The notes under the pieces were generated by a model. The model saw only the letters and a list, made by a program, of their open reading frames with translations, ran no database searches and was not told the DNA's origin. A stretch of 64,000 nt of DNA. Origin: an uncultured bacterium (GTDB lineage: Bacteria; Muiribacteriota; Ozemobacteria; Ozemobacterales; Ozemobacteraceae). Location: contig CALEDQ010000018.1 of NCBI GenBank assembly GCA_937949615.1, positions 12,161 to 76,160 on the forward strand, read 5' to 3'. How positions within the stretch are numbered: the first letter of the stretch is position 1; every line of letters starts with the position of its first letter. This document shows positions 1 to 64,000 of this stretch, piece after piece. The position numbers and the translations under genes were made by a program.

Positions 1-243
1 ATGTTGTCGCCATATCGTGAGCCCTTTTTCGGTCTGGGTTTCGCGCTTTACAGCGACAAGGGGCCCGGCCTGTTTTTCGGCCACACCGGCAACACCGAGG
101 GTTACCGGTCGATGTTCATCGCCCATGAGTCGAGCGGCTGCGGGGCATTCATTCTCGCCAACAGCAATAACGCCGACCCGGTTATCAAAGAAACAGTCAA
201 CCAGATCGCCATTTCTGAAGGCTGGCCTGGCTTTAACTGGTAA
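1..243 (+). CDS. C-terminal fragment of a serine hydrolase / beta-lactamase-fold protein (5' end outside window)
   Basis: ORF runs off the window start. Tail ...GHTGNTEGYRSMF...FILANSNN resembles the C-terminal region of class C beta-lactamase/esterase-fold proteins. A stem-loop terminator follows. Confidence 0.45.
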   Translation: MLSPYREPFFGLGFALYSDKGPGLFFGHTGNTEGYRSMFIAHESSGCGAFILANSNNADPVIKETVNQIAISEGWPGFNW

Positions 244-253
244 CCGATAAAAA

Positions 254-288
254 ACGCCCATGGAGCTTTCTCCATGGGCATTTTGGGT
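254..288 (+). terminator. Rho-independent terminator
   Basis: Seen in sequence: GCCCATGGA-gctttc-TCCATGGGC stem-loop followed by ATTTTGGGT, directly after the stop at 243. Confidence 0.6.
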
Positions 289-330
289 AATGCTTTGCTG
301 AAAGCTGCTTGTGAAAATCAGGTTGAATAT

Positions 331-525
331 GCCTGAATTTCATATCATTACCAGCCATGAAACCGGGGCCTTATAAAACCTTGCATCAGTTGCCCTGATT
401 GTTATATCGTTCTTTAAACAGCCGATTGCCGCATTGAATTGTCACGGCTTACAGAAATAACCGAGGGGCAGCGTAAAAATGACAGTTGCATCTGCAGAGA
501 TTTTACAGCAAAGAGCCGCAGTATG
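331..525 (+). repeat. Direct repeat copy A (promoter+leader cassette), roughly 80-85% identical to 9131-9335
   Basis: Seen in sequence: gcctgaatttca...cttgcatcagttgccctgattgttatatcg...cttacagaaataaccgaggggcagcg...gacagttg...cagagattttacagcaaagagcc aligns with 9131-9335. Confidence 0.8.
381..408 (+). promoter_or_regulatory. sigma70-like promoter inside repeat copy A (-35 TTGCAT, 16-nt spacer, -10 TATATC)
   Basis: TTGCAT at 381-386 and TATATC at 403-408. The same hexamers and spacing are conserved in copy B (9182-9209). Located about 115 nt upstream of the hsdR ATG. Confidence 0.5.
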
Positions 526-2904
526 AGCAAAAAGCAGCTCTCAGAACGCGATATCTGCACCAAATTCATTACCCCCGCGCTCGAAAAAGCCGGCTGGGAC
601 ATCGCAACTCAGGTGCGCGAAGAGTTTCCCATTACCAACGGCCGCATTATAGTTCGCGGCAAAATGCACACCCGCGCCAAAAATAAAAGGGCCGACTACG
701 TGCTCTTCTACAAGCCTGGTATTCCGATTGCCGTGATCGAGGCCAAAGACAACAATCATTCTGTCGGCGACGGCATGCAGCAGGCCCTCGGCTATGCCGA
801 AATGCTGCAGGTGCCCTTCGTTTTCAGCAGCAATGGTGATGCCTTTCTGTTTCATAATGCCATGACCACCGGAAAAACCGAGCAGGAAATCAGTCTCGAC
901 CAGTTTCCTGCCCCCGATCATCTCTGGAGTCTTTTGAAGAGCGGCAAAGCCATCGATTCTGACCAGGAAGCCCTGATAACCCAGGATTACTACAGCGACG
1001 GCGGCAACAAGACACCGCGCTACTACCAACTGCTGGCCATCAATAAAACCATCGAAGCAATCGCTCAGGGAAAAGACCGCATATTGCTGGTCATGGCGAC
1101 CGGCACCGGCAAAACGTTCACGGCTTTTCAGATCATCTGGCGCCTCTGGAAATCAAAAGCGAAAAAGCGCATTCTCTTTCTCGCCGACCGCAACGTGCTT
1201 GTCGACCAGACCATGACCAACGACTTCAAGCCCTTTGGCCCGGCAATGACCAAGATTCAGAAACGCCAGGTCAACAAGTCGTTCGAAATCTATCTTTCGC
1301 TGTATCAGGCCGTCACCGGCACCGAGGAAGAGAAAAACATCTACAAACAGTTCAGCCCCGGCTTTTTCGACCTGGTCGTCGTCGACGAGTGTCACCGCGG
1401 CAGTGCCGCTGAAGACTCGAACTGGCGCCAGATTCTCGAATATTTTTCCTCGGCCACCCAGATCGGTCTGACTGCGACTCCCAAAGAAACGAAAGACGTT
1501 TCCAACATCGATTATTTTGGTGAGCCAATCTACACCTACTCTCTCAAACAGGGTATCGAAGACGGCTTTCTGGCGCCTTACAAGGTTGTCCGTATCGATA
1601 TCGACAAAGACCTCGAAGGCTGGCGGCCGAAAAAAGGCATGACCGATAAAAACGGCAACCTGATAGAAGATCGCATTTTCAACCTCAAAGACATGGATCG
1701 CACGCTCGTTCTCGAAAAACGCACCGAACTGGTCGCGGCCAAAATCAGCGAGTTTCTGCGCAATACCAGCCGGTTCGACAAAACCATCGTCTTCTGCGAC
1801 AACATCGATCATGCCGAACGCATGCGCCAGGCGCTCGTCAACGAAAACGCCGACCTGGTCGCCGAAAATTCAAAATATGTCATGCGCATTACCGGCGATA
1901 ACGAAGAGGGCAAGGTCGAACTCGACAACTTCATTTTTCCCGAGTCGCGCTACCCGGTCATCGCAACCACTTCGAAGCTGATGAGCACCGGCGTCGATGC
2001 GCAAACCTGCAAACTGATCGTTCTCGACCAGCATATTCAGTCGATGACCGAATTCAAGCAGATAATCGGGCGCGGCACCCGCATAAATGAAGATTTCAAC
2101 AAGTATTTCTTCACGATCATGGATTTCAAAAAGGCGACTGAACTGTTCGCCGACAAAGATTTCGACGGCGACCCGGTTTCGATCTATAACCCCAGGCCCG
2201 GGCAGCCGGTAACCCCGCCCGATGATGAAGAAACCACAACTGGCGACGCTTACCCGCCCGGCGAAGAGAACATTGCAGGCGGCGGCGTTGCCGACGATTA
2301 CAGCGGCAACGGTGGCGGCCTCGAAGACGGGCAATCAGGGGCTGCCAGAAAATACTACGTCAACAACGTCGAAGTTAAGGTTTCGTCAGAGCGCGTGCAA
2401 TATTTCGATGCCAGCGGCAAACTCATCACCGAATCGCTGAAAGACTACACCCGCAAAACTCTCAGCCAGGAATTTTCAAGCCTCGACGACTTTCTCAGCC
2501 GCTGGAACAGCAGCGAGAAGAAGAAAACCATCATCGAAGAACTCGCCCGCGAGGGTGTCTTTTTCGAAGCTCTGGCCGAAGAGATCGGCAAAGACCTCGA
2601 CCCGTTCGACATCGTCTGCCACGTAGCCTGGGATATGCCGCCCCTGTCGCGCAAAGAGCGCGCCGAGAACGTTAAAAAGAAAAACTATTTCACGAAATAT
2701 GGGGAAAAGGCCCGCCGGGTTCTCGTTGCACTGCTTGACAAGTATGCCGACGAAGGCGTGACTCATATCGAAGAAACCCAGATTCTGACTGTAGACCCCT
2801 TCAGTCGGATCGGTACGCCTGTCGAAATCATCAGAGATTTCGGCAGCCTCGAAAACTACCGGCAGGCGGTTCTTGAACTCGAACAGGCCCTCTACTGCGC
2901 CTGA
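523..2904 (+). CDS. hsdR: Type I restriction enzyme R subunit (HsdR)
   Basis: Begins [26 protein letters not shown] (classic HsdR N-terminal nuclease region). Helicase motifs VMATGTGKT and [10 protein letters not shown] (DEAH). Annotated from ATG 523 rather than ORF start 439, because 439-522 lies inside the repeat/leader. RBS-poor, but ATGA-overlapped by a leader uORF. Confidence 0.9.
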
Positions 2905-2922
2905 TTTAACGGAGAAAACGCA

Positions 2923-4374
2923 ATGTCTATCACCACCCTCATCAAAACCATTCAGGACATCATGCGCAAAGACGTCGGCGTTGACGGCGATGCCCAGAGA
3001 ATCAGCCAGATGGCCTGGTTGCTTTTTCTCAAAATTTTCAGCGACAAGGAAGCCGAATGGGAACTGACTGTCAGCGGCTATAAATCGCCACTGCCGTCGA
3101 GGTTCCGCTGGGCGAACTGGGCCGGCAACCCCGAAGGCATAACCGGCGAGGAACTGATCGACTTCGTTAACAACAATCTTTTTCCGGCGCTCAAAAAGCT
3201 TGCCACCACTGCCGGCGTCAGCGAACAGGGCAAGGTCGTCGGCAGCGTCTTCGAAGATGCCTACAACTACATGAAATCAGGCACCCTGCTGCGTCAGGTC
3301 ATCAACACCATCGAAGAAAACTTCGACTTCAATTCTTCAGCTGACCGGCACCTGTTCAACGATATCTACGAAAAAATTCTGGCTGACCTGCAGTCAGCCG
3401 GCAATGCCGGCGAATATTACACGCCCCGCGCCGTCACGCAGTTCATGGTCGACATCATCGATCCGCAGCTCGGCGAGACGGTTCTCGACCCGGCCTGCGG
3501 CACCGCGGGTTTTCTGACCAGCACCATCGAGCATCTGCAGAAGCAGGTAAAGACTCCCGATGACCGCAAATGTATCGCCACCTCGATCAACGGCGTCGAA
3601 AAAAAGCCGATGCCGCACATGCTGGCAGTTACGAACGTCATGTTGCATGGTATCGATGTTCCGAGCAGAATCAGACACGACAACACCCTGACCAGGCCGC
3701 TCAAAGATTATGGCCCGCGCGACCGTGTCGACATCGTCATCACCAACCCGCCATTTGGCGGCATGGAAGAAGACGGAATCGAAAACAATTTTCCGAAAAA
3801 ATATCAGACCCGCGAAACGGCCGACCTGTTCATGGCGCTGATTATGCACCTTCTCAAACCTGATACGGGCAGGGCCGCCGTGGTTCTTCCCGACGGCTTT
3901 CTCTTCGGCGAAGGGGTTAAAACGACGCTCAAACGCGAGCTTCTCGAAGAATTCAATCTGCATACGATTGTACGGCTGCCCAAGGGCGTTTTCAGCCCCT
4001 ATACCGGCATCAATACGAACATTCTCTTTTTCGAAAAGGGAAAACCGACGCAGCATGTCTGGTTTTTCGAACACCCCTACCCTGAAGGGTACAAGTCGTA
4101 TTCGCGGTCAAAGCCGCTGACCATTCAGGAATTCGACCGTGAAAAAGCCTGGTGGAACAATCGCAAAACCACCGAACACGCCTGGAAAGTGCCGGTCGAA
4201 GAAATCGTCGCCCGCAATTACAATCTCGACTGCAAAAACCCGCATGTAACCGAAGTAAATCATCGTGACCCCGAAGAGCTGATGGCCGAATATCAACAGA
4301 CAGTCGCCCGGTTAAAAGCCGTGCAGCAGGCTCTCAAAGCCGAGCTGATCGCCTGTCTCGGAGACAAGACATGA
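2923..4374 (+). CDS. hsdM: Type I RM N6-adenine DNA methyltransferase subunit (HsdM)
   Basis: HsdM N-terminal domain (KDVGVDGDAQRISQMAWLLFLKIF), SAM motif LDPACGTAGFL and catalytic NPPFG. RBS GGAGA 8 nt upstream. Confidence 0.93.
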   Translation: MSITTLIKTIQDIMRKDVGVDGDAQRISQMAWLLFLKIFSDKEAEWELTVSGYKSPLPSRFRWANWAGNPEGITGEELIDFVNNNLFPALKKLATTAGVSEQGKVVGSVFEDAYNYMKSGTLLRQVINTIEENFDFNSSADRHLFNDIYEKILADLQSAGNAGEYYTPRAVTQFMVDIIDPQLGETVLDPACGTAGFLTSTIEHLQKQVKTPDDRKCIATSINGVEKKPMPHMLAVTNVMLHGIDVPSRIRHDNTLTRPLKDYGPRDRVDIVITNPPFGGMEEDGIENNFPKKYQTRETADLFMALIMHLLKPDTGRAAVVLPDGFLFGEGVKTTLKRELLEEFNLHTIVRLPKGVFSPYTGINTNILFFEKGKPTQHVWFFEHPYPEGYKSYSRSKPLTIQEFDREKAWWNNRKTTEHAWKVPVEEIVARNYNLDCKNPHVTEVNHRDPEELMAEYQQTVARLKAVQQALKAELIACLGDKT

Positions 4375-4447
4375 GTATCTGCAGATTTGTTACTCTGACT
4401 GAGAATTTGAAAGACCTGTTTGTGCAAGAGCCTCTTGCACAAATATT

Positions 4448-4681
4448 GTGCCGATGAAATGCGCATATTGTGCTGAAAATTCAGAAGAAACTGTGGAAAA
4501 AATTATTCAGGCCATTAAAAATGACCCCTGCATAACTATTGAAAAGTTGAGCCAGATAACAGAGTTATCGACAAGGGGCATTGAATGGAATCTGAAAAAG
4601 CTCAAGGAAGCCGGTCGCATAACAAGAGTCGGGCCAAGAAAGGGCGGACACTGGAAAGTTCTGAATCCGGAAAATGAATAA
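4448..4681 (+). CDS. Small winged-helix DNA-binding protein (wHTH, 77 aa) embedded between hsdM and hsdS
   Basis: Motif ...ITIEKLSQITELSTRGIEWNLKKLKEAGRITRVGPRKGGHWKV resembles C-terminal wHTH modules of Fic/AlbA-type regulators. Its stop overlaps the hsdS ATG (ATGAATAA). Confidence 0.5.
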   Translation: MPMKCAYCAENSEETVEKIIQAIKNDPCITIEKLSQITELSTRGIEWNLKKLKEAGRITRVGPRKGGHWKVLNPENE

Positions 4682-6380
4682 AGAAACACGCAAGTTGCTT
4701 GATAAACACTTCGAAACTGCTTTTGATACGCCCGACGGCATAAAGAAGCTGCGTGAGCTGATTCTGACTCTGGCCATGCGGGGCAGACTCGTGCCACAAG
4801 ACCAGAACGATCAGCCGGCCAGCGAACTGTTAAAAGAAATCGCCGCCGAAAAAGACCGCCTGATCAAAGAAGGCAAACTCAAACCGCAAAAACCCCTGCC
4901 TCCAATCGACCCCAAAGAAATCCCCTATCAGCTTCCAAAAGGTTGGGAATGGGTTAGATTGCAAAACGCTTTTGATGTTCGCGATGGAACGCATGATACG
5001 CCTAAATATACTGTTTCAGGCTTTCCATTAATTACCAGTAAAAATCTCTATACCGGAAGACTTAGTTTTGAAGACGTGAAGTTCATTTCGGAGCATGATC
5101 ATAATCGAATAAAGGAACGTTCTAGAGTAGATCTTGGTGACATTCTTTTTGCCATGATTGGTAGTATTGGCAATCCAGTTATAGTGGAATGTGAGCATGA
5201 GTTTTCAATAAAAAATGTGGCTCTTTTCAAGTTTTATAAGGCAAACACACCGGAAAGATTGTTTTTACATAACTTTTTGCTATCCTCTCAAACCGCGATG
5301 AAAGCAATCTCATCTGGAGCTGTGCAAAGCTTTGTTTCTTTAAATTTTATTAGAAATTATTTATTTCCGCTACCGCCGCTTGCTGAGCAAAAGCGTATTG
5401 TGGCGCGGGTTGAGCAGTTGATAGCGCGTTGTGATGAGCTTGAGAAGCTGCGGGCGGCGAGAGACGAAAAACGGCTCGAAACGCATGCGGCGGCGCTGAA
5501 TGCGCTGTTTGCTGCCGCTGACAGCGGCGATTTCAGCACTGCCTGGAAATTCATCAGCCGCAATTTCGACGAACTGTATACGGTGAAAGAAAACGTCGCC
5601 GAACTGCGCAAAGCCATTCTGCAACTGGCCGTCATGGGCAGACTCGTGCCCCAGGACCCGAACGACCAGCCCGCCAGCGAACTGCTAAAAGAAATCGCCG
5701 CCGAAAAAGCCCGCCTGATCAAAGAAGGCAAACTCAAACCACAAAAACCCCTGCCTCCAATCGACCCCAAAGAAATCCCTTATAAGCTTGCAAAAGGTTG
5801 GGAATGGGTAAGGTTTGATCAATTAATTGATCAACGCTTTCCTATTTCCTACGGGGTTCTTGTTCCCGGTCCAGATACCGAAGATGGTGTTCCATTTGTA
5901 AGAATTGAGGATCTTACAATCAAGAACCCCAAAGAAAAACCTGGAAAAAGAATTGGGCAAGACATTGCATCTAACTATGAACGCACAAAACTAGAAGGGG
6001 GAGAGATTTTAATGGGTGTCGTCGGAAGCATCGGAAAACTGGGCATTGCACCAGAAAGTTGGAAGGGAGCTTATATAGCAAGAGCAGTATGCCGAATATT
6101 TCCATCTTCACAAGTTGATAAGAAATATATTTTATGGATTCTTCAAAGCAATTTCATGCAAACTTGTTTTGCTAGTGAAACAAGGACTCTTGCCCAACCA
6201 ACACTAAATATTGGGCTCATAAGGGCTGCGCTAACTCCTTTGCCGCCACTTGAGGAGCAAAAGCGGATTGTAGCGCGGGTTGAGCAGTTGATGGCATTGT
6301 GCGATGGTCTCGAACAGAGTATTGCCGCTGCTGACGGCAGTCGGGCGGCTCTTCTCGATTCACTGATGGCAAATGTATGA
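4674..6380 (+). CDS. hsdS: Type I RM specificity subunit (HsdS) with two target-recognition domains
   Basis: Two AT-rich target-recognition domains (TRDs) separated by duplicated conserved helices: RGRLVPQD..NDQPASELLKEIAAEK..RLIKEGKLKPQKPLPPIDPKEIPY twice, and PLPPL(A/E)EQKRIVARVEQL twice. This is the standard circular HsdS architecture. Confidence 0.9.
   Translation: MNKETRKLLDKHFETAFDTPDGIKKLRELILTLAMRGRLVPQDQNDQPASELLKEIAAEKDRLIKEGKLKPQKPLPPIDPKEIPYQLPKGWEWVRLQNAFDVRDGTHDTPKYTVSGFPLITSKNLYTGRLSFEDVKFISEHDHNRIKERSRVDLGDILFAMIGSIGNPVIVECEHEFSIKNVALFKFYKANTPERLFLHNFLLSSQTAMKAISSGAVQSFVSLNFIRNYLFPLPPLAEQKRIVARVEQLIARCDELEKLRAARDEKRLETHAAALNALFAAADSGDFSTAWKFISRNFDELYTVKENVAELRKAILQLAVMGRLVPQDPNDQPASELLKEIAAEKARLIKEGKLKPQKPLPPIDPKEIPYKLAKGWEWVRFDQLIDQRFPISYGVLVPGPDTEDGVPFVRIEDLTIKNPKEKPGKRIGQDIASNYERTKLEGGEILMGVVGSIGKLGIAPESWKGAYIARAVCRIFPSSQVDKKYILWILQSNFMQTCFASETRTLAQPTLNIGLIRAALTPLPPLEEQKRIVARVEQLMALCDGLEQSIAAADGSRAALLDSLMANV
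4773..4957 (+). repeat. Intragenic direct repeat in hsdS (copy 1 of conserved-region repeat, about 92% identical to 5633-5813)
   Basis: Seen in sequence. Encodes the conserved HsdS helix. Such repeats are a substrate for TRD reassortment. Confidence 0.85.
5633..5813 (+). repeat. Intragenic direct repeat in hsdS (copy 2)
   Basis: Aligns with 4773-4957. A second shorter pair lies at 5368-5445 / 6238-6320. Confidence 0.85.
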
Positions 6381-6397
6381 TATTTTCGTGATCAGGC

Positions 6398-7303
6398 ATG
6401 AATTACAAACGAAACCATAAATTTCCGAGCCGGTCCAGTTTCTGGGATGCGGTGAATACTTTCGGCGAAGATATGGTTTATCGCCGCAACGATCCGCCGA
6501 TAAAGCCTGAATTCCAGATTTTTCTTGAAACCGAAACTCATTATATGATCTGCGACCTGCGCCTGCGCGACAAATTGACCGATGCAGAACATCTAAAGAA
6601 GCTCGACGAAGAAGTATTTAAATTGACCGAACATAGAATCAACGCGGTCAGACGCATCAACCCTGACGGCCGCGCCGAATACATATACAAAAGGCCGAAT
6701 GGCGTAATTCTGACGCCTGACTTTCATTTCGACACCTATGTTAAATTCTGCTTCAATTTCCGTGATTACGTTAAACTGGTCTACTGCTCCAACAAAAAAG
6801 AAACGGGTGATGAGTTCAATAAAAATTTCCACTCTTTCTTCTGCAGATGGTTCACCGACTCGCGCGGCAAGGAGCTCAAATCGGTCTACTGTGAACAACA
6901 GTGGTTTCCGGATGTTAAAAAGTGGCTGCTCAAAAAAAAGCAGAACCCGGCTTATTCGGTGCCACACTCAGAATTCAAAGACACCCCGATTGAAGGCCGG
7001 TTAGAGGGCATTCTGTTCAAAAACGGGATTGCATACACCAAGCAGGCTGAATTTTTTCAGCACGAAATGAAACTCACTGTTCCAGACTTTCTGCTTGAAA
7101 AGCAGAAAATTGCAATTTACTGCGATGGCACTGAGTTTCACAAAGACACCCAGGCCATCATCCGCGACAAAGTGCAGGATAGAAGGCTGCAAATCAATGG
7201 CTACATGGTCCTGAGATTTTCAGGTTCCGAAATATTGGGCGATATCGCGCTCTGCGAGCGCGATATTCTCGACGCGATAAAGACAAGAGAATCAAAAAGC
7301 TGA
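6398..7303 (+). CDS. Uncharacterised protein with C-terminal DUF559 / Vsr-like PD-(D/E)XK endonuclease-type domain
   Basis: C-terminus IAIYCDGTEFHKDTQAIIRDKVQDRRLQINGYMVLRFSGSEI matches the DUF559 signature (xDGxxH...RD..R...L...G..VLRF). The N-terminal roughly 200 aa has no recognisable family. Begins 18 nt after the hsdS stop. Confidence 0.6.
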   Translation: MNYKRNHKFPSRSSFWDAVNTFGEDMVYRRNDPPIKPEFQIFLETETHYMICDLRLRDKLTDAEHLKKLDEEVFKLTEHRINAVRRINPDGRAEYIYKRPNGVILTPDFHFDTYVKFCFNFRDYVKLVYCSNKKETGDEFNKNFHSFFCRWFTDSRGKELKSVYCEQQWFPDVKKWLLKKKQNPAYSVPHSEFKDTPIEGRLEGILFKNGIAYTKQAEFFQHEMKLTVPDFLLEKQKIAIYCDGTEFHKDTQAIIRDKVQDRRLQINGYMVLRFSGSEILGDIALCERDILDAIKTRESKS

Positions 7304-7376
7304 CTCAGTTTTCGCGTTCGCCTGGCGCCGCCTGATAGCCGCTCGGAACTTTACGTAGTATATTCAGACAGGCAGG

Positions 7377-8369
7377 ATGGGACTGGAGGTAAGAAATGCC
7401 GTTTCCCGTAGTTGTCCACAAAGAGGGCAAAAGCTCGTTCGGGCCAGGTTTATGAAAGATTACAGACTGATTTTTGAAGTAGTGCATGGCAGTCAGGCTT
7501 TTGGCCTGGATGGCCCGGGCTCAGACCTCGATTTGAAAGGCGTGATTATCGGGCCGGCGTTCTGGTATTTTGGTTTTTTAGAAAGCCCTGAACAGCTCGT
7601 TCTTAACAAGGATCACACGCTTTTCGAACTCCGGAAATTTTTCAGACTGGCAATAGATGCCAACCCGACTGCAATCGAGATGCTGTGGGCTCCCCAGAAC
7701 TGCATCAGAGAGTGCTCTCCAATGGCCGAAAAGCTGCTGAGTGCCAGAGAAAAGTTTTTATCTCTCAAAGTGGCAGACAGTTTCGGCAAATACGCCCTCT
7801 CACAGCTGCGCCGCATCAAAACTCATCGCAGATGGCTGCTTGAACCGCCCAAAACACAGCCACAAAGAGAGGAATTCAATCTGCCCGGCAAACCCGTCTT
7901 TTCAGATGACCAGATTGGTGCGGCTGAATCATTGATTGAAAGCGGCAAGTTGACACATGCCGATCTGCCGCCAAATTTCATGCTGATACTCGACCGTGAA
8001 AGAAGTTATCGTGCCGCCATCAAGGAATGGCAGCAGTTTCAAACCTGGCAGAAAGAGAGAAACCCGGCGAGAGCAAAGCTGGAGAAAGAATTCGGCTATG
8101 ATACAAAGCACGCCTTGCACCTTGTCAGGCTCTTAAGAATGGCACTCGAGATATTAATTTCAGGTGAAGTAATCGTTCGCAGACCAGACCGAGAAGAGCT
8201 TCTGGCAATCAAACAGGGAACCTGGAAATTCGACCAGCTAATTGAATACGCCGAGTCGATGAATCAGAAAATCCTTGAGGCCAGAAACCGCAGCAGTCTG
8301 CCTGAGTTTCCCGACAATGAAAGTCTCAATCTATTATGCACAGAAATTCTGAGAGGTTGTTTTGCATGA
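7377..8369 (+). CDS. Pol-beta superfamily nucleotidyltransferase, paralog 1 (alternative start ATG 7452)
   Basis: hGS-x9-DhD motif: VHGSQAFGLDGPGSDLDLKGV. C-terminal helical domain. Paralogous to the next ORF. The stop overlaps the next start (ATGA). Confidence 0.65.
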   Translation: MGLEVRNAVSRSCPQRGQKLVRARFMKDYRLIFEVVHGSQAFGLDGPGSDLDLKGVIIGPAFWYFGFLESPEQLVLNKDHTLFELRKFFRLAIDANPTAIEMLWAPQNCIRECSPMAEKLLSAREKFLSLKVADSFGKYALSQLRRIKTHRRWLLEPPKTQPQREEFNLPGKPVFSDDQIGAAESLIESGKLTHADLPPNFMLILDRERSYRAAIKEWQQFQTWQKERNPARAKLEKEFGYDTKHALHLVRLLRMALEILISGEVIVRRPDREELLAIKQGTWKFDQLIEYAESMNQKILEARNRSSLPEFPDNESLNLLCTEILRGCFA

Positions 8370-9136
8370 TTGAAAAAAAACAGATAGAGCTCGGCCAGGA
8401 ATTCGTTTCCAGAAATTTTGACAAGGGAAAGCTGCTGCTGGTTGCGGTAACTGGCAGTCATTTTTATGGGTTTCCGGCTCCGGACAGCGATCTGGATCTG
8501 AAAGGCATTCACGCGGCCCCTACCAGGCAGATACTTGCACTCGAAAAACCTGCGTCGGCACACAATGTTGAGGAAATGTGGCGAAACTGTCTCTGCGATT
8601 TTTCCAGCAATGAAATAGAACAGGCTTTGCGACTTCTGATAAAGGGAAACGGCAACATGCTCGAGAGAATATTTTCCCCTTATCAGCTTTTTGAAACAGA
8701 AGAAGCGACGCGATTGAAAGAAATAAAGACCGCTTATCTTTCACAACGATTCTTTCATCATTACACCGGCTTTTTTCAGAAAAAATGCGCTGAGTTTGCG
8801 AAGAGCGATTTTTACCTCATCAAGCCTTTGCTCTATATCTACAGAGTCGCTCTGACCGGGATTCATCTTCTGAAAACGGGCGAGGTCATTGGTGATGTGC
8901 GAAAACTGGCGCCAGAATACGGCTTTTCTGAGGTTGATGAGCTGATAAAAATCTACTCTGCGACTTCTGAAAAAAAGTCGCTTGATAAAGCTTCTGCAAG
9001 CCAGTTCGTTGCAAGATGGCCAGAGCTTGAGAACAAGCTGAACGATGCCCTCAGCACCAGCTGTCTGCCGGAAGTTCCGGGCGACCCTGATGCCTGTTCC
9101 GACCTGCTGGTTGAAATCAGATTGAAATCTGCCTGA
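8366..9136 (+). CDS. Pol-beta superfamily nucleotidyltransferase, paralog 2
   Basis: VTGSHFYGFPAPDSDLDLKGI motif, similar layout to paralog 1 (RlaP-like minimal NTase fold by recollection). Start chosen at MIEKKQ with GAGAGG RBS. Confidence 0.65.
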   Translation: MIEKKQIELGQEFVSRNFDKGKLLLVAVTGSHFYGFPAPDSDLDLKGIHAAPTRQILALEKPASAHNVEEMWRNCLCDFSSNEIEQALRLLIKGNGNMLERIFSPYQLFETEEATRLKEIKTAYLSQRFFHHYTGFFQKKCAEFAKSDFYLIKPLLYIYRVALTGIHLLKTGEVIGDVRKLAPEYGFSEVDELIKIYSATSEKKSLDKASASQFVARWPELENKLNDALSTSCLPEVPGDPDACSDLLVEIRLKSA

Positions 9137-9335
9137 ATTTCAGGTCATTGCTGGCCTTGAAAACTGAGGTCTTATTCAATCTTGCATCAATTAACCTGAT
9201 TGTTATATTGTTTTTTAACAGCCTATTTTACCCCATTGATATTGTAACGACTTACAGAAATAACCGAGAGGTCGCGTGAGGATGGCAGTTTTTTTTATCA
9301 CCAGAGACTTTGCAGAAGAAAGCCAAACAACCTTT
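9131..9335 (+). repeat. Direct repeat copy B (promoter+leader cassette)
   Basis: Aligns with 331-525. Lies between the NTase2 stop and the tcmP start. Confidence 0.8.
9182..9209 (+). promoter_or_regulatory. sigma70-like promoter inside repeat copy B (-35 TTGCAT, 16-nt spacer, -10 TATATT)
   Basis: Hexamers conserved in position with copy A. About 160 nt upstream of tcmP. Confidence 0.5.
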
Positions 9336-9371
9336 CTGAATGTCTGTATGGCAAAATTTTGAGGTTTAATA

Positions 9372-10493
9372 ATGACAGAAAAACTTCACAGCAAGCCATT
9401 TGATGAGGGAACCAGACTGAAATTAAATATTTTCCGAAAGTGCTTTCGTGAATGGCTGCCGGTTTTTATTCACAATCCGAAGATTGATAAAATTTTCGTT
9501 TATGATTTCTTTGCCGGGCCAGGCCGTGATTCGGAGGGCACGCCCGGCAGTCCTCTTATATTGCTGGAAGAGGCGCGCGGCGCTGATTTACAGTATTGCA
9601 AAACCGGAAAAATCAAAGATGTTATTTTTGGTTTCAATGACAAAAACGAGTCAGAGACGCTTAAACAAAACATTGCCGCGTATTTCAATCAGTGCTGCCA
9701 AAGGAATTGTAAAAAGAAAGAATGTCTCTACGAAAAGAAATGTCATTGTGCAAATCTTGATTTTAAAAGCCTTTTTGCCAGCGAGAACCTGAAAAAAATA
9801 CTGGCAAACAAATCTTTTGCCAAATTCATCCTGCTTGATCAATACGGTTTCAGCCAGGTTGATGAGGAAGTTTTCAGAAAACTCGCTGGTTCCCCAATGA
9901 CCGATTTTATTTTTTTTATAGCTTCATCTTTTGTCGACCGGTTCAAAGACCACGAATACACCAGAAAGTATCTCAATACAGAAAAGATTGATTTCTCTTC
10001 GGTAAAACCTGTTCAAAGGCACGGTTTAATCGCTGATTACTTTGCATCACTGGTTAACAAACCTGAATTCTATCTACATCATTTCACAATAAGAAAGGGC
10101 TCCAATCATTATGGGCTGATTTTTGGAACAAATCACACATACGGAATGGAGAAATTTCTTAAAGTCTGCTGGGAAGAAGATACATTTGCCGGCGAATCAA
10201 ATGACAACAAATGGGGTGATGAGCAGGAAGGAAGCCTGTTTTTTGGAATTGAGCCCCCGAAAAAAATTGAAGCAGTCAAGGCTGAGCTTAGGGAAATGCT
10301 ACTTCAAGGTAAAATCGACAACAATATCAACGGGCTTAAAACGGCAATGAGAAAGAGATGCCGGCCTAAAGTTTTTGTTGAAGTAGTCAGGCAGCTTGAA
10401 AAAGAAAAGAAAATAGAAAGAATCGGTGAAACGGTAAATAATCGTGCTGAAAGGATACACGAAATTCCTGAATACAAAATCAGGCCACTTTAG
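9372..10493 (+). CDS. tcmP: Three-Cys-motif partner protein (TcmP family)
   Basis: N-terminus ...KLNIFRKCFREWLPVF...VYDFFAGPGRDSEGTPGSPLILLEE matches my recollection of the TcmP family (TIGR04474). That family is invariably encoded next to a Gp37/Gp68 protein, as here. Unusual Cys-rich insert CCQRNCKKKECLYEKKCHC. AT-rich codon usage. Confidence 0.65.
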   Translation: MTEKLHSKPFDEGTRLKLNIFRKCFREWLPVFIHNPKIDKIFVYDFFAGPGRDSEGTPGSPLILLEEARGADLQYCKTGKIKDVIFGFNDKNESETLKQNIAAYFNQCCQRNCKKKECLYEKKCHCANLDFKSLFASENLKKILANKSFAKFILLDQYGFSQVDEEVFRKLAGSPMTDFIFFIASSFVDRFKDHEYTRKYLNTEKIDFSSVKPVQRHGLIADYFASLVNKPEFYLHHFTIRKGSNHYGLIFGTNHTYGMEKFLKVCWEEDTFAGESNDNKWGDEQEGSLFFGIEPPKKIEAVKAELREMLLQGKIDNNINGLKTAMRKRCRPKVFVEVVRQLEKEKKIERIGETVNNRAERIHEIPEYKIRPL

Positions 10494-10525
10494 GGTATAC
10501 TTATTGAGAGTTTAAAGGGGTTTAA

Positions 10526-11242
10526 ATGGCAAGCAACAGCACAATTGAATGGACTCAAATCACCTGGAACCCGGTTACCGGGTGCACAAAAATCAGCTCC
10601 GGATGCAAAAACTGCTATGCTGAACGTATGGCCCGACGCCTGCATCTGATGCGCAGTAAAAGATACATAAACGAATTCAAGGTTACTCTACACGAAGATC
10701 TTCTTGATTTCCCCAAAAAACTACGAAGCGGGAAAAGGATTTTTGTTAATTCAATGAGTGATCTTTTTCATGAAGATGTTCCGCTCGAATTCATTCAGAA
10801 AGTTTTTCAAACAATGAATGAGTGCCGACAACACGTCTTTCAAGTTCTTACAAAAAGAAGCAAAAGACTTGCTGAACTTGCTGGAAAGCTTTCCTGGTCA
10901 GAAAACATCTGGATAGGCGTAACCGTTGAAGACAACACCAATAAAGACAGAATTGCCGACCTTAGAGCTGTTCCGGCCAAAGTCAGGTTTATTTCATTTG
11001 AGCCGTTGATTTCCGAAATAAAAAAACCCGATTTAACCGGCATTAACTGGATAATAGTCGGTGGCGAATCTGGCCCTGGAGCCAGACCCATTGTCAAAGA
11101 ATGGGTTGAAGCCCTGCAGAGAAACGCCCAGCAGTTTGATATTCCGTTCTTTTTCAAGCAATGGGGCGGAACAAACAAGAAAAAAAGCGGCAAGCTGTTA
11201 AATGGTCAGATGTTTCAGGAAAGCCCGGCTTTCGCCCTCTGA
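10526..11242 (+). CDS. Phage Gp37/Gp68 family protein (DUF5131), three-Cys motif
   Basis: Canonical N-terminus MASNSTIEWTQITWNPVTGCTKISSGCKNCYAE (IEWT..TWNP..GC...S.GC..CYA). Good RBS GGGG. Confidence 0.8.
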   Translation: MASNSTIEWTQITWNPVTGCTKISSGCKNCYAERMARRLHLMRSKRYINEFKVTLHEDLLDFPKKLRSGKRIFVNSMSDLFHEDVPLEFIQKVFQTMNECRQHVFQVLTKRSKRLAELAGKLSWSENIWIGVTVEDNTNKDRIADLRAVPAKVRFISFEPLISEIKKPDLTGINWIIVGGESGPGARPIVKEWVEALQRNAQQFDIPFFFKQWGGTNKKKSGKLLNGQMFQESPAFAL

Positions 11243-11317
11243 AAGAAAATTTAAGATACCGATTCTCTGCATCTTTCTAAGCACCTGACACAGCAAAACC
11301 CTTCATCGGTCAAGTCC

Positions 11318-11362
11318 TAAAAACAGGCACCGCCATCCATTGGATGACGGTGCCTGTAAGTT
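11318..11362. terminator. Bidirectional Rho-independent terminator between convergent genes
   Basis: AGGCACCGCCATCCATTGGATGACGGTGCCT hairpin flanked by T-runs on both strands. Confidence 0.6.
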
Positions 11363-11364
11363 TT

Positions 11365-12606
11365 TTATTTGCTGGCGGGGTTGGCGACGCGGCCCATGAA
11401 GAGGATGCTGCCGGTCGAGTTGTCGCGGACCAGGAAGATGAAGGGATGGTCAGCCTTGAACACCGGGTCCATGCTGATCGATTTGGTGGCCATTTCGACG
11501 GCGGTGGCGGCGGCGGCTTCGGTGCCTTCTTCGTTCACTTCGACGAAGGCCTTGTGCTTGATCTGCGAGATCCATAATTTGCCTTTTGGCCAGCCCATGC
11601 CGCTGAAATCAGCGACGTCCGGGGTGAAAGCGTCTTTCATGCCGAGGTCGGTGCAGGTCGGAACCAGATCATAACCGGTTTCGAGCTTGAATTTTGGCAG
11701 ATACAGCTTCACATTTTCCTCGGAGGCAGAGTCCAGTTCTGCCAGCCATGCTGCGATTTTTTCGGAGCTCAGGTCTTTTTCGAGACCGGCGAGGCCGTCG
11801 ACTTTCTGCGGCAGCACTGCGATCATTGCCAGCGATTTTCCCTTGTAAGGCATGGCGATGACCTGAAAGTCGTCTTTTTCGATGAGCTTGAAGCTGCCCT
11901 TCTGATACATGAACGGCACATTGATATTTTCTGTTGCAGACAGTCTGAAAGGGGCTTCTTTAGTCTGCTTTTCGTCGAACTGGCTTTCCCAGATGCCTTT
12001 GAAATAAATGGCATTCAAAAGAACGCAGACTGAATTTGGATCAAGCTTTTCGAGGATTTCTTCGATTTTGCCCTCGGTTTTTGTTTTTACCCAGCCGTTG
12101 ATCTTTTCGAGGTCGCCCGCGAACAGTTCAGCCGCGTAGTTTTTCTGCAGCAGGGCCTTGAATTCTTCGCTCACATCGCCGCCGGTGAGGCAGAGACCGT
12201 TGGCGATATTGAGCTTCTGACCGTCACTGTTGGCCACTGAAGCGAGTTTCTCGTTGAGCTGTCTGAACGCGTCGTGCAGCGGTTCCTGGTCGAGACCGAA
12301 AGACAAAGCTGCCTGCATTTCTGCGGCAGTATTTTCGCGGGCACCGGCATAGGTCATACCGAGCGCTGAAGAAACGCTGAATGGCGAGAAGAAGACGTTG
12401 CCACCGGCCTTGCCCAGCTGCTGATAAAGCTTAACGGCAAAGGCGCTGTTGCCTTTTACCAGGGGGGTCAGGGTAGAATCAGCCTGTTGATCTGTTGTTG
12501 TCATGGGAGCAGAACAGCAGTCTGATTCTGCTGATACTGGAGAAGCGGACGCTGCCAGTATGACGGCACAAATTACAGCACAGAATAAAACGGTGAGTCG
12601 GTTCAT
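11365..12606 (-). CDS. Serpin (serine protease inhibitor) with signal peptide
   Basis: Serpin fold hallmarks: NVFFSPFSVSSALGMTYAGA, hinge/reactive-centre-loop region EEGTEAAAATAVEMA, C-terminal PFIFLVRDNSTGSILFMGRVANP. Start placed at MNRLTVLFCAVICAV (signal peptide), not ORF start 12795. Confidence 0.85.
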   Translation of the reverse strand: MNRLTVLFCAVICAVILAASASPVSAESDCCSAPMTTTDQQADSTLTPLVKGNSAFAVKLYQQLGKAGGNVFFSPFSVSSALGMTYAGARENTAAEMQAALSFGLDQEPLHDAFRQLNEKLASVANSDGQKLNIANGLCLTGGDVSEEFKALLQKNYAAELFAGDLEKINGWVKTKTEGKIEEILEKLDPNSVCVLLNAIYFKGIWESQFDEKQTKEAPFRLSATENINVPFMYQKGSFKLIEKDDFQVIAMPYKGKSLAMIAVLPQKVDGLAGLEKDLSSEKIAAWLAELDSASEENVKLYLPKFKLETGYDLVPTCTDLGMKDAFTPDVADFSGMGWPKGKLWISQIKHKAFVEVNEEGTEAAAATAVEMATKSISMDPVFKADHPFIFLVRDNSTGSILFMGRVANPASK

Positions 12607-12854
12607 GGTATTTCCTTTCAAGGTCATGAGGGGCAATCCCGTAAGATTGTTTTCTGCTGACAATATAGTCCTATATGAGCTTACAGACAATATAATCGTT
12701 ACAACCGACCAAAAAATCGGATAATTCCGAAAATGGTTTGTATCGGTTATAATGGTTGAGAAAATTTTGTTGCCAGTCAGAATCAGATGCGGCAATGATT
12801 GATTGTCAGTGCAAAACAGCTTTTAAGCAGCTTTTTAATAGAAAGGGAAGATTA

Positions 12855-14021
12855 ATGAGCACCAACCAGGAAACCAGAAAAATTTTCGGACAGATCGCTG
12901 ATAAATACAAACTGCCGGCTCTGGCAGAGATTATCAAAAGCGACGAACACATAATCTGGAAAAAAGACATCACCATCTGTATCGCCAACATTCTCAAGGC
13001 TGCCCAGGCTGACGGAGACACGAAAGAACTGCTTAAAGACGCCAAGAATATGTATAACGGGCCGATTTTTGCGATAAATGCCGCTGAAAAGAAGTATCTC
13101 ATCAAAGCCGAGCCCGATTTTGACAAGGCCATGAAAGACCTGGCCAAATTCGACTTCTGCTTCAAACTCAGCCCTTATCACGTAATCAACACCTATCTCG
13201 CCATTCTGATCGCCCAGATCACTGAGCAAGACCCGAACGCTCTGCTCAAAAAAGGCGAAGAGCACATGGAAGCCTTTATCGCGGCTTCTCTGAAAGAAAA
13301 CAAGAACTGGAACAAAGACACGCTAACTTCAAAAAACCCGAAGCTGATCATTCCGATCGGGGCGGCCGGCTGCGGCAAATCGACCTTTTATCACGAACTG
13401 GGCAATGTGGTTAATGCCTCATGCGACAATATCAGATACATGCTGTTCAAAGAATTCGGGCCCTGCTTCGCCCCTTGGGAAAGCACGCTGGCATGGTTCG
13501 TGGTCAACCGCATGACCGACCTCTATCTCGGCCGTGGCTACAGCGTCTTCTACAACGGCGTCAATACCGATCTTGAATATCGCTCACCCATCACCATGGA
13601 AAATCCTGACGCATTGTATGCCGGCATTCCGTACCGCATGAAACTGGTCTATTTCGAGCCTACCGTCAGCCTTACCAGCAGTGAAGTCAACGAGCTCAGA
13701 GCGATCAACCTGTGGGGAACCACGCTCGACAAGGTCGATAGAAAAGGCCTGAGCCCGAATGTCTGCAAGATACTCGACCTCATTCAGACCAACACCGAAA
13801 GAACCATGGAACGCACCAAAGCGATTCGCGAAGGCAAAGCCGAACAGGACCCCTTCGACATTCTTTACCCGGTACCGCCCGCAATCGTAAAAATGTTCAT
13901 GGAACAGTCGTTTGCGAAGCCCCAGGGCCCGAACGTCGTGGTCGTGCCGCGCAAAGAGATCCCGGATGCAGCCGAACGTGCGGCTTTCTATCGCAAATAC
14001 GCCGAAATGTCTGCCAATTGA
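12855..14021 (+). CDS. P-loop NTPase / predicted kinase-like protein
   Basis: Walker A LIIPIGAAGCGKSTF. No further family assignment possible by eye. Start at MSTNQ with AAGGGAAG RBS. Confidence 0.55.
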   Translation: MSTNQETRKIFGQIADKYKLPALAEIIKSDEHIIWKKDITICIANILKAAQADGDTKELLKDAKNMYNGPIFAINAAEKKYLIKAEPDFDKAMKDLAKFDFCFKLSPYHVINTYLAILIAQITEQDPNALLKKGEEHMEAFIAASLKENKNWNKDTLTSKNPKLIIPIGAAGCGKSTFYHELGNVVNASCDNIRYMLFKEFGPCFAPWESTLAWFVVNRMTDLYLGRGYSVFYNGVNTDLEYRSPITMENPDALYAGIPYRMKLVYFEPTVSLTSSEVNELRAINLWGTTLDKVDRKGLSPNVCKILDLIQTNTERTMERTKAIREGKAEQDPFDILYPVPPAIVKMFMEQSFAKPQGPNVVVVPRKEIPDAAERAAFYRKYAEMSAN

Positions 14022-14029
14022 TCAACCGA

Positions 14030-14075
14030 TTGAAATCCCGCCCGCCTTCAAAAGGCGGGCGGGATTATTTTTACA
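14030..14075. terminator. Bidirectional Rho-independent terminator
   Basis: AATCCCGCCCGCC-ttcaaaa-GGCGGGCGGGATT followed by ATTTTT, between convergent genes. Confidence 0.75.
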
Positions 14076-14184
14076 AGAAATTCAGTTTTTAGGCCGATTA
14101 TATCTTTCTTCGTCAGCGCAGGTGATTATACAGGCAGAGTCCAGGCCTGCCTGGAATGCCGACGCTGGCCGAAGCAAGAAACTG

Positions 14185-15708
14185 TCAGATGAGAGGGCGC
14201 AGAAACTTCATGCGGCCGAAGCGTTCGAGCTTTTTCAGAACCTCGGCTTCAGTATGAGCCTCAGGGCCATAAATGACCGTAATGCGGCCGTTGGCTTCAA
14301 CGCGGATTTTGTATTCAAGACATCTGGCGAAGTCTTTTTCCATGCGTAACGCCAGGCGACGGGCAAAAGGCTCATAGTTGATCACCGATACGACTTCTGA
14401 ATTGATGACCATGCTCAACGGGTCGAGGTTATAGGTGCCGACGACTGCGATCTGGCGGTCGAAGACAAAAGCTTTGGTATGTATACATGGCATTCCCTTT
14501 GGGTATACGAGTATGCGCGCGGTGGGCATGGTAGCCAGAAGCCGTTTCCAGTCGGTGAGAAAGAAGGCGACGGTCGATGGGTGGTTTGTCGATTCGCCAC
14601 TGTTGGTGCAGAGGAAGATTTTAACTCCGCGCTTTGAGGCACGGCGAAGGGCCGCTTCAGCTGCCTCATCCAGCACGACGTAGGCATTTTGAATGAGAAT
14701 TTCGCTATTGGCGGCATCGATCATGCGAATCAGATTCGGCCCGATATCGCGCCTGGTGCCAAGCAGTGAATGACGGTCGAGAATGCGCACCGGCATGGTT
14801 CTTTCGCCCTGAAACGGTCTAAACGAGTTATAAGAAGACAGCTTTTTGAAACCCGATAACTGCCGGCAAAGTTCCTGAGCCGTTTTTTCCAGGCCGCGGG
14901 GAAAGTCGAGTCTGCTCAGGTCGGGAACGCCCATTCCCTGCAGGTAGCGGTTCATCAGGTGATAAGCCAGATCGAGTTTTGCGCCCTGCGAGACGAAGTT
15001 AACCGGGTCGCTGTGAACCACCCGGTTTGTCAGGGCTTTCCACTCTTCGTCGAAAGCCAGCTGCAGCTGGCTGACAACGCCGGGGCCTTCCATGAGAACA
15101 TCGAGATCCTGAAAAACATTGGTGAATTCGCCGAGCTGAACGAAGTAATCGCGCCCGATATTGCGACCGCCGGTAAGGCAGATACGGCTGTCGGCAATGA
15201 TTATCTTGTCGTGGTTCGACGCGAAAATTTTGCGCACATCGCCAAGCGCCGGAAGAATCTGGCGCCCGATCGGATTGTAGATTTTTATTTCGACGTTTGG
15301 TTCGCGGGCCAGCTCTTCAAGTTCATCGTAATCATGCAATTTTTTCGCGCTGCGCATAAAGCGGTCATCGACCATAAGGCGGATGTTCACACCCTGGCGC
15401 GCCTTTTTGCGCAGAAGTCCGAGAAATGAGAATCCGAAAATATCCTGGTCGACGATAAAGTAAGTTATTGTCAGTGATTTTTTTGCGCTCTCGATCAGGT
15501 GCCAGCGCGCATACCAGGCTTCTTCGTTGCCTGTGAGAAGCCTTACCCTCGCTGAATCACCCATAGGAGTCACAGGGAAAGAAGCGAAGACGCTGCTCAG
15601 GCTTTCATTTTCTGCGGCGACTGCAGGCAATGGCATGCCAGCCAGCATACCGAGCACCAGCAGAACAGCAAAAAACCGGCAAAAAAGTTTTTGGGCAAGA
15701 TATTTCAT
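14185..15708 (-). CDS. Secreted phospholipase D family protein (two HKD motifs; cardiolipin-synthase-like)
   Basis: Two HxKxxxxD motifs (HDKIIIAD..GGRNIG and HTKAFVFD..GTYNLD). N-terminal signal peptide MKYLAQKLFCRFFAVLLVLGMLAG. Confidence 0.85.
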   Translation of the reverse strand: MKYLAQKLFCRFFAVLLVLGMLAGMPLPAVAAENESLSSVFASFPVTPMGDSARVRLLTGNEEAWYARWHLIESAKKSLTITYFIVDQDIFGFSFLGLLRKKARQGVNIRLMVDDRFMRSAKKLHDYDELEELAREPNVEIKIYNPIGRQILPALGDVRKIFASNHDKIIIADSRICLTGGRNIGRDYFVQLGEFTNVFQDLDVLMEGPGVVSQLQLAFDEEWKALTNRVVHSDPVNFVSQGAKLDLAYHLMNRYLQGMGVPDLSRLDFPRGLEKTAQELCRQLSGFKKLSSYNSFRPFQGERTMPVRILDRHSLLGTRRDIGPNLIRMIDAANSEILIQNAYVVLDEAAEAALRRASKRGVKIFLCTNSGESTNHPSTVAFFLTDWKRLLATMPTARILVYPKGMPCIHTKAFVFDRQIAVVGTYNLDPLSMVINSEVVSVINYEPFARRLALRMEKDFARCLEYKIRVEANGRITVIYGPEAHTEAEVLKKLERFGRMKFLRPLI

Positions 15709-15962
15709 GAGAGTCCCCCCTGATGCGGAAAGCAAAAAAATTCAGAACAGTAAAAGTATACAGCAATGTAATCAGGTGAACAATGCTAAGCACATCAGGC
15801 CAAACGGAAGTACCCCGGCTCATACTGTTGCAATGCAAAGAAGCTCGATAATATCGGAGATTAATAATTGTTTATTGCCATTTTTTGCGCTAATCTTGAA
15901 GACAAGACATTCTCAAAGATGGATATCTCATCGGGAATACCTTAAAAACTGATTCGCGGAGG

Positions 15963-18900
15963 TTGTTTTGCGTTCAAACCATTTTTTTAAAAGCATTTTG
16001 CTTGTTCTTGTTTTTTTTTCTGACAGGGATTGCAGCATTTAATGGCAGCCAAATTCTGGCTGACCAGGCAAAAGACGAGGCAGCCGGAGCTTTAAAATCA
16101 TTGCTCAAGCTCCAGGCAGGCAAGGTTCTCAATAGAATCGACAATGATCCGAACAGAAAAAGCCAGGCTTTTGTCGTAAGAATCCCAGATTCTGACCTCT
16201 CAGCCATGGTTTTCAAAAACAAGGACAGCTGGTATGCCGGGATTACCTTCGATATCCAGCGCATCTCTTCAGGCCGCATTCTTACCGATATTTATGACGA
16301 CCTTGCAAAATTGTTCGGTACACCGGAGCTGAAAACCCTTACTCTCGTCATCGGCGAGAAACAGGGAACAATCAGCTTTGACACACTGCCGAAGGCGCTG
16401 CAGGATTCTCTTGCCAATTTCAAAGATCATAACGATTTTGGCGAAGAACAGCCCCAGGTAACTTTCGCCGAAGGTGTTTCCTTTTTCGGCAGCATTGCGC
16501 CACCGTCAAAAGGTGCATTACAGACAGTTTCCCGCGCCATTCTTCTTGGGAGTAAGCTGGACAGTGATCTTCGCATTTCGGGCCGCGTCGGCGATGAAAT
16601 TCTCACCGAGCTCCTTAAAAAATGCAGAGTTAGTCAGGAAAACAGCAAAGACGACAAAAAAGAGAAGTTCACCATTCAGGATCTGAGCCTGCGCGTCGAA
16701 CTACCCAATCTGATTCCGGTTCCTTTCAGTCTGATGAAGAAGGAAACGGCCCGCAAAATCTTCTTTCTTGAATTCTCAAAAACCTTCATGAGCGTGTCTT
16801 TCGAAAAAGACAAGATCAAGCTGGGTGCAGGCCGCGGTGTAACAGTCTCATTTCTGGGCAAGGATTACACCATCGCCTCAGACCTGACAATCACCGAAAA
16901 GGGCGACAACAAAAAAGATCCGCAATGGACAGTTGCCATGGCCGGTCTCATTGAATTCAAATCACCGGTCGTCATCATTCCGCCGCTTCTCAAGCTGCAT
17001 GCTGTAGAGCTCAAAGGCAGTTTTTCGAGCGATTTTGTTGCCACCCAGACGCAAGCAATGGTCGATGTTGGTGTCGATACCACCATCAGCCTCGGCAACT
17101 CAGGAAAATTCGTTGCCGGCGTTATGGTTGAAGCGTCACAGGAAGGCAAAGAAGCCGAACTGAAAAGCATCGAGCTGAGCCTGAAACAGGATGGCAAAGG
17201 CAAGCTCCTGGCTTTTTCGGATATTCCCGGGGTTAAATCGATTCCGATGATCAATGAATTTACGATCAAGGATGTATCGATCGGCATCAGCCCGCGGGAT
17301 GAAATTCCGGATCTTTATCTGACCGGCACCATGGGCTGGAAAAGAGGCAAGAGTCAGTATCAGTTCGCCCTCTGGGAAAAGGACGCTTCATTTTTCCTGA
17401 TGGCAAGAGCCAGCGACTTCGTTCTCAGTGAAGTTCTCGGTGTCAAAATCGGAGCCGACACCCTCGATTCGATCAAAATGCCAGATGCCCTGCTGGTTCT
17501 TTCGAGCCCCGACCCTGACGCAAAACCAGTAAAAATCAGCGAGCTGCCGACAAAGCTGAAAAATGTTTTCAAGGGATTCTCGACAGGCGATGACAAGGTT
17601 CCGACCGTCAGCGACGGCATCGCTCTGATGACCAAGTTCGACATCAACACGATGACCGGTGAGATCCAGAAATTCATGAAGACTCTCGGGCTTCAGGGTC
17701 TGGGCATTGACGGCGGCATTGTATTTTCCGGTTCAATTTCAGGGCTGCTCGAAGGGCAGCCGCGCCTTGAGGTCAGCATGCAGCTCAGCGGGTTCCATTT
17801 CCCTGACAAGCAGCCGTTCGATTTCCTGATCTCATTCAAAGATGCTTCAGCAAAGCTGTTCGTTCGTGTCGATGTGCCGGCAATGGTTTTTCAGATAGGT
17901 CTCGGCAGCAATCTGAATGTAGATATGCCCAGAATCGGTCAGGGCAAGAGTGATTCTCTAACTTTCGGCGGCGAGTTCTATCTCAATGTCTGCGCCGTGG
18001 GCTACGGCATCAGAGTTGGCGGCTATCGTGACGGCGACTGGAACAATCCCTTCGGAATCGGCAATCTAACCCTTACCGATACCGCCTTCATTTTTGGCAT
18101 AGACGGAGAAGGAGCTCTGGAAGTAGGGTTTGGCAGTGGTTTCAGCATCAAAGGTCTTGAAAACCGTGCAAAAACCAATAACAAGTGCCTGACTCCTGAA
18201 GAAAAAAAGAAAATGGCTGAAGATCTCATGAATCGCGAGAATGCCAGCGCCACCCCTGTCGTTACCAAGGATATCTCTGAAAAAATCGGCGGGGTTGTGA
18301 ATTTTATCATCGCCAGACCGCCGATTCCGAAAAAGCTGGCTTTCTACTTCAACTGCAGCAAGTCTGGATTTTTGCCGCTGCTCGAAGCCAACGAATCACT
18401 CCTGCAGGGCATTATTGCCGGCCCGGGGGTTCAGGAATTTGCCAAACTTCTGCCCGAAGCAGAAAAGAAAGCAACTCTGGACATTCTTAAACAGCTGGAA
18501 AAAACCTCACTCATAGATCTTTTCAAGCTGCGCGATCTGCCTCTGCCCCTTATTGATTTTGAAGACCTCGTCGTCTATTTCTCGACACCCGGCGCAATAC
18601 TGCCTGGTTTCAAAGAAATCAGCGGCCTTGGTTTCTCACTGCAGGGCAAATCGTTTTTGTCTCTGCTTGGCAAAAGGTATTCGCTCAATGAATCAGAAAT
18701 TACCCTGACCCTGGCAAAAGGCCTGATTCTCAAGAGCAGTGGCCCGGTTCTCGACTTCGGACCGTTCAAAATGTCGGATAATGTTATCGATATCCATGCT
18801 GGTATTCCGATCATTCACGGCGATGACGTCCCGCATTTCACCATTTCCGGCAATGGCCAGATGCTCTTCTATAAAGGCTCGGTTCTGGCACACCTTGGCC

Positions 18901-19985
18901 TCGATTCAATCATTCTCAGCGCTTCGACCGATTTCGGACCATTTGGAAAAACTTCTTTCGAAGCCAGATCACAGGGCAAAGACCTGCTGCATCCGACCGA
19001 TTTCACCTTCAATTCGCAGCTTTCGGTCGACATTAACGGCGGGATCAAGGAAGAGGTCAAAAAGCAGCTGCTGGGAACAACGCAGAAAGAATTGACCAAT
19101 GCCAAAAGCGCCTACGACAAAGCCCTGGCCGCGGTCAAAAAGCTGAATCAGGATATCGACAAGGCCCGGCAGGATGCGCTCAAACGCCAGACAACCGTTT
19201 CTCAGGCATTGATCGACGCACAGCAGCTGCACGTCGATGCCCTGCAGAAAACCTACGATGCCCTGGCGTCACAGCTCAAGGATTTCGAATCAAAATGGTA
19301 CAAACGCAAGGCTGCCGGCCTGATCAGGCTGGCAATGAAACCTGTGGCTGCAGATCTCGACGCAGCCAGACAGCTTCTGGAAAAATCTAAATCTGCTGCG
19401 GCAGCTGCTCAGAGCATGGTCGACCTCGACCCGGTAGTTGCCGGATTCTTGATTACCAGGACTGCAGCTGTGTCTTACCTTGATGTGGCTGACGTGTCGC
19501 TGCGAGCCTTGCAGGATCTGCAAAATCAGCTCAGCAAAGGCGTAGATACGCTTCTCGCAACGGTTTTCAACGAAAAAAACCTGACCATAAGAAAACTGGA
19601 GCTTTATGCCGCCACCATAAAAGAAGGCGGCGAAGTATCGCTGGAACAGGACATGACGGTTTCAGGCATCGATATCAAAGACAACATCAAGCTTACCGGC
19701 AACGACCTCAAAGCTGTGATCATTGAAATTACCGACAAGGTAACTGCTCCGATCATCGAAGCCGTAAAAAGCGAGTTTCATGATCGGGCTGCCGAAGCCA
19801 AAAAAGCGTTCAACCCTGATGATATTGCCATCAAGCCAGGCGACATATTAACCGTGGTGCAGGCGGCTCCAATGCCTGGAGCGGCTGTTTCTGAGGCAAA
19901 ACCTCAGAAAAGTTCAGTTAAAATCATGCTTCCGAAAAAGCTTGATTTCGGCTCTGAAATTGGCGTGATCAATCTCGACAAATAA
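15963..19985 (+). CDS. Very large (about 1340 aa) membrane-anchored/secreted protein of unknown function with C-terminal coiled coil (start codon uncertain, non-ATG)
   Basis: Long uninterrupted ORF with hydrophobic N-terminus FCLFLFFFLTGIAAF, beta-rich Gly/Ser body and a coiled-coil segment KELTNAKSAYDKALAAVKKLNQDIDKARQDALKRQ. The ORF opens at TTG, and the first in-frame ATG is 81 codons in. Strong terminator follows. Confidence 0.7.
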   Translation: MFCVQTIFLKAFCLFLFFFLTGIAAFNGSQILADQAKDEAAGALKSLLKLQAGKVLNRIDNDPNRKSQAFVVRIPDSDLSAMVFKNKDSWYAGITFDIQRISSGRILTDIYDDLAKLFGTPELKTLTLVIGEKQGTISFDTLPKALQDSLANFKDHNDFGEEQPQVTFAEGVSFFGSIAPPSKGALQTVSRAILLGSKLDSDLRISGRVGDEILTELLKKCRVSQENSKDDKKEKFTIQDLSLRVELPNLIPVPFSLMKKETARKIFFLEFSKTFMSVSFEKDKIKLGAGRGVTVSFLGKDYTIASDLTITEKGDNKKDPQWTVAMAGLIEFKSPVVIIPPLLKLHAVELKGSFSSDFVATQTQAMVDVGVDTTISLGNSGKFVAGVMVEASQEGKEAELKSIELSLKQDGKGKLLAFSDIPGVKSIPMINEFTIKDVSIGISPRDEIPDLYLTGTMGWKRGKSQYQFALWEKDASFFLMARASDFVLSEVLGVKIGADTLDSIKMPDALLVLSSPDPDAKPVKISELPTKLKNVFKGFSTGDDKVPTVSDGIALMTKFDINTMTGEIQKFMKTLGLQGLGIDGGIVFSGSISGLLEGQPRLEVSMQLSGFHFPDKQPFDFLISFKDASAKLFVRVDVPAMVFQIGLGSNLNVDMPRIGQGKSDSLTFGGEFYLNVCAVGYGIRVGGYRDGDWNNPFGIGNLTLTDTAFIFGIDGEGALEVGFGSGFSIKGLENRAKTNNKCLTPEEKKKMAEDLMNRENASATPVVTKDISEKIGGVVNFIIARPPIPKKLAFYFNCSKSGFLPLLEANESLLQGIIAGPGVQEFAKLLPEAEKKATLDILKQLEKTSLIDLFKLRDLPLPLIDFEDLVVYFSTPGAILPGFKEISGLGFSLQGKSFLSLLGKRYSLNESEITLTLAKGLILKSSGPVLDFGPFKMSDNVIDIHAGIPIIHGDDVPHFTISGNGQMLFYKGSVLAHLGLDSIILSASTDFGPFGKTSFEARSQGKDLLHPTDFTFNSQLSVDINGGIKEEVKKQLLGTTQKELTNAKSAYDKALAAVKKLNQDIDKARQDALKRQTTVSQALIDAQQLHVDALQKTYDALASQLKDFESKWYKRKAAGLIRLAMKPVAADLDAARQLLEKSKSAAAAAQSMVDLDPVVAGFLITRTAAVSYLDVADVSLRALQDLQNQLSKGVDTLLATVFNEKNLTIRKLELYAATIKEGGEVSLEQDMTVSGIDIKDNIKLTGNDLKAVIIEITDKVTAPIIEAVKSEFHDRAAEAKKAFNPDDIAIKPGDILTVVQAAPMPGAAVSEAKPQKSSVKIMLPKKLDFGSEIGVINLDK

Positions 19986-19989
19986 GAAA

Positions 19990-20048
19990 CCGGGCCCTCC
20001 AGCGAACAGAACTCAATAACTGTTTGCCGGAGGGTCTTTTTTTTCAAG
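19990..20048 (+). terminator. Rho-independent terminator
   Basis: CCCTCCAGCGAACAG...CTGTTTGCCGGAGGG hairpin followed by TCTTTTTTTT. Confidence 0.7.
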
Positions 20049-20068
20049 AAGATTCCAGCCGGCTGAAT

Positions 20069-20362
20069 TCAGCCATCACCATTCCGCGCGGCATTTCTCT
20101 CTGATTCAAGGCTGGCGACCAGTTCGAGATAGAGATTTTCGACCTTTTTGCGGGCCCAGTCGTTTTTGCGCAGAAATGTGAGACTTGATTTAATGCTGGG
20201 ATGGCTGAAAAAGCAGTTGAGCTCGACCCGCTGATTCAGATCTTTCCAGCTGTAGTGTTCACGCAGCACCGTCAGTATTTTTTCGAGAGTGATACCGTGA
20301 AGCGGGTTGTTTGGCTGCTGCCGCATCTTTTTTTCGTCGGCCGGAATATCGTTTTCAGTCAT
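20069..20362 (-). CDS. VF530/DUF2132-like small conserved protein
   Basis: [20 protein letters not shown]...[28 protein letters not shown] resembles the DUF2132 (VF530) family. Confidence 0.55.
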
Positions 20363-20448
20363 CGGGGTTCCTGTTCAACTGTAATGTTCAAAGAATGACG
20401 CGCCCTTATTATACTGCAGTTTTTCTGAGAATCACCGATTTAATCGTG

Positions 20449-20486
20449 CAAAAAATAAAGTCGGGCCGGATAACCGGCCCGACCAG
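20449..20486 (-). terminator. Rho-independent terminator for the 20555-21523 gene
   Basis: On the minus strand GTCGGGCCGGTTATCCGGCCCGAC followed by TTTATTTTTT. Confidence 0.6.
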
Positions 20487-20554
20487 ATAATTCGAATCGC
20501 CTATTCATAGGCTTTTTTTCAATTGCCGACAGGCAAAGACTTAGCCTCTAAGTA

Positions 20555-21523
20555 TCATTTTTCAGATTTATTGAATTCTTTGCGCATTTTGCGCTGCTGT
20601 TTTCTGTAGACACGCATCTGTTTAAAAGCCTTTTTAACCTGTTTAAAAGTCCCTTCCCAGGTTAGAATCAGAGCTTTTCCAGCCTGAACACTGGTGAAAC
20701 CTTCAAGCAGAGCCATGACTTTATCATGCCCGGCAAAGCGCAGAGCAAACATGGCCTTCATGCCTTCGACAGCCTGCAGATACAGAGCAGCCTTTTCCCG
20801 GTCGGTGGCCTGAAATTCATAGCGGCCACGGATCGTATCGCCATGCGATGTCCAGCGGGCAAAAGCTTCATCACAATGACGCAGCACGGGGCAATAGGTC
20901 GAAAACTGGTAAGCTTCTGGCACAGTGAGAGCGCGTGAAATAAACAGGGTGCCAGGCATAAGGCCTTTGAAAAGCGGGCTATCGATAGTCATTGCCTGAC
21001 GTTCTCCGTCTAGAACTGCAAGGGCGTTTTCGACATGATGCAGGCCAATACCGACGAGTATCTGCCGGTCATTAACAAAACAACCGGACAGCCGCATTTT
21101 CTTGCGACCACAGCAGATCTGCCAGGTGTAAACCTTGCGGTTTCGCATCAGGGTTTCTTCGTGGCCGGGGAATTTATGGGCCAGAATTGTCATAATGCTT
21201 TCTTTGGGAAGATCATTTCTGTATTTCATCAGCACCACGCCAAAATCACCCTCATACTGGGTTGCATACATCGTAGCGCTCATAAACTCGCCCATGAGGT
21301 GCATGGCGGTTTTTCGCAGCAACTCATGAAAAATGTCTTTTTTGGGCTTTTTCATCGCGCGCTGTTGCAGTTCTTTAACCATGGGCAACTGCATGATGGC
21401 TTCAGCATCGACGTGGCCATACCAGACGGCCTGGGCGTCGATGTCGGCAGGAACAACCGGCCCGGCAAAAATTGCAGACGCGGAGAGAAGCAGAAAACCA
21501 AGAGCCATGACCAATTTACGCAT
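20555..21523 (-). CDS. Hypothetical secreted protein
   Basis: Signal peptide MRKLVMALGFLLLSASAIFA. No recognisable motif. Confidence 0.6.
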   Translation of the reverse strand: MRKLVMALGFLLLSASAIFAGPVVPADIDAQAVWYGHVDAEAIMQLPMVKELQQRAMKKPKKDIFHELLRKTAMHLMGEFMSATMYATQYEGDFGVVLMKYRNDLPKESIMTILAHKFPGHEETLMRNRKVYTWQICCGRKKMRLSGCFVNDRQILVGIGLHHVENALAVLDGERQAMTIDSPLFKGLMPGTLFISRALTVPEAYQFSTYCPVLRHCDEAFARWTSHGDTIRGRYEFQATDREKAALYLQAVEGMKAMFALRFAGHDKVMALLEGFTSVQAGKALILTWEGTFKQVKKAFKQMRVYRKQQRKMRKEFNKSEK

Positions 21524-21905
21524 AATATTTACTCCTTACTGTTCACCAGATGCAGTTATGCAACCAGAGTCACGATCAATCAGTTTGTTTACGCGTTTCG
21601 GGCGTATCTAAAAAAGCTCAGAATCCTCGCAAAGAAACATGCTGGAATAAAGTGTTTTCTTCAAAATACGCCTCTCAAAGAAAGAAGTTAAAAGCCCGGT
21701 AAAAGTTTTCTGTAAGAAAGGGTGCTTTAACTCAGTACATGATAATTTAAGGCAATGTTTAAGTCAATTTGCGCATGTCGCCAGATAAAGTCTAGAGATT
21801 GCACATCAAATCAATATAACGGGCCGTTGACAAAATAGGTGCAAGCAACGCAGTTAGCAAACTTCTTGCAACAATATGATCGTACATTTCGAACCCTGAA
21901 GCAGA

Positions 21906-22559
21906 TCAGGCAAACAGCTGCAGCGGGTGCGACAGCAGAAGTTTTGCGCCACCTTCACGCAGCTCCGGTTCATCGCGAAAACCCCATAGAGCGCCGATCG
22001 GAAACATACCGGCGCTGACAGCTGTCTTCATGTCTACAAGGGTATCACCGAGATACAGTGTCTGCTCAGGTTTTATACCGGTTTCTGCGGCGATGCGCAG
22101 CGCACCGGCCGGATCGGGTTTTTTCGCAACCCGGTCACTGACGCCATAAACACGTTTAAACGGGATGTCTGGAAAATATTTTCTGACCATGATGCCGGTG
22201 AATTCATCGGGTTTATTCGAGAGAACCGACATGACGATGCCACGTTGCTGCAGCCCGGCGAGAAGCTCGACGACGCCCACGTATGGCCTGGTGGCCACGG
22301 CCCAGTTTTCCCCGTAATCAGTGTGCAGTTCGGCAAAAACCCGGTCGATAACTTCGGCAACTCTCTGCTCTGGCGGCAAAGCGCGCTCAGCGAGCATGCG
22401 CATACCATCGCCGACGAAATAGCGGTAGGCATCGACAGGGTGCGTCGCAAAGCCGTGACGCGCCAGTACCCGGTTCGTCGAATCGGCAAGATCGGTCAGG
22501 GTGTCGAGCAGGGTTCCGTCGAGGTCAAAGATAATGCTCTGATAGTTCGAGATGTCCAT
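21906..22559 (-). CDS. HAD-superfamily hydrolase (phosphoglycolate-phosphatase-like)
   Basis: Motif I IIFDLDGTLLDT, motif II SNK, motif IV GDTLVD. Confidence 0.85.
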   Translation of the reverse strand: MDISNYQSIIFDLDGTLLDTLTDLADSTNRVLARHGFATHPVDAYRYFVGDGMRMLAERALPPEQRVAEVIDRVFAELHTDYGENWAVATRPYVGVVELLAGLQQRGIVMSVLSNKPDEFTGIMVRKYFPDIPFKRVYGVSDRVAKKPDPAGALRIAAETGIKPEQTLYLGDTLVDMKTAVSAGMFPIGALWGFRDEPELREGGAKLLLSHPLQLFA

Positions 22560-22566
22560 TTGTGGA

Positions 22567-23838
22567 TTATTTAACCCGCCAGGCTTTCAGCCAGTCCTGA
22601 TGTTTTTCGGGATAAAGCTGTTTGAAATGCCTGTCAAAATCTGCAAAAGCGGGATTTTTATTCTCATCGAACACTACCCGCAGCAACCCGTGAAGATTTT
22701 CGTGGCCGATCATTTCGCCAATTCTGAACAAAGCCAGCGAACCCTGATAATAGGCTTTGATATAAAGAATCTGGTCATCACTGAATGGGTTATCCGGAAT
22801 GACATCCTGCGGAATCATTTTGTCGAGATGCTCTGTAAATACGAGCAGAGGGCGCACCTGATCGGGGTTTTCCTGGCGAACTGCATACATGCCAAGATAC
22901 TGAGGAATACCCTCTGTCATCCATCCGTCATGACCGGTGAATTTTACGCCAAACCAGAAATGCGAAAGTTCGTGCGCGATAACCATTTTTCTGAACTGCG
23001 TGGCTGAAGAGTTATCGATGCCCATAGCGGCCAGGCCGCTCAGGTCTACTTTTCCTCCGAGTGCGGAGCGCGAAAGAAGAATCAGGTTGCCGCACGGGCT
23101 GCCGTTGATTTCACCCCTGGCCTCGCCCCGGCGAATGACACCGATGCGAACGGTTGAGAAGCCAGGCGACCCGAACAGCTCGAACCATTTTTCCATGGTG
23201 GCTTCAAGAAAATCCAGGTAGGCAGAATCGGCGTTGAAGCCTTCTGGAAAGACATACTCGAAAGAAAAATTTGTGGTTTTTCTGATTATTGGCGGCTGAA
23301 ACCTGGCTATCTGAAACTGCAGGCCCATTGACGAAGGAATTTCAGAATCAAACGAAATGGCGCTGTAGCCGGCGGGCAGATCATATTTAACGTTATAGCG
23401 GGAAGGCGCATCAGTAAGGATTTCGGGTGAAGGCGGGCAATTGTTCAGACAGTAAACCTCATCGCCGCTGGCAAGACTTTTTGGCGCCCGGAGTTGCGAA
23501 ATGCCTTCAAAAGCAACCAGCCAAGGCTCAGTCGACAGGGCCGAAGCCGGTCTGGCAAGCATACCGCTTTCATCGAGGCTCTGTTCGGTTCCGTTAACCC
23601 GAAAAATGAATTCCTGACCTGGTATGCGGGCAAATTCGACCTTTTCGACATGCCCGGGTATCGCAACACTGCCCTTCACAGCAAAGTGCGGGCGCCAAAG
23701 CGACACGGGGCGTATAATAAGATCGAAATGTGGTTCAAAAGAAGGGATTTGCGAAACGTCAACCGCCAGGCCGGCATCCGTAATCAGCATTATAAGAAAT
23801 AAAACAAGAACAAGCATTTTTCTATAAGACATCTTCAA
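22567..23838 (-). CDS. Secreted M1-like (gluzincin) zinc metallopeptidase
   Basis: HELSHFWFG ... E (HEXXH-X18-E). Signal peptide MLVLVLFLIMLITDAG. Confidence 0.7.
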   Translation of the reverse strand: MKMSYRKMLVLVLFLIMLITDAGLAVDVSQIPSFEPHFDLIIRPVSLWRPHFAVKGSVAIPGHVEKVEFARIPGQEFIFRVNGTEQSLDESGMLARPASALSTEPWLVAFEGISQLRAPKSLASGDEVYCLNNCPPSPEILTDAPSRYNVKYDLPAGYSAISFDSEIPSSMGLQFQIARFQPPIIRKTTNFSFEYVFPEGFNADSAYLDFLEATMEKWFELFGSPGFSTVRIGVIRRGEARGEINGSPCGNLILLSRSALGGKVDLSGLAAMGIDNSSATQFRKMVIAHELSHFWFGVKFTGHDGWMTEGIPQYLGMYAVRQENPDQVRPLLVFTEHLDKMIPQDVIPDNPFSDDQILYIKAYYQGSLALFRIGEMIGHENLHGLLRVVFDENKNPAFADFDRHFKQLYPEKHQDWLKAWRVK

Positions 23839-24103
23839 CCTCTTAAATTCTGGTATTTATATGAATCTGATTTTGACCATTTTTCTGAACGCCCATGAAT
23901 CAGAATTTCAGGCCAGAGTATATTATTACACATGCTCTACAATTGCCAGTCTGTTGCAATTTATCAGCTTAAGATTCTGCAGCAGCCACATGAAGGCCTC
24001 AACTGCGCACATTTATCACTTATAAATCAACCGTGCTTCTGAAAAATGACTTCACGAAAAAATTTGACCGAAAAGAAACCTTGAACTACCCTCTCTTCTC
24101 GAA

Positions 24104-25579
24104 ATGAAAAACTGTTTTAACCTTAGTAAAACCTATGCAGCAGCAATTATCGGCATTTTGCTGACAATGCTTTTCTGCGGCTGCGTCGAACAAGCGGCGA
24201 CGAATGCGCCGGCAATAGCTCCCGGTTCAGCAACCTTCTGGGAAGGGCATCTTGAAACAGACAAATTTCCGCTGCACTTTTATCTGCAGACGCCCACTGA
24301 CGGGAAACAGCCCCGAATGCATATCACAGCTTCGCGACCAGGCTGGGCCGGCCCGGCTGATCATCTGAAACTATCAGGAAACCAGCTAAGTTTCAGAATC
24401 TCCACCCGAAACGTTTCTTTTTCAGGAACAATTGCTTCAAACACAATCACTGGCGCCTGGAATGAAGAACCTTACACTTCCTGGTGGCTGACGATGAACT
24501 CTGTAGCAACGCCGGCTTTCATGTTCACGAAGCAGCACCCCTGGCCGCCATTTCCTTATCTGGTCGAAGAAGTTACCATACCCGGCACCGGCAGCAGACC
24601 CAACCTCGCGGGCACTATCACCAGACCGGCCGAGCCAGGCTCTTTTACAGCTATTCTTCTTTTAAACGGCCAGCATGCTCAGGGTCGCGATTCAGAATGT
24701 TACTATCATCGTCCATTTCTGGTCTGGGCCGATCACCTGACAAGGAACGGCCTGATCGTGCTTCGCTGCGACGATCGGGGTGTTGGCGGCTCAGAAGGCA
24801 TTTTCAATAAGGCTACCACTGCAGATTTTGCGGCAGATGCCAGCGCCTGCGTCGAATTTCTGAAGAGACGCCCCGAAGTCAGTCAGGTCGGCATTCTCGG
24901 GCACAGCGAAGGCGGCCTGGTTGCAGCCATGGTTGCCTCAGAATGTCGCTCGGTAGACTTTCTGGTTCTGCTGGCTCCGCCGGTTTTTCCAATCAGCAGA
25001 ATATGGGAACAGCAGGCCCCATTTATAAACCGCAAAAAAGGAACCAATGAGCGACAGGCAGCATTGCGTCGAAAATTTGAAGCCGAAGCATGGCAGAAAC
25101 TTGCAACAATTGCCAGAGTCAACGCAGACAAAGGTATTTTCAGAGAGTTTTACACATCTTTTCTTGCGGGCCTGTCAGAAGAAGACCGCGTAATGCTTGG
25201 ATTTCCATCATCCGAAAAAGGTCAGATCGGCATAGAAAATGATTTGCAGGAATGGTGCAGTCCCTGGATGCTGTTCATGGCAGCCTTCAACCCTGCCGCT
25301 TCATATAGAGGAATTTCCTGCCCGGTTCTTGGCATCTTTGCAGGCTTAGACGAAAGCGTTCTACCAGAACCGAATGCAGCCGAACTTGAAAAGCACCTGC
25401 GCTCTGGCAAATGCCCGTCATTCAAAATCCACACTTTCCCCGACTTTGACCACCAGATGCGCAGACCCGTCAGACATGCTTCTGTAACCTACCCACTCAC
25501 AGAAACTGTGGCAACCGAGACCCTGAACCTGGTAACCGGCTGGATCAAATCGCAGATGCAGGCACCCGCCTCACATTGA
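24104..25579 (+). CDS. Alpha/beta hydrolase, probable lipoprotein
   Basis: Lipobox LFCGC. Nucleophile elbow LGHSEGG. Confidence 0.7.
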   Translation: MKNCFNLSKTYAAAIIGILLTMLFCGCVEQAATNAPAIAPGSATFWEGHLETDKFPLHFYLQTPTDGKQPRMHITASRPGWAGPADHLKLSGNQLSFRISTRNVSFSGTIASNTITGAWNEEPYTSWWLTMNSVATPAFMFTKQHPWPPFPYLVEEVTIPGTGSRPNLAGTITRPAEPGSFTAILLLNGQHAQGRDSECYYHRPFLVWADHLTRNGLIVLRCDDRGVGGSEGIFNKATTADFAADASACVEFLKRRPEVSQVGILGHSEGGLVAAMVASECRSVDFLVLLAPPVFPISRIWEQQAPFINRKKGTNERQAALRRKFEAEAWQKLATIARVNADKGIFREFYTSFLAGLSEEDRVMLGFPSSEKGQIGIENDLQEWCSPWMLFMAAFNPAASYRGISCPVLGIFAGLDESVLPEPNAAELEKHLRSGKCPSFKIHTFPDFDHQMRRPVRHASVTYPLTETVATETLNLVTGWIKSQMQAPASH

Positions 25580-25663
25580 TCGATTTCCGGTAGAAACAAA
25601 GCATGGCAACCGACCTGACCTCTGCCGGTTTTTAACTTTTTCAGCATTAAAGAGAGGAATAAT

Positions 25664-27985
25664 TTGATGAGACAAATTCGTTTAAAAGGCACAGAAAGCA
25701 TGCGCGACCATGGCCGCAGATACAACTCAGGCAAGGCTTTCTGGCTGAAAGTTTTTTGCACCGGCCTGTTTTTTCTGTTGTTTTTTCAAACACCGCCGGC
25801 TATGGCCTTGACTGACAAAACGCAGTTGCAGGAAGACATCGCCAGACTTACAGCCGGGGTCGTAAAGATCGCCAAACCCGGAGTGCCCGGGCCGATTGCC
25901 TGCGTCAGTGAGAATTCTTTTCCGGTTATTCTTGGTAAAGCAGGCGGTTTCGATCAGGCTGTAATTGCGGCAGCCCGCTTTGGAAAAGGTAAAATAGTGG
26001 CGTTCGGCCACAACGGCTTTATGGAAAAGCCGGCCAGCGAAGAAGCGGATACGCCAAAACTGCTGGCTAACGCAGCGAAATGGGCTGCAAGATCGCCGCG
26101 CAGCGGAAAAGCAAAGCCGGTCGCCGGGCTTGTTTTTGCTCTCGACATGGCCAAACCTCTTGAAAAACTTGGTTTTGAAGTTAAATTTCTCGGCTGCCCA
26201 GGCTGGAAAGACAGAACTGGCGAAATTGATCTTCTTGTCGGAAGCAACCTGCTGCCGGACCGGGAGCATGAAATGGCTCTCACAGAATTTATCAGCAACG
26301 GCGGGGGGTTTCTGACATCAGGTCTGGCATGGGGCTGGATGCAGCTCAACCCTCAGCTGGATCTGCTGCGCGATCACCCGTTAAACCGGGTTTTGGCGCC
26401 AATGGGGCTGGCTTTCGTCGATGGCTATATAAACGAAATCGGAGCGGAAAAAATCGGCGACAGTCAGTGGCTGCACCGTGCTCATGCTGTCGATGCTCTG
26501 AGTTGCCTGGAACTTTTACAGCACACGCTGAATCAACAAACACAGGCTTCCGGGCAGGTATCTCCGGAAGAGCAGGCCCTGGCAGTTGTCACAGCAGCAT
26601 ATCGCTGGCTGCCGGAAAATGAATCTTCATTTCGCGGGCGCGTGAATTCGGTCGGCAGGGCTTTTCCCCGCCCAATCATTCCGACCCGGAAAAACCCGCT
26701 GGGAAAGTCACCGCTGGCAAGGCTCGCTTTGATTATCGATCATCTGGCTGCGATAAAAAGCAAAGCAGATTCGATGCCATCGGCTGATTCAGCGGCAGAT
26801 TATCCTGGTGCGCCTTCTGATAACGCCCAGAGAGTCACCCGGGAAGCGGCAATCGACATTTCTGTCGCCGGCTGGGCAAGCACCGGTCTGTGGGCACTCG
26901 CCGGCGAAACAGTCGAAGTTACTCTGCCCGAAGCCTGTTCAGAGAAAGGCTTTTTCATCCGCATCGGCTGCCATACTGATAAAAACTGGCATCTCGCAGA
27001 GTGGAGCCGTCACCCGGAAATTTTTCGCAGCTTCCCCGCGAAAGCAGGCCTTAACAAGGTTTTCAACCCTCATGGCGGCCTCATCTACCTCGAAGTGCCA
27101 CGCCAGCAGGAGCCAATGCCGACAAAGCCGGTAAATATAAAAATTGCCGGGGGGGTCGTCGAAGCGCCATTTTTCGTTCTCGGAAAAACCGACAATGAAA
27201 GCTGGAAGCAATTGCGCAACGCCCCCGCACCATGGGCCGAACTCAGTTGTGAACGTATAATTCTGACCGTCCCGTCTTCGGAGATTCGTTCACTAGACGA
27301 CCCCGAAACGCTGATGAGATTCTGGCACCGGGTATCAGGTTATTACGAAGAACTTGGCAGCCGACCTCTCGACCGCCGCCCGCAGCGGATCGTCGCAGAC
27401 CGCCAGATTTCAAATGGCTGGCTGCATGCTGGCTACCCGATAATGGCAAATATCGATGTCGCACCGAAGATGGTTAACCTCAAGGGGCTGGCAAATCCCG
27501 AAAAAGATGTTGAAGGCGCCTGGGGCTTCTGGCATGAACTCGGGCACAATAATCAAAAGCCGGAATGGACATTCAATGGCGCCACTGAAGTAACCTGCAA
27601 TCTTTTTTCACTGTTTGTCGAGGAAAAAGTTCGAGGTGTAGCCCCCAGAAACCATCCCTGGCTGAAAGGGCAGGTTGCCAGAGTTCAGAATTATCTGGCA
27701 AAGCCGGATTTCGAAGTCTGGAAAAAAGACCCCGGTCTTGGCCTCTGCTTCTTCGTAGAGCTTCAGGATAAGTTTGGCTGGAAAGCTTTTCAGAAATTTT
27801 TCGCTTCCTATGTCTCATCTGACAGCGTTGCGCCGGCAACCGACCAAGAAAAACTTGACCAGTGGCTGATTCGCATGAGCAGAGCTACCGGCCGCAATTT
27901 GTCGTCCCATTTCATGAAGTGGGGAATTCCGGTTTCGGAAGAGGCGCGTCGTCAGACGGTCAGCCTGCCTTTATGGCAGCCATGA
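25664..27985 (+). CDS. Secreted M60-like (enhancin-like) zinc metallopeptidase
   Basis: GAWGFWHELGHNNQ ... E (M60 HEXXH + downstream Glu). Signal peptide. Exact start among the N-terminal Met codons uncertain. Confidence 0.65.
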   Translation: MMRQIRLKGTESMRDHGRRYNSGKAFWLKVFCTGLFFLLFFQTPPAMALTDKTQLQEDIARLTAGVVKIAKPGVPGPIACVSENSFPVILGKAGGFDQAVIAAARFGKGKIVAFGHNGFMEKPASEEADTPKLLANAAKWAARSPRSGKAKPVAGLVFALDMAKPLEKLGFEVKFLGCPGWKDRTGEIDLLVGSNLLPDREHEMALTEFISNGGGFLTSGLAWGWMQLNPQLDLLRDHPLNRVLAPMGLAFVDGYINEIGAEKIGDSQWLHRAHAVDALSCLELLQHTLNQQTQASGQVSPEEQALAVVTAAYRWLPENESSFRGRVNSVGRAFPRPIIPTRKNPLGKSPLARLALIIDHLAAIKSKADSMPSADSAADYPGAPSDNAQRVTREAAIDISVAGWASTGLWALAGETVEVTLPEACSEKGFFIRIGCHTDKNWHLAEWSRHPEIFRSFPAKAGLNKVFNPHGGLIYLEVPRQQEPMPTKPVNIKIAGGVVEAPFFVLGKTDNESWKQLRNAPAPWAELSCERIILTVPSSEIRSLDDPETLMRFWHRVSGYYEELGSRPLDRRPQRIVADRQISNGWLHAGYPIMANIDVAPKMVNLKGLANPEKDVEGAWGFWHELGHNNQKPEWTFNGATEVTCNLFSLFVEEKVRGVAPRNHPWLKGQVARVQNYLAKPDFEVWKKDPGLGLCFFVELQDKFGWKAFQKFFASYVSSDSVAPATDQEKLDQWLIRMSRATGRNLSSHFMKWGIPVSEEARRQTVSLPLWQP

Positions 27986-28013
27986 ACTTTTCGCACACCA
28001 CACCCGGCTGGTT

Positions 28014-28970
28014 TTATTGTTCGATCTGTTTTTTTGCAACCATGATATTGCCATCCGGATCTTCCCAGGCAACATAAAGTTCCCGGCCGGCAGCAATAAT
28101 CGAATGCTGCCGCTCTGCCGGCTGTTTTCCTATACTGACAGGCTTGCCCCAGTCATCGCCCTTTTTGCTGACGTAATACAGGTTGTCATCGACTGACTCT
28201 GCGTTTTCCCGGCTGGCATGAAAGACAAAATGCAACGTATCCGAGCCATTTGCGACAACTGCCAGAGGCATTGAAAAATCTGCAATCGGGCAGGCTTCTT
28301 TGCGAACTTCGCCTGCTTTATCAACCGAATACAGGTCATTATATGAACAGATGAACACCCGCCCCTGCGGGGTTATCGCGATACCAGGCTTCTGCCAGGT
28401 GCGCGAATAAATCAATTTATCGGCAACCGGCAATTCTTTTTCCCAGCCGCTGCCGGCATAACGTCGATAAAAAACATCCATACCGGTATTTTCAGCCGCG
28501 GTGTCATATTCAGGCGTTCTGCCATACAGCAGATGTAAAGTTCCGAAGCTGTCTGCCGCAAAATGCAGAAGAGTCAGATAAGACTTTTCCCGCTTTTCAG
28601 CTACGACTTCCTTTTTGCCCGGCACGCTGTCAGAGCCGGAGAATGAAAACAAAATTGCACCGTCAATATTTTCTACAAGCCATTGTGTATCTGAAGCGGC
28701 AATCTGCAGGGCATTTGCGCCGGCTTCAGAACCGACCGGTTCAGGCGTTGTCCATGAGCCGTTTTCCTGCAGTCCGGCGGTCATGGCCTGCTCGTCACCT
28801 TCGAATCTTACTGATAACCGACCATTGGCGTCCTGTTTTAAAACCGGCTCAGAACCACTCCCGAGCACAACCGGTGCAGACCAGCCTTCTGCAATGGTAT
28901 TATCAGCCATAACCGGAGCCAGAATCACAAAAAGAGCCAAAACGGCAAAAATGATTATCTTCGGTTGCAT
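28014..28970 (-). CDS. Hypothetical secreted protein
   Basis: Signal peptide MQPKIIIFAVLALFVILAPVMA. Beta-rich, no motif identified. Confidence 0.55.
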   Translation of the reverse strand: MQPKIIIFAVLALFVILAPVMADNTIAEGWSAPVVLGSGSEPVLKQDANGRLSVRFEGDEQAMTAGLQENGSWTTPEPVGSEAGANALQIAASDTQWLVENIDGAILFSFSGSDSVPGKKEVVAEKREKSYLTLLHFAADSFGTLHLLYGRTPEYDTAAENTGMDVFYRRYAGSGWEKELPVADKLIYSRTWQKPGIAITPQGRVFICSYNDLYSVDKAGEVRKEACPIADFSMPLAVVANGSDTLHFVFHASRENAESVDDNLYYVSKKGDDWGKPVSIGKQPAERQHSIIAAGRELYVAWEDPDGNIMVAKKQIEQ

Positions 28971-29286
28971 ATTTCCTCCACCTGAATCGCCTCAATTATT
29001 CTGCATTATAACACCACCATGCTTTGATAGCGCGCAACAAAAGGCTGTTTATCTGCCAGCCGAGACAGTATGAGAGCAAAACACCGGGTCACTTTCTTTC
29101 AACATTTACAAGCGGCAGCCAGAAAAAAACTTGAACAGCTGCCCAGACATGCAAAACCGGCCTGCCGCGCGTCACCTGTATGAAGCAGCTGGCAGGACCT
29201 TGAGACTTCGGTGACTGTAACTGATCTATCTCGACAGCAACCGGTCCAATGGCCTTGTCGGGCAGAATTGCTTGGAATCAGAGTCT

Positions 29287-29865
29287 TTACTGTGCTCTGA
29301 GCTTTTCGAGATCGGCGCCTTTACCGCTGTAGATAAAGGAATAAGCCATATCAGGATTTGCCTGATAATGCGTGATCAGATTCAAAGTCACCTGTTTATA
29401 GACTCTGGCCTGAGCAAGCATGGCGCCGCCAGTGGCACCGGTTCCGAAAGAACGGTCAGCAATCGGCGCTTCAGGATCTGAAATCCAGTTGAGCATTTCA
29501 AGTTCAAAGGCTTTGTCTGCGAGAGCGATGCCAGCGGCAACATAATCGTCAACCCGCTTGCCGTCATCCTGATGCGGCAATAATTTTTTCACAACTGCAG
29601 CGACGTTGGCCATCTCAGCTTTCCAGGCTTCGAGATAGGCTTCGTTAACGTAATTTATTTCCGGGGTGGCCTGGGCCATTTCAAAATCTTTGGCGAAGGC
29701 TTTTTCGATCGGATTATTTATATCGAGATCGGTTTCCTGAGTTACAGCGGCCTGTTCGGTTGCCGGCCGCCCGGCAGCGTCAGCCGGTTTGACTTCGCCG
29801 GCAAAACCCGGTGCGGTAAAAGCGAGTAATACTGCAAGAATCAGGTGATTGAAATTTCTTTTCAT
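29287..29865 (-). CDS. Hypothetical secreted protein
   Basis: Start at MKRNFNHLILAVLLAFTAPGFA with GGGGA RBS. Confidence 0.55.
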   Translation of the reverse strand: MKRNFNHLILAVLLAFTAPGFAGEVKPADAAGRPATEQAAVTQETDLDINNPIEKAFAKDFEMAQATPEINYVNEAYLEAWKAEMANVAAVVKKLLPHQDDGKRVDDYVAAGIALADKAFELEMLNWISDPEAPIADRSFGTGATGGAMLAQARVYKQVTLNLITHYQANPDMAYSFIYSGKGADLEKLRAQ

Positions 29866-30246
29866 CTTGATGTCCCCTTTTGCTCTGAAAATACAGGTTC
29901 CCACAAAAAATCCGGGCGATTACAGCCCTATGTGTAGAAGCCTGAGTCTATCAGATCGTTAATGATTCACCAACTGATTTTTACGCACAGAGCGCCAGGC
30001 CTCGTTCAACCACGACATAAATTCCTGCCGCGCCCGTGCAGGCTTTTTAATGCGCTTACAAAAAGGCCGGGCGCCACGATTCTCATCAGAACCTTCATTT
30101 GCCGCAAAAACTTGAACCTTTGCAAGGTTTGTGATATTTTTCATAATCTTAGAGAGGACCAGAGGGTACACAAAATAAACCAGCCAGTTTTACGGTTTTT
30201 AGCAGAACGCCACCACGGCAACTACTCCAAAAGCAGGATTAAACCT

Positions 30247-30936
30247 ATGAAGCATGCTCTTATTGTCATTTTTTGTCTGATTTCGCTCGCTGCAACAGCA
30301 GCCGAAAGCCTGCCGCTGCAGCTGGCAACCGGCACCGCATGGGTCTACAGCGCTGACGTCAAAGCCGAAACCGACGGCAAAGAACTGAGCGAAACAATCA
30401 CCTGGACAACCGAAATAACCTCGGTAACCGCCTGGGAAAACATTACTTTTGCCAAAGGCTCTGGCCTGCCGAGCGACCTGACCTTTTATGAAAAAGGCAA
30501 AAAACCGTCACCATTTCTGATGATTCTGGCCGGACCATGGCGCCTTTATCTGATCCAGGGCGACGAGAGAATCAAAGAAGTCTGGGAAAAAGCCAGCACC
30601 GGCGAGAGCCTTGGCGAATCAGTTACCGAAGCCGACCTGCTGCTAGATCTGCCACTGGTAGAAGAGAAGACCTTCGGCGAAACTTCGCAGCTGCTTTCAG
30701 GCATTCCGATGTATGTTTACCGGGTCGAAGGCAAAACACCATTTTCTGCTGCAGCGGTAAAAGGGCTGCAGGTCGCCGGCACCCCCGAAGAGATTTCGCT
30801 CAGCCTTTCTACCGGCCCAGATACAACTACCTGGAAATTCACCCATGGCATCGGTTTTACCGGTTACATCTACTCGCATCACGGAACCACCAGCGAAGTC
30901 AATTGCCGCCTGGTCGAATTCAGGCCCGGAAAATAA
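30247..30936 (+). CDS. Hypothetical secreted protein
   Basis: Start at MKHALIVIFCLISLAATAA (signal peptide), not ORF start 29962. Confidence 0.55.
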   Translation: MKHALIVIFCLISLAATAAESLPLQLATGTAWVYSADVKAETDGKELSETITWTTEITSVTAWENITFAKGSGLPSDLTFYEKGKKPSPFLMILAGPWRLYLIQGDERIKEVWEKASTGESLGESVTEADLLLDLPLVEEKTFGETSQLLSGIPMYVYRVEGKTPFSAAAVKGLQVAGTPEEISLSLSTGPDTTTWKFTHGIGFTGYIYSHHGTTSEVNCRLVEFRPGK

Positions 30937-30957
30937 TTACACCATCAGGAGAAAACC

Positions 30958-31698
30958 ATGAAACGCCTCTTAGTCACCCTCACCTTCCTGTTATTGGCTG
31001 CCAGCTGTCAGGCCGGCGATATTGCCGAATTCCGGCCGCTCGGATTCTCCGAATCAGGCCAGTATTACGCTTTTGCCCAGATGGGCATTCACGATGGCTC
31101 AGGGGTTCCCTATGCGGAACTTTGGGTGATCGATGTTCTGAAAAATGAGCAGTCGGCCACCAGCGCCATCGAACTGACCGACGACAAAGATATCGAGACA
31201 GGTTCAGCCGAACCGGCACTCAAAAAAGCGATTGAAGCCGCCAGGCTTGAACGCTTTGCGCTGAAAGTCAATGAAAACCCGGGTTCTGACCTTCTGATTC
31301 ACCTGCCGACCGACCACAGCCCCTTTACCGGCAACATTTTCTCGCTGACGCCCGGAATCGATGGCGGCGCCTCAGGCATTACCGCAAAATATGAAGTCAG
31401 GCTAGAAACCACCGATACAACCCCTGCCATCAAAGATATGCCGACTGATTTTGGCCCGGCAAAAATGCTTAAACTGTCTATCGCCGGTCTCGAAGAAGCT
31501 TCCGGCACCGTGCAGATTCTACAGCAGGATAAACGCCTTCCGAAAAGCCGCGCCTACCCGCTTTCTTATCAGGTTCGCCGGGTAACCAGCTGCAAAGACG
31601 GCATTGTCGTAATCGTTTCTTATACCAGTCCCGGTTTTGAAGGCCCGAATCTCCGCTATATGGCGATCAGTGGCCAATTCACCCCGGTGCAGCAGTAA
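30958..31698 (+). CDS. Hypothetical secreted protein
   Basis: Signal peptide MKRLLVTLTFLLLAASCQA. Confidence 0.55.
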   Translation: MKRLLVTLTFLLLAASCQAGDIAEFRPLGFSESGQYYAFAQMGIHDGSGVPYAELWVIDVLKNEQSATSAIELTDDKDIETGSAEPALKKAIEAARLERFALKVNENPGSDLLIHLPTDHSPFTGNIFSLTPGIDGGASGITAKYEVRLETTDTTPAIKDMPTDFGPAKMLKLSIAGLEEASGTVQILQQDKRLPKSRAYPLSYQVRRVTSCKDGIVVIVSYTSPGFEGPNLRYMAISGQFTPVQQ

Positions 31699-31739
31699 CC
31701 GCAGATAAAGTTCACAAAATTTCACACGGAGAAAAAAAT

Positions 31740-32309
31740 ATGATCAAAACCAGATTCACAACTATCGCTCTCGCATTTATCGTGGCTGCAGCCTGCCAGA
31801 GCTTCGCCGAAACCGAAGTTAAGCCCGCCGCAACCGCAGCTGTAGAAACCGCGTCAGCAACTGCTGTAACAGGCGATGTTGCCAGCGCCACGGCAGAATT
31901 TCCGCTGATGCTCAAGGGAACTGAAGTATTCATAAGCATAGACGCCAGTCGCGATGACCTGGCTGCAAAATTGACGCCGATTATCGGCGAAGCTACCGAA
32001 ATGGAAGAAGCAAACAGGCTGCAGTATGATTTCCAGATTGCAACCGACTCAGCCCCGGTAACCCTTTTCATCGACTGGAACGAAGCCGGTAAAATTGCCG
32101 AAGTCTGCATCGATGGTGAAGAAGTTCCGACCAAAGAACTGCAGGCATGGCTCGAGAAGAATGCCGGAACCGGCAAAGACGGCGAAAAAGAAGAAGGTTA
32201 CAAAAACACCGTCTGGGAACATCAGGGCTGGAAATTCACCCTGAGAGCCGGTGGTGATGCTGAAGACACCGCGTATTCCTTCACCGTCGCTCCGCTGTCG
32301 GCAAAGTGA
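31740..32309 (+). CDS. Hypothetical secreted protein
   Basis: Signal peptide MIKTRFTTIALAFIVAAACQSFA. Confidence 0.55.
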   Translation: MIKTRFTTIALAFIVAAACQSFAETEVKPAATAAVETASATAVTGDVASATAEFPLMLKGTEVFISIDASRDDLAAKLTPIIGEATEMEEANRLQYDFQIATDSAPVTLFIDWNEAGKIAEVCIDGEEVPTKELQAWLEKNAGTGKDGEKEEGYKNTVWEHQGWKFTLRAGGDAEDTAYSFTVAPLSAK

Positions 32310-32347
32310 TCAGAACCTTTACAGCGCGATCTGAAACGGAGAATTCA

Positions 32348-32995
32348 ATGAAAAAAATCCTGACTTTACTGGCATTAATCATGACCATTGCCTCGATAGG
32401 TCTGGCAGAGCCGATGAAGCTCGAGCCAGCTCAGCAGAAAAACCTGAACGTATTTTTCAGCAACTTCTCTGAAGCCCATGTGGCAAGCTTTTCTCAGGGT
32501 GCTCTGACCGATCAGACCATGATCGACTTCGCTCTTCGCCATTTGTATATCAACAAGTTCAAATCGCTAAAACCCTCTAAAGACGGGTATTCTGTCACGG
32601 CTACCACCGGGCAGGTCGACACGGCAGCGATGAAATACTTCGGGCAGAAACCTTCGCAGCACAAGGAAAAATCATATTCAATACCGGTCGCCGATGGCGA
32701 TATGTTTGTTTTCTCACAGCTCGATACGCTCGAAGACCTTGGCAGCGATACTTTCAAGGCCAGCGGCACCATTTACAGCACCGGTTCAGGTGGTACGCCA
32801 GATGTGCATGCAACTCCCGCAGAATGGGAAAAGGCAGGCGAAGAAGTGAGTGTCGCCGGCAAATTCTCGGCTTTGATCAAAGCTCAGGATGAACGCCATA
32901 TTCTCGTCGAATATCTTCCGATCGAAAGCGCGCCCGACGAAACCGAACCGGGTGCCAGCACTGAACCGGCCGCTACGACAGACAAAAAGGAATAA
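32348..32995 (+). CDS. Hypothetical secreted protein
   Basis: Start MKKILTLLALIMTIASIGLA with GGAGA RBS. Confidence 0.55.
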   Translation: MKKILTLLALIMTIASIGLAEPMKLEPAQQKNLNVFFSNFSEAHVASFSQGALTDQTMIDFALRHLYINKFKSLKPSKDGYSVTATTGQVDTAAMKYFGQKPSQHKEKSYSIPVADGDMFVFSQLDTLEDLGSDTFKASGTIYSTGSGGTPDVHATPAEWEKAGEEVSVAGKFSALIKAQDERHILVEYLPIESAPDETEPGASTEPAATTDKKE

Positions 32996-33000
32996 AATCA

Positions 33001-33774
33001 ATGAAAAACCGCAACAGCATTATCATGCTCGTCTTAGTTCTGTTCATTTCAGCAGCCGGCAGCGCTGAAGCAATTACGGCAAAATTCTGGACCGAAACCA
33101 GCTTCATCGGCGTCTCCAGAGAAGAAGCTCATAAAATGCTCGGCAAACCAGCTGATGCTGGCGAACTCGACACCTGGCTCATCTCAGACTCTCCGGAATT
33201 CCTGATGATGGGAATGCTTGGTTACGAAAACGACAAGGTCACGAATGTGTTTTCCGTTTGCCAGCCGCAGGTGAGCTTTGAACAGGTCAAGGGTCTTCAG
33301 CTGCAGTCGCCGCTGACTACCGTAGTTTCTGACGATGCCAGAGGCATCCTGTTCAAATACAAAGAACCTGCAGGACCGGTATTTATGTGCATTTCGCCGG
33401 CCGATGACGCCAGCACCGGGCCGATGATCTGCGAATCCGTTTCAGACCCCCTGGCCGGCTCTGAAGCACCTGCAGCAGAACCCGCCAAAAAGACAGAAAG
33501 CGCCCCGAAGCTTGATAAAGAGCAGGTCAGAGCACTTGTAATGAAAGATATTTTCGACTGGCAGCAGCTCGAAGAAGCCGGTAAAATCGACCTTATAAAT
33601 CAGATCAAACAGGTCTGGCGCGCCAACGGTCACGAAACCGACGCCAACGCGATGGAAGCCGCTGCCATCAGGGAAAAAATGGTTCTCGGCGATCAGGCGA
33701 ACGTGTTTGAGTCTGCATGCAAAGCCGCCGGCATTGACATGGAACCTTACTGGAAAATCTACAATCAGGAGTGA
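33001..33774 (+). CDS. Hypothetical secreted protein
   Basis: Signal peptide MKNRNSIIMLVLVLFISAAGSAEA. Confidence 0.55.
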   Translation: MKNRNSIIMLVLVLFISAAGSAEAITAKFWTETSFIGVSREEAHKMLGKPADAGELDTWLISDSPEFLMMGMLGYENDKVTNVFSVCQPQVSFEQVKGLQLQSPLTTVVSDDARGILFKYKEPAGPVFMCISPADDASTGPMICESVSDPLAGSEAPAAEPAKKTESAPKLDKEQVRALVMKDIFDWQQLEEAGKIDLINQIKQVWRANGHETDANAMEAAAIREKMVLGDQANVFESACKAAGIDMEPYWKIYNQE

Positions 33775-33779
33775 TCATC

Positions 33780-34643
33780 ATGCCTTCATTAAAACCGGTG
33801 CATGCCCTGTTTCTCGCTTTTTTGCTGGGTTCTTCGGTTTCAGCACAGGCCGAAACCTGTAAAAGCCTGAGCGAGGCTCTGGCCAAACCAGAAAAAGTGA
33901 CCATACTGAATCTCGGAATGGTGTATGAAGAAAATGCCGAACCGGTCGAAGAGCCCAACCCGGATTCTTCATTGAAGCATCTGCCGGCAGCCTTTGGCAG
34001 TCTGACCAATCTGAAAGAACTGAATATCTGTGGTCTGGAGGCTCTGGAAGAATTGCCCCCGGAACTCGGCAATCTGAAAAACCTTGAAAGCATCGTTATC
34101 GACAATGGCAACGGCTATCAGATGAATATCTCGCTGCCAGAAACGATTGCCGGCCTCGATAAGCTGAAAGTTCTGCGTCTTTACGGAGCTTTCGACGCTT
34201 CAGGCATTATGGAGAACGAGAAATCTGAACCCATCGCGGCCAAAAAGCTGCCGCAGGCTCTGGGAGCGCTGCAAAATCTTGAAGTGCTCGACCTCGGCAG
34301 AAACGGGCTCAGTGAATTACCGCCACAGGTCGCATCTCTTTCGAAACTTGTCAGTCTCAGTCTCGATTACAACGGCATCAAGGAACTGCCCGAGTTTGTC
34401 GGCAATCTTAAAAATCTGAAAAATCTGACGATCAACTGCAACGGCGGAACCACTCTGCCGGATTCACTGAAAAACCTGAAAGGCCTCAACATTGCCATGG
34501 GCAATGCCGCCTTGCAGCTCAAAGACCAGGAAGCGCTGCGAAAGCGTTTTCCCGAAGCCGTTTTTGATTTTTCCAGTGAATTCGACGACGAGACCGCCAA
34601 CGAAATGATTCCGGAAGCCCCTGCCGATAACCCGGAAAACTGA
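33780..34643 (+). CDS. Secreted leucine-rich-repeat (LRR) protein
   Basis: Repeated LxxLxxLxL...ELP units (LKELNICGLEALEELPPELGNLKNLESIV, LSELPPQVASLSKLVSLSLDYNGIKELPEFVGNLKNLKNLTI). Signal peptide. AGGAG RBS. Confidence 0.75.
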   Translation: MPSLKPVHALFLAFLLGSSVSAQAETCKSLSEALAKPEKVTILNLGMVYEENAEPVEEPNPDSSLKHLPAAFGSLTNLKELNICGLEALEELPPELGNLKNLESIVIDNGNGYQMNISLPETIAGLDKLKVLRLYGAFDASGIMENEKSEPIAAKKLPQALGALQNLEVLDLGRNGLSELPPQVASLSKLVSLSLDYNGIKELPEFVGNLKNLKNLTINCNGGTTLPDSLKNLKGLNIAMGNAALQLKDQEALRKRFPEAVFDFSSEFDDETANEMIPEAPADNPEN

Positions 34644-34727
34644 TCGACCCGATTCTTTTTCGGCACCTTAAACCAGTCTGTAAAAGCCATTATGGCCGAC
34701 GCAGGCTGGTTTTTGTTACCGCCGCAT

Positions 34728-37580
34728 TTATGCAGAGCCTTGCCCGGAAATATGGCTTAAGCGAACCAGGCAGGCTTCGACTTCCTGAGTTTTACCTTTG
34801 ACGTGGCGGATCGGCAACGTTTCGGCGGTGAATCCTTCAGGCAGAAAGCCTTTCAAATGACCGGAAATAACGATGCCGCCTTCTGCCTGCTGCGAAGCCA
34901 CATAAGCCAGCCTGGCCGCCAGATTGACCGGATCGCCAACCACAGTTCGCGACAGCCTGGCTGTTTCTGCGCCCATTATGCCTGCAATCGTCATGCCTGC
35001 GTTAATGCCGATGCTGATTTTTGCACCCGCCTGAGCCTGCATGCTTTCAGCGATGGCTCTGGCGATGTGGATGGCCGGCCCAACAACCGGGGTGTCAGCG
35101 TCATGCTCGAATACTATCATCACCTTGTCTTCGATCATTTTGTCGATTTCACCACCAAAGTTACGAACAGCGGCATCGGCGACCTGCAGATGAGTCTGCA
35201 GCAGCGCAAAAACCTCTGCTGCCGAATGCCCGGCCTGAAATTCTTTAAAGCCATTGATTGAAGAAAAAATAATGGTGGCATATCTGGCTTCGGTGCGATC
35301 AGCAACGAATTTATCGCCAGATTCGGTAACTTCACGAACGACAGAGTCAGAAACATAGCTTTTCAGCCTTTCTCCTTCATCGAGACTGCGCGCCATGGCG
35401 TTGAACGAATTGCCGATATCTCTGAACTCATCAGGGTGCTCGACATTAACACGAAATGCGAAATTTCCGACATAGATCTGTTGTGTCGCTTCGGTCAGTT
35501 TCTGTAACGGAACAGTGAAATACAATGCAGCAATCCAGGCAATGAAAAAGCCTGACAGCACAAGCAAAAGCACTATTCTGCCAGCCTGCCAGGATACTCT
35601 GGCAACAAAAGCCGGATAGTTTTCGAGACTCTCACTGCCAGCAAGGATATCGGGGGTAAAATTGCCCGGCTTCGCTGCCATTATTATTGTTTGACTGGCA
35701 GTTTCGGTAACCCCGGAAACCACTGAGCGAATATGGTGTGCCTGCTCACCCACATTAACCAGCTCAGGAAATTTATGGCGCAAATCCGGCAGATTATAAA
35801 CATGGCTTTTAAAATATGAATATTCTCCGGTAAAAGCCAGTCGTGGCGAGCCACTCAGAAGCCTGAGCCGGTCTACTGGAAACAGAGAATTGTGCGTACC
35901 CTTCTTAAATTCCCATACCAGATAGGCATAAGGCCTGTTTTTCCAGAAAAACAGCTTGAATAGATAATAGTAATTTCTGTATTTGGTATTGAATGAGAAT
36001 ACCGGGTCGTTGTTCTGTCTGAAACGATAGTAACTTTCTGAACCAACTGTTTTCAAAAAGATGTCACGTGCCAGCTCAATTTTCAGCTCCTGATTCAGCC
36101 GTAGAGACCTGCCGTTTTTATTGTCGTTTGAATTATCTACTGCAAGTCCTTTATCTTCGAGCATTTCATCGGCCCGCCAGATAAACATGCTGGTCAGCGG
36201 GTTATCGACTTTATCGATCATATGCTTATTAAATTGACGATCTAAGTAAGTTTTTACAGCATTTCTACCAAACGGTACCAGGCAGAGCGAAATGCCTCCA
36301 AAGCCTTTAATATTAAAACGATCAAGAAAATTGCAGAGATATTCTCCATCGTTACCTGAATATTTCTCTCTGCTGAAGTTGCCAATGTCTTCAAAGGAAT
36401 TAAAAAATCTGAGCTCGCTCAGTACTCCTCTGAACAGGTCACGGCTCTGCAGGTCAGTTTCGTTGAGATCTTCGGCCAGCGTTTCGGCAACACGTTTTTT
36501 TTCATTTGCATAACTGCTGGAGAAAAAGTCAGCGATATAACCGGTAGCGGCAAACACCGGAATGATAATCAAAAACAGAAAAAACACCGGCAGCAGGGTT
36601 TTTATCGAAAAATCATGCCCCCTGCCAAGAAAAAATTTCTCCATGATGTATTTGAACAACACACAGGAAATGATGCCAAGAATAGCGACCACCAGTCCAT
36701 GAGAAGCAGATTTTTCAGGTGGCGGCAATGGTTTTGCTGCAAAAAATCTGCACTTCATCTTTGGATCATAATCAGCAAATGCAATCTGATGGCCTGAATA
36801 CTGAAGAGACCAGCTTCCAGAAATATTATGATGCAACTTGCCTGCAATGTAACTTTTCAACGCCGGCGCCGCATCAAAAAATTTCGAAAAAACCTGGGTC
36901 CTGGCGTTTTCGAGCCAGACACCAACCCCCAGGTCTGAACGATCATAAAAACGGGTTTTTATCGCAATGTTTTTCTGCAGATTCATTTTTTTTTGATCTG
37001 TCAGAATGAAGACGTAAATGTTGTCAGACAACCATCGACGGAAAAGAACCGGAATAGACTGCTCCTGGTAAAGTGCCAGTTCAAACAGCAGGCCCTCCAG
37101 AGCATTTTTATAAAAAGATCTATAAAAACTTCTGTTGCCGGAATTTATTATGCCACTGGCAGAGGCAATAAACTCGTAACATCTTTTTTCATTTTTAGCT
37201 GACCTCAGGGTTGATAACCCAAGTTCGGTTCCGAATAAATAGTGATGCGTGGTGCCCGAAGCCGTGCTATCAATCACGACGAATTCTATTTCGACCGGAA
37301 ACGGAATCTTTCTGACAAAATCAGGAAGCTGGCGGCTCAAAAAACTTTTGTAATTTTTGCTGCCAACATTTTCCAGCAGTTTTTTCATGTTTGAATGCAC
37401 CCACACGGAACTTTCGTAGGTCTGCGCCATCTGCTGCAGCTCAACGGTCAGAGTATTTGCAACCTGCCTGGCAATTTCGCTATTACGTATATTCTCAGCA
37501 TTCTTGAAAGCCAGATGCGTGCTGATAACTGGAAAAAAAAGACCGATTGAGAGCAAAAATGCCAGAAGAATCTTTTTCAT
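34728..37580 (-). CDS. Membrane sensor class III adenylate/guanylate cyclase (large periplasmic sensor + HAMP + cyclase homology domain)
   Basis: C-terminal cyclase homology domain (CHD) motifs ATIIFSSINGFKEF...FGGEIDKMIEDKVMIVF...VGDPVNLAARL. HAMP-like linker. N-terminal transmembrane (TM) segment + roughly 600-aa extracytoplasmic domain. Confidence 0.8.
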   Translation of the reverse strand: MKKILLAFLLSIGLFFPVISTHLAFKNAENIRNSEIARQVANTLTVELQQMAQTYESSVWVHSNMKKLLENVGSKNYKSFLSRQLPDFVRKIPFPVEIEFVVIDSTASGTTHHYLFGTELGLSTLRSAKNEKRCYEFIASASGIINSGNRSFYRSFYKNALEGLLFELALYQEQSIPVLFRRWLSDNIYVFILTDQKKMNLQKNIAIKTRFYDRSDLGVGVWLENARTQVFSKFFDAAPALKSYIAGKLHHNISGSWSLQYSGHQIAFADYDPKMKCRFFAAKPLPPPEKSASHGLVVAILGIISCVLFKYIMEKFFLGRGHDFSIKTLLPVFFLFLIIIPVFAATGYIADFFSSSYANEKKRVAETLAEDLNETDLQSRDLFRGVLSELRFFNSFEDIGNFSREKYSGNDGEYLCNFLDRFNIKGFGGISLCLVPFGRNAVKTYLDRQFNKHMIDKVDNPLTSMFIWRADEMLEDKGLAVDNSNDNKNGRSLRLNQELKIELARDIFLKTVGSESYYRFRQNNDPVFSFNTKYRNYYYLFKLFFWKNRPYAYLVWEFKKGTHNSLFPVDRLRLLSGSPRLAFTGEYSYFKSHVYNLPDLRHKFPELVNVGEQAHHIRSVVSGVTETASQTIIMAAKPGNFTPDILAGSESLENYPAFVARVSWQAGRIVLLLVLSGFFIAWIAALYFTVPLQKLTEATQQIYVGNFAFRVNVEHPDEFRDIGNSFNAMARSLDEGERLKSYVSDSVVREVTESGDKFVADRTEARYATIIFSSINGFKEFQAGHSAAEVFALLQTHLQVADAAVRNFGGEIDKMIEDKVMIVFEHDADTPVVGPAIHIARAIAESMQAQAGAKISIGINAGMTIAGIMGAETARLSRTVVGDPVNLAARLAYVASQQAEGGIVISGHLKGFLPEGFTAETLPIRHVKGKTQEVEACLVRLSHISGQGSA

Positions 37581-40453
37581 GCTGATTTCTCCAGGCTTTG
37601 CAGCTCATAACAACTGTCAGCATGCCTGCAGAAAATATACGGTGAGCCCACCAGATTCTTTATTAAAGCTTCGCCAACAATAATTCTGGTAAAGCGCGCC
37701 GTTTTACTGGCACCCTCGTATTCTTCAGCTCTGGTTCTTGCCGGGCCGACTACAGAAAATTCAGACCTGGAACCAGATTTAAGAGTACCTGCCATTACCA
37801 GCCCATATTCAAGACCAATTCCGATTTCATAAGAAAAAAGCGCTCTGGAAGCTCTTTCAGCAATAATTGCCCGGTGCTTTTCAATCATTGCCGCAGCGGC
37901 TTCAATCGCGTTCAAACAGACACGACTGTCACTGCCAGGGAAAAATGCCACAATTGCGTCACCAATAAACTGTTCGATCTGCCCCTTACAATTTTGTATT
38001 TCGGTTACCATTGCCTGCAGATGATTGTTAAGCATCTGGCTCGTAATTTCGGGCGGATGTGACTCGGAAATGGTGGTAAAACTGCGGATGTCTGAAAACA
38101 GGATAACACCATAAAGTTCCTGCGCTTCTGTTCTGTCTGAGCCAGTCATAACATCCTGATCGAAAGTGCGCGACACGAATTTGCCGAGAATCTGGCGTTG
38201 CCTCAGACCTATGCCCATAAGATTGGTAGCATCGGCAAGTATTCCCAGCTCATTGCCATAGCTATAAGAGAAAGTTCTGGAAAAGTTGCCGGCAGAAATG
38301 TCGGAAAAAACTGCAGAAAGCTCTCTGGTCGGCTCGATCATGGTTTCTGAAACCCATGCCGCCAACAGATAAATCATGCCGGTCAGAATACTCAGCAAAA
38401 TGGCCAGCCACATAAGCTTCAGTTCGCGGTTTTTACGGATGTCGACAATGCCAAGCATAGCTCCGGCAGACATCGACTGCATCTTCATCAAGGGCTCATA
38501 GATGAAAATTTCGTTTTCATTACGCACTTCGAGCTGATATTTATAAATAGAAGATGACTTGATAAAATCGAGAAAACAGCGCCCCTTTTCACTCGATATA
38601 ATCCGTCGATCGGCATCGTCAATCAATATTTTCCGACCTCCATTAATGTCGTGAAGCCCGATATAGAGGTCGTCGGCCGAAATCGACACATCGCTGAATT
38701 CTTTGATTAAAAGCCTTATGGCCGCAGCATCGAGATTAAATCCGAGCGTAATGTAAGCAACAGGCCAGTCTTCACGCCCAACAACAAATGAATAATTCAA
38801 GAGATTTTCTGAAGCCGATTCTCCAAAATAGCCAGGTGTTTGCAGAGATTCTCTGAAAAGGGCAGACATTTGCCTGTCGCTCCTTTTAAAAGAATCAAAT
38901 ATCACCTTCTGCCCCGAAGACAGCAGCAGTTGCCTGGCATCCGGAAATTCAGAAGTTAATTTTGAATGCATTGAATAACATGAAGCAGAACTGTAATCGA
39001 GATGATGTCTGGCTAATAAACTGTTGCGGTAGGAGTCGGCAAAATATTGTGAGTGCCTGCCAGGCCGCATCAAAAGAAGATAGCCAAGAGAGACATCTAT
39101 CTGTCTGAGCTTTGCCGCAAGCAAATCGAAACCCTGCCGATTTTCGTTTTGAGATTCTGAAAGCAGCAAATCATGAAGCTGGTTGTCATTAAATCTTTCT
39201 TCAACCAGTCTGCTGCTGATTGAAATCATATCTTCAGATTTTTTGTTGATCAGTTCAAGTCTGGCAAAACCCTCCTGAACCCTTGTTCTGATGTTTGCCT
39301 CGTGCAGCTGGTCGATCAGCCTGACCCCGAAAAAGGCAAGCAGCAGAACCGGCAGCATCGCCGTCATAAAAAAGAGCAGACGAAATGCGAATTCAAGTTT
39401 GAATCCGCCGTCGGCCAGCCTTAGCCAGAAAAAAGCAGACCAGAGATAAATTATGCCGACAAGAATTCCCGGCAGCATAAAACCCCGATCGCTTTCTTCG
39501 CCATGCTTTCTGAGAAACAGCAAAGCAAAATAGGGCGTCTCATCAGCAATTGAATCGTAATAAAACCAGCTGTCATTAATACTCTGAAGAGTTCTTGGTT
39601 TAAGGCTGGCAATATTTCTGTAAAACCTGTTTATGCCGATGCGCGCTGCCTGCCATACCTCAACTACCTGCTCTGCCTGCCGGCAGAGAACCGGGGGATA
39701 AAGGCGGTTTAAATTTTTGCTGCAGATAAAAACCGGAAAAAGGTCTTTGTTTTCACGGGAAATCATGCTGGCCAGCCTGAAAAGAGCATGTCTGTCATTT
39801 TCGATCAACCCGCCCGGGAAAATTGCCATAAACCCGCTAGTACAGCCATTAGCACCGCCAAATTTTTCCCAGTAGAGGTAATGCTGATGTTTTTCGAATA
39901 TGACCGGCGTCAGGCGCCCCCGGCGTTCGCTGGCAAGATACCAGGGGGCAGAGTTCTCGCCGAAGACTCCCGCAAGAAACCGGCTGTGCTGGCCTATTTC
40001 CGACTCTGTCACATCGGGTCTTGCCAGTTTGACCAGCGAAGTGAAAGCTCTGGCCATCAGGCCTGTCTTATTGCTGCAGAAGATGGCATTTTCAGCGGCA
40101 GCAAACCTTTCTGAAGTGCCCGAGAAAAACCACAGTCGGCAGTTCCGCTTCAAATCTTCAGGCAATCCATCTGAATACAGTCCGGCAAAAACATCAGTTT
40201 TCACATCCGCTGATGATGGGCTTGAGCTAAGCTTCTCAACAATTTTCGAAAAGTGATTTTCAATCTGCAGATTCAACGAAAAGTTGGTCTGAATGCGGCT
40301 CATTATTGTCTGCAGACGTTTCTGCAAAGACCGCTGCTGTTCCAGTCGCTTTTCCCGCAACAGCATTGAATGCATCTCGGCAATAACGAAAAAAAGCAGC
40401 AGAAACAAAAGCAGCGGAAAGAGAAATGCAAAAATTTTGCGCGACTGCTTCAA
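37577..40453 (-). CDS. Membrane sensor class III adenylate/guanylate cyclase, paralog of the downstream gene
   Basis: CHD motifs VILFSDIRSFTTISE...IEQFIGDAIVAFF...VVGPARTRAEEYE. HAMP. Stop overlaps the next start by 4 bp. Confidence 0.8.
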   Translation of the reverse strand: MKQSRKIFAFLFPLLLFLLLFFVIAEMHSMLLREKRLEQQRSLQKRLQTIMSRIQTNFSLNLQIENHFSKIVEKLSSSPSSADVKTDVFAGLYSDGLPEDLKRNCRLWFFSGTSERFAAAENAIFCSNKTGLMARAFTSLVKLARPDVTESEIGQHSRFLAGVFGENSAPWYLASERRGRLTPVIFEKHQHYLYWEKFGGANGCTSGFMAIFPGGLIENDRHALFRLASMISRENKDLFPVFICSKNLNRLYPPVLCRQAEQVVEVWQAARIGINRFYRNIASLKPRTLQSINDSWFYYDSIADETPYFALLFLRKHGEESDRGFMLPGILVGIIYLWSAFFWLRLADGGFKLEFAFRLLFFMTAMLPVLLLAFFGVRLIDQLHEANIRTRVQEGFARLELINKKSEDMISISSRLVEERFNDNQLHDLLLSESQNENRQGFDLLAAKLRQIDVSLGYLLLMRPGRHSQYFADSYRNSLLARHHLDYSSASCYSMHSKLTSEFPDARQLLLSSGQKVIFDSFKRSDRQMSALFRESLQTPGYFGESASENLLNYSFVVGREDWPVAYITLGFNLDAAAIRLLIKEFSDVSISADDLYIGLHDINGGRKILIDDADRRIISSEKGRCFLDFIKSSSIYKYQLEVRNENEIFIYEPLMKMQSMSAGAMLGIVDIRKNRELKLMWLAILLSILTGMIYLLAAWVSETMIEPTRELSAVFSDISAGNFSRTFSYSYGNELGILADATNLMGIGLRQRQILGKFVSRTFDQDVMTGSDRTEAQELYGVILFSDIRSFTTISESHPPEITSQMLNNHLQAMVTEIQNCKGQIEQFIGDAIVAFFPGSDSRVCLNAIEAAAAMIEKHRAIIAERASRALFSYEIGIGLEYGLVMAGTLKSGSRSEFSVVGPARTRAEEYEGASKTARFTRIIVGEALIKNLVGSPYIFCRHADSCYELQSLEKSA

Positions 40454-40565
40454 TTGCGACTGTTCCCCGATTTAAGAATTAACTGAGTTTATAACTGAAT
40501 ATTAGAAAATGATACAACATACCCGCTTATCTGGGTATTTTTTTGCACCAGATCAGAAAGTGGCA

Positions 40566-42287
40566 TCATTTGGCAGGGTGACTATGAAGTCTGGCTTCAA
40601 GAAGCAGCAGATGCAGGGAATCCTGGGCCAGAGCGGCGTGCCGCAAACCGAATTCTTTACCCAGAACCCGGTCGGCCAGGCCGTGCAGGCTGGCTCTGAA
40701 TTCAGCCAGCGATTCGGCAGCGGCAGGCCCCTTAAGCAGCGGAAACTGCCAGGCAAGATCGTTGCCGGCATCAAACTGCGGGCCCTGCCAGCCAAAGGCG
40801 GGCGGATCGGCCATGAGGTAGGTTTCAAGCTCACCGGTCAGCGCGAACAGATCGAACGACACCCCGAACGGGTCAAAGGCAGGCCAGACAGCAGCTAACA
40901 GATCGAGGGTCGCCTGCCGGTCTGACGCATCTTCGCCCGGAAACCCGGTCATCAGAAACGTATGCACCGCAAGGCCGGCGGCAGCCGCATCGAGCAGAAC
41001 CCGCCGGGCGCGCACAGAATCGACTCCCTTGTTAAAACGGGCAAGAATGCGATCTGAGCCTGTCTCAAGACCAATAAACAGTTTAAGACAGCCGGAAGCG
41101 CGAGCCCGCAAAAAACCTTCGCGGTCATGCCCGGCATCGAGGCGGGCATAGCCGATCCAGAAAACCGGCTCAGGCAGAGCGGCAAAAACATCCGCCAGTT
41201 CGCGCAGACGCGCAGGCGGCAAAGCCTCGTCAACAATAAAAAACCGGCGATGACCGGCAGCGAAAAGCCTGGCAATTTCTTCTGAAACAGCAGTTAAAGG
41301 GCGCGGCCGGTACAATGGTCGGCCGCTCGCCGCCCGCACCGGGTGAATGCAGAACGCACACCGGCCCCAGGGGCAGCCTCTGGCAGTTTCTACCGGCATT
41401 ACCAGATGCGGCGTCAGATAGTCATGCAGCGGTAGAGCCGCAAAATCAGCCGGTTTTGAATTTGAAAAACCATGCAGAGACTGCTGCACGCCACAACTGC
41501 CCACACCAACCGTCCAGTTCAGCGAATTCGGCGAACCGGCAGGGCTCATACCTGCGGCAGCGCCTGCAACAAACGGTTCGCCATCGCCAAGGCAGGCCGC
41601 ATCGGTTATCGAGCCGAGCCAGGTCTGGTCTGCGAGCAGGCTGCGCCGGTAAGTTACCGCATCGCCGCCAAAAACAATTTTTGCCGTTGGCAGGTGTTTA
41701 CGGATAAATGCAGCCAAAGCAAGTGATGCCGGCAGCTGCGTATCTGAGATTATAGAGAAGCCGATAAATTCAGGCGCCCAGCGCATGATTTCAGCCAGTT
41801 CGCCGGCAAGATGTCTGATGAACGGAAGCTTTTCAGACTGCTCCACGGCAAGCTTCCAGCCGCCAGAAGAGTTCACCGATGGCAGACCGCCACAGGCATC
41901 CCAGAACAGGCGCGCCCGGCCGGCCGGATCAAATTCTGAATCGAAAATTTTCTGGGCTTCCTGAGTGATACGCAGATAATTCTGCGCATCGACCAGATTT
42001 TTCGGGTCGAGCAGTTTCTGCAGCAGAAAACGCCCGATCTCGCCGTTGCCGGTCGATTGAAGCAGATGCCGGTATAAAGCGACATTCAGATCAAATACCC
42101 TGGTATCGGCACCATCCCGTTGCATGACACCGGCCAGAACTGCCGGCGCCAGCGGCGGCTGCCGGGGGTCCCACTGTGGCGGAAAAATCAGCGCCGCCCG
42201 CATTCCCATTTGCAAAATAACACCAGCACCTTCCGGCAGGCCCACACAGGTGTGATATACAGCCTGCCAATTCATCAACACATTCAT
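40566..42287 (-). CDS. B12-binding-domain radical SAM protein (likely true start near 42203, MRAALIFPPQWDP)
   Basis: CxxxCxxC RGCPWGRCAFCIHP. N-terminal Rossmann-like B12-binding region typical of class B radical SAM enzymes. Confidence 0.7.
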   Translation of the reverse strand: MNVLMNWQAVYHTCVGLPEGAGVILQMGMRAALIFPPQWDPRQPPLAPAVLAGVMQRDGADTRVFDLNVALYRHLLQSTGNGEIGRFLLQKLLDPKNLVDAQNYLRITQEAQKIFDSEFDPAGRARLFWDACGGLPSVNSSGGWKLAVEQSEKLPFIRHLAGELAEIMRWAPEFIGFSIISDTQLPASLALAAFIRKHLPTAKIVFGGDAVTYRRSLLADQTWLGSITDAACLGDGEPFVAGAAAGMSPAGSPNSLNWTVGVGSCGVQQSLHGFSNSKPADFAALPLHDYLTPHLVMPVETARGCPWGRCAFCIHPVRAASGRPLYRPRPLTAVSEEIARLFAAGHRRFFIVDEALPPARLRELADVFAALPEPVFWIGYARLDAGHDREGFLRARASGCLKLFIGLETGSDRILARFNKGVDSVRARRVLLDAAAAGLAVHTFLMTGFPGEDASDRQATLDLLAAVWPAFDPFGVSFDLFALTGELETYLMADPPAFGWQGPQFDAGNDLAWQFPLLKGPAAAESLAEFRASLHGLADRVLGKEFGLRHAALAQDSLHLLLLEARLHSHPAK

Positions 42288-42344
42288 GATACAGATTATC
42301 TTGCTGCTGTTTCCAGCATGGAATTTTTCAGATTCTTCAGAACA

Positions 42345-42800
42345 TCAGCCGGTCTTGCTCAGATTTCTGATCAGATCGTGAAGAAGCTCATGCAGATTGC
42401 CGGCCTCATCTCTTCCGATATGAACACATGAAGCCATCTGACGAGGCACATCGACCATCGCCTTCTGCAGTTTTTTGCCCTGGCCGGTCAGCTGAATCCG
42501 CACCGTGCGTTCATCAGCGGCATCGCGCTCTCTTCGAATAAAACCTGAAGTTTCAAGTTTTTTCAGAAGTGGCGTAAGGGTGCCAGAATCGAGAAACAGG
42601 CGCTCTCCCAGTTCATTTACCGCGACGTCATCCTTTTCCCAGAGAGCCATCATTGCAATGTACTGTGTATAAGTCAGGCCGTGCCGATCAAGAAACGGCT
42701 TATAAAGCTTTATAACCAGCCTCGAGGCGGCATAAAGCGGAAAGCACAGCTGATTATCCAGCCTTAAGGCAGCAAATTCATCTTTCGCCGGCTTTTTCAC
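42345..42800 (-). CDS. MarR-family transcriptional regulator (OhrR-like)
   Basis: LDNQLCFPLYAASRL...MMALWEKDDVAVNELGERLFLDSGTLTPLLKKLETSGFIRRER. GTG start at 42800 with AGGAGA RBS 6 nt upstream chosen over TTG 42842. Confidence 0.7.
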   Translation of the reverse strand: MKKPAKDEFAALRLDNQLCFPLYAASRLVIKLYKPFLDRHGLTYTQYIAMMALWEKDDVAVNELGERLFLDSGTLTPLLKKLETSGFIRRERDAADERTVRIQLTGQGKKLQKAMVDVPRQMASCVHIGRDEAGNLHELLHDLIRNLSKTG

Positions 42801-43347
42801 ATTTTGTCTCCTGCGGCAGTAATTTAACAATAGCTGCTTCAAGTTCTTCTGGTTTGACCGTCGGGGCGAACCGGGTAACCACTCTGCCCTGCCGGTCGAT
42901 CAGAAACTTGGTAAAGTTCCATTTGATACCGCTGCCGGCTACCGTCTGAGCAAGCTTTACGAGAATCTGTCTGAAGGCTCCGGCCTCAGCATTTTCAACA
43001 TCTGCCGGGGCCTGCTGTTTGAGATAAACATACAGTGGATCGGCCTTCTCGCCGTTTACCTCGATTTTGCCGAAGGTGCGGAACGACACGCCGTATTTGA
43101 GCTGACAGAAGCTGGCGATCTCTTCGCCGGTACCTGGCGCCTGATTCATGAACTGATTGCATGGAAAATCGAGAATCTCGAAACCCTGATCACGATACTT
43201 TTTATAAAGCTTTTCAAGGCCTTCATACTGCGGCGTCAGTCCGCAGCCGGTGGCGGTGTTGACAATCAGCAGCACCCTGCCCTGATAATCGCGCAGCGAT
43301 ACCGGGTTCCCGTGAATATCATCAACCTTGAATTCATAAATGTTCAT
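42778..43347 (-). CDS. Glutathione peroxidase (Cys-type)
   Basis: VLLIVNTATGCGLTPQYEGLEKLYKKY and FPCNQFMNQAPG motifs. Confidence 0.85.
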   Translation of the reverse strand: MNIYEFKVDDIHGNPVSLRDYQGRVLLIVNTATGCGLTPQYEGLEKLYKKYRDQGFEILDFPCNQFMNQAPGTGEEIASFCQLKYGVSFRTFGKIEVNGEKADPLYVYLKQQAPADVENAEAGAFRQILVKLAQTVAGSGIKWNFTKFLIDRQGRVVTRFAPTVKPEELEAAIVKLLPQETKCEKAGER

Positions 43348-43543
43348 AATGGCTCCTTATTATTTATTACAATTAAATTGTATTCAATTTAATTGTAATT
43401 GTCAAATCACACCATCAACCCATCAACTGAGGGCGCTTCATTTTTCTTGTCGCGACGGAAAAGGTAGGCTAAATTAATATCAAAGCGAAGACTCTGGGGA
43501 AAAAGACAGAAACAGGGCAGCAAGTGCGGCAGGAGGACAAAAA

Positions 43544-44188
43544 ATGGATTGTGACGGAGCAGTTTACGCAAAATTTCCAGACGGAGGAATCCAGGCCCTT
43601 GAAGAAGCGATAAAAAAGGCCAGAGCCGCAGGCAAAGAGTTCAGCCCGTTAAAGGTTCTCGGTGGCGACCCGGCTGTGCATCAGTTTGCGGTTGTTGACC
43701 GCTGGAATCGAAGCGACAACCCGCCAATGTGGGTTGAAGCCTCCGATCCAGCCATTGCCAAAGAACTTGCCGAACTGTCGGCACAGGTTGGCGAAGTAGT
43801 AGCCTTTTACCTGATCGACGGAGGCCTCACTTCAGGAATTTATGCCGCCTGGCGCGACGGTAGCCTGGTCAGAAACCTGCAATGGGGAGATTTCATGTGG
43901 CTGGTCGCGGAAGGTGAACAGCAGCAATGGGAAAAACCTCTGTTCAGCCCGCAGGAACTGGAAGAAAATCTTGAGGCGGCACGCGACGATGGCCTGGAAG
44001 ACTCGGAGGCCCTCAATGCCTTCGTCGGTTCGCAAATTCTACCGATGGCTCATTTCCCCAGGCCAAACAATCTTATCAGGTACATCAACGAAGCATGCCC
44101 CGGCCCCAGATACGGTTTTCAGCCATGGCCGAAACGCTCTGATCTGGTCAAAGAGCTCAATCCGGCAAAAAAAATAGCCGGATTATAA
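43544..44188 (+). CDS. Hypothetical protein
   Basis: ORF with RBS. No motif recognised. Confidence 0.5.
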   Translation: MDCDGAVYAKFPDGGIQALEEAIKKARAAGKEFSPLKVLGGDPAVHQFAVVDRWNRSDNPPMWVEASDPAIAKELAELSAQVGEVVAFYLIDGGLTSGIYAAWRDGSLVRNLQWGDFMWLVAEGEQQQWEKPLFSPQELEENLEAARDDGLEDSEALNAFVGSQILPMAHFPRPNNLIRYINEACPGPRYGFQPWPKRSDLVKELNPAKKIAGL

Positions 44189-44206
44189 AAAGCGAAGGAA
44201 AAATGC

Positions 44207-44728
44207 ATGAAATTTAAAGAGTTTCCCCTCGGAAAAGTTAACAGCCTGCTTGAATCAGGGCCGGTTATTCTGGTTGCCACAGCCCACAATGGAAAGCGCA
44301 ACGTCATGCCCATGTCATGGCACATGATGGTCGACTTTAATCCGCCACTGGTCAGCTTTGTAATGAGCGATGAGAATTATTCTTTCGAGCTTCTCATCGG
44401 TTCTGGCGAGTGCGTAATCGCCATTCCCACGCTCGAAATTGCTGAGAAAACAATTAAATGCGGCAAAACATCGGGATCTGAAACAGATAAATTCACGGCA
44501 TTCGGATTAACCGCCAGCAAAGCAGAAATGGTCGCGGCTCCACTGATTGAAGAATGCTGTGTGAATCTTGAATGCAGAGTTGCAGATATCAGTCTGGTTA
44601 AAAGATACGGGCTTTTTATCGTCGAAGTCGTCAAAGCCTGGATAAACCCGGAAATGTCTGAACCGAAGACCATTCACCACCTCGGCAAGGATGACTACAT
44701 GGTTTCAGGTTATAAAATCAAACTTTGA
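44207..44728 (+). CDS. Flavin-reductase-like domain protein
   Basis: VILVATAHNGKRNVMPMSWHMMVDFNPPLVSF typical of flavin reductase-like FMN-binding domains. Confidence 0.7.
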   Translation: MKFKEFPLGKVNSLLESGPVILVATAHNGKRNVMPMSWHMMVDFNPPLVSFVMSDENYSFELLIGSGECVIAIPTLEIAEKTIKCGKTSGSETDKFTAFGLTASKAEMVAAPLIEECCVNLECRVADISLVKRYGLFIVEVVKAWINPEMSEPKTIHHLGKDDYMVSGYKIKL

Positions 44729-44829
44729 ACGGGCCGCTGCGAATAAATTGGACTGGCACCCGGCGTTCAGTTAAAATCGCATAACCAGACTTAAGATTAC
44801 AGCTGTCGTTGACAAAATGGAGGAAGCAG

Positions 44830-46452
44830 ATGATAAAAAGTGAGACTCTTGCGACCCTTTTTCCGCAGGATGCAAATATTCCGACTGAATTCAAAGCCCC
44901 GCAGATCGAACAACGCGACTATCTGATCGATGGAGAAATCCGGCAGTGGCAGGGCCAGATGCAGGAAATCATTTCGCCGGTCAGAATCAGAAGCGGCAGT
45001 GCTCCTGAACAGGTCAAGCTCGGCAGCGTGCCCGCCATGTCTGAACAGGCTGCCACAGATGCTTTGAATGCAGCGGCAACGGCCTATGACAACGGTCGGG
45101 GCAAATGGCCGACAATGTCGGTTGGCGAGCGCATCAAGCACGTGCAGAATTTTGTCGAACGCATGCTCGGCTGCCGTGACCGCGTCGTTAACCTGCTGAT
45201 GTGGGAAATCTGCAAAAACCTTGCCGATGCACAGAAGGAATTCGACCGCACCATCGACTATATCCGCGACACAGTCGAAGCGCTGAAAGAACTCGACCGC
45301 ACTTCATCGCGTTTTACCATTCAGCAGAAAATCATCGGCCAGATAAGACGGGCCCCGCTCGGCGTCGTGCTCTGCATGGGCCCGTTCAACTACCCGCTCA
45401 ACGAAACATTTACGACGCTGATTCCGGCCCTGATAATGGGCAATACCGTCGTTTTCAAACCGCCGAAACTTGGCGTGCTGCTTTTTCAGCCGCTGCTCGA
45501 AGCTTTTCGCGATTCATTTCCGAAAGGGGTCATCAATACGGTTTATGGCAGTGGCCAGACCGTGATCACACCGATGATGAGTTCCGGCAAAGTCGATGTT
45601 CTGGCCTTCATCGGCACCAGCCGTGTCTCAGACATTATCCGTAAATCACACCCGAAGCCGCACCGTCTGCGCTGTGTGCTCGGCCTTGATGCCAAAAATC
45701 CCTGTATCATCCTGCCGGATGCCGACATCGACCTGGCAGTCAAAGAGTGCATTCTTGGCAGTCTGTCATTCAACGGCCAGCGCTGCACTGCGCTGAAAAT
45801 GATCTTCGTGCACGCTTCAATTGCCGATGCGTTTCTCGCAAAATTTTCGGCCGAAGTAGAAAAGCTGCAGATCAACCTGCCCTGGGAAAAAGGCGCCCAG
45901 ATTACTCCGCTCGCCGAGCCCGGCAAATCAGAGCGACTTACCGATCTTATCAAAGATGCCCAGGCGAACGGCGCCAGAGTCGTCAATCCTTCGGGCGGCG
46001 CCTTCTCGGATTCACTGTTCTTTCCCGCCGTTGTTTACCCGGTTAACGACAAAATGAAGCTGTATCGCGAAGAACAGTTCGGCCCGGTCGTGCCAATTGC
46101 GGCCTATAATCGCGTTGAAGAAGCGATCGACTACGTCGTCGAGTCAGACTACGGCCAGCAGGTCAGCATTTTCGGCAAAGACGCGCAACAGATGGCTTCC
46201 CTGATCGATCCGCTGGTTAACCAGGTCTGCCGCGTCAACATCAACAGCCAGTGCCAGCGCGGCCCCGACACTTTCCCGTTCACCGGCCGCAAGGACTCAG
46301 CCGAAGGCACCCTTTCTGTCTCAGACGCATTGCGGGTTTTCTCGATCAGAACTCTGGTCGCTGCCAAAGACAGCGACGACAACAAGCAGCTGATCACGAA
46401 AATTCTCAAAGACGACCTGTCAAGCTTTCTGACAACCGACTTTCTGTTCTGA
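44830..46452 (+). CDS. Aldehyde dehydrogenase family, GapN-like (non-phosphorylating GAPDH-like)
   Basis: ALDH motifs FNGQRCTALK (catalytic Cys) and EEQFGPV. Start at MIKSETLATLF with GGAGGAAG RBS. Confidence 0.8.
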   Translation: MIKSETLATLFPQDANIPTEFKAPQIEQRDYLIDGEIRQWQGQMQEIISPVRIRSGSAPEQVKLGSVPAMSEQAATDALNAAATAYDNGRGKWPTMSVGERIKHVQNFVERMLGCRDRVVNLLMWEICKNLADAQKEFDRTIDYIRDTVEALKELDRTSSRFTIQQKIIGQIRRAPLGVVLCMGPFNYPLNETFTTLIPALIMGNTVVFKPPKLGVLLFQPLLEAFRDSFPKGVINTVYGSGQTVITPMMSSGKVDVLAFIGTSRVSDIIRKSHPKPHRLRCVLGLDAKNPCIILPDADIDLAVKECILGSLSFNGQRCTALKMIFVHASIADAFLAKFSAEVEKLQINLPWEKGAQITPLAEPGKSERLTDLIKDAQANGARVVNPSGGAFSDSLFFPAVVYPVNDKMKLYREEQFGPVVPIAAYNRVEEAIDYVVESDYGQQVSIFGKDAQQMASLIDPLVNQVCRVNINSQCQRGPDTFPFTGRKDSAEGTLSVSDALRVFSIRTLVAAKDSDDNKQLITKILKDDLSSFLTTDFLF

Positions 46453-46527
46453 GTATCGCCGTTGCAGGATCTCGATATTCTGCGAACTACTGACGCCTAA
46501 TCGCGTCAGCCCGCAAAAAGCATTTAA

Positions 46528-46558
46528 CCCGGCCGGAATGTGAAGGCCGGGTGTTTTT
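46528..46558. terminator. Bidirectional Rho-independent terminator
   Basis: CCCGGCC-ggaatgtgaa-GGCCGGG TGTTTTT between convergent genes. Confidence 0.65.
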
Positions 46559-46574
46559 ATCTGGCAGAAAACCT

Positions 46575-47852
46575 CTAGGCTGGGTCGAGAACCGCCAGAA
46601 ATTTATCGATGGCGGTGAAAAGCTCGCCGGTCAGTTTAAGCATAAAAAAGCGCTCTTTGAGATTGCCGGCAGTCATAAACGTCTTTTCCTGGTCGGCGAG
46701 GCGGAAAATTGAGGGGTCGGCCTCACGAAATGCGGTCTGCATCCTCGTGATAAAATCACGGTAGCGGCTTTCGATCTCAGTCGCCGGCACTTCATCGCTG
46801 AAACTGCGATTGGCATAGAGAATGCGGTTGATATTGAACAACCGCACAATCAGCTGGCGCTGGTGTTTGGGCGATCCGGCAATTTTGCTCTGCTGCTCGT
46901 AGCGCTCAGCAACCCTGAAAAGGCAATTGAAGAAAAGGCGGCGCAGCTGGCGATAAAACAGGCCACCGCGTTCGATGCGGCTCTCGATGACATATTTTTC
47001 TGGTTTCGGAACAGCGGCGAGAAAGCTGATATCCTTGTTCGCCTCTTCGGCGTGCTTTTTCAGGCTCATCATCAGATGCAGCAGGTCTCTGGCGAGATCG
47101 AAATACATACGGGTACAATCAGCATAGTCTTCAGATGCCGGTGATGAAATAATTTCAAGACTGCGGGCTTTCTGGTAGCGGTCTTTGAACTCGGCAGAGT
47201 TCAACCAGTCGAGACATGTGTAATAAACGTGCCCAACGTTGAGCAGCAGTTTTTCGGCACCGGCACTGCCGACCTTGCTGCCAAGAGCGGCACCGGGCGA
47301 GTTGAACACATCTTTTACCAGCCGGTTTTTTACCTCGGTATCTGATAAAGCAAAGGTTGTCAGCACTTCCTTTTCACCGGTAAACGAAAGAATGCGCGTA
47401 GAAGCAAGCGAGCTGCCTTTTCCTGCCCCGGCTTTCCAGTTAAAACCGGCGCTGATTTCATAAAACCCGGTCTTCTTTTCGCCAGACACCTTGAGATTGA
47501 AGTTTTCCTTGAGAACTTTATGCAGATTAGGGGTATCGGCGTCGGTAATACCTGGGTTCGAAAAGAAAATCGTCTCCTTGTCAGTTACAAAGGTCGAGAA
47601 CTGGTAAAGCTCGCCATTGGTGTCTGCCAGACCGATTGCCTGCAGTCCGTGCAGGTTCAGATCGGCTTCCTGATAGCATTGCTCGAGCACTTTCTCTGTC
47701 AGAGAAGCCGCGAGAAAATTTTCCGAAGTGAAGGTGGTTTCTTTTTTAAAGCTGTGCATGGCCTGAAAAAAGACGATTGAAGCTGAAACCAGCAGAAAAA
47801 AGCCGATCAGCAGTTCGAGAAGCGTCATACCTCGTGAATATCGCAGTTTCAT
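46575..47852 (-). CDS. Large protein with prepilin-type N-terminal methylation motif (pseudopilin-like)
   Basis: N-terminus RGMTLLELLIGFFLLVSASIVFF (type IV pilin-like cleavage/methylation motif). Confidence 0.6.
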   Translation of the reverse strand: MKLRYSRGMTLLELLIGFFLLVSASIVFFQAMHSFKKETTFTSENFLAASLTEKVLEQCYQEADLNLHGLQAIGLADTNGELYQFSTFVTDKETIFFSNPGITDADTPNLHKVLKENFNLKVSGEKKTGFYEISAGFNWKAGAGKGSSLASTRILSFTGEKEVLTTFALSDTEVKNRLVKDVFNSPGAALGSKVGSAGAEKLLLNVGHVYYTCLDWLNSAEFKDRYQKARSLEIISSPASEDYADCTRMYFDLARDLLHLMMSLKKHAEEANKDISFLAAVPKPEKYVIESRIERGGLFYRQLRRLFFNCLFRVAERYEQQSKIAGSPKHQRQLIVRLFNINRILYANRSFSDEVPATEIESRYRDFITRMQTAFREADPSIFRLADQEKTFMTAGNLKERFFMLKLTGELFTAIDKFLAVLDPA

Positions 47853-48421
47853 TCGACAACTCCAGAATTCTGCAGACCAATTTCGAACATCGTCTGAAAT
47901 TCGGCACGTTCGGTTGCGAAACAGGCGGTAATATTGACGGTATTGGCGCTTGAAACACGAAATTTGATGTCTTTGACGTATTCGGCGACCGTCGTTGACA
48001 GTTTTGGGTCAGATGCCGGACTGCCGACGTTAAAGTCTTTTGTTTCAACTTTTTGATGAACGAGCTTGTAAAGGGTTTTGCCGGTGCGTTTCGAAAGCTC
48101 TTCGTCTTTCTGCTGATAGAGCACTCTGATGTTATTTTCGCTGTCGGCAAAGAAAAGCGCGGCTGACTCCTCGCCAAGCTCTGGCAGAATAAAATCGATG
48201 CCTTCTCTTACGGTTCTGACAATACGGTTTTGCGAGTTCAGTATCATTGCCTGCATCTGCAGATCGGTCGAAACCTTCTGCTGATTCAAACTGGTCGTAG
48301 AAAACATGCCAAAAACCATCACTGCGAGCAGAGCCATTATGCCAACGACAACCAGGAGTTCTACAACCGTAAAGCCGCCATGAGTTGCCTTTAAAAAGCT
48401 TCTGTCAAATCGATTTTTCAT
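47849..48421 (-). CDS. Prepilin-type N-terminal cleavage/methylation domain protein (pseudopilin)
   Basis: GGFTVVELLVVVGIMALLAVMVF motif. 4-bp overlap with the downstream gene. Confidence 0.7.
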   Translation of the reverse strand: MKNRFDRSFLKATHGGFTVVELLVVVGIMALLAVMVFGMFSTTSLNQQKVSTDLQMQAMILNSQNRIVRTVREGIDFILPELGEESAALFFADSENNIRVLYQQKDEELSKRTGKTLYKLVHQKVETKDFNVGSPASDPKLSTTVAEYVKDIKFRVSSANTVNITACFATERAEFQTMFEIGLQNSGVVE

Positions 48422-48453
48422 AGTCAGTAACCAGAATTCCGCTATAACTGTAA

Positions 48454-49533
48454 CTAAATTGAAGAAGATGAAAGAACGAATTCGACCCGGCGGTTTTTCG
48501 TCTGACCGGCTTCGGTATCATTGCTGGCAATCGGCTTTTCGCGACCAAAACCCTTCACGGTCAGCCGTTCAGCGGCAATCCCGACGCTGATGAGATAGTC
48601 TGCCACGTTTTGCGCGCGCTGAATCGAAAATTCACGATTGCTTTCAACGGTACCAACCAGGCCGGTCGTATGACCGCGCAGTTCAATTTTAATTTCGGGG
48701 CGGTCGGCAAGAATCTTCGCCATGGCATCAAGCAGGTCTTTCTGCTCTTCGGTAAGCACGGCGACATCGCCGCCAAAATGAAAGTCTTTGATTGCAAAAA
48801 CAACATCAGGGTCTGCCCCGCTCACCAGAGTCGCGATGTCCTTGAGCGTCAGCGGGGTTGGCGCCGTCGGCACCGTTGGCGGTGCCGGTCTTGGCTTGTC
48901 CGCATCTTTAACCTTTCCGGGATTGATGCCGACTTTTTCCAGAGCTTCTTTGAGAGTTGGCGTCGACCTGATGGTCTCAGCGATCTCTTCAGCCTTTTCC
49001 CGGTTTTCTTCACGGGTTTTGAGCATATCGTCGACAACTGCATCGATATCGCCGGGCGCAACGCCGGGTTTGTCGAGCATATCTTCATAGCAGACAGGGA
49101 TGAAAAGGTTGGTAAAATCTAGCAGATTTGGGTTGTATTTCATGCGCCAGTAGAACAGGTGATTCTTGTTTTTAAAACTCACCCTGACTTTGACGTTGAA
49201 CAGATACTGCGCCACATCATGGTCAGCCACTCTAAGGTTGTAACTGCCGCCAAAGAGGCTGGCAGACTTGTCTTTCGGCCCCGATTTGAATGAGCGATTG
49301 CTCCACTGCTTCGACTGAATGTCGGCAAGCACTTCGACAAGCGCCGACCAGGCGATGTTAAAGGCACCCTGGTAATCGTTAAGGTGCTGAAACTTCACCC
49401 GGTTCGCCGACTGATACTGGGTCAGTGTCAGAATAAAGAGACCAACCGCCAGAGACGCAAAAAGAATCAGCGGAAAAACGAAACCGCTGTTGCGCAGGCG
49501 AACGCAGACTGGCTGCTTTTTAAAGCATGACAT
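48454..49533 (-). CDS. OmpA/MotB-domain membrane protein
   Basis: C-terminal OmpA-like peptidoglycan-binding domain: KIELRGHTTGLVGTVESNREFSIQRAQNVADYL...GFGREKPIASNDTEAGQTKNRRVEF. N-terminal TM. Confidence 0.75.
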   Translation of the reverse strand: MSCFKKQPVCVRLRNSGFVFPLILFASLAVGLFILTLTQYQSANRVKFQHLNDYQGAFNIAWSALVEVLADIQSKQWSNRSFKSGPKDKSASLFGGSYNLRVADHDVAQYLFNVKVRVSFKNKNHLFYWRMKYNPNLLDFTNLFIPVCYEDMLDKPGVAPGDIDAVVDDMLKTREENREKAEEIAETIRSTPTLKEALEKVGINPGKVKDADKPRPAPPTVPTAPTPLTLKDIATLVSGADPDVVFAIKDFHFGGDVAVLTEEQKDLLDAMAKILADRPEIKIELRGHTTGLVGTVESNREFSIQRAQNVADYLISVGIAAERLTVKGFGREKPIASNDTEAGQTKNRRVEFVLSSSSI

Positions 49534-49748
49534 GACTTAGAACTTTGCAGAACTTGAATTTTCTATTTGTTGTTCTAACTATAACCTTTTTTGACTGTCA
49601 TATTCAAATAAAACCTGCAGCTAAAATCCGATTGGCTAAATATGCCGGTTAATGACATAACGGGAATTCCGGCACGCAAAAAATAGTTGCATAAACCTTT
49701 CTTTGCAGGCAAGCTTAAGGAAAGAGTACATTAACAAGGAAAGCTGCA

Positions 49749-51014
49749 ATGACAAGAAAATGGGCCATATTCTGGGTTCTGGCGATCGCTTATTTCTTTG
49801 TCATGTTTCATCGTTTCTGCACCGCGGTAATGGCCGGCGATCTCACCGCCGATCTTGGACTCGAGCCGGCGGCGCTCGGCTTTCTCTCATCGATGTATCT
49901 GCTTGGCTATGCGACAGTGCAGATACCGGTCGGCATACTTTCAGACCGCTGGGGCGCCCGAAAAACCATAGCACTGTTTCTGTTGCTGGCAAGCCTTGGC
50001 GCCTTTGCCTTCGGCAAGGCGACTTCATTCGAAACAGCGGTTCTATCGCGCTGGCTGGTTGGCGCCGGCGTCGGTTGCGTTTATGTGCCGGCACTCAGGC
50101 TTATGGGCTGCTGGTTTGGCGGCGAAGCATTTGTATTCATGACCGGCATGATGCTGGCAGTCGGCAACCTCGGCGCTCTGAGCTCAACCTGGCCGCTGGC
50201 TGTCATAAAAAGTGTCTGGGGATGGCGTGCCACCATGGAAATCGTCAGTGTCATCACACTGCTTCTGGTGCTATTCATCTGGATTGTGGTCAAAGACCAG
50301 CCCTCTGAATCTGAAAGCCCGAAAGAAAGCACGGTCGAAACCGTTACTGAAAAACAGCCGGCACCTGACGAAGCGGTGCCGCCGGCTGAGCGCACCGGTC
50401 TGCGCAGCATGCTTAAATCAAAGAGATTCTGGGCTGTCACTCTGTATTTCTTCGCTTTTGAAACCACAATAATCAGCTTTCAGGGTCTGTGGGCCGGCCC
50501 TTTTCTCAAGCGGATCTACCAGATGCCCGACACATCGGTCGGTTACGCCCTGACCTGGCTGGCTCTCGGCCTGATGGTCGGCGCCATCGTCTCTGGCGTC
50601 CTCGCTGGCAAATCAGTCAGACGGCGGCACACGGTTCTGACGGCCGGTATGTTTGGTTATCTTCTCTGCTGGGTCCCTCTGGTTTTCGCCACCGCGACGA
50701 TGCAGAATTACCTGCTCCCGCTGCTTGCCTTCATGGGCTTCTGCGCCGGCTTTTTCTCGATCAGCTTCGGCATTGCCAGAGAATGTTTTTCGGCCTCGAT
50801 GGCAGGAACGGCCCTTGGTGTCTACAATTTCACCGGCTTTGTCGGCGGCGGACTCGGCATGTGGATCATGGGTCTGATCATCGGCCTGGTCTCGCCTGAC
50901 GGCACCAGAGATATCGCCGCTTTTCAGGCCGCGTTCGGTCTTGCTCTTGCACTGATGTTGATCGGCTGGCTGATGCTCGTGCTTCTGCCACGTGCCTGGT
51001 CGCACCAGAAATAA
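49749..51014 (+). CDS. MFS transporter
   Basis: 12-TM profile. MFS-like loop motif GILSDRWGARK. Confidence 0.8.
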   Translation: MTRKWAIFWVLAIAYFFVMFHRFCTAVMAGDLTADLGLEPAALGFLSSMYLLGYATVQIPVGILSDRWGARKTIALFLLLASLGAFAFGKATSFETAVLSRWLVGAGVGCVYVPALRLMGCWFGGEAFVFMTGMMLAVGNLGALSSTWPLAVIKSVWGWRATMEIVSVITLLLVLFIWIVVKDQPSESESPKESTVETVTEKQPAPDEAVPPAERTGLRSMLKSKRFWAVTLYFFAFETTIISFQGLWAGPFLKRIYQMPDTSVGYALTWLALGLMVGAIVSGVLAGKSVRRRHTVLTAGMFGYLLCWVPLVFATATMQNYLLPLLAFMGFCAGFFSISFGIARECFSASMAGTALGVYNFTGFVGGGLGMWIMGLIIGLVSPDGTRDIAAFQAAFGLALALMLIGWLMLVLLPRAWSHQK

Positions 51015-51091
51015 TCAAACTGCTTGTGGCATCAGAATTTAAATGATATTTTCTCTGACCGGTTCTAAATAAAAGCGTTGGCAGGAGTTTT

Positions 51092-52111
51092 ATGTTTGGG
51101 TTTCAGTGGCATCTGACCGATTTATGCAATCGTCGGTGCCGACATTGTTATCAGAGCGCACATGAAGAAGCAGACCCGATGGCTGGTGCCGCCAACCGAC
51201 GTCTGGCGGCCGATGCGATTCTGGCGGCAATTCCGAATGAACCGGTAACTATCAATCTCACCGGTGGCGAACCGCTGATGCTGCCAGACCTTACCGACCT
51301 GATCGGCTATCTCGAGAATTACGAGAATCTGGCCGAAATAAACATCATTACCAATGGCACCATCGAAGACCATAATCTGCTGACGAAGCTTGGCAGCTTT
51401 GCCCGGCTGCGCTCGTTCAGAATTTCTCTCGAATCCGGCGACGAAAAAATCAACGACTTCATTCGCGGCAAAGGCTCTCTTGCAGGCCTGCGCCGCACAA
51501 TTCCACTCTATCGCGAAATAACCGGCAAATCAGTGACGCTGATGATGACACTCTCGCGCCTCAACTGTGAAACAATACAAAAAAGCGTCGACTTCGCCAG
51601 AGAAACCGGCGCCGACGACATTCTCTTCGAACGTTTCATACCGCTGGGCACAGGTCTGGGCATCTCAGAATCATTGTTGTCGGCAGATGACTGGTATAAA
51701 GCCATAAAAAGCATCGGCGACGCCGCCGGCCTCGAAATCGACCCCGATGAACTGGCCTCATGCCGGGCTTTTGGTCTGATAACCAATGGCAAAGCAGAAC
51801 CAGAAGACATGCTTGAGGCTGCCCTGTGCAATCTCGGCCCAGAATCTATGGCTCTGATGCCAGACGGCACCGTTTTTCCGTGTCGCAGACTGCAGATTCC
51901 GGTCGGCAATATTCTCCATGAACCATTTGCTTCAATCAGACTGCGACTGGCAGAATGGGAATGCAGCCGCATCAGACCGAAGCTGCACGGCATTGCCTGC
52001 GGCTCATGTCCATACGACGACTGCCCCGGGTGCCGGGCTCTGGCGCGGGCCATTTCTGGCGACCCGCTCGGCGACGACCCGCAATGTGTTCTCAACCGCA
52101 AAGACAGCTGA
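51092..52111 (+). CDS. Radical SAM / SPASM-domain protein
   Basis: N-terminal CNRRCRHCY (CxxxCxxC). C-terminal Cys cluster CRR...CGSCPYDDCPGC typical of SPASM/twitch auxiliary clusters. Confidence 0.75.
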   Translation: MFGFQWHLTDLCNRRCRHCYQSAHEEADPMAGAANRRLAADAILAAIPNEPVTINLTGGEPLMLPDLTDLIGYLENYENLAEINIITNGTIEDHNLLTKLGSFARLRSFRISLESGDEKINDFIRGKGSLAGLRRTIPLYREITGKSVTLMMTLSRLNCETIQKSVDFARETGADDILFERFIPLGTGLGISESLLSADDWYKAIKSIGDAAGLEIDPDELASCRAFGLITNGKAEPEDMLEAALCNLGPESMALMPDGTVFPCRRLQIPVGNILHEPFASIRLRLAEWECSRIRPKLHGIACGSCPYDDCPGCRALARAISGDPLGDDPQCVLNRKDS

Positions 52112-52125
52112 CAGACAAAGGAGAC

Positions 52126-54051
52126 ATGCAAATGCACAGCGCAACGGTTACAGCTTCATATCTTACCTGGAAACCAGTTATCAGCGCCGAAGAAGTCTTT
52201 CAGGCAACCGTAAATTTTTCATTTCTTGCCGGCGATGAAACCGGTCGACTGTTCTGGGTCGAGCTGCGCCCTGAAGAAAAGGGTCGGTGCGTTATCATGC
52301 TGCGCACCCCTGAAGGCGAAATCAAAGAACTGCTGCCCACGCCTTTTTCAGCGAGAACCAGAGTCATGGAATACGGTGGCATGCCCTACGTCACGACCGG
52401 AACCCGGGTCATCTTCGCCAACTTTTCTGATCAGCGTCTTTATACCTTCGATTTTGGCAGAAACGAAGCCCCGGTGCCCATCACACCCGAGAAAGCTGCA
52501 GATGGCCGCGTGATGAAGTTCATGCAGCCAGCCGTGTCGCCTGATGGCCGCTGGCTGGTCGCCGCCTTCGAGCTTGAGGGCGGGCACAATGAGCCGGAAA
52601 ACGCTCTCTGTCTTCTGGATCTTCAGCAGACTGGCGTTCAGGAGCCGAAAATTCTGGCGCGTGGTGCTGATTTTTACAAACAGCCGACTTTTTCGCCAGA
52701 TGGCAAAAATATCGCCTGGCTGCAATGGAATCACCCCTACATGCCATGGGATTCAACAGTTCTATACTGCGCCCCCTTTGCCTGCGGCGAATTGAACCAG
52801 AACGTCGCCTGCAGAATTGCCGGCTCAGATAACGAAGCGATAAGTGATTTTTCCTTCGGCAGAAAGGGCGAAATATGCTTCAGCATTGACCGCAAAGGGG
52901 TCGATAAAGATTCACCCGATAATTTTTTCAACATTTATACCTGGCATAATGGCTCTATCAGGCGCATAACCTCCGCCAGACACGAAATTGCCTATATTCT
53001 GCATGTCGAAGATCGAATTCTCGCCCTGAAATTCAACGATGGAATGCCCGGTCTAGCCTGGGTTAACAATGAAGATGGCAGATTAACCGAACTGCCGACG
53101 CCATTTCTATCGATATCGAAGCCGGTTGTGTACGGCGACAATCTTGCCCTGACCGGAACCCCTGCCGACAAACCAACCCAGCTGGCTCTGTTAAAGAAAA
53201 ATGGCAGTCTCGAAATCCTGCGGCACACATCAGAATGCCATATTTCGGCCGCCGACATCAGCAGGCCCGAAAAAATCAGCTTTCCAACCAGTGATGGGCA
53301 AATATGCCACGGCTATTTCTATCCCCCCAAAAACAGCAGTTACAAGGCTCCCGAAGGCGAACTCCCACCGGTAAGGGTTCTCGTGCATGGTGGCCCGACC
53401 AGCCTGGCACGGGCAGGTTTCAGTCGTGAGCACGTTTTCTGGACCAGCCAGGGTTATGCAATTTTTGACGTGAATTACCGAGGTTCAACAGGTTTTGGCA
53501 GAGCCTACCGAGACGCACTGCTTGGTGAATGGGGAGTTCTTGAGATCAGTGATGTCAGAGACGGTCTTAAATACCTGCGCGAAAAGCACATGATCGGTGA
53601 TAAAGCAGTGGTTTCAGGCGGCAGTGCCGGTGGTTATACGGTACAGCGGCTGCTGACCATGTTTCCTGAGATGTTTGCCGCCGGGGCCAGCTATTTCGGC
53701 ATTGGCAACCTCGTAACTTTGCAGAATCTGACCCACAAATTCGAGTCACGCTACCTTGAAGGGCTCCTCGGCGGGCCAATGAGTACGCATCAGCACATTT
53801 TCGAAGACCGGTCGCCAATCAACCATCTCGTTAGCCTGAAAAGTCCGATGATCATTTTCCAGGGCTCAGAAGACAAAGTCGTACCGCCGGAAAATTCACG
53901 TGAAATGGCTGAGATTCTTGCAAGCAAGCATATCAGGCACGAATATTACGAATATCCAACCGAAGCGCATGGCTTCAGACAGAAAGCCAACCTCGTCGAT
54001 TCGCTCGAAAAAGAGGCGTTCTTCTTCAGAAAAATTCTGACAGGCGCCTGA
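52126..54051 (+). CDS. S9 family serine peptidase (prolyl oligopeptidase / acylaminoacyl-peptidase type, beta-propeller + alpha/beta hydrolase)
   Basis: Nucleophile GGSAGG, catalytic Asp/His near the C-terminus (GSEDKVVP, PTEAHGF). Start at MQMHSATV with AAGGAGA RBS. The upstream part of ORF 51955 overlaps the radical SAM gene. Confidence 0.8.
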   Translation: MQMHSATVTASYLTWKPVISAEEVFQATVNFSFLAGDETGRLFWVELRPEEKGRCVIMLRTPEGEIKELLPTPFSARTRVMEYGGMPYVTTGTRVIFANFSDQRLYTFDFGRNEAPVPITPEKAADGRVMKFMQPAVSPDGRWLVAAFELEGGHNEPENALCLLDLQQTGVQEPKILARGADFYKQPTFSPDGKNIAWLQWNHPYMPWDSTVLYCAPFACGELNQNVACRIAGSDNEAISDFSFGRKGEICFSIDRKGVDKDSPDNFFNIYTWHNGSIRRITSARHEIAYILHVEDRILALKFNDGMPGLAWVNNEDGRLTELPTPFLSISKPVVYGDNLALTGTPADKPTQLALLKKNGSLEILRHTSECHISAADISRPEKISFPTSDGQICHGYFYPPKNSSYKAPEGELPPVRVLVHGGPTSLARAGFSREHVFWTSQGYAIFDVNYRGSTGFGRAYRDALLGEWGVLEISDVRDGLKYLREKHMIGDKAVVSGGSAGGYTVQRLLTMFPEMFAAGASYFGIGNLVTLQNLTHKFESRYLEGLLGGPMSTHQHIFEDRSPINHLVSLKSPMIIFQGSEDKVVPPENSREMAEILASKHIRHEYYEYPTEAHGFRQKANLVDSLEKEAFFFRKILTGA

Positions 54052-54288
54052 GCACTCAGGCTAGAAGACCAACTCTTATTATATCCGCCAGACAAATTGC
54101 CGGTTTATCGACCCAAACACAACACTGGGCCCGCCGCCGGCAATTTTATTATTATGTACAGAACCCGAATTTTTATTTAATTAATTTTCGGGCAACCAGC
54201 TTGAATTAATGGGCATTTTGTGGTTATGCTGCTCTCACAGGAGTCTGTTTTTCGGGTAAAAACTGAACCCGAAAGAAAGGGGAAAATA

Positions 54289-55128
54289 ATGACTTCAAAA
54301 TCTCTCTTCAGAAGTATCTTGCTGTTAACTGCCTTTGTACTGGTTTTATCATCGGCTTATGCCATGATCGGCCGCAATATCTGCGGCAAGTGCAACTGGA
54401 TAAACAAACCGGAAACCGTGCTCTGCGAAAATTGTCAGAACCCGCTCAACCACTGTCTCAAGTGCGGTCACGACAATATGGCCAAGGCTGACTACTGCGC
54501 CAACTGCTCGATGCCGCTTGCCGAAATGCGTGTGCTTGCCACCATCGCCCCAGAAGTAAGAACCCAGCTCAAACTTGGGGAATCTCCGCGGGCCGTTGCC
54601 GACCTCGAAATCAAGCGCCTTGAATATCTGCTGCAGGCTGATGCCGAAAACGCCGAAAAGCACCTGTTCAATCTCGCCATGGTCAATAGACGCATCGACT
54701 TCTATTCACGCGAATCAGCTCTCTGGCTCGACTTCCTGCAGAAATATCCGAATTCGGAAAAAGCCGGCGAAGCCAAAGTTAACGGTTCAGATTCTCTGCG
54801 CAAATGGAGCTATCTGCTTTACTCACAGGGCTCATATGCCCGTGCCGTCGAACTTCTCAACGAATCACTGCGCCTCAACCCCGCCAACAAAGAAGCCCAG
54901 AAATGGCTTAAAATTGCCCGTGGCGGTATGAAGAGAAGCGGCCAGACTGCCGTTGCCAAACCCCAGGCTGTCGAAGCCACCGAAGCTGCACCGAAGATGG
55001 AAGAAGCCCAGCCGGCCCCCAAAACCGAAGCAGCTCCGGCAGTAGAAGCTTCGCCAAAAACTGAAGCAGCTCCAGCTGCTGAACCCGCTCCAGCAACCGA
55101 AGCCGCACCGCAGACCGACAAACCGTAA
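54289..55128 (+). CDS. Zinc-ribbon / TPR-like protein with C-terminal Pro/Ala/Glu-rich low-complexity tail
   Basis: CxxC...CxxC pairs (CGKCNW..CENCQN, CLKCGH..CANCS). Tail (A/E)APKTEAAPA repeated. Start MTSKSL with AAGGGGAA RBS. Confidence 0.6.
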   Translation: MTSKSLFRSILLLTAFVLVLSSAYAMIGRNICGKCNWINKPETVLCENCQNPLNHCLKCGHDNMAKADYCANCSMPLAEMRVLATIAPEVRTQLKLGESPRAVADLEIKRLEYLLQADAENAEKHLFNLAMVNRRIDFYSRESALWLDFLQKYPNSEKAGEAKVNGSDSLRKWSYLLYSQGSYARAVELLNESLRLNPANKEAQKWLKIARGGMKRSGQTAVAKPQAVEATEAAPKMEEAQPAPKTEAAPAVEASPKTEAAPAAEPAPATEAAPQTDKP

Positions 55129-55155
55129 AATAAACGGCAAAGTCTGATAAAACAG

Positions 55156-55199
55156 ATCAGCTCCGCTCGCCCACAAAGGCAAACGGAGCTGATTTTTTT
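55156..55199. terminator. Bidirectional Rho-independent terminator
   Basis: ATCAGCTCCG...CGGAGCTGAT followed by TTTTTTT. Confidence 0.6.
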
Positions 55200-55248
55200 G
55201 TCCCCGGTTTTTTTCTCATCAGCCGGGGGCCTGAAATATCAACTTACC

Positions 55249-56160
55249 TCAAAGGTGCAGCTTTTTAACCAGAACTCCCGGCTCGCTTCCCGGAGCTTTT
55301 TCGACGAGCAGAATGCTGCCATCAGGCGAAAGCCGGCAGAAACGCTGCATTTCGAGACCGGCCGGGCCGGTAATCTTCTTTTCAGCAAGGGTTTTGCCTT
55401 CAGCACTTACTGCATAAATTGTAAATTCACTGTCGAGCTCACCGCTGCCGGTAATAACAAGAAAAATACTACGCTGCCGCTCATCACAGCCCAGAAACTC
55501 AACCGACTTGAGCAGCCGCGGCGACACGGGCAGTGGCGCTTTCCAGAAAATGCCGCCGGCCTGCTGCATGACCACGCTGCCGGCCGTCAAGCTGGCGGCC
55601 TCAGGTGCTGGCGGCGGTATGACCAACGATTCTCCGTTCATGCCGCAAAGCAGTGAAGCATGATTTGCCAGTTTGGTAACCGGTTTTTCGTTTTCGAGAA
55701 CCAGAGTGTTGCCATCGGCATCACGAACGGCAAAGCTGTTGGCGCGGCGCTCGATATTGAGAAGATTCAGGGCCGCCGCTTCAGGGTCAGAGGCTCTGAC
55801 AATCTGGTAATCAGCCGGCTTTTCGAGATCCAGCGCAAAAATCACCGGAAAAGCAAAACCGCAGAACCAGGCGCTGTTGCCGTCAACAACGAGGTCACAG
55901 AATCGATCGCCGGGCTTTGCTTCAATAACCGGCGGCAGACTGAGTGAACTGCTGGCACCGTCAGGTGCGAGGCGCACCAGCTGGCGGTCAGCGCCAAGAA
56001 GAAACACCGAGCCGTCTTGCCGGCCAGCCAGTGAGAAAAAGCTTCCCGGCACATAAATACCGGCATCAAAAGCGGTCGTTGCGGCAACGGCAGGTTCGGC
56101 TGCCATTGCTGGTGAAAAGGGCAGAAACATGGCGAGCGCCATAATCATAAGCTTGATCAT
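55249..56160 (-). CDS. Hypothetical secreted protein
   Basis: Start MIKLMIMALAMFLPFSPAMA with GGAG RBS. Confidence 0.55.
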   Translation of the reverse strand: MIKLMIMALAMFLPFSPAMAAEPAVAATTAFDAGIYVPGSFFSLAGRQDGSVFLLGADRQLVRLAPDGASSSLSLPPVIEAKPGDRFCDLVVDGNSAWFCGFAFPVIFALDLEKPADYQIVRASDPEAAALNLLNIERRANSFAVRDADGNTLVLENEKPVTKLANHASLLCGMNGESLVIPPPAPEAASLTAGSVVMQQAGGIFWKAPLPVSPRLLKSVEFLGCDERQRSIFLVITGSGELDSEFTIYAVSAEGKTLAEKKITGPAGLEMQRFCRLSPDGSILLVEKAPGSEPGVLVKKLHL

Positions 56161-56178
56161 ATTTTTACTCCATGCCAC

Positions 56179-57486
56179 TCAATTCAGAGTCATGGCCGCG
56201 TGATAACAGCCACCGCCGTTCCACCAGGCCGAGAAACTGTCAAACGATCTGACCTGCGGCACCGGGTCTTTGGCGGGGTCATTATAATAAATATTTCCAC
56301 TGTCATCTACCCCGGTAATGACGACATAATGATTGTAGACATTGGCGATGACCGGCTTGCCGGCTTTTATTTGTTCACGCACCCACGACAGGCCAACACT
56401 GTAATACCATTTCGCATTCGGGAAACCATTGGCCCTGGCTCCGGTGAGCATACCGGCATGCGAGGTGCCCGCCGCACCGGTCGAGCCACAGGTATACCAG
56501 AGCGAAGAGGCCAGAGCGCCGGCGTTCTGCTTGTTATGATAGGCAAGCGCCATGCCGAGAGAGGTCGGACCACAGGCAGACCATGGGTATGGGCATTTAA
56601 CATAACCCTGACACTGCTGCGGCACCGGCAGAACGACTTTGCCATTTGCCCCGCTAGTCGGAGTTGCCGGGGCACTGTTACCCGATGAAGGCTTAGAAGA
56701 CGAAACATAGCTGGCATGACAATAAACGATGCGCCCGTTCCAGCTGACTCTGTACCAGTCGCCTTCTTTACCGACGATATCGATCTTCGTGCCATAGTTG
56801 AAGGTGGTGAGAATCGAGCCCCAGGGGGCACTTCTGACATTGAGAACATCAGCAGTGACATAACCGGCGCTCGATGACGGGGCCGGCGTGCTGGCCGGCT
56901 GGGCCGGTGCCGGCGATGGAGCACTGTCGGCATTGATATAGGCAGAATGACAATAGCCAACCGTGCCATTGTAGCTGACCCGGTACCATTCGCCTTCCTG
57001 GCCAAGAATCGACACTCTGGCACCGTTGGCGAATGAACCGACTATGGTTCCCCAGGGTCCGGTGCGGACATTCAGACCCGGCACGGCATTGACAGTGCCA
57101 CCACGGGCAGCTGATGCAGCAGGCGCGGCGTTCTGAACTATATATGCCGAATGGCAGTAACCGACCATGCCATTGTAGCTGACCTTGTACCACTCGCCCT
57201 CCTGACCAATCACACTGACGCTGGCGCCGTTTCCGAATGAGCCGATGATCGCCCCCCACGGACCGTTACGGATATTGAGGCCAGGGATAGCCTGGACTGT
57301 GCCGCTAAAAGCTCCACCCAGACCGGATGGAACAGTAGAAGCTTCGGTCTGGCTCTTTCCCTGGTCAGAGATAACTACAGAGCTCTGTCCGAAGACGTCT
57401 GCAGCTGTCTGGGCTTTCAGCAGACCTGATCCGGCAAAAATCAACAGGGGCAGCAACAGTAAAATAAAGAAATTTCTGGGTTTCAT
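56179..57486 (-). CDS. Secreted protein with three SH3b repeats and C-terminal C39-like (papain-fold) peptidase domain
   Basis: Three roughly 70-aa repeats (GLNIRNGPWGAIIGSFGNGASVSVIGQEGEWYKVSYNGMVGYCHSAYI and two variants). C-terminus CGPTSLGMALAYHNK...HYVVITGVDDSGNIYYNDP (Cys/His of the C39_2-type fold). Confidence 0.7.
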   Translation of the reverse strand: MKPRNFFILLLLPLLIFAGSGLLKAQTAADVFGQSSVVISDQGKSQTEASTVPSGLGGAFSGTVQAIPGLNIRNGPWGAIIGSFGNGASVSVIGQEGEWYKVSYNGMVGYCHSAYIVQNAAPAASAARGGTVNAVPGLNVRTGPWGTIVGSFANGARVSILGQEGEWYRVSYNGTVGYCHSAYINADSAPSPAPAQPASTPAPSSSAGYVTADVLNVRSAPWGSILTTFNYGTKIDIVGKEGDWYRVSWNGRIVYCHASYVSSSKPSSGNSAPATPTSGANGKVVLPVPQQCQGYVKCPYPWSACGPTSLGMALAYHNKQNAGALASSLWYTCGSTGAAGTSHAGMLTGARANGFPNAKWYYSVGLSWVREQIKAGKPVIANVYNHYVVITGVDDSGNIYYNDPAKDPVPQVRSFDSFSAWWNGGGCYHAAMTLN

Positions 57487-57685
57487 TCCGGTTTCCTCCA
57501 GAGAAACGATTGATGACACAATCGGCTATATATCTTAATACCTCAAAAAATCCGAAAAGTTCTCGACCATATATATTTTTTAAGGAACATGACGCCGCGC
57601 ACTCATATGTTTTTGCAGTCCAGCATTTTACAACCAGCATTAAAAGAGGATTTTACGACTAGAAAAAATAATTTTTAAAATTTTA

Positions 57686-57714
57686 TTGACACATTGCAGC
57701 AAAACTGTTAATAT
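57686..57714 (+). promoter_or_regulatory. Strong sigma70-like promoter (-35 TTGACA, 17-nt spacer, -10 TAATAT) for the 57783 gene
   Basis: Seen in sequence. The whole promoter/5'UTR is conserved with 60736-60823. Confidence 0.65.
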
Positions 57715-57782
57715 AAATTCATAACGCAGCGATCAATCAAACCAAAAGTTCGAAATCAATACTTCAAACAGGAGTTTCTAAA

Positions 57783-58109
57783 ATGACTAACAACACCAAC
57801 AAATGGATGGAATTCTCAAACGAATACGCTCAGCTCATGAACGAAAATTTCCAGGTTATGAACAAATTCTGGAACGCCACCATGGAACAGACCACCGGCT
57901 ACACCAGAAAGAACATGGAACTGTTCTTCGATCACATGAACCGCAACGTAGAAGTCATGCACGAAATCTACAACAACACCATCCAGGGCAACGACGAACT
58001 GAAAGCCATCTACAAAGCCAACATCGAAAAATTCAACACCCGCTTTCAGAAAATTTATGAAGAAACCCTGAAGAATATCGCTCCGAAGACCCAGAACGCT
58101 GGTCAGTAA
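57783..58109 (+). CDS. Small (108 aa) Asn/Lys/Glu-rich helical protein, paralog A
   Basis: About 80% identical to the 60824-61150 product. AGGAG RBS. Strong terminator follows. No family recognised. Confidence 0.75.
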   Translation: MTNNTNKWMEFSNEYAQLMNENFQVMNKFWNATMEQTTGYTRKNMELFFDHMNRNVEVMHEIYNNTIQGNDELKAIYKANIEKFNTRFQKIYEETLKNIAPKTQNAGQ

Positions 58110-58146
58110 GAGTTTCGATAAACAAAGTTCCAATCAACTCCAGTGC

Positions 58147-58184
58147 GGGGGCCTGTGTCATCGACACAGGCCCCCTGTTTTTTA
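58147..58184 (+). terminator. Rho-independent terminator
   Basis: GGGGGCCTGTGTC-atc-GACACAGGCCCCC TGTTTTTT. Confidence 0.8.
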
Positions 58185-58376
58185 TTACCGGCAGCTGCAA
58201 AACCTTGAGCGCGGTATCAGGCAGGGCGCTTTCATCATCGGGCGAATGAATGATAAAAGCGCATTTGCGGCAGCAGTCGATTTTGCACTGCAATAATCAG
58301 CAGGCTGAATTTTCCGGTTGAAAAAGCACAGATTCCTGAATAACTTTGAAGATACAGTTAAAATAGAGGCGAAAAC

Positions 58377-59750
58377 ATGAAAAAGCTGCTTCTGGGTCTG
58401 CTGCTTCTCGTTGCCGGGTCCTGTCCCGGTGCCATTCCGCACCCGCGCGACTACGAATGGGGAACAATGACGGTTCTCGAGAATTATTCCTATGCAGGCA
58501 GCCAGAAAATCAGCATCTACTGGGAAAAACTCAAAGCCACCGGCGCCGCACCCGAAGCGATCGTCATGATCAATGGCGGCCCCGGCATGTCGCACGACAG
58601 CTTTCATCAACCCAATGGCACCGGTTATAACCGCGACTGGTTCTCGGCCCTGCGCACCCATTTCGACGTTTACTATTTCGATCAGCGCGGCACCGGCAAT
58701 TCAGCCGGCCTCAGCTATATAAATCTCAGCACCCGCAATTACCGCACCTACGGCACCCCCGACATCTGCCGCGACATCGAAGAACTGCGCAAAAACGTCA
58801 TCAAAAAGAAGCAGATCGCAGTGCTCGGCGAATCTTACGGCGGCGCAGTGGCACTGACCTATGCCATCATGTATCCGGCCAACGTTTCAAAGCTGATAAT
58901 TCATGATTCGACACCGAGCAATGCCTATTTCACCAATATGCACATCAACATGTCGAACGGCCTGACCGCGCTCGAAGAGGTGCTCCCAGGGGTCGAAGAG
59001 AACATGAACACCTGCATCGAAAAGTTCGACAATGGTGAAGTTTCCAACGCCTACGGCTACACCCTGACCGCTAATGACTTTCTCACACTCTGCCTGCCCT
59101 ATACCTATTCCCTCAGAGGCCAGATAATCATGGCAACAATGGCTCTACAGATCGCGCAGAATGGCCAGTCAGACATTCTCGACGCCATTCTCGCCCCGGC
59201 CAGGGAAATGGCCAGCCGGGCCACCTACAGCTCTCTGCCGGTATCTATCCTGCTGGTGCAGGGTATCGAGATGCTCGACCAGAAAGCGGTCAGCTCCGCC
59301 GCCGACAGCTCCCCCTGGACCAAAGCCTGGGCAGGTGAACGCATTTTTCAGCCCAGACTGGATTTTATGAAAGATTACAATATCACTCACTTTTCAGGCT
59401 TCAACGTCATCAGCCGCCTCGGACAAATCAAAGCACCGGCGCTCGTAATTGTCGGCGAAACCGATTTTATCTGCCCGCCGGAGTATGCCGAAGTCATGTA
59501 TGAAGGCATACCAGACTGCCGGCTGCTTAAAGTCAAAAATGCCGCCCATGGCGGTTTTATCGAACAGAATACTTTTGTCGTCGGAAAAATCCGCAACTTT
59601 CTGTTGAATCACTATCCTGGCGACGACGAACGCATCACGCCAGTCGAAGAGTTGCGCAGCCGCAGCCCCGAAGACGCTGTTCAGGTCTGGCTCGACGGCA
59701 TAACACGCCTGGGTCTGACCAGCGATTTTCTCAAAGGAACTCTTAAATAA
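58377..59750 (+). CDS. Secreted S33-type alpha/beta hydrolase (proline iminopeptidase-like)
   Basis: INGGPGMSHD and GESYGG nucleophile elbow. Signal peptide. Confidence 0.75.
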   Translation: MKKLLLGLLLLVAGSCPGAIPHPRDYEWGTMTVLENYSYAGSQKISIYWEKLKATGAAPEAIVMINGGPGMSHDSFHQPNGTGYNRDWFSALRTHFDVYYFDQRGTGNSAGLSYINLSTRNYRTYGTPDICRDIEELRKNVIKKKQIAVLGESYGGAVALTYAIMYPANVSKLIIHDSTPSNAYFTNMHINMSNGLTALEEVLPGVEENMNTCIEKFDNGEVSNAYGYTLTANDFLTLCLPYTYSLRGQIIMATMALQIAQNGQSDILDAILAPAREMASRATYSSLPVSILLVQGIEMLDQKAVSSAADSSPWTKAWAGERIFQPRLDFMKDYNITHFSGFNVISRLGQIKAPALVIVGETDFICPPEYAEVMYEGIPDCRLLKVKNAAHGGFIEQNTFVVGKIRNFLLNHYPGDDERITPVEELRSRSPEDAVQVWLDGITRLGLTSDFLKGTLK

Positions 59751-59852
59751 GTCCTGCAGAAAATGCTTCTGGCGTCGCCGCAAAAAACAGCTTGCTATTT
59801 GATTCTTTTTTAGTATCATTTAAATTAAAATGCCGCTAAAAAAGGAGCGTTT

Positions 59853-60590
59853 ATGTTCAACCTGAATCAGTCAGTCGGCGAAATCGTGGCCATTAACCCC
59901 TCTCTCTGGAAACTTTTTGAACGGTACCACATCGATTATTGCTGCCATGGCGATAAGCCACTTGCCGAAGCCTGCCGGGAAAAGGGCGTTGATCCCGCAG
60001 TCATTCTCAGCGAAATCGAAAAATTGCCAATCAGCGAAGATCAGGCGCAGACAGAACTCCTGAAGATGACACTGACCGAACTGGCCAACCATATCGAGCA
60101 AACACATCATGCCTATCTCTACCGTGAGCTTCCTGAATTGATCAGCCTGGCCGGCCGAGTTGCAGAAACACACGGCAGCAAAGACCAGCGCCTGCACCAG
60201 GTTTTACAGGGAGTTTCTTCGCTGCAGGCAGAATTGATGAATCACCTGGCAAAAGAAGAACAGATTCTTTTTCCGATGATTCGAGAACTTGAAGCCAGCA
60301 ATTCAGTATCCGCTTTTCATTGTGGTTCGGTCGGCAACCCGATCAGACAGATGCTGGTCGAACACGACGATGCCAGCGAACTGCTGCAGAATCTGCACCG
60401 CCTCACCGACAGCTATCAGACGCCGGAATGGGCCTGCCGAAGCATGCAGACCCTCTTCACCCAGCTGCAGAATCTTGAACACGATCTGCACCGCCACATT
60501 CACAAAGAAAACACCATACTTTTCCCGGCGGCCATTGCCCTCGAAGAACAAAGAAGAACCGGAAAAACCTGCGCAACAAATCACTGTTGA
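59853..60590 (+). CDS. Iron-sulfur cluster repair di-iron protein (RIC; ScdA/YtfE family)
   Basis: N-terminal ScdA_N motif GEIVAINPSLWKLFERYHIDYCCHGDKPLAEAC. Hemerythrin-like His/Glu ligands downstream. Confidence 0.8.
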   Translation: MFNLNQSVGEIVAINPSLWKLFERYHIDYCCHGDKPLAEACREKGVDPAVILSEIEKLPISEDQAQTELLKMTLTELANHIEQTHHAYLYRELPELISLAGRVAETHGSKDQRLHQVLQGVSSLQAELMNHLAKEEQILFPMIRELEASNSVSAFHCGSVGNPIRQMLVEHDDASELLQNLHRLTDSYQTPEWACRSMQTLFTQLQNLEHDLHRHIHKENTILFPAAIALEEQRRTGKTCATNHC

Positions 60591-60735
60591 ATTCTGCATA
60601 AGCAAAGCCCGGTCGGTTCGCCGGCAACGACTTTACAAGCTGAGTTCTGCCAGTTCACTGTCGCAATCCTGTGGTCTGCCAAAACCCCTGTCAGAAAAGG
60701 CTTTTCTGCATCGGCAAAAAATACAAACTTTTTTC

Positions 60736-60764
60736 TTGACGCAATGCAGCAATTTTGTTATATT
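60736..60764 (+). promoter_or_regulatory. Strong sigma70-like promoter (-35 TTGACG, 17-nt spacer, -10 TATATT) for the 60824 gene
   Basis: Paralogous to 57686-57714, including the shared downstream AACGCAGCGAT box and the GAAATCAATACTTCAA(A)CAGGAGTTT 5'UTR. Confidence 0.65.
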
Positions 60765-60823
60765 CATTTTGCAACGCAGCGATGCGGAAAATCTGAAATC
60801 AATACTTCAACAGGAGTTTTAAA

Positions 60824-61150
60824 ATGACTAACAACACTAACAAATGGATGGAATTCTCAAACGAATACGCTCAGCTCATGAACGAAAATTTTTCGGTTAT
60901 GAACAAGTTCTGGAACGCTACCCTCGAACAGCAGAGCGGCCACACCAGAAAGAACATGGAAATGTTCTTCGAACACATGAATCGCAATGCCGAAATCATG
61001 CACGAAATCTACAACAACACCATCAAGGGTAACGACGAAATGAAAGCCGTTTTCAAAACCGGCGTTGAAAAATTCAACACCCGCTTTCAGAAAATTTACG
61101 AAGAAACCATGAAAAACCTGACCCCGAAGACCCAGAAAGCCGGTCAGTAA
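60824..61150 (+). CDS. Small (108 aa) Asn/Lys/Glu-rich helical protein, paralog B
   Basis: See paralog A. Confidence 0.75.
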   Translation: MTNNTNKWMEFSNEYAQLMNENFSVMNKFWNATLEQQSGHTRKNMEMFFEHMNRNAEIMHEIYNNTIKGNDEMKAVFKTGVEKFNTRFQKIYEETMKNLTPKTQKAGQ

Positions 61151-61225
61151 GTTTCTACAATTCACTGTCAGCTGTTATACAACTTCTGACAGGGTTCCTT
61201 CTCGACAAAAAAATCAGGTGCCTTC

Positions 61226-61252
61226 AGACCCGCGCGATGCGCGGGTCTTTTG
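61226..61252 (+). terminator. Rho-independent terminator
   Basis: GACCCGCGC-gat-GCGCGGGTC TTTT. Confidence 0.6.
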
Positions 61253-61375
61253 CTGCCGCGCGCAACCTGACTGGGACTTTCTGAGAGATGAAAAAGTATG
61301 TTAAAATTGTACAGGATGATGCTGGGCACGAATAAGGCTACAGCTGTTTAACACATTGCCGCACGGGTAAAAACA

Positions 61376-62035
61376 GTGAAAATAACCAGAAACGAGCTGC
61401 CGAAAAATCCATATCAGACGAACAAAAACCCGTCTGAAGGCAGAGCTTTACCCGAAAATGCTGCCACACAAATCCCCAGCCCGGCAGCAATGCCTGAACC
61501 CTCAGACAAGACAGGCATGCAAAAAGCAGAAACTACCGGCAAAAAAGATTCCCCCGATAAAATTTCAGACAACAGCACCGACAAAGACCAGAAGAAAGAT
61601 GCAAAGGCAGCCCCGGGCAACCCGGCAAAAGAGCACGACCCCGAAGAACTGGCAGTCATCAACGAGCTGAAAAGCACCGACCGCGAGGTGCGCGCCCACG
61701 AAGCCGCGCACGTTGCCGCCGGTGGCCAGTATGTTCAGGGCGGTGCCAGCTTTGAATACAAGACCGGGCCTGACGGCAAACGCTATGCCGTTGGCGGTGA
61801 AGTGCAGATAGATACTTCAGAGGTTCCTGATGACCCGCAGGCCACCATCGAAAAAATGGAAGTCGTGAAACGGGCAGCACTGGCCCCCAAAAACCCGTCA
61901 TCCCAGGACCGCTCGGTCGCCGCAGCCGCCAACCGGGCCCAGGCACAGGCACGCATCGAGCTGCAGACCGAAAAAAGCGAAGAAAATGAAGACAGCAGCA
62001 GAAAAGCTGCCCCCAAAATCGACATCAAGGCCTGA
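61376..62035 (+). CDS. SprA-related-family-like putative metalloprotease (HEAAH motif), Lys/Asp-rich N-terminus
   Basis: REVRAHEAAHVAAGGQYVQGGASFEYKTGPDGKRYAVGGEVQID...DPQATIEKMEVVKRAALAPKNPSSQD resembles the SprA-related family (PF12118) by recollection. GTG start. Confidence 0.5.
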   Translation: MKITRNELPKNPYQTNKNPSEGRALPENAATQIPSPAAMPEPSDKTGMQKAETTGKKDSPDKISDNSTDKDQKKDAKAAPGNPAKEHDPEELAVINELKSTDREVRAHEAAHVAAGGQYVQGGASFEYKTGPDGKRYAVGGEVQIDTSEVPDDPQATIEKMEVVKRAALAPKNPSSQDRSVAAAANRAQAQARIELQTEKSEENEDSSRKAAPKIDIKA

Positions 62036-62066
62036 AAAGGCATAAGAAGACAATAAGGAGAATCGA

Positions 62067-62618
62067 ATGAGAAAACCTTTAATGGCACTGACCCTTGCCG
62101 CTTTAATTATTACTGCAGGCCTCAACGCCGCCCAGACCGGCAGATTTCTCGATTCTGAAGGCAACGTCAGAGAAAAGCCCGACAGCAAGGCGAAACTTCT
62201 CTTTTCTTCGACAGCCGGCGAAGAATTCACCGTTCTCGAACGCCAGGGCGAAAAGTGGCTGAAGATTCAGCTCAAAGATGGCCGCACCGGCTGGACCAGC
62301 GTCATCAATGTGAAACTCGATGCCGCCAGTGCCGGCGGCGAAGAGAAAAAAGCCGAACCAGCCGCACCGACAAAGCCAGAACCACAGATTCAGGCAAATC
62401 AGAATGTTTCAGACGGCAATTCTGACCTGAAAGCAGAAAACGCCCGTCTCAAAGACGAAGTAGACAGACTGCAGCAGGAAAAAATGATGATCGAAAGCAG
62501 CACCATGCAGTCACAGGCGCTCATCGACAAACTCAAGGAAGATCTGCGCAAAATGACCGCTGCAAAAGAAAAACTCGAAGCCGAAGTCCGCCAGCTCAAA
62601 CAACAGACCGGCAAATAA
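62067..62618 (+). CDS. SH3b-domain protein with C-terminal coiled coil (YgiM-like)
   Basis: Signal peptide. SH3-like FTVLERQGEKWLKIQLKDGRTGW. Coiled coil LKAENARLKDEVDRLQQEKMMIE. Confidence 0.65.
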   Translation: MRKPLMALTLAALIITAGLNAAQTGRFLDSEGNVREKPDSKAKLLFSSTAGEEFTVLERQGEKWLKIQLKDGRTGWTSVINVKLDAASAGGEEKKAEPAAPTKPEPQIQANQNVSDGNSDLKAENARLKDEVDRLQQEKMMIESSTMQSQALIDKLKEDLRKMTAAKEKLEAEVRQLKQQTGK

Positions 62619-62662
62619 ACCATTGTCTGCGGATCAGGCTGCGCCGGACAATCGGGCAGATT

Positions 62663-63955
62663 TCAGTCAATATCGACCGGGGCGATGTGCAGGTCTTCTT
62701 TTTCGAGCGGCAGAAACGGCAGCAGCAGAATGCCCGGGGTTGCCAGCACCAGAGTTGCGATAAAGAAACCGACATAACCGGTGCTCTGCTGCACATAACC
62801 GCTGGTAATACCGGCAGTCATGGCGCCAAGAGCCATCAAACCGGTCGAAATTGCGTAATGCGCGGTCGGGTATTTCGAATCCTGGGTGATGAACATCAGA
62901 TAAACCATGTAAGCCGCAAAACCAAAGCCATAGCCGAACTGGTCACAGCCAACGATCAGCGTTACCCAGATTTTGGCCGGCTGCACGGTCGCAGCCCAGA
63001 TATAGAGCAGATTCGGCACGTTCATCGCCAGCACCATCGGCCACAAAGACTTTTTGATACCGTATTTCGAAATGACCATGCCGCCGATAATCCCGCCCAG
63101 CGTCAGCGCCACGACCCCGACAACACCGGTCACGAAACCGACCTCAGAAGTGGTCATGCCCAGCCCGCCCTTTTCGACCGTATCGATAAGAAATGGGTTC
63201 GACATCTTGCTGACCATCGACTCACCAAAGCGGTAGAGAAGAATGAAGCCAAGCACGATCGGCAGCTTCGCCTGCGAAAAATATTCGACAAAAGCCTCTT
63301 TAAAGGGAAACGACTCATGCTTGTTGGCGTCTTTTCTCGGCTTCGGCATTGTCAGGTAGCCAACCACGATAAAAAAAAGGTAAACCAGCGCCGCGACGAT
63401 CAGCACGTTGCGCCACGCAAGCGGGATCAGGGCACCCGGCGCCGATTCAAAGGTTCCCGCCAGATAAATCATGCCGCCATTGCAGAAAACGTTGGCAAGT
63501 CGATACGCTGTGCCGCGTATCCCGACGAAATAAGCCTGGTCTTCTGGCGACAGGGCGAGAATGTAAAAGCCGTCGGCGGCAATATCATGGGTGGCAGAAA
63601 GAAACGCCAGAATCGTCAGAACCACAAGCGTCGGCGTCAGAAAGTTTTCCATGGTAATCGTCATCGAGACGCAGAGCATTGTGATAATGCCGAGTATCTG
63701 TGTACCGACGATCCATTTGCGTTTCGTCGAGGTCGATTCAACCAATGGGCCCCAGAGCATTTTGAGAATCCAGGGCCAGGTGATCAGGCTTGTCCAGAGA
63801 CCGATTTCGGCATTAGAAATGCCGAGGCGCTTGAACATGGTCACCGAAACAGTGCTGACGATAAAATAAGGTATGCCTTCGAGAAAAAACAGCGACGGCA
63901 CAAAGAGCCAGGGGTTACCGGTGGTTTTCTTTTCTGCAACGGATCCGTTTTCCAT
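62663..63955 (-). CDS. ampG: AmpG-family MFS permease (muropeptide/lysophospholipid-transporter type)
   Basis: N-terminus NPWLFVPSLFFLEGIPYFIVSTVSVTMFKRLGISNAEIGLWTSLITWPWILKMLWGPLVE matches the AmpG/LplT subfamily. Confidence 0.7.
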   Translation of the reverse strand: MENGSVAEKKTTGNPWLFVPSLFFLEGIPYFIVSTVSVTMFKRLGISNAEIGLWTSLITWPWILKMLWGPLVESTSTKRKWIVGTQILGIITMLCVSMTITMENFLTPTLVVLTILAFLSATHDIAADGFYILALSPEDQAYFVGIRGTAYRLANVFCNGGMIYLAGTFESAPGALIPLAWRNVLIVAALVYLFFIVVGYLTMPKPRKDANKHESFPFKEAFVEYFSQAKLPIVLGFILLYRFGESMVSKMSNPFLIDTVEKGGLGMTTSEVGFVTGVVGVVALTLGGIIGGMVISKYGIKKSLWPMVLAMNVPNLLYIWAATVQPAKIWVTLIVGCDQFGYGFGFAAYMVYLMFITQDSKYPTAHYAISTGLMALGAMTAGITSGYVQQSTGYVGFFIATLVLATPGILLLPFLPLEKEDLHIAPVDID

Positions 63956-64000
63956 ATGTTTCTGCTTTCCTGTAATCTGTTGTCAAACAAAGCGGTTATG

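Follow-up and report, generated by a model that had tools for sequence, protein, structure and literature searches.

What is the role of a stretch of DNA that recurs ahead of two defence operons with no relation to each other? On a contig of an uncultured bacterium of the Ozemobacteraceae, one copy of such a stretch (copy A) lies directly upstream of hsdR and another (copy B) directly upstream of tcmP, as the first-pass annotation of this DNA had noted. We analysed 64,000 nucleotides of the contig, referred to below as the window. The earlier reading left a choice between a cis-regulatory leader common to several immunity modules and a recombination scaffold for the exchange of defence cassettes. 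Our analysis points to another explanation, which we regard as probable: a promoter region was duplicated and reused during assembly of the defence island (Table 1). The two copies look like ordinary promoter reuse and like neither a new RNA element nor a cassette-swapping device.

Table 1. Features of the repeat pair, the island genes and the left flank (window coordinates)
Feature	Position	Strand	Basis
Beta-lactamase-family (PF00144) serine hydrolase gene, 3′ end; chromosomal left flank	1–243	+	gene call and Pfam on parent contig; Riflebacteria orthologues
Intrinsic terminator of left-flank gene, GC-rich hairpin and T run	256–285	+	terminator scan: 10-bp stem, 7 GC pairs
Repeat copy A, whole unit; left edge of defence island	305–522	+	alignments, BLAST, identity step to sister MAG
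Dead remnant of RlaP2-type 3′ end in copy A: LLVKIRL..., then 1-nt indel; TGA equivalent 334–336	305–336	+	aligns to RlaP2 end 9104–9136
Stem-loop of copy A with imperfect pairing (TGAAAATCAGG...CCTGAATTTCA), not followed by a U tract	310–344	+	−14.4 kcal/mol, z −3.7
Predicted promoter, copy A: −35 TTGCAT (381–386), 16-nt spacer, TG (400–401), −10 TATATC (403–408)	381–408	+	direct reading
Putative hsdR 5′-UTR (copy A leader), non-coding	416–522	+	frame-breaking indels vs copy B; HsdR profile from ATG 523; no stable fold
Operon-like gene string hsdR to RlaP2	523–9136	+	Pfam, PADLOC, NCBIfam; public-contig gene calls
hsdR, EcoAI family	523–2904	+	
hsdM	2923–4374	+	
wHTH, small winged-helix gene, 62 aa, HTH_24 (E 8e-8)	4493–4681	+	between hsdM and hsdS
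hsdS	4674–6380	+	
DUF559/Vsr-like	6398–7303	+	
RlaP1 (RlaP-family nucleotidyltransferase)	7452–8369	+	
RlaP2 (RlaP-family nucleotidyltransferase)	8336–9136	+	
Repeat copy B, whole unit; first 33 nt are functional RlaP2 3′ end and stop codon	9104–9335	+	alignments, BLAST, family motif
Predicted promoter, copy B: TTGCAT, 16-nt spacer, TG (9201–9202), TATATT (9204–9209)	9182–9209	+	direct reading, pattern search
Putative tcmP 5′-UTR	9217–9371	+	9217–9335 homologous to copy A leader; 9336–9371 tcmP-specific, with GAGG ribosome-binding site
tcmP	9372–10493	+	TIGR04474, 116.7 bits (cut-off 53); PADLOC PDC-M30A/B
DUF5131 partner of tcmP	10526–11242	+	PF07505; PADLOC PDC-M30A/B

Results

Extent and copy number of the repeat

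Copies A and B are homologous over about 220 nt, far beyond chance (BLASTN: 222 nt, 76% identity, E = 2e-36). The homology sets in at ~305 and ~9104, with weak similarity from ~290 and ~9090, and ends at 522 and ~9328–9335, respectively. Within it, a repeat search found two ungapped blocks, one of 58 nt (81%; 360–417 and 9161–9218) and one of 50 nt (82%; 438–487 and 9241–9290). Overall identity is 71% with gap columns counted and 76–77% in local alignment. The direct repeat of about 190 bp described before is thus a true homology, but its identity had been put too high at 80–85% and its 5′ start (331 and 9131) about 26 nt too late. Identity is distributed unevenly. It reaches 81% in the gene tail and hairpin, 87% in the promoter block and 100% in an 18-nt run, and the promoter block stands out as the best-kept part between the paralogues in comparison with 55–69% in most other parts. 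The 18-nt run is the longest identical stretch, and its length is expected at such identity (shuffle P = 0.11).

Searching the window with a profile built from both copies yielded no third one. In the species-representative MAG and JGI metagenomes, as in the window, the repeat occupies only these two loci, a count obtained with two exact patterns and the profile on fetched loci that may have missed diverged copies elsewhere. The idea that the repeat heads several modules was therefore not supported. A MITE or small non-autonomous transposon was considered and rejected: terminal inverted repeats common to A and B and target duplications were not found, there are only two copies, and the left end is the tail of a gene.

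A gene tail points to the probable original context

Over its first ~30 nt the repeat coincides with the authentic 3′ terminus of the RlaP2 nucleotidyltransferase coding sequence. The corresponding C-terminal motif CSD[W/L]L[V/I]xxRL[K/R] is kept across RlaP2 homologues down to 45% identity, and three relatives (L034, L037 and L038) possess the motif while the rest of the repeat is absent. Copy A retains LLVKIRL out of context, adjoining the terminator of the flank gene. Since the repeat begins with RlaP2 coding sequence, copy B appears to reside in its original context and copy A to have been displaced together with a dead gene tail.

The stem-loop at the 5′ end of copy A is weaker in copy B, where it pairs differently (z −1.9), and it is lost in L023. 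Neither copy has a real U tract 3′ of this structure. A terminator scan listed a weak terminator-like site at 318–336 in copy A (6 pairs, 3 GC) and none at the equivalent place in copy B.

Unrelated genes next to the two copies

Family matches bore out the cassette content proposed earlier, with hsdRMS, a DUF559 protein and two nucleotidyltransferases followed by TcmP, and gene spacing within 523–9136 is operon-like. The small winged-helix gene between hsdM and hsdS was not mentioned in the first-pass annotation. The next two genes, tcmP and its DUF5131 partner (9372–11242), form a candidate PDC-M30 defence pair as judged by their profile matches. HsdR and TcmP have no domain in common, so the genes downstream of the two copies are unrelated, and those upstream (the beta-lactamase-family gene and RlaP2) are non-homologous as well. 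The hsdR start codon is the ATG at 523; public-contig gene callers give a product of 793 aa, and the EcoAI-family profile begins at residue 6 of this protein. The suspicion that the N-terminal extension at 439–522 is non-coding was thus justified.

The conserved block resembles a promoter

The same −35/−10 pattern was recognized in both copies, as annotated before, and direct reading adds an extended −10 element. The motif TTGCAT-16-TGnTATAT[C/T] does not vary among the seven available sequences, and a pattern search found it within the window only in A and B. Between strains, the promoter region of copy B differs at 1–2 positions in 64 nt. A generic sigma-70 scanner, whose consensus may not be that of Riflebacteria, did not list the site because its −35 element matches TTGACA at only three of six positions.

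Conservation of this block could also reflect a shared operator, to which one dedicated DNA-binding regulator binds at A and B and thereby co-controls both defence operons, keeping the repeat in place. The winged-helix protein encoded within the cassette would be the candidate regulator. Candidate sites are a palindrome in the −35/−10 spacer of copy A (ATCAG-N5-CTGAT, 385–399) and an upstream inverted repeat, TGAAA(A)TCAG...CTGAATTTCA, present in both copies. We consider such an operator unlikely. The palindrome has one mismatch in copy B, and the five 5-N5-5 palindromes found do not amount to enrichment over the 2.1 expected (at least five occurred in 7 of 100 shuffles). No third promoter in the 64 kb carries the site, nothing links the winged-helix protein to the candidate sites, and promoter function alone explains the conservation equally well.

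The leader does not look like a structured RNA

The alternative that both operons share a structured cis-regulatory RNA, riboswitch-like or protein-binding, in the form of the ~110-nt leader draws on two observations. Both leaders are long for bacterial 5′-UTRs, and an 18-nt block, CUUACAGAAAUAACCGAG, shows no substitution between the copies or among the strains. However, the length of this block is what chance predicts at the identity of A and B, and no GTDB species other than this one contains the 18-mer. Rfam 15 covariance models gave no match at gathering score in the whole window. Single-sequence folds of the leader were no better than shuffles (z +1.47 for A, +0.49 for B), and the consensus fold reached only −5.5 kcal/mol with two compensated pairs, a comparison of limited power as it covers only two independent lineages. 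Moreover, the leader of copy B has diverged by 9–10% between strains, compared with 3–4.5% in the flanking genes, and so evolves faster than these. A conserved uORF was not found in the leader. Folding and covariation thus supported no structure, and we rate the proposal of a conserved functional RNA as barely credible.

Copy A marks the edge of a stable island

At ~300–320, the left end of copy A, identity to a sister-strain MAG rises abruptly from ~90% to ~97%. Hence, the repeat is part of the island and not of the chromosomal flank, and copy A is the left edge of an 11-kb defence island. No other stretch differs as much between strains (31–43%) as the spacer that holds the left-flank terminator. 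Between island-bearing strains, copy A diverges by about 3%, compared with 1.4–3% for the adjacent hsdR. As it is no better kept than hsdR, selection on copy A is not demonstrable from these data.

A related lineage (L023–L025) has neither cassette; of copy A it retains the 5′ half alone, with a breakpoint at ~425. This half-copy is of the A type (90% identical to A, 76% to B), indicating that the duplication is older than the split of that lineage. In relatives, six other right-hand neighbours occur at the site that follows the beta-lactamase-family gene, among them one different defence cluster. The neighbourhood is therefore a variable defence locus among Riflebacteria, as had been suspected.

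These findings bear on the proposal that the direct repeats serve as arms or sites for insertion, excision or swapping of defence cassettes by homologous recombination or by a site-specific system of unknown type. Several features would suit it: an 8.6-kb cassette lies directly between the repeats, the left island edge falls at copy A, the breakpoint of the cassette-free lineage lies inside copy A, the RlaP2 tail on copy A would fit a circular or tandem intermediate, and the content of the site varies. Nevertheless, contigs retrieved by exact look-ups of the TcmP, RlaP2 and HsdR proteins all showed one gene order, with neither A/B hybrid repeats nor other cargo between the copies. The state of L023–L025 is the only cassette-free one found, and with neither cassette present it does not correspond to a clean A × B recombinant. 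Where relatives have a different content at this site, the repeat is missing. Efficient RecA-dependent exchange usually needs about 23–27 bp of identity, more than the longest identical run of 18 bases in copies that are only 71–77% identical overall. Likewise, no recombinase or integrase is encoded in the cassette or next to it, 523–11242 contains no recombinase domain, and the copies lack the shared terminal inverted repeats or target duplications mentioned above. A role of the repeat as an exchange scaffold is accordingly quite improbable.

A variant of this proposal takes the repeat as the junction of an unrecognised, recombinase-independent or trans-acting mode of island building, in which circular or tandem cassettes with their own promoter-leader integrate at a resident copy. 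If so, each new module would arrive pre-wired to the same promoter and regulator. We regard it as a long shot. Such a junction would fit three hints, all at copy A: its RlaP2 tail, its position at the island edge, and the break that it shows in the cassette-free lineage.

Discussion

Duplication of a promoter region probably accounts for the locus. The ancestral segment of ~220 nt would have comprised the last ~30 nt of an RlaP2-type gene, the stem-loop, a sigma-70-like promoter with extended −10 element and ~110 nt of untranslated leader. Copy B would still occupy the original context immediately 3′ of the intact RlaP2 gene, whereas copy A would be an old, displaced copy with about one quarter of its positions changed, now at the left edge of the island. 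We infer that the string hsdR-hsdM-wHTH-hsdS-DUF559-RlaP1-RlaP2 is driven by the promoter in copy A and tcmP-DUF5131 by that in copy B. Since the −35/spacer/−10 block is what was kept, it is plausible from the sequences that the two operons respond alike to whatever acts at the promoter.

Such pairs are known from a survey of putative mobile promoters (PMPs), in which two-member families were the commonest (68%) and typical pairs had a mean identity of 92% over ~66 nt (Matus-Garcia, Nijveen & van Passel 2012; PMC3488235). PMPs are upstream regions of at least 50 nt at at least 80% identity with non-homologous coding sequences downstream and upstream. Like them, A and B are a two-member family of homologous non-coding DNA before two non-homologous genes; the genes upstream are also non-homologous, even though copy A keeps ~30 nt of a dead RlaP2 tail. 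Unlike typical PMPs, A and B are older and more diverged (71–77% over 220 nt), and the gene-tail remnant in copy A reveals their origin. The survey used fixed −150 to −51 upstream windows and an alignment threshold of 50 nt (PMC3488235). In such windows A and B align over 44 nt at 86%, just below the threshold, because the start codons of hsdR and tcmP are offset by ~40 nt.

The locus also resembles defence islands at chromosomal hotspots, as the content 3′ of one conserved gene differs among related genomes and unrelated defence systems are found in two lineages. Here, these are a type I R-M system and TcmP/DUF5131; Ca. Rifleibacterium amylolyticum has RloB/AAA_21 and another type I R-M system at the same site. 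It differs in that the flanks are rearranged between relatives rather than forming a clean two-anchor site, and the repeat is not general to the hotspot. With integron Pc/attI-attC arrays and Xer-dependent dif modules the locus shares a cassette bracketed by related short sequences and a promoter at the left edge. In contrast to these systems, sites of the attC-like or 11-6-11 Xer type are missing, as are an integrase and any other recombinase; there are just two copies, which have diverged, and the cassette was not polymorphic among the contigs examined. An integron-like or Xer-dif cassette system was rejected given the lack of a recombinase domain in 523–11242 and the invariant gene order in the three exact-protein look-ups. 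Finally, a small helix-turn-helix gene within an R-M operon and a palindrome at the operon promoter are reminiscent of C-protein regulation in type II R-M systems. C proteins belong to the Xre-type family. The system described here is of type I, its candidate regulator matches the HTH_24 winged helix and not the Xre type, and C-box-like tandem palindromes were not identified at the locus.

The practical value of these observations is modest and the current picture of defence-island biology is unchanged. They provide a dated, traceable case of a promoter region that was probably copied with a gene tail to drive an unrelated defence operon in Riflebacteria, a poorly studied candidate phylum. If the two promoters are co-regulated, this would tie the uncharacterised TcmP-DUF5131 pair functionally to the type I R-M/nucleotidyltransferase operon and give a modest clue to what the pair does. 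In addition, the conserved serine-hydrolase gene is followed on its 3′ side by a variable, defence-prone site.

Structure and origin of the repeat

The direct repeat described in the first-pass annotation is real, the copies in front of hsdR (copy A) and tcmP (copy B) forming one homology of ~220 nt (222 nt at 76% identity, E 2e-36; MAFFT, BLASTN). Its true start, at ~305 and ~9104, lies about 26 nt further 5′ than first proposed, and the homology ends at 522 in copy A and at ~9328-9335 in copy B. Since the two copies are 71% identical when gap columns are counted (165/232), and 76% by local alignment, the earlier estimate of 80-85% was too high. Identity amounts to 81% in the first 40 nt, 87% in the promoter block, 100% in the 18-mer CTTACAGAAATAACCGAG and 55-69% elsewhere, the length of the identical run being within expectation for this level of identity (P 0.11). 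Neither pattern searches that tolerated up to 3 mismatches nor an nhmmer profile revealed a further copy anywhere in the 64-kb window. No terminal inverted repeats common to both copies were found, and a MITE was rejected.

Features in and around the two copies of the repeat
Feature	Position	Remarks
Beta-lactamase-family gene, 3′ end	1-243	left flank; window opens inside it
Terminator of beta-lactamase-family gene	256-285	
Collinear block 1	360-417 / 9161-9218	58 nt, 81% (repeat search)
Collinear block 2	438-487 / 9241-9290	50 nt, 82% (repeat search)
Promoter-like site	381-408 and 9182-9209	TTGCAT, 16-nt spacer, TG, one base, TATAT[C/T]
hsdR	523-2904	EcoAI/FtnUII family; profile begins at residue 6 of the protein from ATG 523
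hsdM	2923-4374	
Small winged-helix gene	4493-4681	62 aa on public contigs; between hsdM and hsdS, overlapping hsdS start
hsdS	4674-6380	
DUF559/Vsr-like protein	6398-7303	
Two RlaP-family nucleotidyltransferases	7452-8369 and 8336-9136 (RlaP2)	
tcmP and DUF5131 partner		after copy B; TIGR04474 116.7 bits (cut-off 53); PADLOC candidate system PDC-M30
Serpin gene		after tcmP-DUF5131; opposite strand

Copy B opens with the last ~33 nt of the RlaP2 gene, which closes with CSDLLVEIRLKSA and a stop codon at 9134-9136. In an alignment of 18 family members, the encoded C-terminal motif, CSD[W/L]L[V/I]xxRL[K/R], holds down to 45% identity. Among other Riflebacteria, the RlaP2 genes closest to this one (loci L034, L037 and L038) have the motif too; these loci have the coding tail alone in common with the repeat and nothing past the stop codon. 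The equivalent stretch of copy A reads LLVKIRL followed by a 1-nt indel; it is non-coding and stands just after the terminator of the flanking gene. The presence of a conserved RlaP2 coding end at the 5′ edge of the repeat indicates that the unit arose as the RlaP2 end plus the intergenic region behind it. Judged from these sequence features, copy B stands in its putative original context and copy A is a displaced copy bearing a dead gene tail. The tail is followed by an imperfect stem-loop (copy A 310-344, −14.4 kcal/mol, z −3.7), which is weaker and differently paired in copy B. Because no U tract lies behind it, the stem-loop is probably not a canonical terminator.

Promoter-like site and leader

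The promoter-like site is the same in all seven available sequences (three A-type, three B-type and one half-copy). Its −35 element matches TTGACA at 3 of 6 positions and the site was unlisted by a generic promoter scanner; the extended −10 element makes promoter activity plausible. Common regulation of the two operons would follow naturally and could involve the winged-helix protein of the cassette together with palindromes, but the palindrome in the spacer is not enriched, and a regulon search with this palindrome and the promoter pattern gave no extra sites above chance. The winged-helix gene itself, whose HTH_24 match (E 8e-8) was obtained on a longer 77-aa ORF (4448-4681), is a possible operon-internal regulator.

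The leader preceding hsdR is about 107 nt long and that preceding tcmP about 155 nt, where the last ~36 nt, including a GAGG ribosome-binding site, are tcmP-specific. There is no evidence that the leader acts as a functional RNA. An Rfam scan of the whole window returned no family at gathering score, single-sequence folding energies of the leaders were not better than those of shuffles (z +1.47 and +0.49), and a consensus fold of six sequences reached only −5.5 kcal/mol. Neither the single-sequence folds nor the alignment fold showed structure. Between strains, the leader core of copy B diverges by 9-10%, the RlaP2 and tcmP flanks by 3-4.5% and the hairpin and promoter parts by 0-3%. A short upstream ORF with the same aligned ATG in both copies (479 / 9282) was rejected as a candidate because this codon is ATA in two B-type strains (L011 and L020) and the leaders differ by frame-breaking indels. 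Assignment of 439-522 to the leader, and not to the HsdR coding sequence, is supported by three observations: HsdR family profiles begin at ATG 523, gene callers give a 793-aa product on public contigs, and the homologous stretch of copy B contains frame-breaking indels.

Genes of the island

Downstream of copy A follows a closely packed gene string from hsdR to the second RlaP-family nucleotidyltransferase. The names of homologues assign the organism to Candidatus Riflebacteria. Within hsdS there are internal direct repeats (4761-4960 / 5616-5815, 200 nt, 90%; 5366-5443 / 6236-6313, 78 nt, 78%) and segments unalignable between strains (loci L002, 1-560, and L011, 2204-2646); together they look like the result of swapped target-recognition domains. 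The RlaP1-RlaP2 pair (7377-9136), whose genes overlap, recurs together at L034, L037 and L038 in widely differing neighbourhoods, that of L037 including an integrase, RhuM, Fic and a KAP NTPase, which suggests a mobile two-gene module.

Copy A and the island begin at the same left boundary. In a sliding comparison with the sister MAG, a species-representative genome, identity was 84-93% (mean about 90%) in the 2.4 kb left of the island and 94-100% (mean about 97%) from ~320 on, with some 200-nt stretches at 100%. This step, defined by comparing window 1-320 and 321-3540 with loci L012 and L042, is also present on the metagenome contig L021. On the right, the sister-MAG contig ends at window position ~11320. 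The step indicates that the common history of the island is more recent than that of the adjacent chromosome, and suggests exchange of the island between strains at a time more recent than the divergence of the flank. Conservation of the copy A core was discarded as evidence of selection, as the island as a whole is about 97% identical and the core unexceptional; near-perfect conservation of copy A in island-bearing strains just matches that of hsdR and thus does not point to a special constraint.

Distribution of the repeat and variability of the site

The exact 18-mer occurred in 10 stretches among 185,579 GTDB species. Eight of these are chance matches, and a single same-species MAG (CAZFUG01; ~96% identity, equal gene order) accounts for the remaining two with its A and B loci. 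The promoter pattern retrieved only two contigs from JGI metagenomes, one with the B locus (97%) and one with an A locus (92%, with hsdR and hsdM fused by an apparent deletion). One match of the 18-mer in viral contigs was due to chance, and BLASTN gave no match of copy A to plasmids or of copy B to phages. In exact-protein look-ups with TcmP, RlaP2 and HsdR, 19, 15 and 10 contigs were read; gene order was the same throughout, and neither an A/B hybrid nor other cargo occurred. The contigs came from reactor samples (ERZ724079-89, SRR3330202-11). An nhmmer profile was run over ~45 fetched loci, among them three further RlaP1-RlaP2 loci and the site in six alternative forms; it detected only a half-copy in L023-L025. 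In these searches, which used exact patterns beyond the fetched loci, the repeat was confined to one species-level lineage.

On contig L021 (585-640), window positions 775-789 are joined to 4322-4376, fusing hsdR to the end of hsdM at a 14-nt near-identical microhomology (TGCAGCAGGC[C/T]CTC). The ORF after the fusion (ATG at L021 634), which by its sequence may encode a DUF1016/YhcG-like protein, has no DNA-level similarity to the stretch from the winged-helix gene to hsdS. The fusion reflects a genuine deletion unless the assembly is chimeric here.

Located via homologues of the beta-lactamase-family gene, the same site has six other right-hand neighbours in relatives, so that at least seven different ones occur overall.

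Right-hand neighbours of the beta-lactamase-family gene in relatives
Locus	Identity of flank-gene protein	Neighbour
L026	86%	388-aa gene (at 12.8 kb in the window)
L030	89%	VF530 gene
L032	88%	EamA, then serpin gene
L033	79%	subtilase
L028 (Ca. Rifleibacterium amylolyticum)	78%	RloB/AAA_21 pair and unrelated type I R-M
L023-L025	92%	serpin gene directly

No trace of the repeat was found in L026, L028, L030, L032 or L033. The locus downstream of the beta-lactamase-family gene in Riflebacteria is variable and defence-prone. The earlier suggestion of a fixed hotspot is right in part, although the hotspot does not depend on the repeat. Defence content in L028 spans 11122-20937, and its type I R-M has a GIY-YIG gene.

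L023-L025 retain the 5′ half of copy A, with the tail, a decayed stem-loop and the promoter (the counterpart of window 305-425). This half-copy shares 90% identity with A and 76% with B; unrelated sequence of about 110 nt comes next, then a terminator. The simplest account of a promoter left orphaned with an RlaP2 tail is a deletion derivative that would have lost everything from leader to DUF5131. The alternative, in which this state is the ancestral empty site, was dropped as the less parsimonious one, since such a site would already have carried an RlaP2 tail and an orphaned promoter pointing at a terminator. As the half-copy is A-type, the A/B duplication predates the split of the L023-L025 lineage.

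The surroundings of the site vary as well. In the window and L003, the 388-aa gene is followed by a PLD-family gene with weak DrmC-like PADLOC matches and a 1340-aa protein without Pfam match (window 14185-19985), while L002 and L023 have an ABC-transporter cluster instead. L023 and L030 carry the PLD gene on the upstream side of the beta-lactamase-family gene, indicating that the region was rearranged.

Promoter reuse versus cassette exchange

Promoter reuse is the best-supported reading of the repeat. An intergenic promoter region would have been copied along with a piece of the preceding gene, and both copies would now head two unrelated defence operons. Efficient RecA-dependent exchange usually needs a minimum of ~23-27 bp of identity. 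As the longest identity between A and B is 18 nt, homologous exchange between them would be inefficient, which speaks against the recombination scaffold originally considered, in which the repeats mediate cassette exchange. Moreover, gene order is fixed in the population, no recombinase is present, and the sole cassette-free state found is no A × B product. Exchange through the repeats is therefore not supported, and integration of cassettes via circular or tandem intermediates, with a resident promoter-leader copy as the target, seems very improbable. Promoter reuse corresponds to the situation of 'putative mobile promoters' (PMC3488235), although the present pair is older than typical pairs and its fixed-window alignment (44 nt at 86%) falls just under the length threshold of that survey. 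The event is thus of a known kind and the locus a new instance.

Other repeats in the window

A second repeat of promoter plus downstream sequence (57681-58109 / 60731-61150, about 400 nt, 74-88%) is an ordinary duplicated gene; its two 108-aa paralogues (57783-58109 and 60824-61150) both have a promoter of the TTGAC[A/G] type. The minus-strand gene 56179-57519 contains a 164-nt tandem repeat of 74% identity at 56936-57303; as the product of this gene has three SH3_3 domains besides a C39-like peptidase domain, the tandem repeats are domain repeats.

What the first reader, a model, noticed from the sequence alone, without database searches (positions are those of the whole stretch)
9372..11242. 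TcmP (three-Cys-motif partner) + Gp37/Gp68 (DUF5131) two-gene module in a defence island - candidate uncharacterised system
The second gene has the unmistakable Gp37/Gp68 N-terminus (IEWT..TWNP..GC..SxGCxxCYA). The first matches the family that, from established annotation knowledge (TIGR04474/PF07505 pairing), is always its partner. The pair has no assigned biochemical function. Here it is expressed from the duplicated promoter-leader, sits next to a Type I RM system, and has markedly AT-rich codon usage (horizontal acquisition). TcmP carries a FAGPGR(D) motif reminiscent of SAM-methyltransferase motif I and an unusual Cys7 insert (CCQRNCKKKECLYEKKCHC). Gp37 has a Cx6Cx2C three-Cys cluster that could ligate an Fe-S cluster. 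Together this suggests a nucleic-acid-modifying or phage-defence role.
Basis: partly seen in the sequence, partly recalled or inferred. Interest (0 to 1): 0.8.

Follow-up and report, generated by a model that had tools for sequence, protein, structure and literature searches.

The report
Methyltransferase-like plus radical-SAM gene pair
Two tightly linked genes, one encoding a methyltransferase-shaped protein with a DNA-binding tail and the other an iron-sulfur "radical SAM" enzyme resembling a DNA-repair lyase, sit in a bacterial immunity island; the pair is real and biochemically unexplored, but it is already listed as an untested candidate phage-defence system.

Summary
ORFs 9372-10493 and 10526-11242 encode TcmP (TIGR04474, 116.7 bits against a cutoff of 53) and a DUF5131/Gp37-Gp68 protein (PF07505, 310.6 bits). 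PADLOC already lists the pair as candidate system PDC-M30 (E 3e-103 and 9e-109). I found no experimental study of it.

New here:
- TcmP models as a class-I SAM-methyltransferase fold. Its nearest solved structures are RlmJ, Trm1 and TYW4, and it has a C-terminal winged helix.
- DUF5131 models as a radical-SAM barrel. Its nearest solved structure is spore photoproduct lyase, and its Cx6Cx2C triad is invariant.
- In 79 of 79 related loci DUF5131 directly follows TcmP. Actinobacteria keep the pair in a convergent layout.
- The reverse rule fails: 181 phage records carry DUF5131 but only 13 carry a TcmP.
- Restriction-modification genes are concentrated in the slot immediately upstream (23%, falling to about 0% six or seven genes upstream), usually on the same strand.
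- The duplicated promoter-leader is real (305-517 and 9104-9324, 76% identical).
- GC3 is low (0.40 and 0.45 against a window mean of 0.57).

Best reading (confidence about 0.4): a two-enzyme, SAM-dependent module that modifies nucleic acid, probably DNA, riding on immunity islands. DNA repair and RNA modification remain live rivals. Verdict: a new member of a known, uncharacterised kind.

The parts
9104..9324 (+). Copy 2 of a duplicated promoter/5'-leader element upstream of tcmP. By eye it holds TTGCAT (9182-9187), a 16-nt spacer and TGtTATATT (-10 at 9204-9209).
   Evidence: 76% identical over 222 nt to 305-517. The scan called a different promoter-like site inside it, 9215-9243. No Rfam match. 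RNA folding is no better than shuffles (z +0.5). The small uORF start is lost in a close relative.
9372..10493 (+). tcmP, 373 aa: a class-I SAM-methyltransferase-fold protein with a C-terminal winged helix (PADLOC PDC-M30A).
9504..9530 (+). TcmP motif I, the SAM-binding loop D45-F-F-A-G-P-G-R-D53.
   Evidence: D45, F47, A48, G49 and G51 are invariant across two clades sharing 16-20% identity.
9597..9749 (+). Clade-specific Cys-rich segment of TcmP (C76 to C126), a probable metal-binding knuckle.
   Evidence: C76 47/47, C108 47/47, C118 46/47, C113 35/47. C109, C124 and C126 are not conserved. The segment is absent from the actinobacterial clade. Metal binding is inferred.
9837..9848 (+). TcmP motif-IV position, D156-Q-Y-G159, at the end of strand 4.
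   Evidence: D156 and G159 are invariant. Position 157 is Q or P and position 158 is Y or F. The phage Easley relative reads DPFG. This deviates from the canonical (D/N/S)PP(Y/F/W).
10224..10490 (+). TcmP C-terminal winged-helix domain, about residues 285-373.
   Evidence: Model secondary structure is H-H-H-strand-strand. Weak PF22560 GMT-wHTH hits in 7 of 47 members. PF22560 is precomputed on most actinobacterial TcmPs.
10526..11242 (+). DUF5131 / Gp37-Gp68 gene, 238 aa: an SPL-like radical-SAM-fold enzyme (PADLOC PDC-M30B/M41B).
10583..10615 (+). Three-Cys motif C20-x6-C27-x2-C30, the predicted [4Fe-4S] ligands in the loop after strand 1.
   Evidence: Invariant in 42/42 homologues. Cluster binding is inferred from the radical-SAM fold.
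305..517 (+). Copy 1 of the duplicated promoter/leader, upstream of hsdR (ATG at 523).
   Evidence: A metagenome scan found the element only in these two contexts in close relatives.
523..6380 (+). Context: Type I restriction-modification operon, hsdR 523-2904, hsdM 2923-4374, hsdS 4674-6380.
   Evidence: Pfam ResIII, EcoEI_R_C, HSDR_N; N6_Mtase, HsdM_N; Methylase_S.
6398..9136 (+). Context: three co-directional genes between the RM operon and tcmP, namely a DUF559/Vsr-like endonuclease (6398-7303) and two RlaP-family nucleotidyltransferases (7377-8369, 8336-9136).
   Evidence: Pfam hits. No significant PADLOC hits. Found next to the pair only in this lineage, 1 of 79 loci.

Best explanation
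The two genes form one horizontally acquired, co-expressed two-enzyme module of the catalogued but untested PDC-M30 type. It most likely carries out SAM-dependent chemistry on a nucleic-acid base, with DNA the favoured substrate.

Shown:
- TcmP has a class-I methyltransferase fold with a strictly conserved SAM-binding loop, an acidic residue at the end of strand 2, a conserved D-x-(Y/F)-G at the motif-IV position, and a C-terminal winged helix.
- DUF5131 has a radical-SAM barrel with an invariant Cx6Cx2C triad, and it is structurally closest to spore photoproduct lyase, an enzyme that works on DNA.
- The two genes are inseparable from the TcmP side, in two different gene layouts.
- The module sits preferentially at the 3' end of restriction-modification operons and in mobile-element or prophage cassettes.

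Inferred:
- The two proteins form a complex.
- TcmP, the faster-evolving partner, binds the polymer through its winged helix and presents or methylates a flipped base.
- DUF5131 uses a [4Fe-4S] cluster and SAM to make a 5'-deoxyadenosyl radical for a second step on the same base, giving a modified base.
- In the cell this marks or protects DNA in the setting of restriction-based immunity.
For: - Family and candidate-system matches.
- High-confidence models.
- TcmP's nearest solved structures are all enzymes that methylate nucleic-acid bases: RlmJ, Trm1 and TYW4.
- Motif I, the strand-2 acidic residue and D156/G159 are conserved across clades sharing 16-20% identity.
- Winged-helix signal in the C-terminus.
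- SPL-like radical SAM enzymes are known to repair DNA (SPL) and to build DNA hypermodifications (phage M6 gp53; PMC8989533).
- 79 of 79 loci have DUF5131 immediately downstream on the same strand, usually with a gap of -3 to 56 nt.
- Actinobacterial pairs are convergent with overlapping 3' ends.
- TcmP diverges faster than DUF5131: 62% against 80% identity in Ca. Rifleibacterium amylolyticum, and about 51% against 61% in the alignments.
- RM-like genes occupy 23% of the first upstream slot, falling to 0% at six and seven genes upstream. 71 of 77 upstream genes are co-directional, and 14 RM genes end within 33 nt of tcmP.
- Neighbours are rich in defence-type domains.
- Both proteins are basic, with pI 8.9 and 9.6.
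Against: - Nothing here demonstrates a substrate, a complex or an activity.
- Motif IV (DQYG) is not the canonical amino-methyltransferase (D/N/S)PP(Y/F/W), so methyl transfer to a base is not assured.
- Profile comparison with RlmJ is not significant, and profile searches find no solved relative for either protein. The links are at fold level only, with TM-scores of about 0.4.
- TcmP's best structural matches act on RNA, not DNA.
- The module has no nuclease or other reader, so how a modification alone would give immunity is unclear.
- In phages DUF5131 mostly occurs without TcmP: 181 records against 13. Other upstream partners are not TcmP, so the radical-SAM enzyme does not need TcmP.
- RM proximity could simply reflect shared residence on mobile islands.
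- The M. tuberculosis pair is co-regulated with recA, which points towards repair.
Confidence: 0.4

Rival explanations
1. DNA-repair module. DUF5131 reverses a DNA lesion by radical chemistry, as spore photoproduct lyase does, and TcmP acts as the subunit that recognises the lesion and flips the base. Mobile elements and phages carry the pair as cargo that protects their own or the host's DNA.
For: - SPL is the top structural match.
- In M. tuberculosis, Rv2735c is co-transcribed with recA-recX (PMC3062782). Its probable BCG orthologue BCG_2748c carries a TcmP domain.
- Rv2734, Rv2735c, recX and recA form one cluster of genes differentially expressed under mitomycin C (PMC5057432).
- The phiE125 gp37 annotation links DUF5131 to Rv2734.
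- DUF5131 is common in phages, which often carry repair genes.
Against: - recA adjacency was absent from three other actinobacterial loci and from the 79 loci surveyed, so it looks lineage-specific.
- A strictly conserved SAM-binding loop in TcmP is not needed merely to recognise a lesion.
- The sharp enrichment of RM genes immediately upstream has no obvious explanation under repair.
- I inferred the Rv2735c/BCG_2748c equivalence from gene numbering and did not verify it by sequence.
Confidence: 0.2
2. RNA-modification module. The pair hypermodifies a tRNA or rRNA base, as wybutosine synthesis combines class-I methyltransferases with the radical SAM enzyme TYW1. This could make the host's translation apparatus resistant to, or dependent on, mobile-element factors.
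For: - TcmP's nearest structures are RNA enzymes: RlmJ, Trm1 and TYW4.
- In this window two RlaP 'RNA repair pathway' nucleotidyltransferases lie directly upstream.
Against: - SPL outranks all the RNA-modifying radical SAM enzymes.
- The RlaP neighbours occur only in this lineage.
- The sporadic, island-borne, horizontally transferred distribution is unusual for enzymes that modify translation RNA.
- The recurrent context is enzymes that act on DNA, namely RM systems.
Confidence: 0.15
3. Direct anti-phage effector. The radical SAM enzyme either damages invading nucleic acid by hydrogen abstraction or makes an antiviral small molecule as viperin does. TcmP would act as sensor, targeting subunit or second tailoring enzyme.
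For: - PADLOC lists the pair as a defence candidate.
- The neighbourhood is rich in defence genes.
- In Gordonia phage Easley the pair lies between the integrase and the immunity repressor, where prophage-expressed genes sit.
- Radical SAM defence systems exist, for example Ophion (10.1101/2025.09.30.679545).
Against: - There is no nucleotide-binding extension like viperin's, and no sequence-level relationship to it.
- A winged helix plus a methyltransferase fold fits a polymer substrate better than a small molecule.
- I found no experimental phenotype reported for PDC-M30.
Confidence: 0.1
4. TcmP is not a catalyst. It is a SAM-sensing or DNA-binding regulator or adaptor (winged helix plus a degenerate methyltransferase domain) that controls or targets DUF5131, which carries all the chemistry.
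For: - Motif IV is non-canonical.
- DUF5131 works with unrelated partners or alone in most phages.
- The winged helix is compatible with operator binding.
Against: - The SAM-binding loop, the strand-2 acidic residue and D156/G159 are invariant across very distant clades. By contrast, inactive methyltransferase domains lose the Rossmann-loop motif as well as motif IV (criterion from PMC10853773).
- Tight coupling, with gaps of only a few nucleotides, suggests a stoichiometric partner rather than a regulator.
Confidence: 0.1

Closest known systems
PADLOC phage-defence candidates PDC-M30 (A+B) and PDC-M41 (A+B)
   Same: Both window proteins match the PDC-M30 models end to end (A: E 3e-103; B: E 9e-109), and the genes are adjacent. 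The PDC-M41B model matches the same DUF5131 protein (E 7e-112). PDC-M41A models also match the phage Easley TcmP over parts of the protein.
   Different: Nothing structural. This is an ordinary member. From my own knowledge, the PDC class is predicted from genomic association and is not experimentally validated. The only papers I found merely list it in surveys.
TIGR04474 (TcmP) / PF07505 (DUF5131, phage Gp37/Gp68) annotated pairing
   Same: Both HMMs pass their cutoffs, and the adjacency rule holds in 79 of 79 loci from the TcmP side.
   Different: The rule is not symmetric. Most phage DUF5131 genes lack a TcmP and have other neighbours. Actinobacteria use a convergent layout instead of the co-directional one seen here.
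Spore photoproduct lyase (SPL, PDB 4fhc)
   Different: Only 10% identity, and no profile-level sequence match. The motif is Cx6Cx2C rather than CX3CX2C. DUF5131 is about 100 residues shorter. SPL works alone, without a methyltransferase-like partner.
Phage M6 gp53, the SPL-like radical SAM isomerase in thymidine hypermodification (PMC8989533)
   Same: It is a precedent for an SPL-like radical SAM enzyme that installs a DNA base modification on a mobile element, working with other tailoring enzymes.
   Different: It has different partners (kinase, aGPT-Pplase, PLP decarboxylase), a canonical CxxxCxxC motif, and a 5-hmdU-derived substrate pathway that is absent here.
RlmJ, Trm1 and TYW4, class-I methyltransferases acting on nucleic-acid bases; the wybutosine pathway, which combines such enzymes with the radical SAM enzyme TYW1
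   Same: These are the top fold matches of TcmP. TcmP shares a D-x-(F/H)-A-G-x-G type motif I and a G-S-P element with RlmJ. From my own knowledge, the wybutosine pathway is a precedent for a methyltransferase and a radical SAM enzyme cooperating on one base.
   Different: hhalign against RlmJ gives probability 1.1%. Motif IV reads DQYG or DPFG, not DPPY. TcmP adds a C-terminal winged helix and, in this clade, a Cys knuckle. Those enzymes are housekeeping RNA modifiers, not island-borne genes.
Radical-SAM-based defence systems: prokaryotic viperins and Ophion
   Different: The partner sets differ (Ophion has PHP and PRTase proteins; viperins act alone on nucleotides). Those enzymes have canonical cluster motifs, and I detected no sequence relationship.

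Membership tests
TcmP (NCBIfam TIGR04474) | Whole-protein HMM score above the curated cutoff | tested here: met
   116.7 bits against cutoff 53, covering profile positions 2-262 of 263.
TcmP (NCBIfam TIGR04474) | Encoded next to a three-Cys-motif protein | tested here: met
   DUF5131 starts 32 nt downstream. The same arrangement holds in 79 of 79 related loci.
DUF5131 / phage Gp37-Gp68 (Pfam PF07505) | HMM score above the gathering threshold, full-length match | tested here: met
   310.6 bits against 28.9, profile positions 1-243 of 243.
DUF5131 / phage Gp37-Gp68 (Pfam PF07505) | N-terminal three-Cys motif | tested here: met
   C20, C27 and C30 are invariant in 42/42 aligned homologues.
PADLOC PDC-M30 candidate system | Both components A and B present and adjacent | tested here: met
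   PDC-M30A E 3e-103 and PDC-M30B E 9e-109; adjacent genes on the same strand.
PADLOC PDC-M30 candidate system | Protects against phage | not testable with these tools
   I found no experimental report. A plaque assay is required.
Radical SAM superfamily | Partial (beta/alpha)6 TIM-barrel core with the Cys loop after strand 1 | tested here: met
Radical SAM superfamily | Canonical CX3CX2C spacing | tested here: not met
   The spacing is Cx6Cx2C. From my own knowledge, variant spacings are known in accepted members, so this does not exclude membership.
Radical SAM superfamily | Binds [4Fe-4S] and reductively cleaves SAM | not testable with these tools
   Needs UV-vis/EPR and a 5'-deoxyadenosine assay.
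Radical SAM mobile pair protein A (TIGR04471, equivalog) | Score above the equivalog cutoff | tested here: not met
   99.6 bits against cutoff 355. It is a relative, not a member.
Spore photoproduct lyase | Sequence-level homology to SPL and the CX3CX2C motif | tested here: not met
   The profile search of PDB sequences finds no SPL. Identity in the structural alignment is 10%, and the Cys spacing differs.
Class-I SAM-dependent methyltransferases | Rossmann-like fold with a glycine-rich motif I and an acidic residue at the end of strand 2 | tested here: met
Amino (N6-A / N4-C / N2-G) nucleic-acid methyltransferases | Motif IV (D/N/S)-P-P-(Y/F/W) | tested here: not met
   The window reads D156-Q-Y-G. 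Across the family the pattern is D-(P/Q)-(F/Y)-G.
RlmJ family | Profile-level sequence similarity to E. coli RlmJ | tested here: not met
   hhalign probability 1.1%, with only the PGSPLI stretch aligned. No Pfam methyltransferase family recurs even at E up to 10.

The most novel reading that the evidence does not exclude
TcmP and DUF5131 form a complex that writes, or erases, a previously undescribed radical-derived base modification on DNA. TcmP would be the fast-evolving subunit that targets the DNA and uses SAM. The chemistry would be recruited as a terminal accessory of Type I and Type IIG restriction-modification operons and of prophage immunity cassettes. That would make it a bacterial immunity module built on radical SAM DNA chemistry. 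The mitomycin C co-regulation with recA in M. tuberculosis would then reflect a role in protecting or re-marking DNA after damage.
Probability: 0.3. Interest if true: 0.85.

Novelty: new member of a known kind. Interest (0 to 1): 0.5.

Why it matters
DUF5131/Gp37-Gp68 is a large family. My homologue search hit its ceiling of 8,000 scored candidates, all of them matching, and 181 phage records carry it. It has had a name for many years but has no known reaction.

This analysis gives the TcmP-linked subset a concrete, testable outline:
- a SAM-binding, methyltransferase-fold, winged-helix protein locked to an SPL-like radical SAM enzyme;
- placement at the 3' end of restriction-modification operons and in prophage lysogeny cassettes;
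- co-regulation with recA in M. tuberculosis.

According to the one paper I read on the point (PMC8989533, 2021), SPL and phage M6 gp53 were then the only radical SAM enzymes associated with DNA. A third kind that is widespread in bacterial immunity islands would extend both DNA-modification chemistry and the catalogue of defence or counter-defence mechanisms. The M. tuberculosis pair would also become a candidate DNA-damage-response function.

If the pair instead proves to act on RNA or to have no phenotype, this locus is simply another unvalidated PADLOC candidate.

Tried and rejected
1. Sequence links to solved structures. Single-sequence and profile searches of PDB sequences gave only chance hits for both proteins.
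2. Homology of TcmP to RlmJ, which I suspected from recalled motifs. I fetched the real E. coli rlmJ, but hhalign gave probability 1.1%. I keep it as a fold-level resemblance only.
3. A hidden Pfam methyltransferase family in TcmP. Scanning all 47 members at E up to 10 gave only weak winged-helix hits.
4. A riboswitch or structured leader in the duplicated 5' region. There is no Rfam match, folding is no better than shuffles, the uORF is not conserved, and the element occurs only in the same two contexts in close relatives.
5. A second TcmP-like domain in the 1,340-aa ORF at 15963-19985. The tblastn hit (E 1e-4) is gappy and gets no hhalign support, probability 0.25%. Rejected as chance.
6. 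phiE125 gp38 and TChen gp65 as divergent TcmPs. Rejected by hhalign and by HMM scans.
7. A universal third gene in the module. Clustering 789 neighbour ORFs found none. The most frequent extra gene, an AlbA_2-HATPase_c_4-wHTH protein, is in 14 of 79 loci.
8. A general recA linkage. It was absent from three other actinobacterial loci.
9. A published functional study under another name. Five literature searches found none. Ophion is a different radical SAM system.
10. Technical dead ends. The first bulk scans exceeded the residue limit, and one script timed out. Both were repeated successfully.
Full report
**Observation.**
- The second ORF matches Pfam PF07505 (DUF5131, phage Gp37/Gp68) over the whole profile, at 310.6 bits against a threshold of 28.9.
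- The quoted motifs are present. The region is AT-rich: GC is 0.40-0.44 against 0.50 for the window, and GC3 is 0.40 and 0.45 against a mean of 0.57 (sd 0.07) for the long ORFs. tcmP is the lowest of the 30 long ORFs.
- The 'duplicated promoter-leader' is real. 9104-9324 is 76% identical over 222 nt to 305-517, which lies upstream of hsdR, whose true start is the ATG at 523.
- Small corrections. The quoted Cys string has six cysteines, not seven. Three genes separate the pair from the Type I RM operon.

**Already catalogued.** PADLOC-DB holds models for exactly this pair. The window proteins match PDC-M30A (E 3e-103) and PDC-M30B (E 9e-109), and the DUF5131 protein also matches PDC-M41B. From my own knowledge, the PDC entries are phage-defence candidates inferred from genomic association and have not been tested. 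Five full-text searches found no functional study. The hits were two P. aeruginosa surveys that list PDC-M30, gene tables that mention TcmP, and RadicalSAM.org. The last files DUF5131 as radical-SAM Megacluster-5-2, beside spore photoproduct lyase at 5-3 (PMC9477430). The locus is therefore a member of a known but uncharacterised kind.

**What the proteins are: TcmP.** Neither protein has a solved relative detectable by sequence, even with profiles. The AlphaFold2 model built on a 47-sequence alignment is confident (pLDDT 90.4, pTM 0.89).
- The last roughly 90 residues form a helix-helix-helix-strand-strand unit. It gives weak winged-helix Pfam hits (PF22560 in 7 of 47 members). The same domain is precomputed on most actinobacterial TcmPs.
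- I aligned this clade with a second clade that shares only 16-20% identity with it and was reached through Gordonia phage Easley gp39. That protein scores 187 bits on TIGR04474 and aligns to the window clade with hhalign probability 96.5%.
- The residues invariant across both clades are D45-x-F-A-G-x-G (motif I), G59-S-P, an acidic residue at position 90 (the end of strand 2), D156 and G159 at the motif-IV position, R190 and W267.
- Motif IV reads D-(P/Q)-(F/Y)-G, which is not the canonical (D/N/S)PP(Y/F/W).
- A direct profile comparison with authentic E. coli RlmJ was not significant. The RlmJ resemblance is therefore structural only.
- The Cys-rich segment belongs to one clade. C76, C108 and C118 are conserved in 46-47 of 47 sequences and C113 in 35 of 47. 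The other three cysteines are private to this window, and the actinobacterial clade lacks the segment entirely. I read it as a structural metal knuckle, which is an inference.

**What the proteins are: DUF5131.** The model (pLDDT 84) is a six-unit strand-helix barrel, with the invariant C20-x6-C27-x2-C30 loop directly after the first strand.
- It relates to TIGR04471, 'radical SAM mobile pair protein A', at 99.6 bits, well below that model's equivalog cutoff of 355.
- A fourth cysteine, C100, is present in 36 of 42 homologues. I did not follow this up.

**Linkage.** A scan of one genome per species returned 173 TcmP relatives, and I kept the best 80 loci.
- In all 79 loci with room downstream, a DUF5131 gene follows TcmP on the same strand. 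The gap is usually -3 to 56 nt, and the one outlier of 332 nt lies beside a disrupted TcmP.
- By record title the hosts are mostly Bacteroidales and other Bacteroidota. Spirochaetes, Akkermansia, Victivallales, a Planctomycetota bacterium, Oscillospiraceae, a Gammaproteobacterium, Ignavibacteria and Zixiibacteriota also appear.
- In Actinobacteria the pair is equally constant but convergent, with overlapping 3' ends. This holds for Gordonia phage Easley, Mycobacterium sp. M26, Rhodococcus hoagii and Actinomadura. Retention of the pairing across a change of layout argues for a functional partnership and not mere operon inheritance.
- TcmP evolves faster than its partner: 62% against 80% identity in Ca. 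Rifleibacterium amylolyticum, and about 51% against 61% in the alignments. That pattern is typical of a specificity subunit.
- The converse rule fails. 181 phage records carry DUF5131. This TcmP finds no phage match, and the actinobacterial type finds only 13 records, almost all Gordonia phages. The genes upstream of DUF5131 in phiE125 and TChen are not TcmPs.
- The TcmP family has 1,760 representatives at E ≤ 1e-3 among 1.84 billion cluster representatives.

**Context.** I called 789 ORFs around the 79 pairs.
- Iterative searches seeded with the window's HsdR, HsdM and HsdS found an RM-type gene in 30 of the 79 loci.
- The positional gradient is sharp. RM-type genes fill 23% of first-upstream genes, 7-14% at positions two and three, 6-9% at four and five, and 0% at six and seven. 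Downstream they fill 7% of the first position and 0-4% of positions two to eight.
- 71 of 77 first-upstream genes are co-directional. 14 RM genes end within 33 nt of tcmP. They include fused Type IIG enzymes of about 1,300 aa, HsdR-like proteins and HsdS.
- Bulk scans of 119 immediate neighbours agree: Eco57I/N6_Mtase 10-11, Methylase_S 8, ResIII 5, Schlafen-AlbA_2/HATPase_c_4 7, and single or double hits to TIR, AbiEii-type AAA, EcoRI and MmeI.
- Other recurring neighbours are tyrosine integrases, PLD-SNF2 nucleases, a Type III Res, a C5 methylase and GIY-YIG-RAMA proteins.
- No third gene is universal.
- The within-locus gradient serves as an internal control. I did not compute a genome-wide baseline.
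- In phage Easley the pair lies between the integrase and the immunity repressor.
- In M. tuberculosis, Rv2735c is co-transcribed with recA-recX (PMC3062782). Rv2734, Rv2735c, recX and recA form one cluster of genes differentially expressed under mitomycin C (PMC5057432). BCG_2748c carries a TcmP domain. Its equivalence to Rv2735c is my inference from gene numbering.

**Mechanism.** What is shown is the anatomy. The substrate and the chemistry are inferred. Both folds point to SAM-dependent work on a nucleic-acid base. SPL-like radical SAM enzymes are known to repair DNA and, in phage M6, to build a DNA hypermodification (PMC8989533).
- I therefore favour, at about 0.4, a two-enzyme DNA-modifying module. 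TcmP would bind the DNA and present or methylate a base, and DUF5131 would perform a radical step.
- Points against: the non-canonical motif IV, the RNA-directed nature of TcmP's nearest structures, the absence of any nuclease or reader in the module, and the fact that DUF5131 does without TcmP in most phages.
- Rivals: DNA repair (0.2, supported by the recA co-regulation), RNA modification (0.15), a direct radical or small-molecule effector (0.1), and a non-catalytic TcmP adaptor or regulator (0.1).

**The duplicated leader.** The element contains a promoter-like TTGCAT-16-TGtTATATT that I read by eye. The scan did not call it, but it did call 9215-9243 within the same element. There is no sign of RNA structure or of a conserved peptide. 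A metagenome scan found it only upstream of tcmP and of hsdR in close relatives. The two copies bracket the whole block of RM, DUF559 and RlaP genes. Copy 1 also retains a degraded remnant of the RlaP2 3' end, so a duplication or recombination event placed the same control region in front of both operons.

**Verdict.** This is an ordinary member of a catalogued but untested candidate system whose enzymology is interesting and now better defined. Interest 0.5; novelty 'new member of a known kind'.

Noticed in passing
window 305-517 and 9104-9324: The two copies of the promoter/leader bracket the whole 8.8-kb block of Type I RM, DUF559 and two RlaP genes. Copy 1 retains a frameshifted remnant of the RlaP2 3' end (KLLVKIRL against DLLVEIRL). 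This suggests a duplication or recombination event put one control region in front of both operons. Short palindromes (TGAAAT...ATTTCA and CAAT-N7-ATTG) could be operator sites.
   Followed up: partly
window 7377-8369 and 8336-9136: Two tandem, overlapping RlaP-family (PF10127, 'RNA repair pathway') nucleotidyltransferase genes lie directly upstream of tcmP. They have no PADLOC match and occur next to the pair only in this lineage.
   Followed up: partly
window 6398-7303: A 301-aa protein with a C-terminal DUF559 / MTES_1575 / Vsr-like endonuclease domain starts 18 nt after hsdS and may be an accessory nuclease of the RM operon.
   Followed up: no
window about 4493-4681 (from L001 5122-5310): A 62-aa ORF with a weak HTH_24 hit is called between hsdM and hsdS in the matching metagenome contig. 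It is a possible controller protein that could act on the duplicated promoter element.
   Followed up: no
window 4761-4960 / 5616-5815 and 5366-5443 / 6236-6313: There are internal direct repeats within hsdS (90% and 78% identical), and hsdS has low GC3 (0.43) compared with hsdR and hsdM (0.68). This is consistent with a two-TRD specificity subunit that may have been swapped in.
   Followed up: no
window 11365-12795 (-): A bacterial serpin (PF00079, E 3e-114) with an N-terminal hydrophobic leader is encoded convergently right after the pair.
   Followed up: no
window 15963-19985 (+): A 1,340-aa ORF has no Pfam hit at all. A weak tblastn similarity to TcmP was checked and rejected as chance.
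   Followed up: yes
L016, L030, L044, L058, L085, L086 and others (first gene downstream of the pair): A protein of about 489 aa with Schlafen-AlbA_2, HATPase_c_4 and Fic-like_C/wHTH domains recurs in 14 of 79 loci. In 10 of them it is the gene immediately downstream of DUF5131. It may be a regulator or an optional third component.
   Followed up: partly
L088 (Gordonia phage Easley 29182-31049), L093, L094, L095: In Actinobacteria and their phages the pair is convergent, with 3' ends overlapping by a few to about 20 nt. In phage Easley it lies in the lysogeny cassette between the integrase and the immunity repressor.
   Followed up: partly
M. tuberculosis Rv2734/Rv2735c (literature only): The mycobacterial pair lies directly downstream of recA-recX. 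Rv2735c is co-transcribed with recA, and both genes fall in the same mitomycin C differentially expressed cluster as recA and recX. I did not verify by sequence that Rv2735c is the TcmP.
   Followed up: partly
window 10823-10825 (DUF5131 residue C100): A fourth cysteine is conserved in 36 of 42 DUF5131 homologues, outside the cluster motif. From my own knowledge, SPL uses a non-cluster cysteine as a hydrogen-atom donor, so this one could matter for catalysis.
   Followed up: no
window 57776-58075 / 60817-61116 and 56936-57099 / 57140-57303: Two further direct-repeat families (300 nt at 88% identity, and 164 nt at 74%) lie far from the finding.
   Followed up: no
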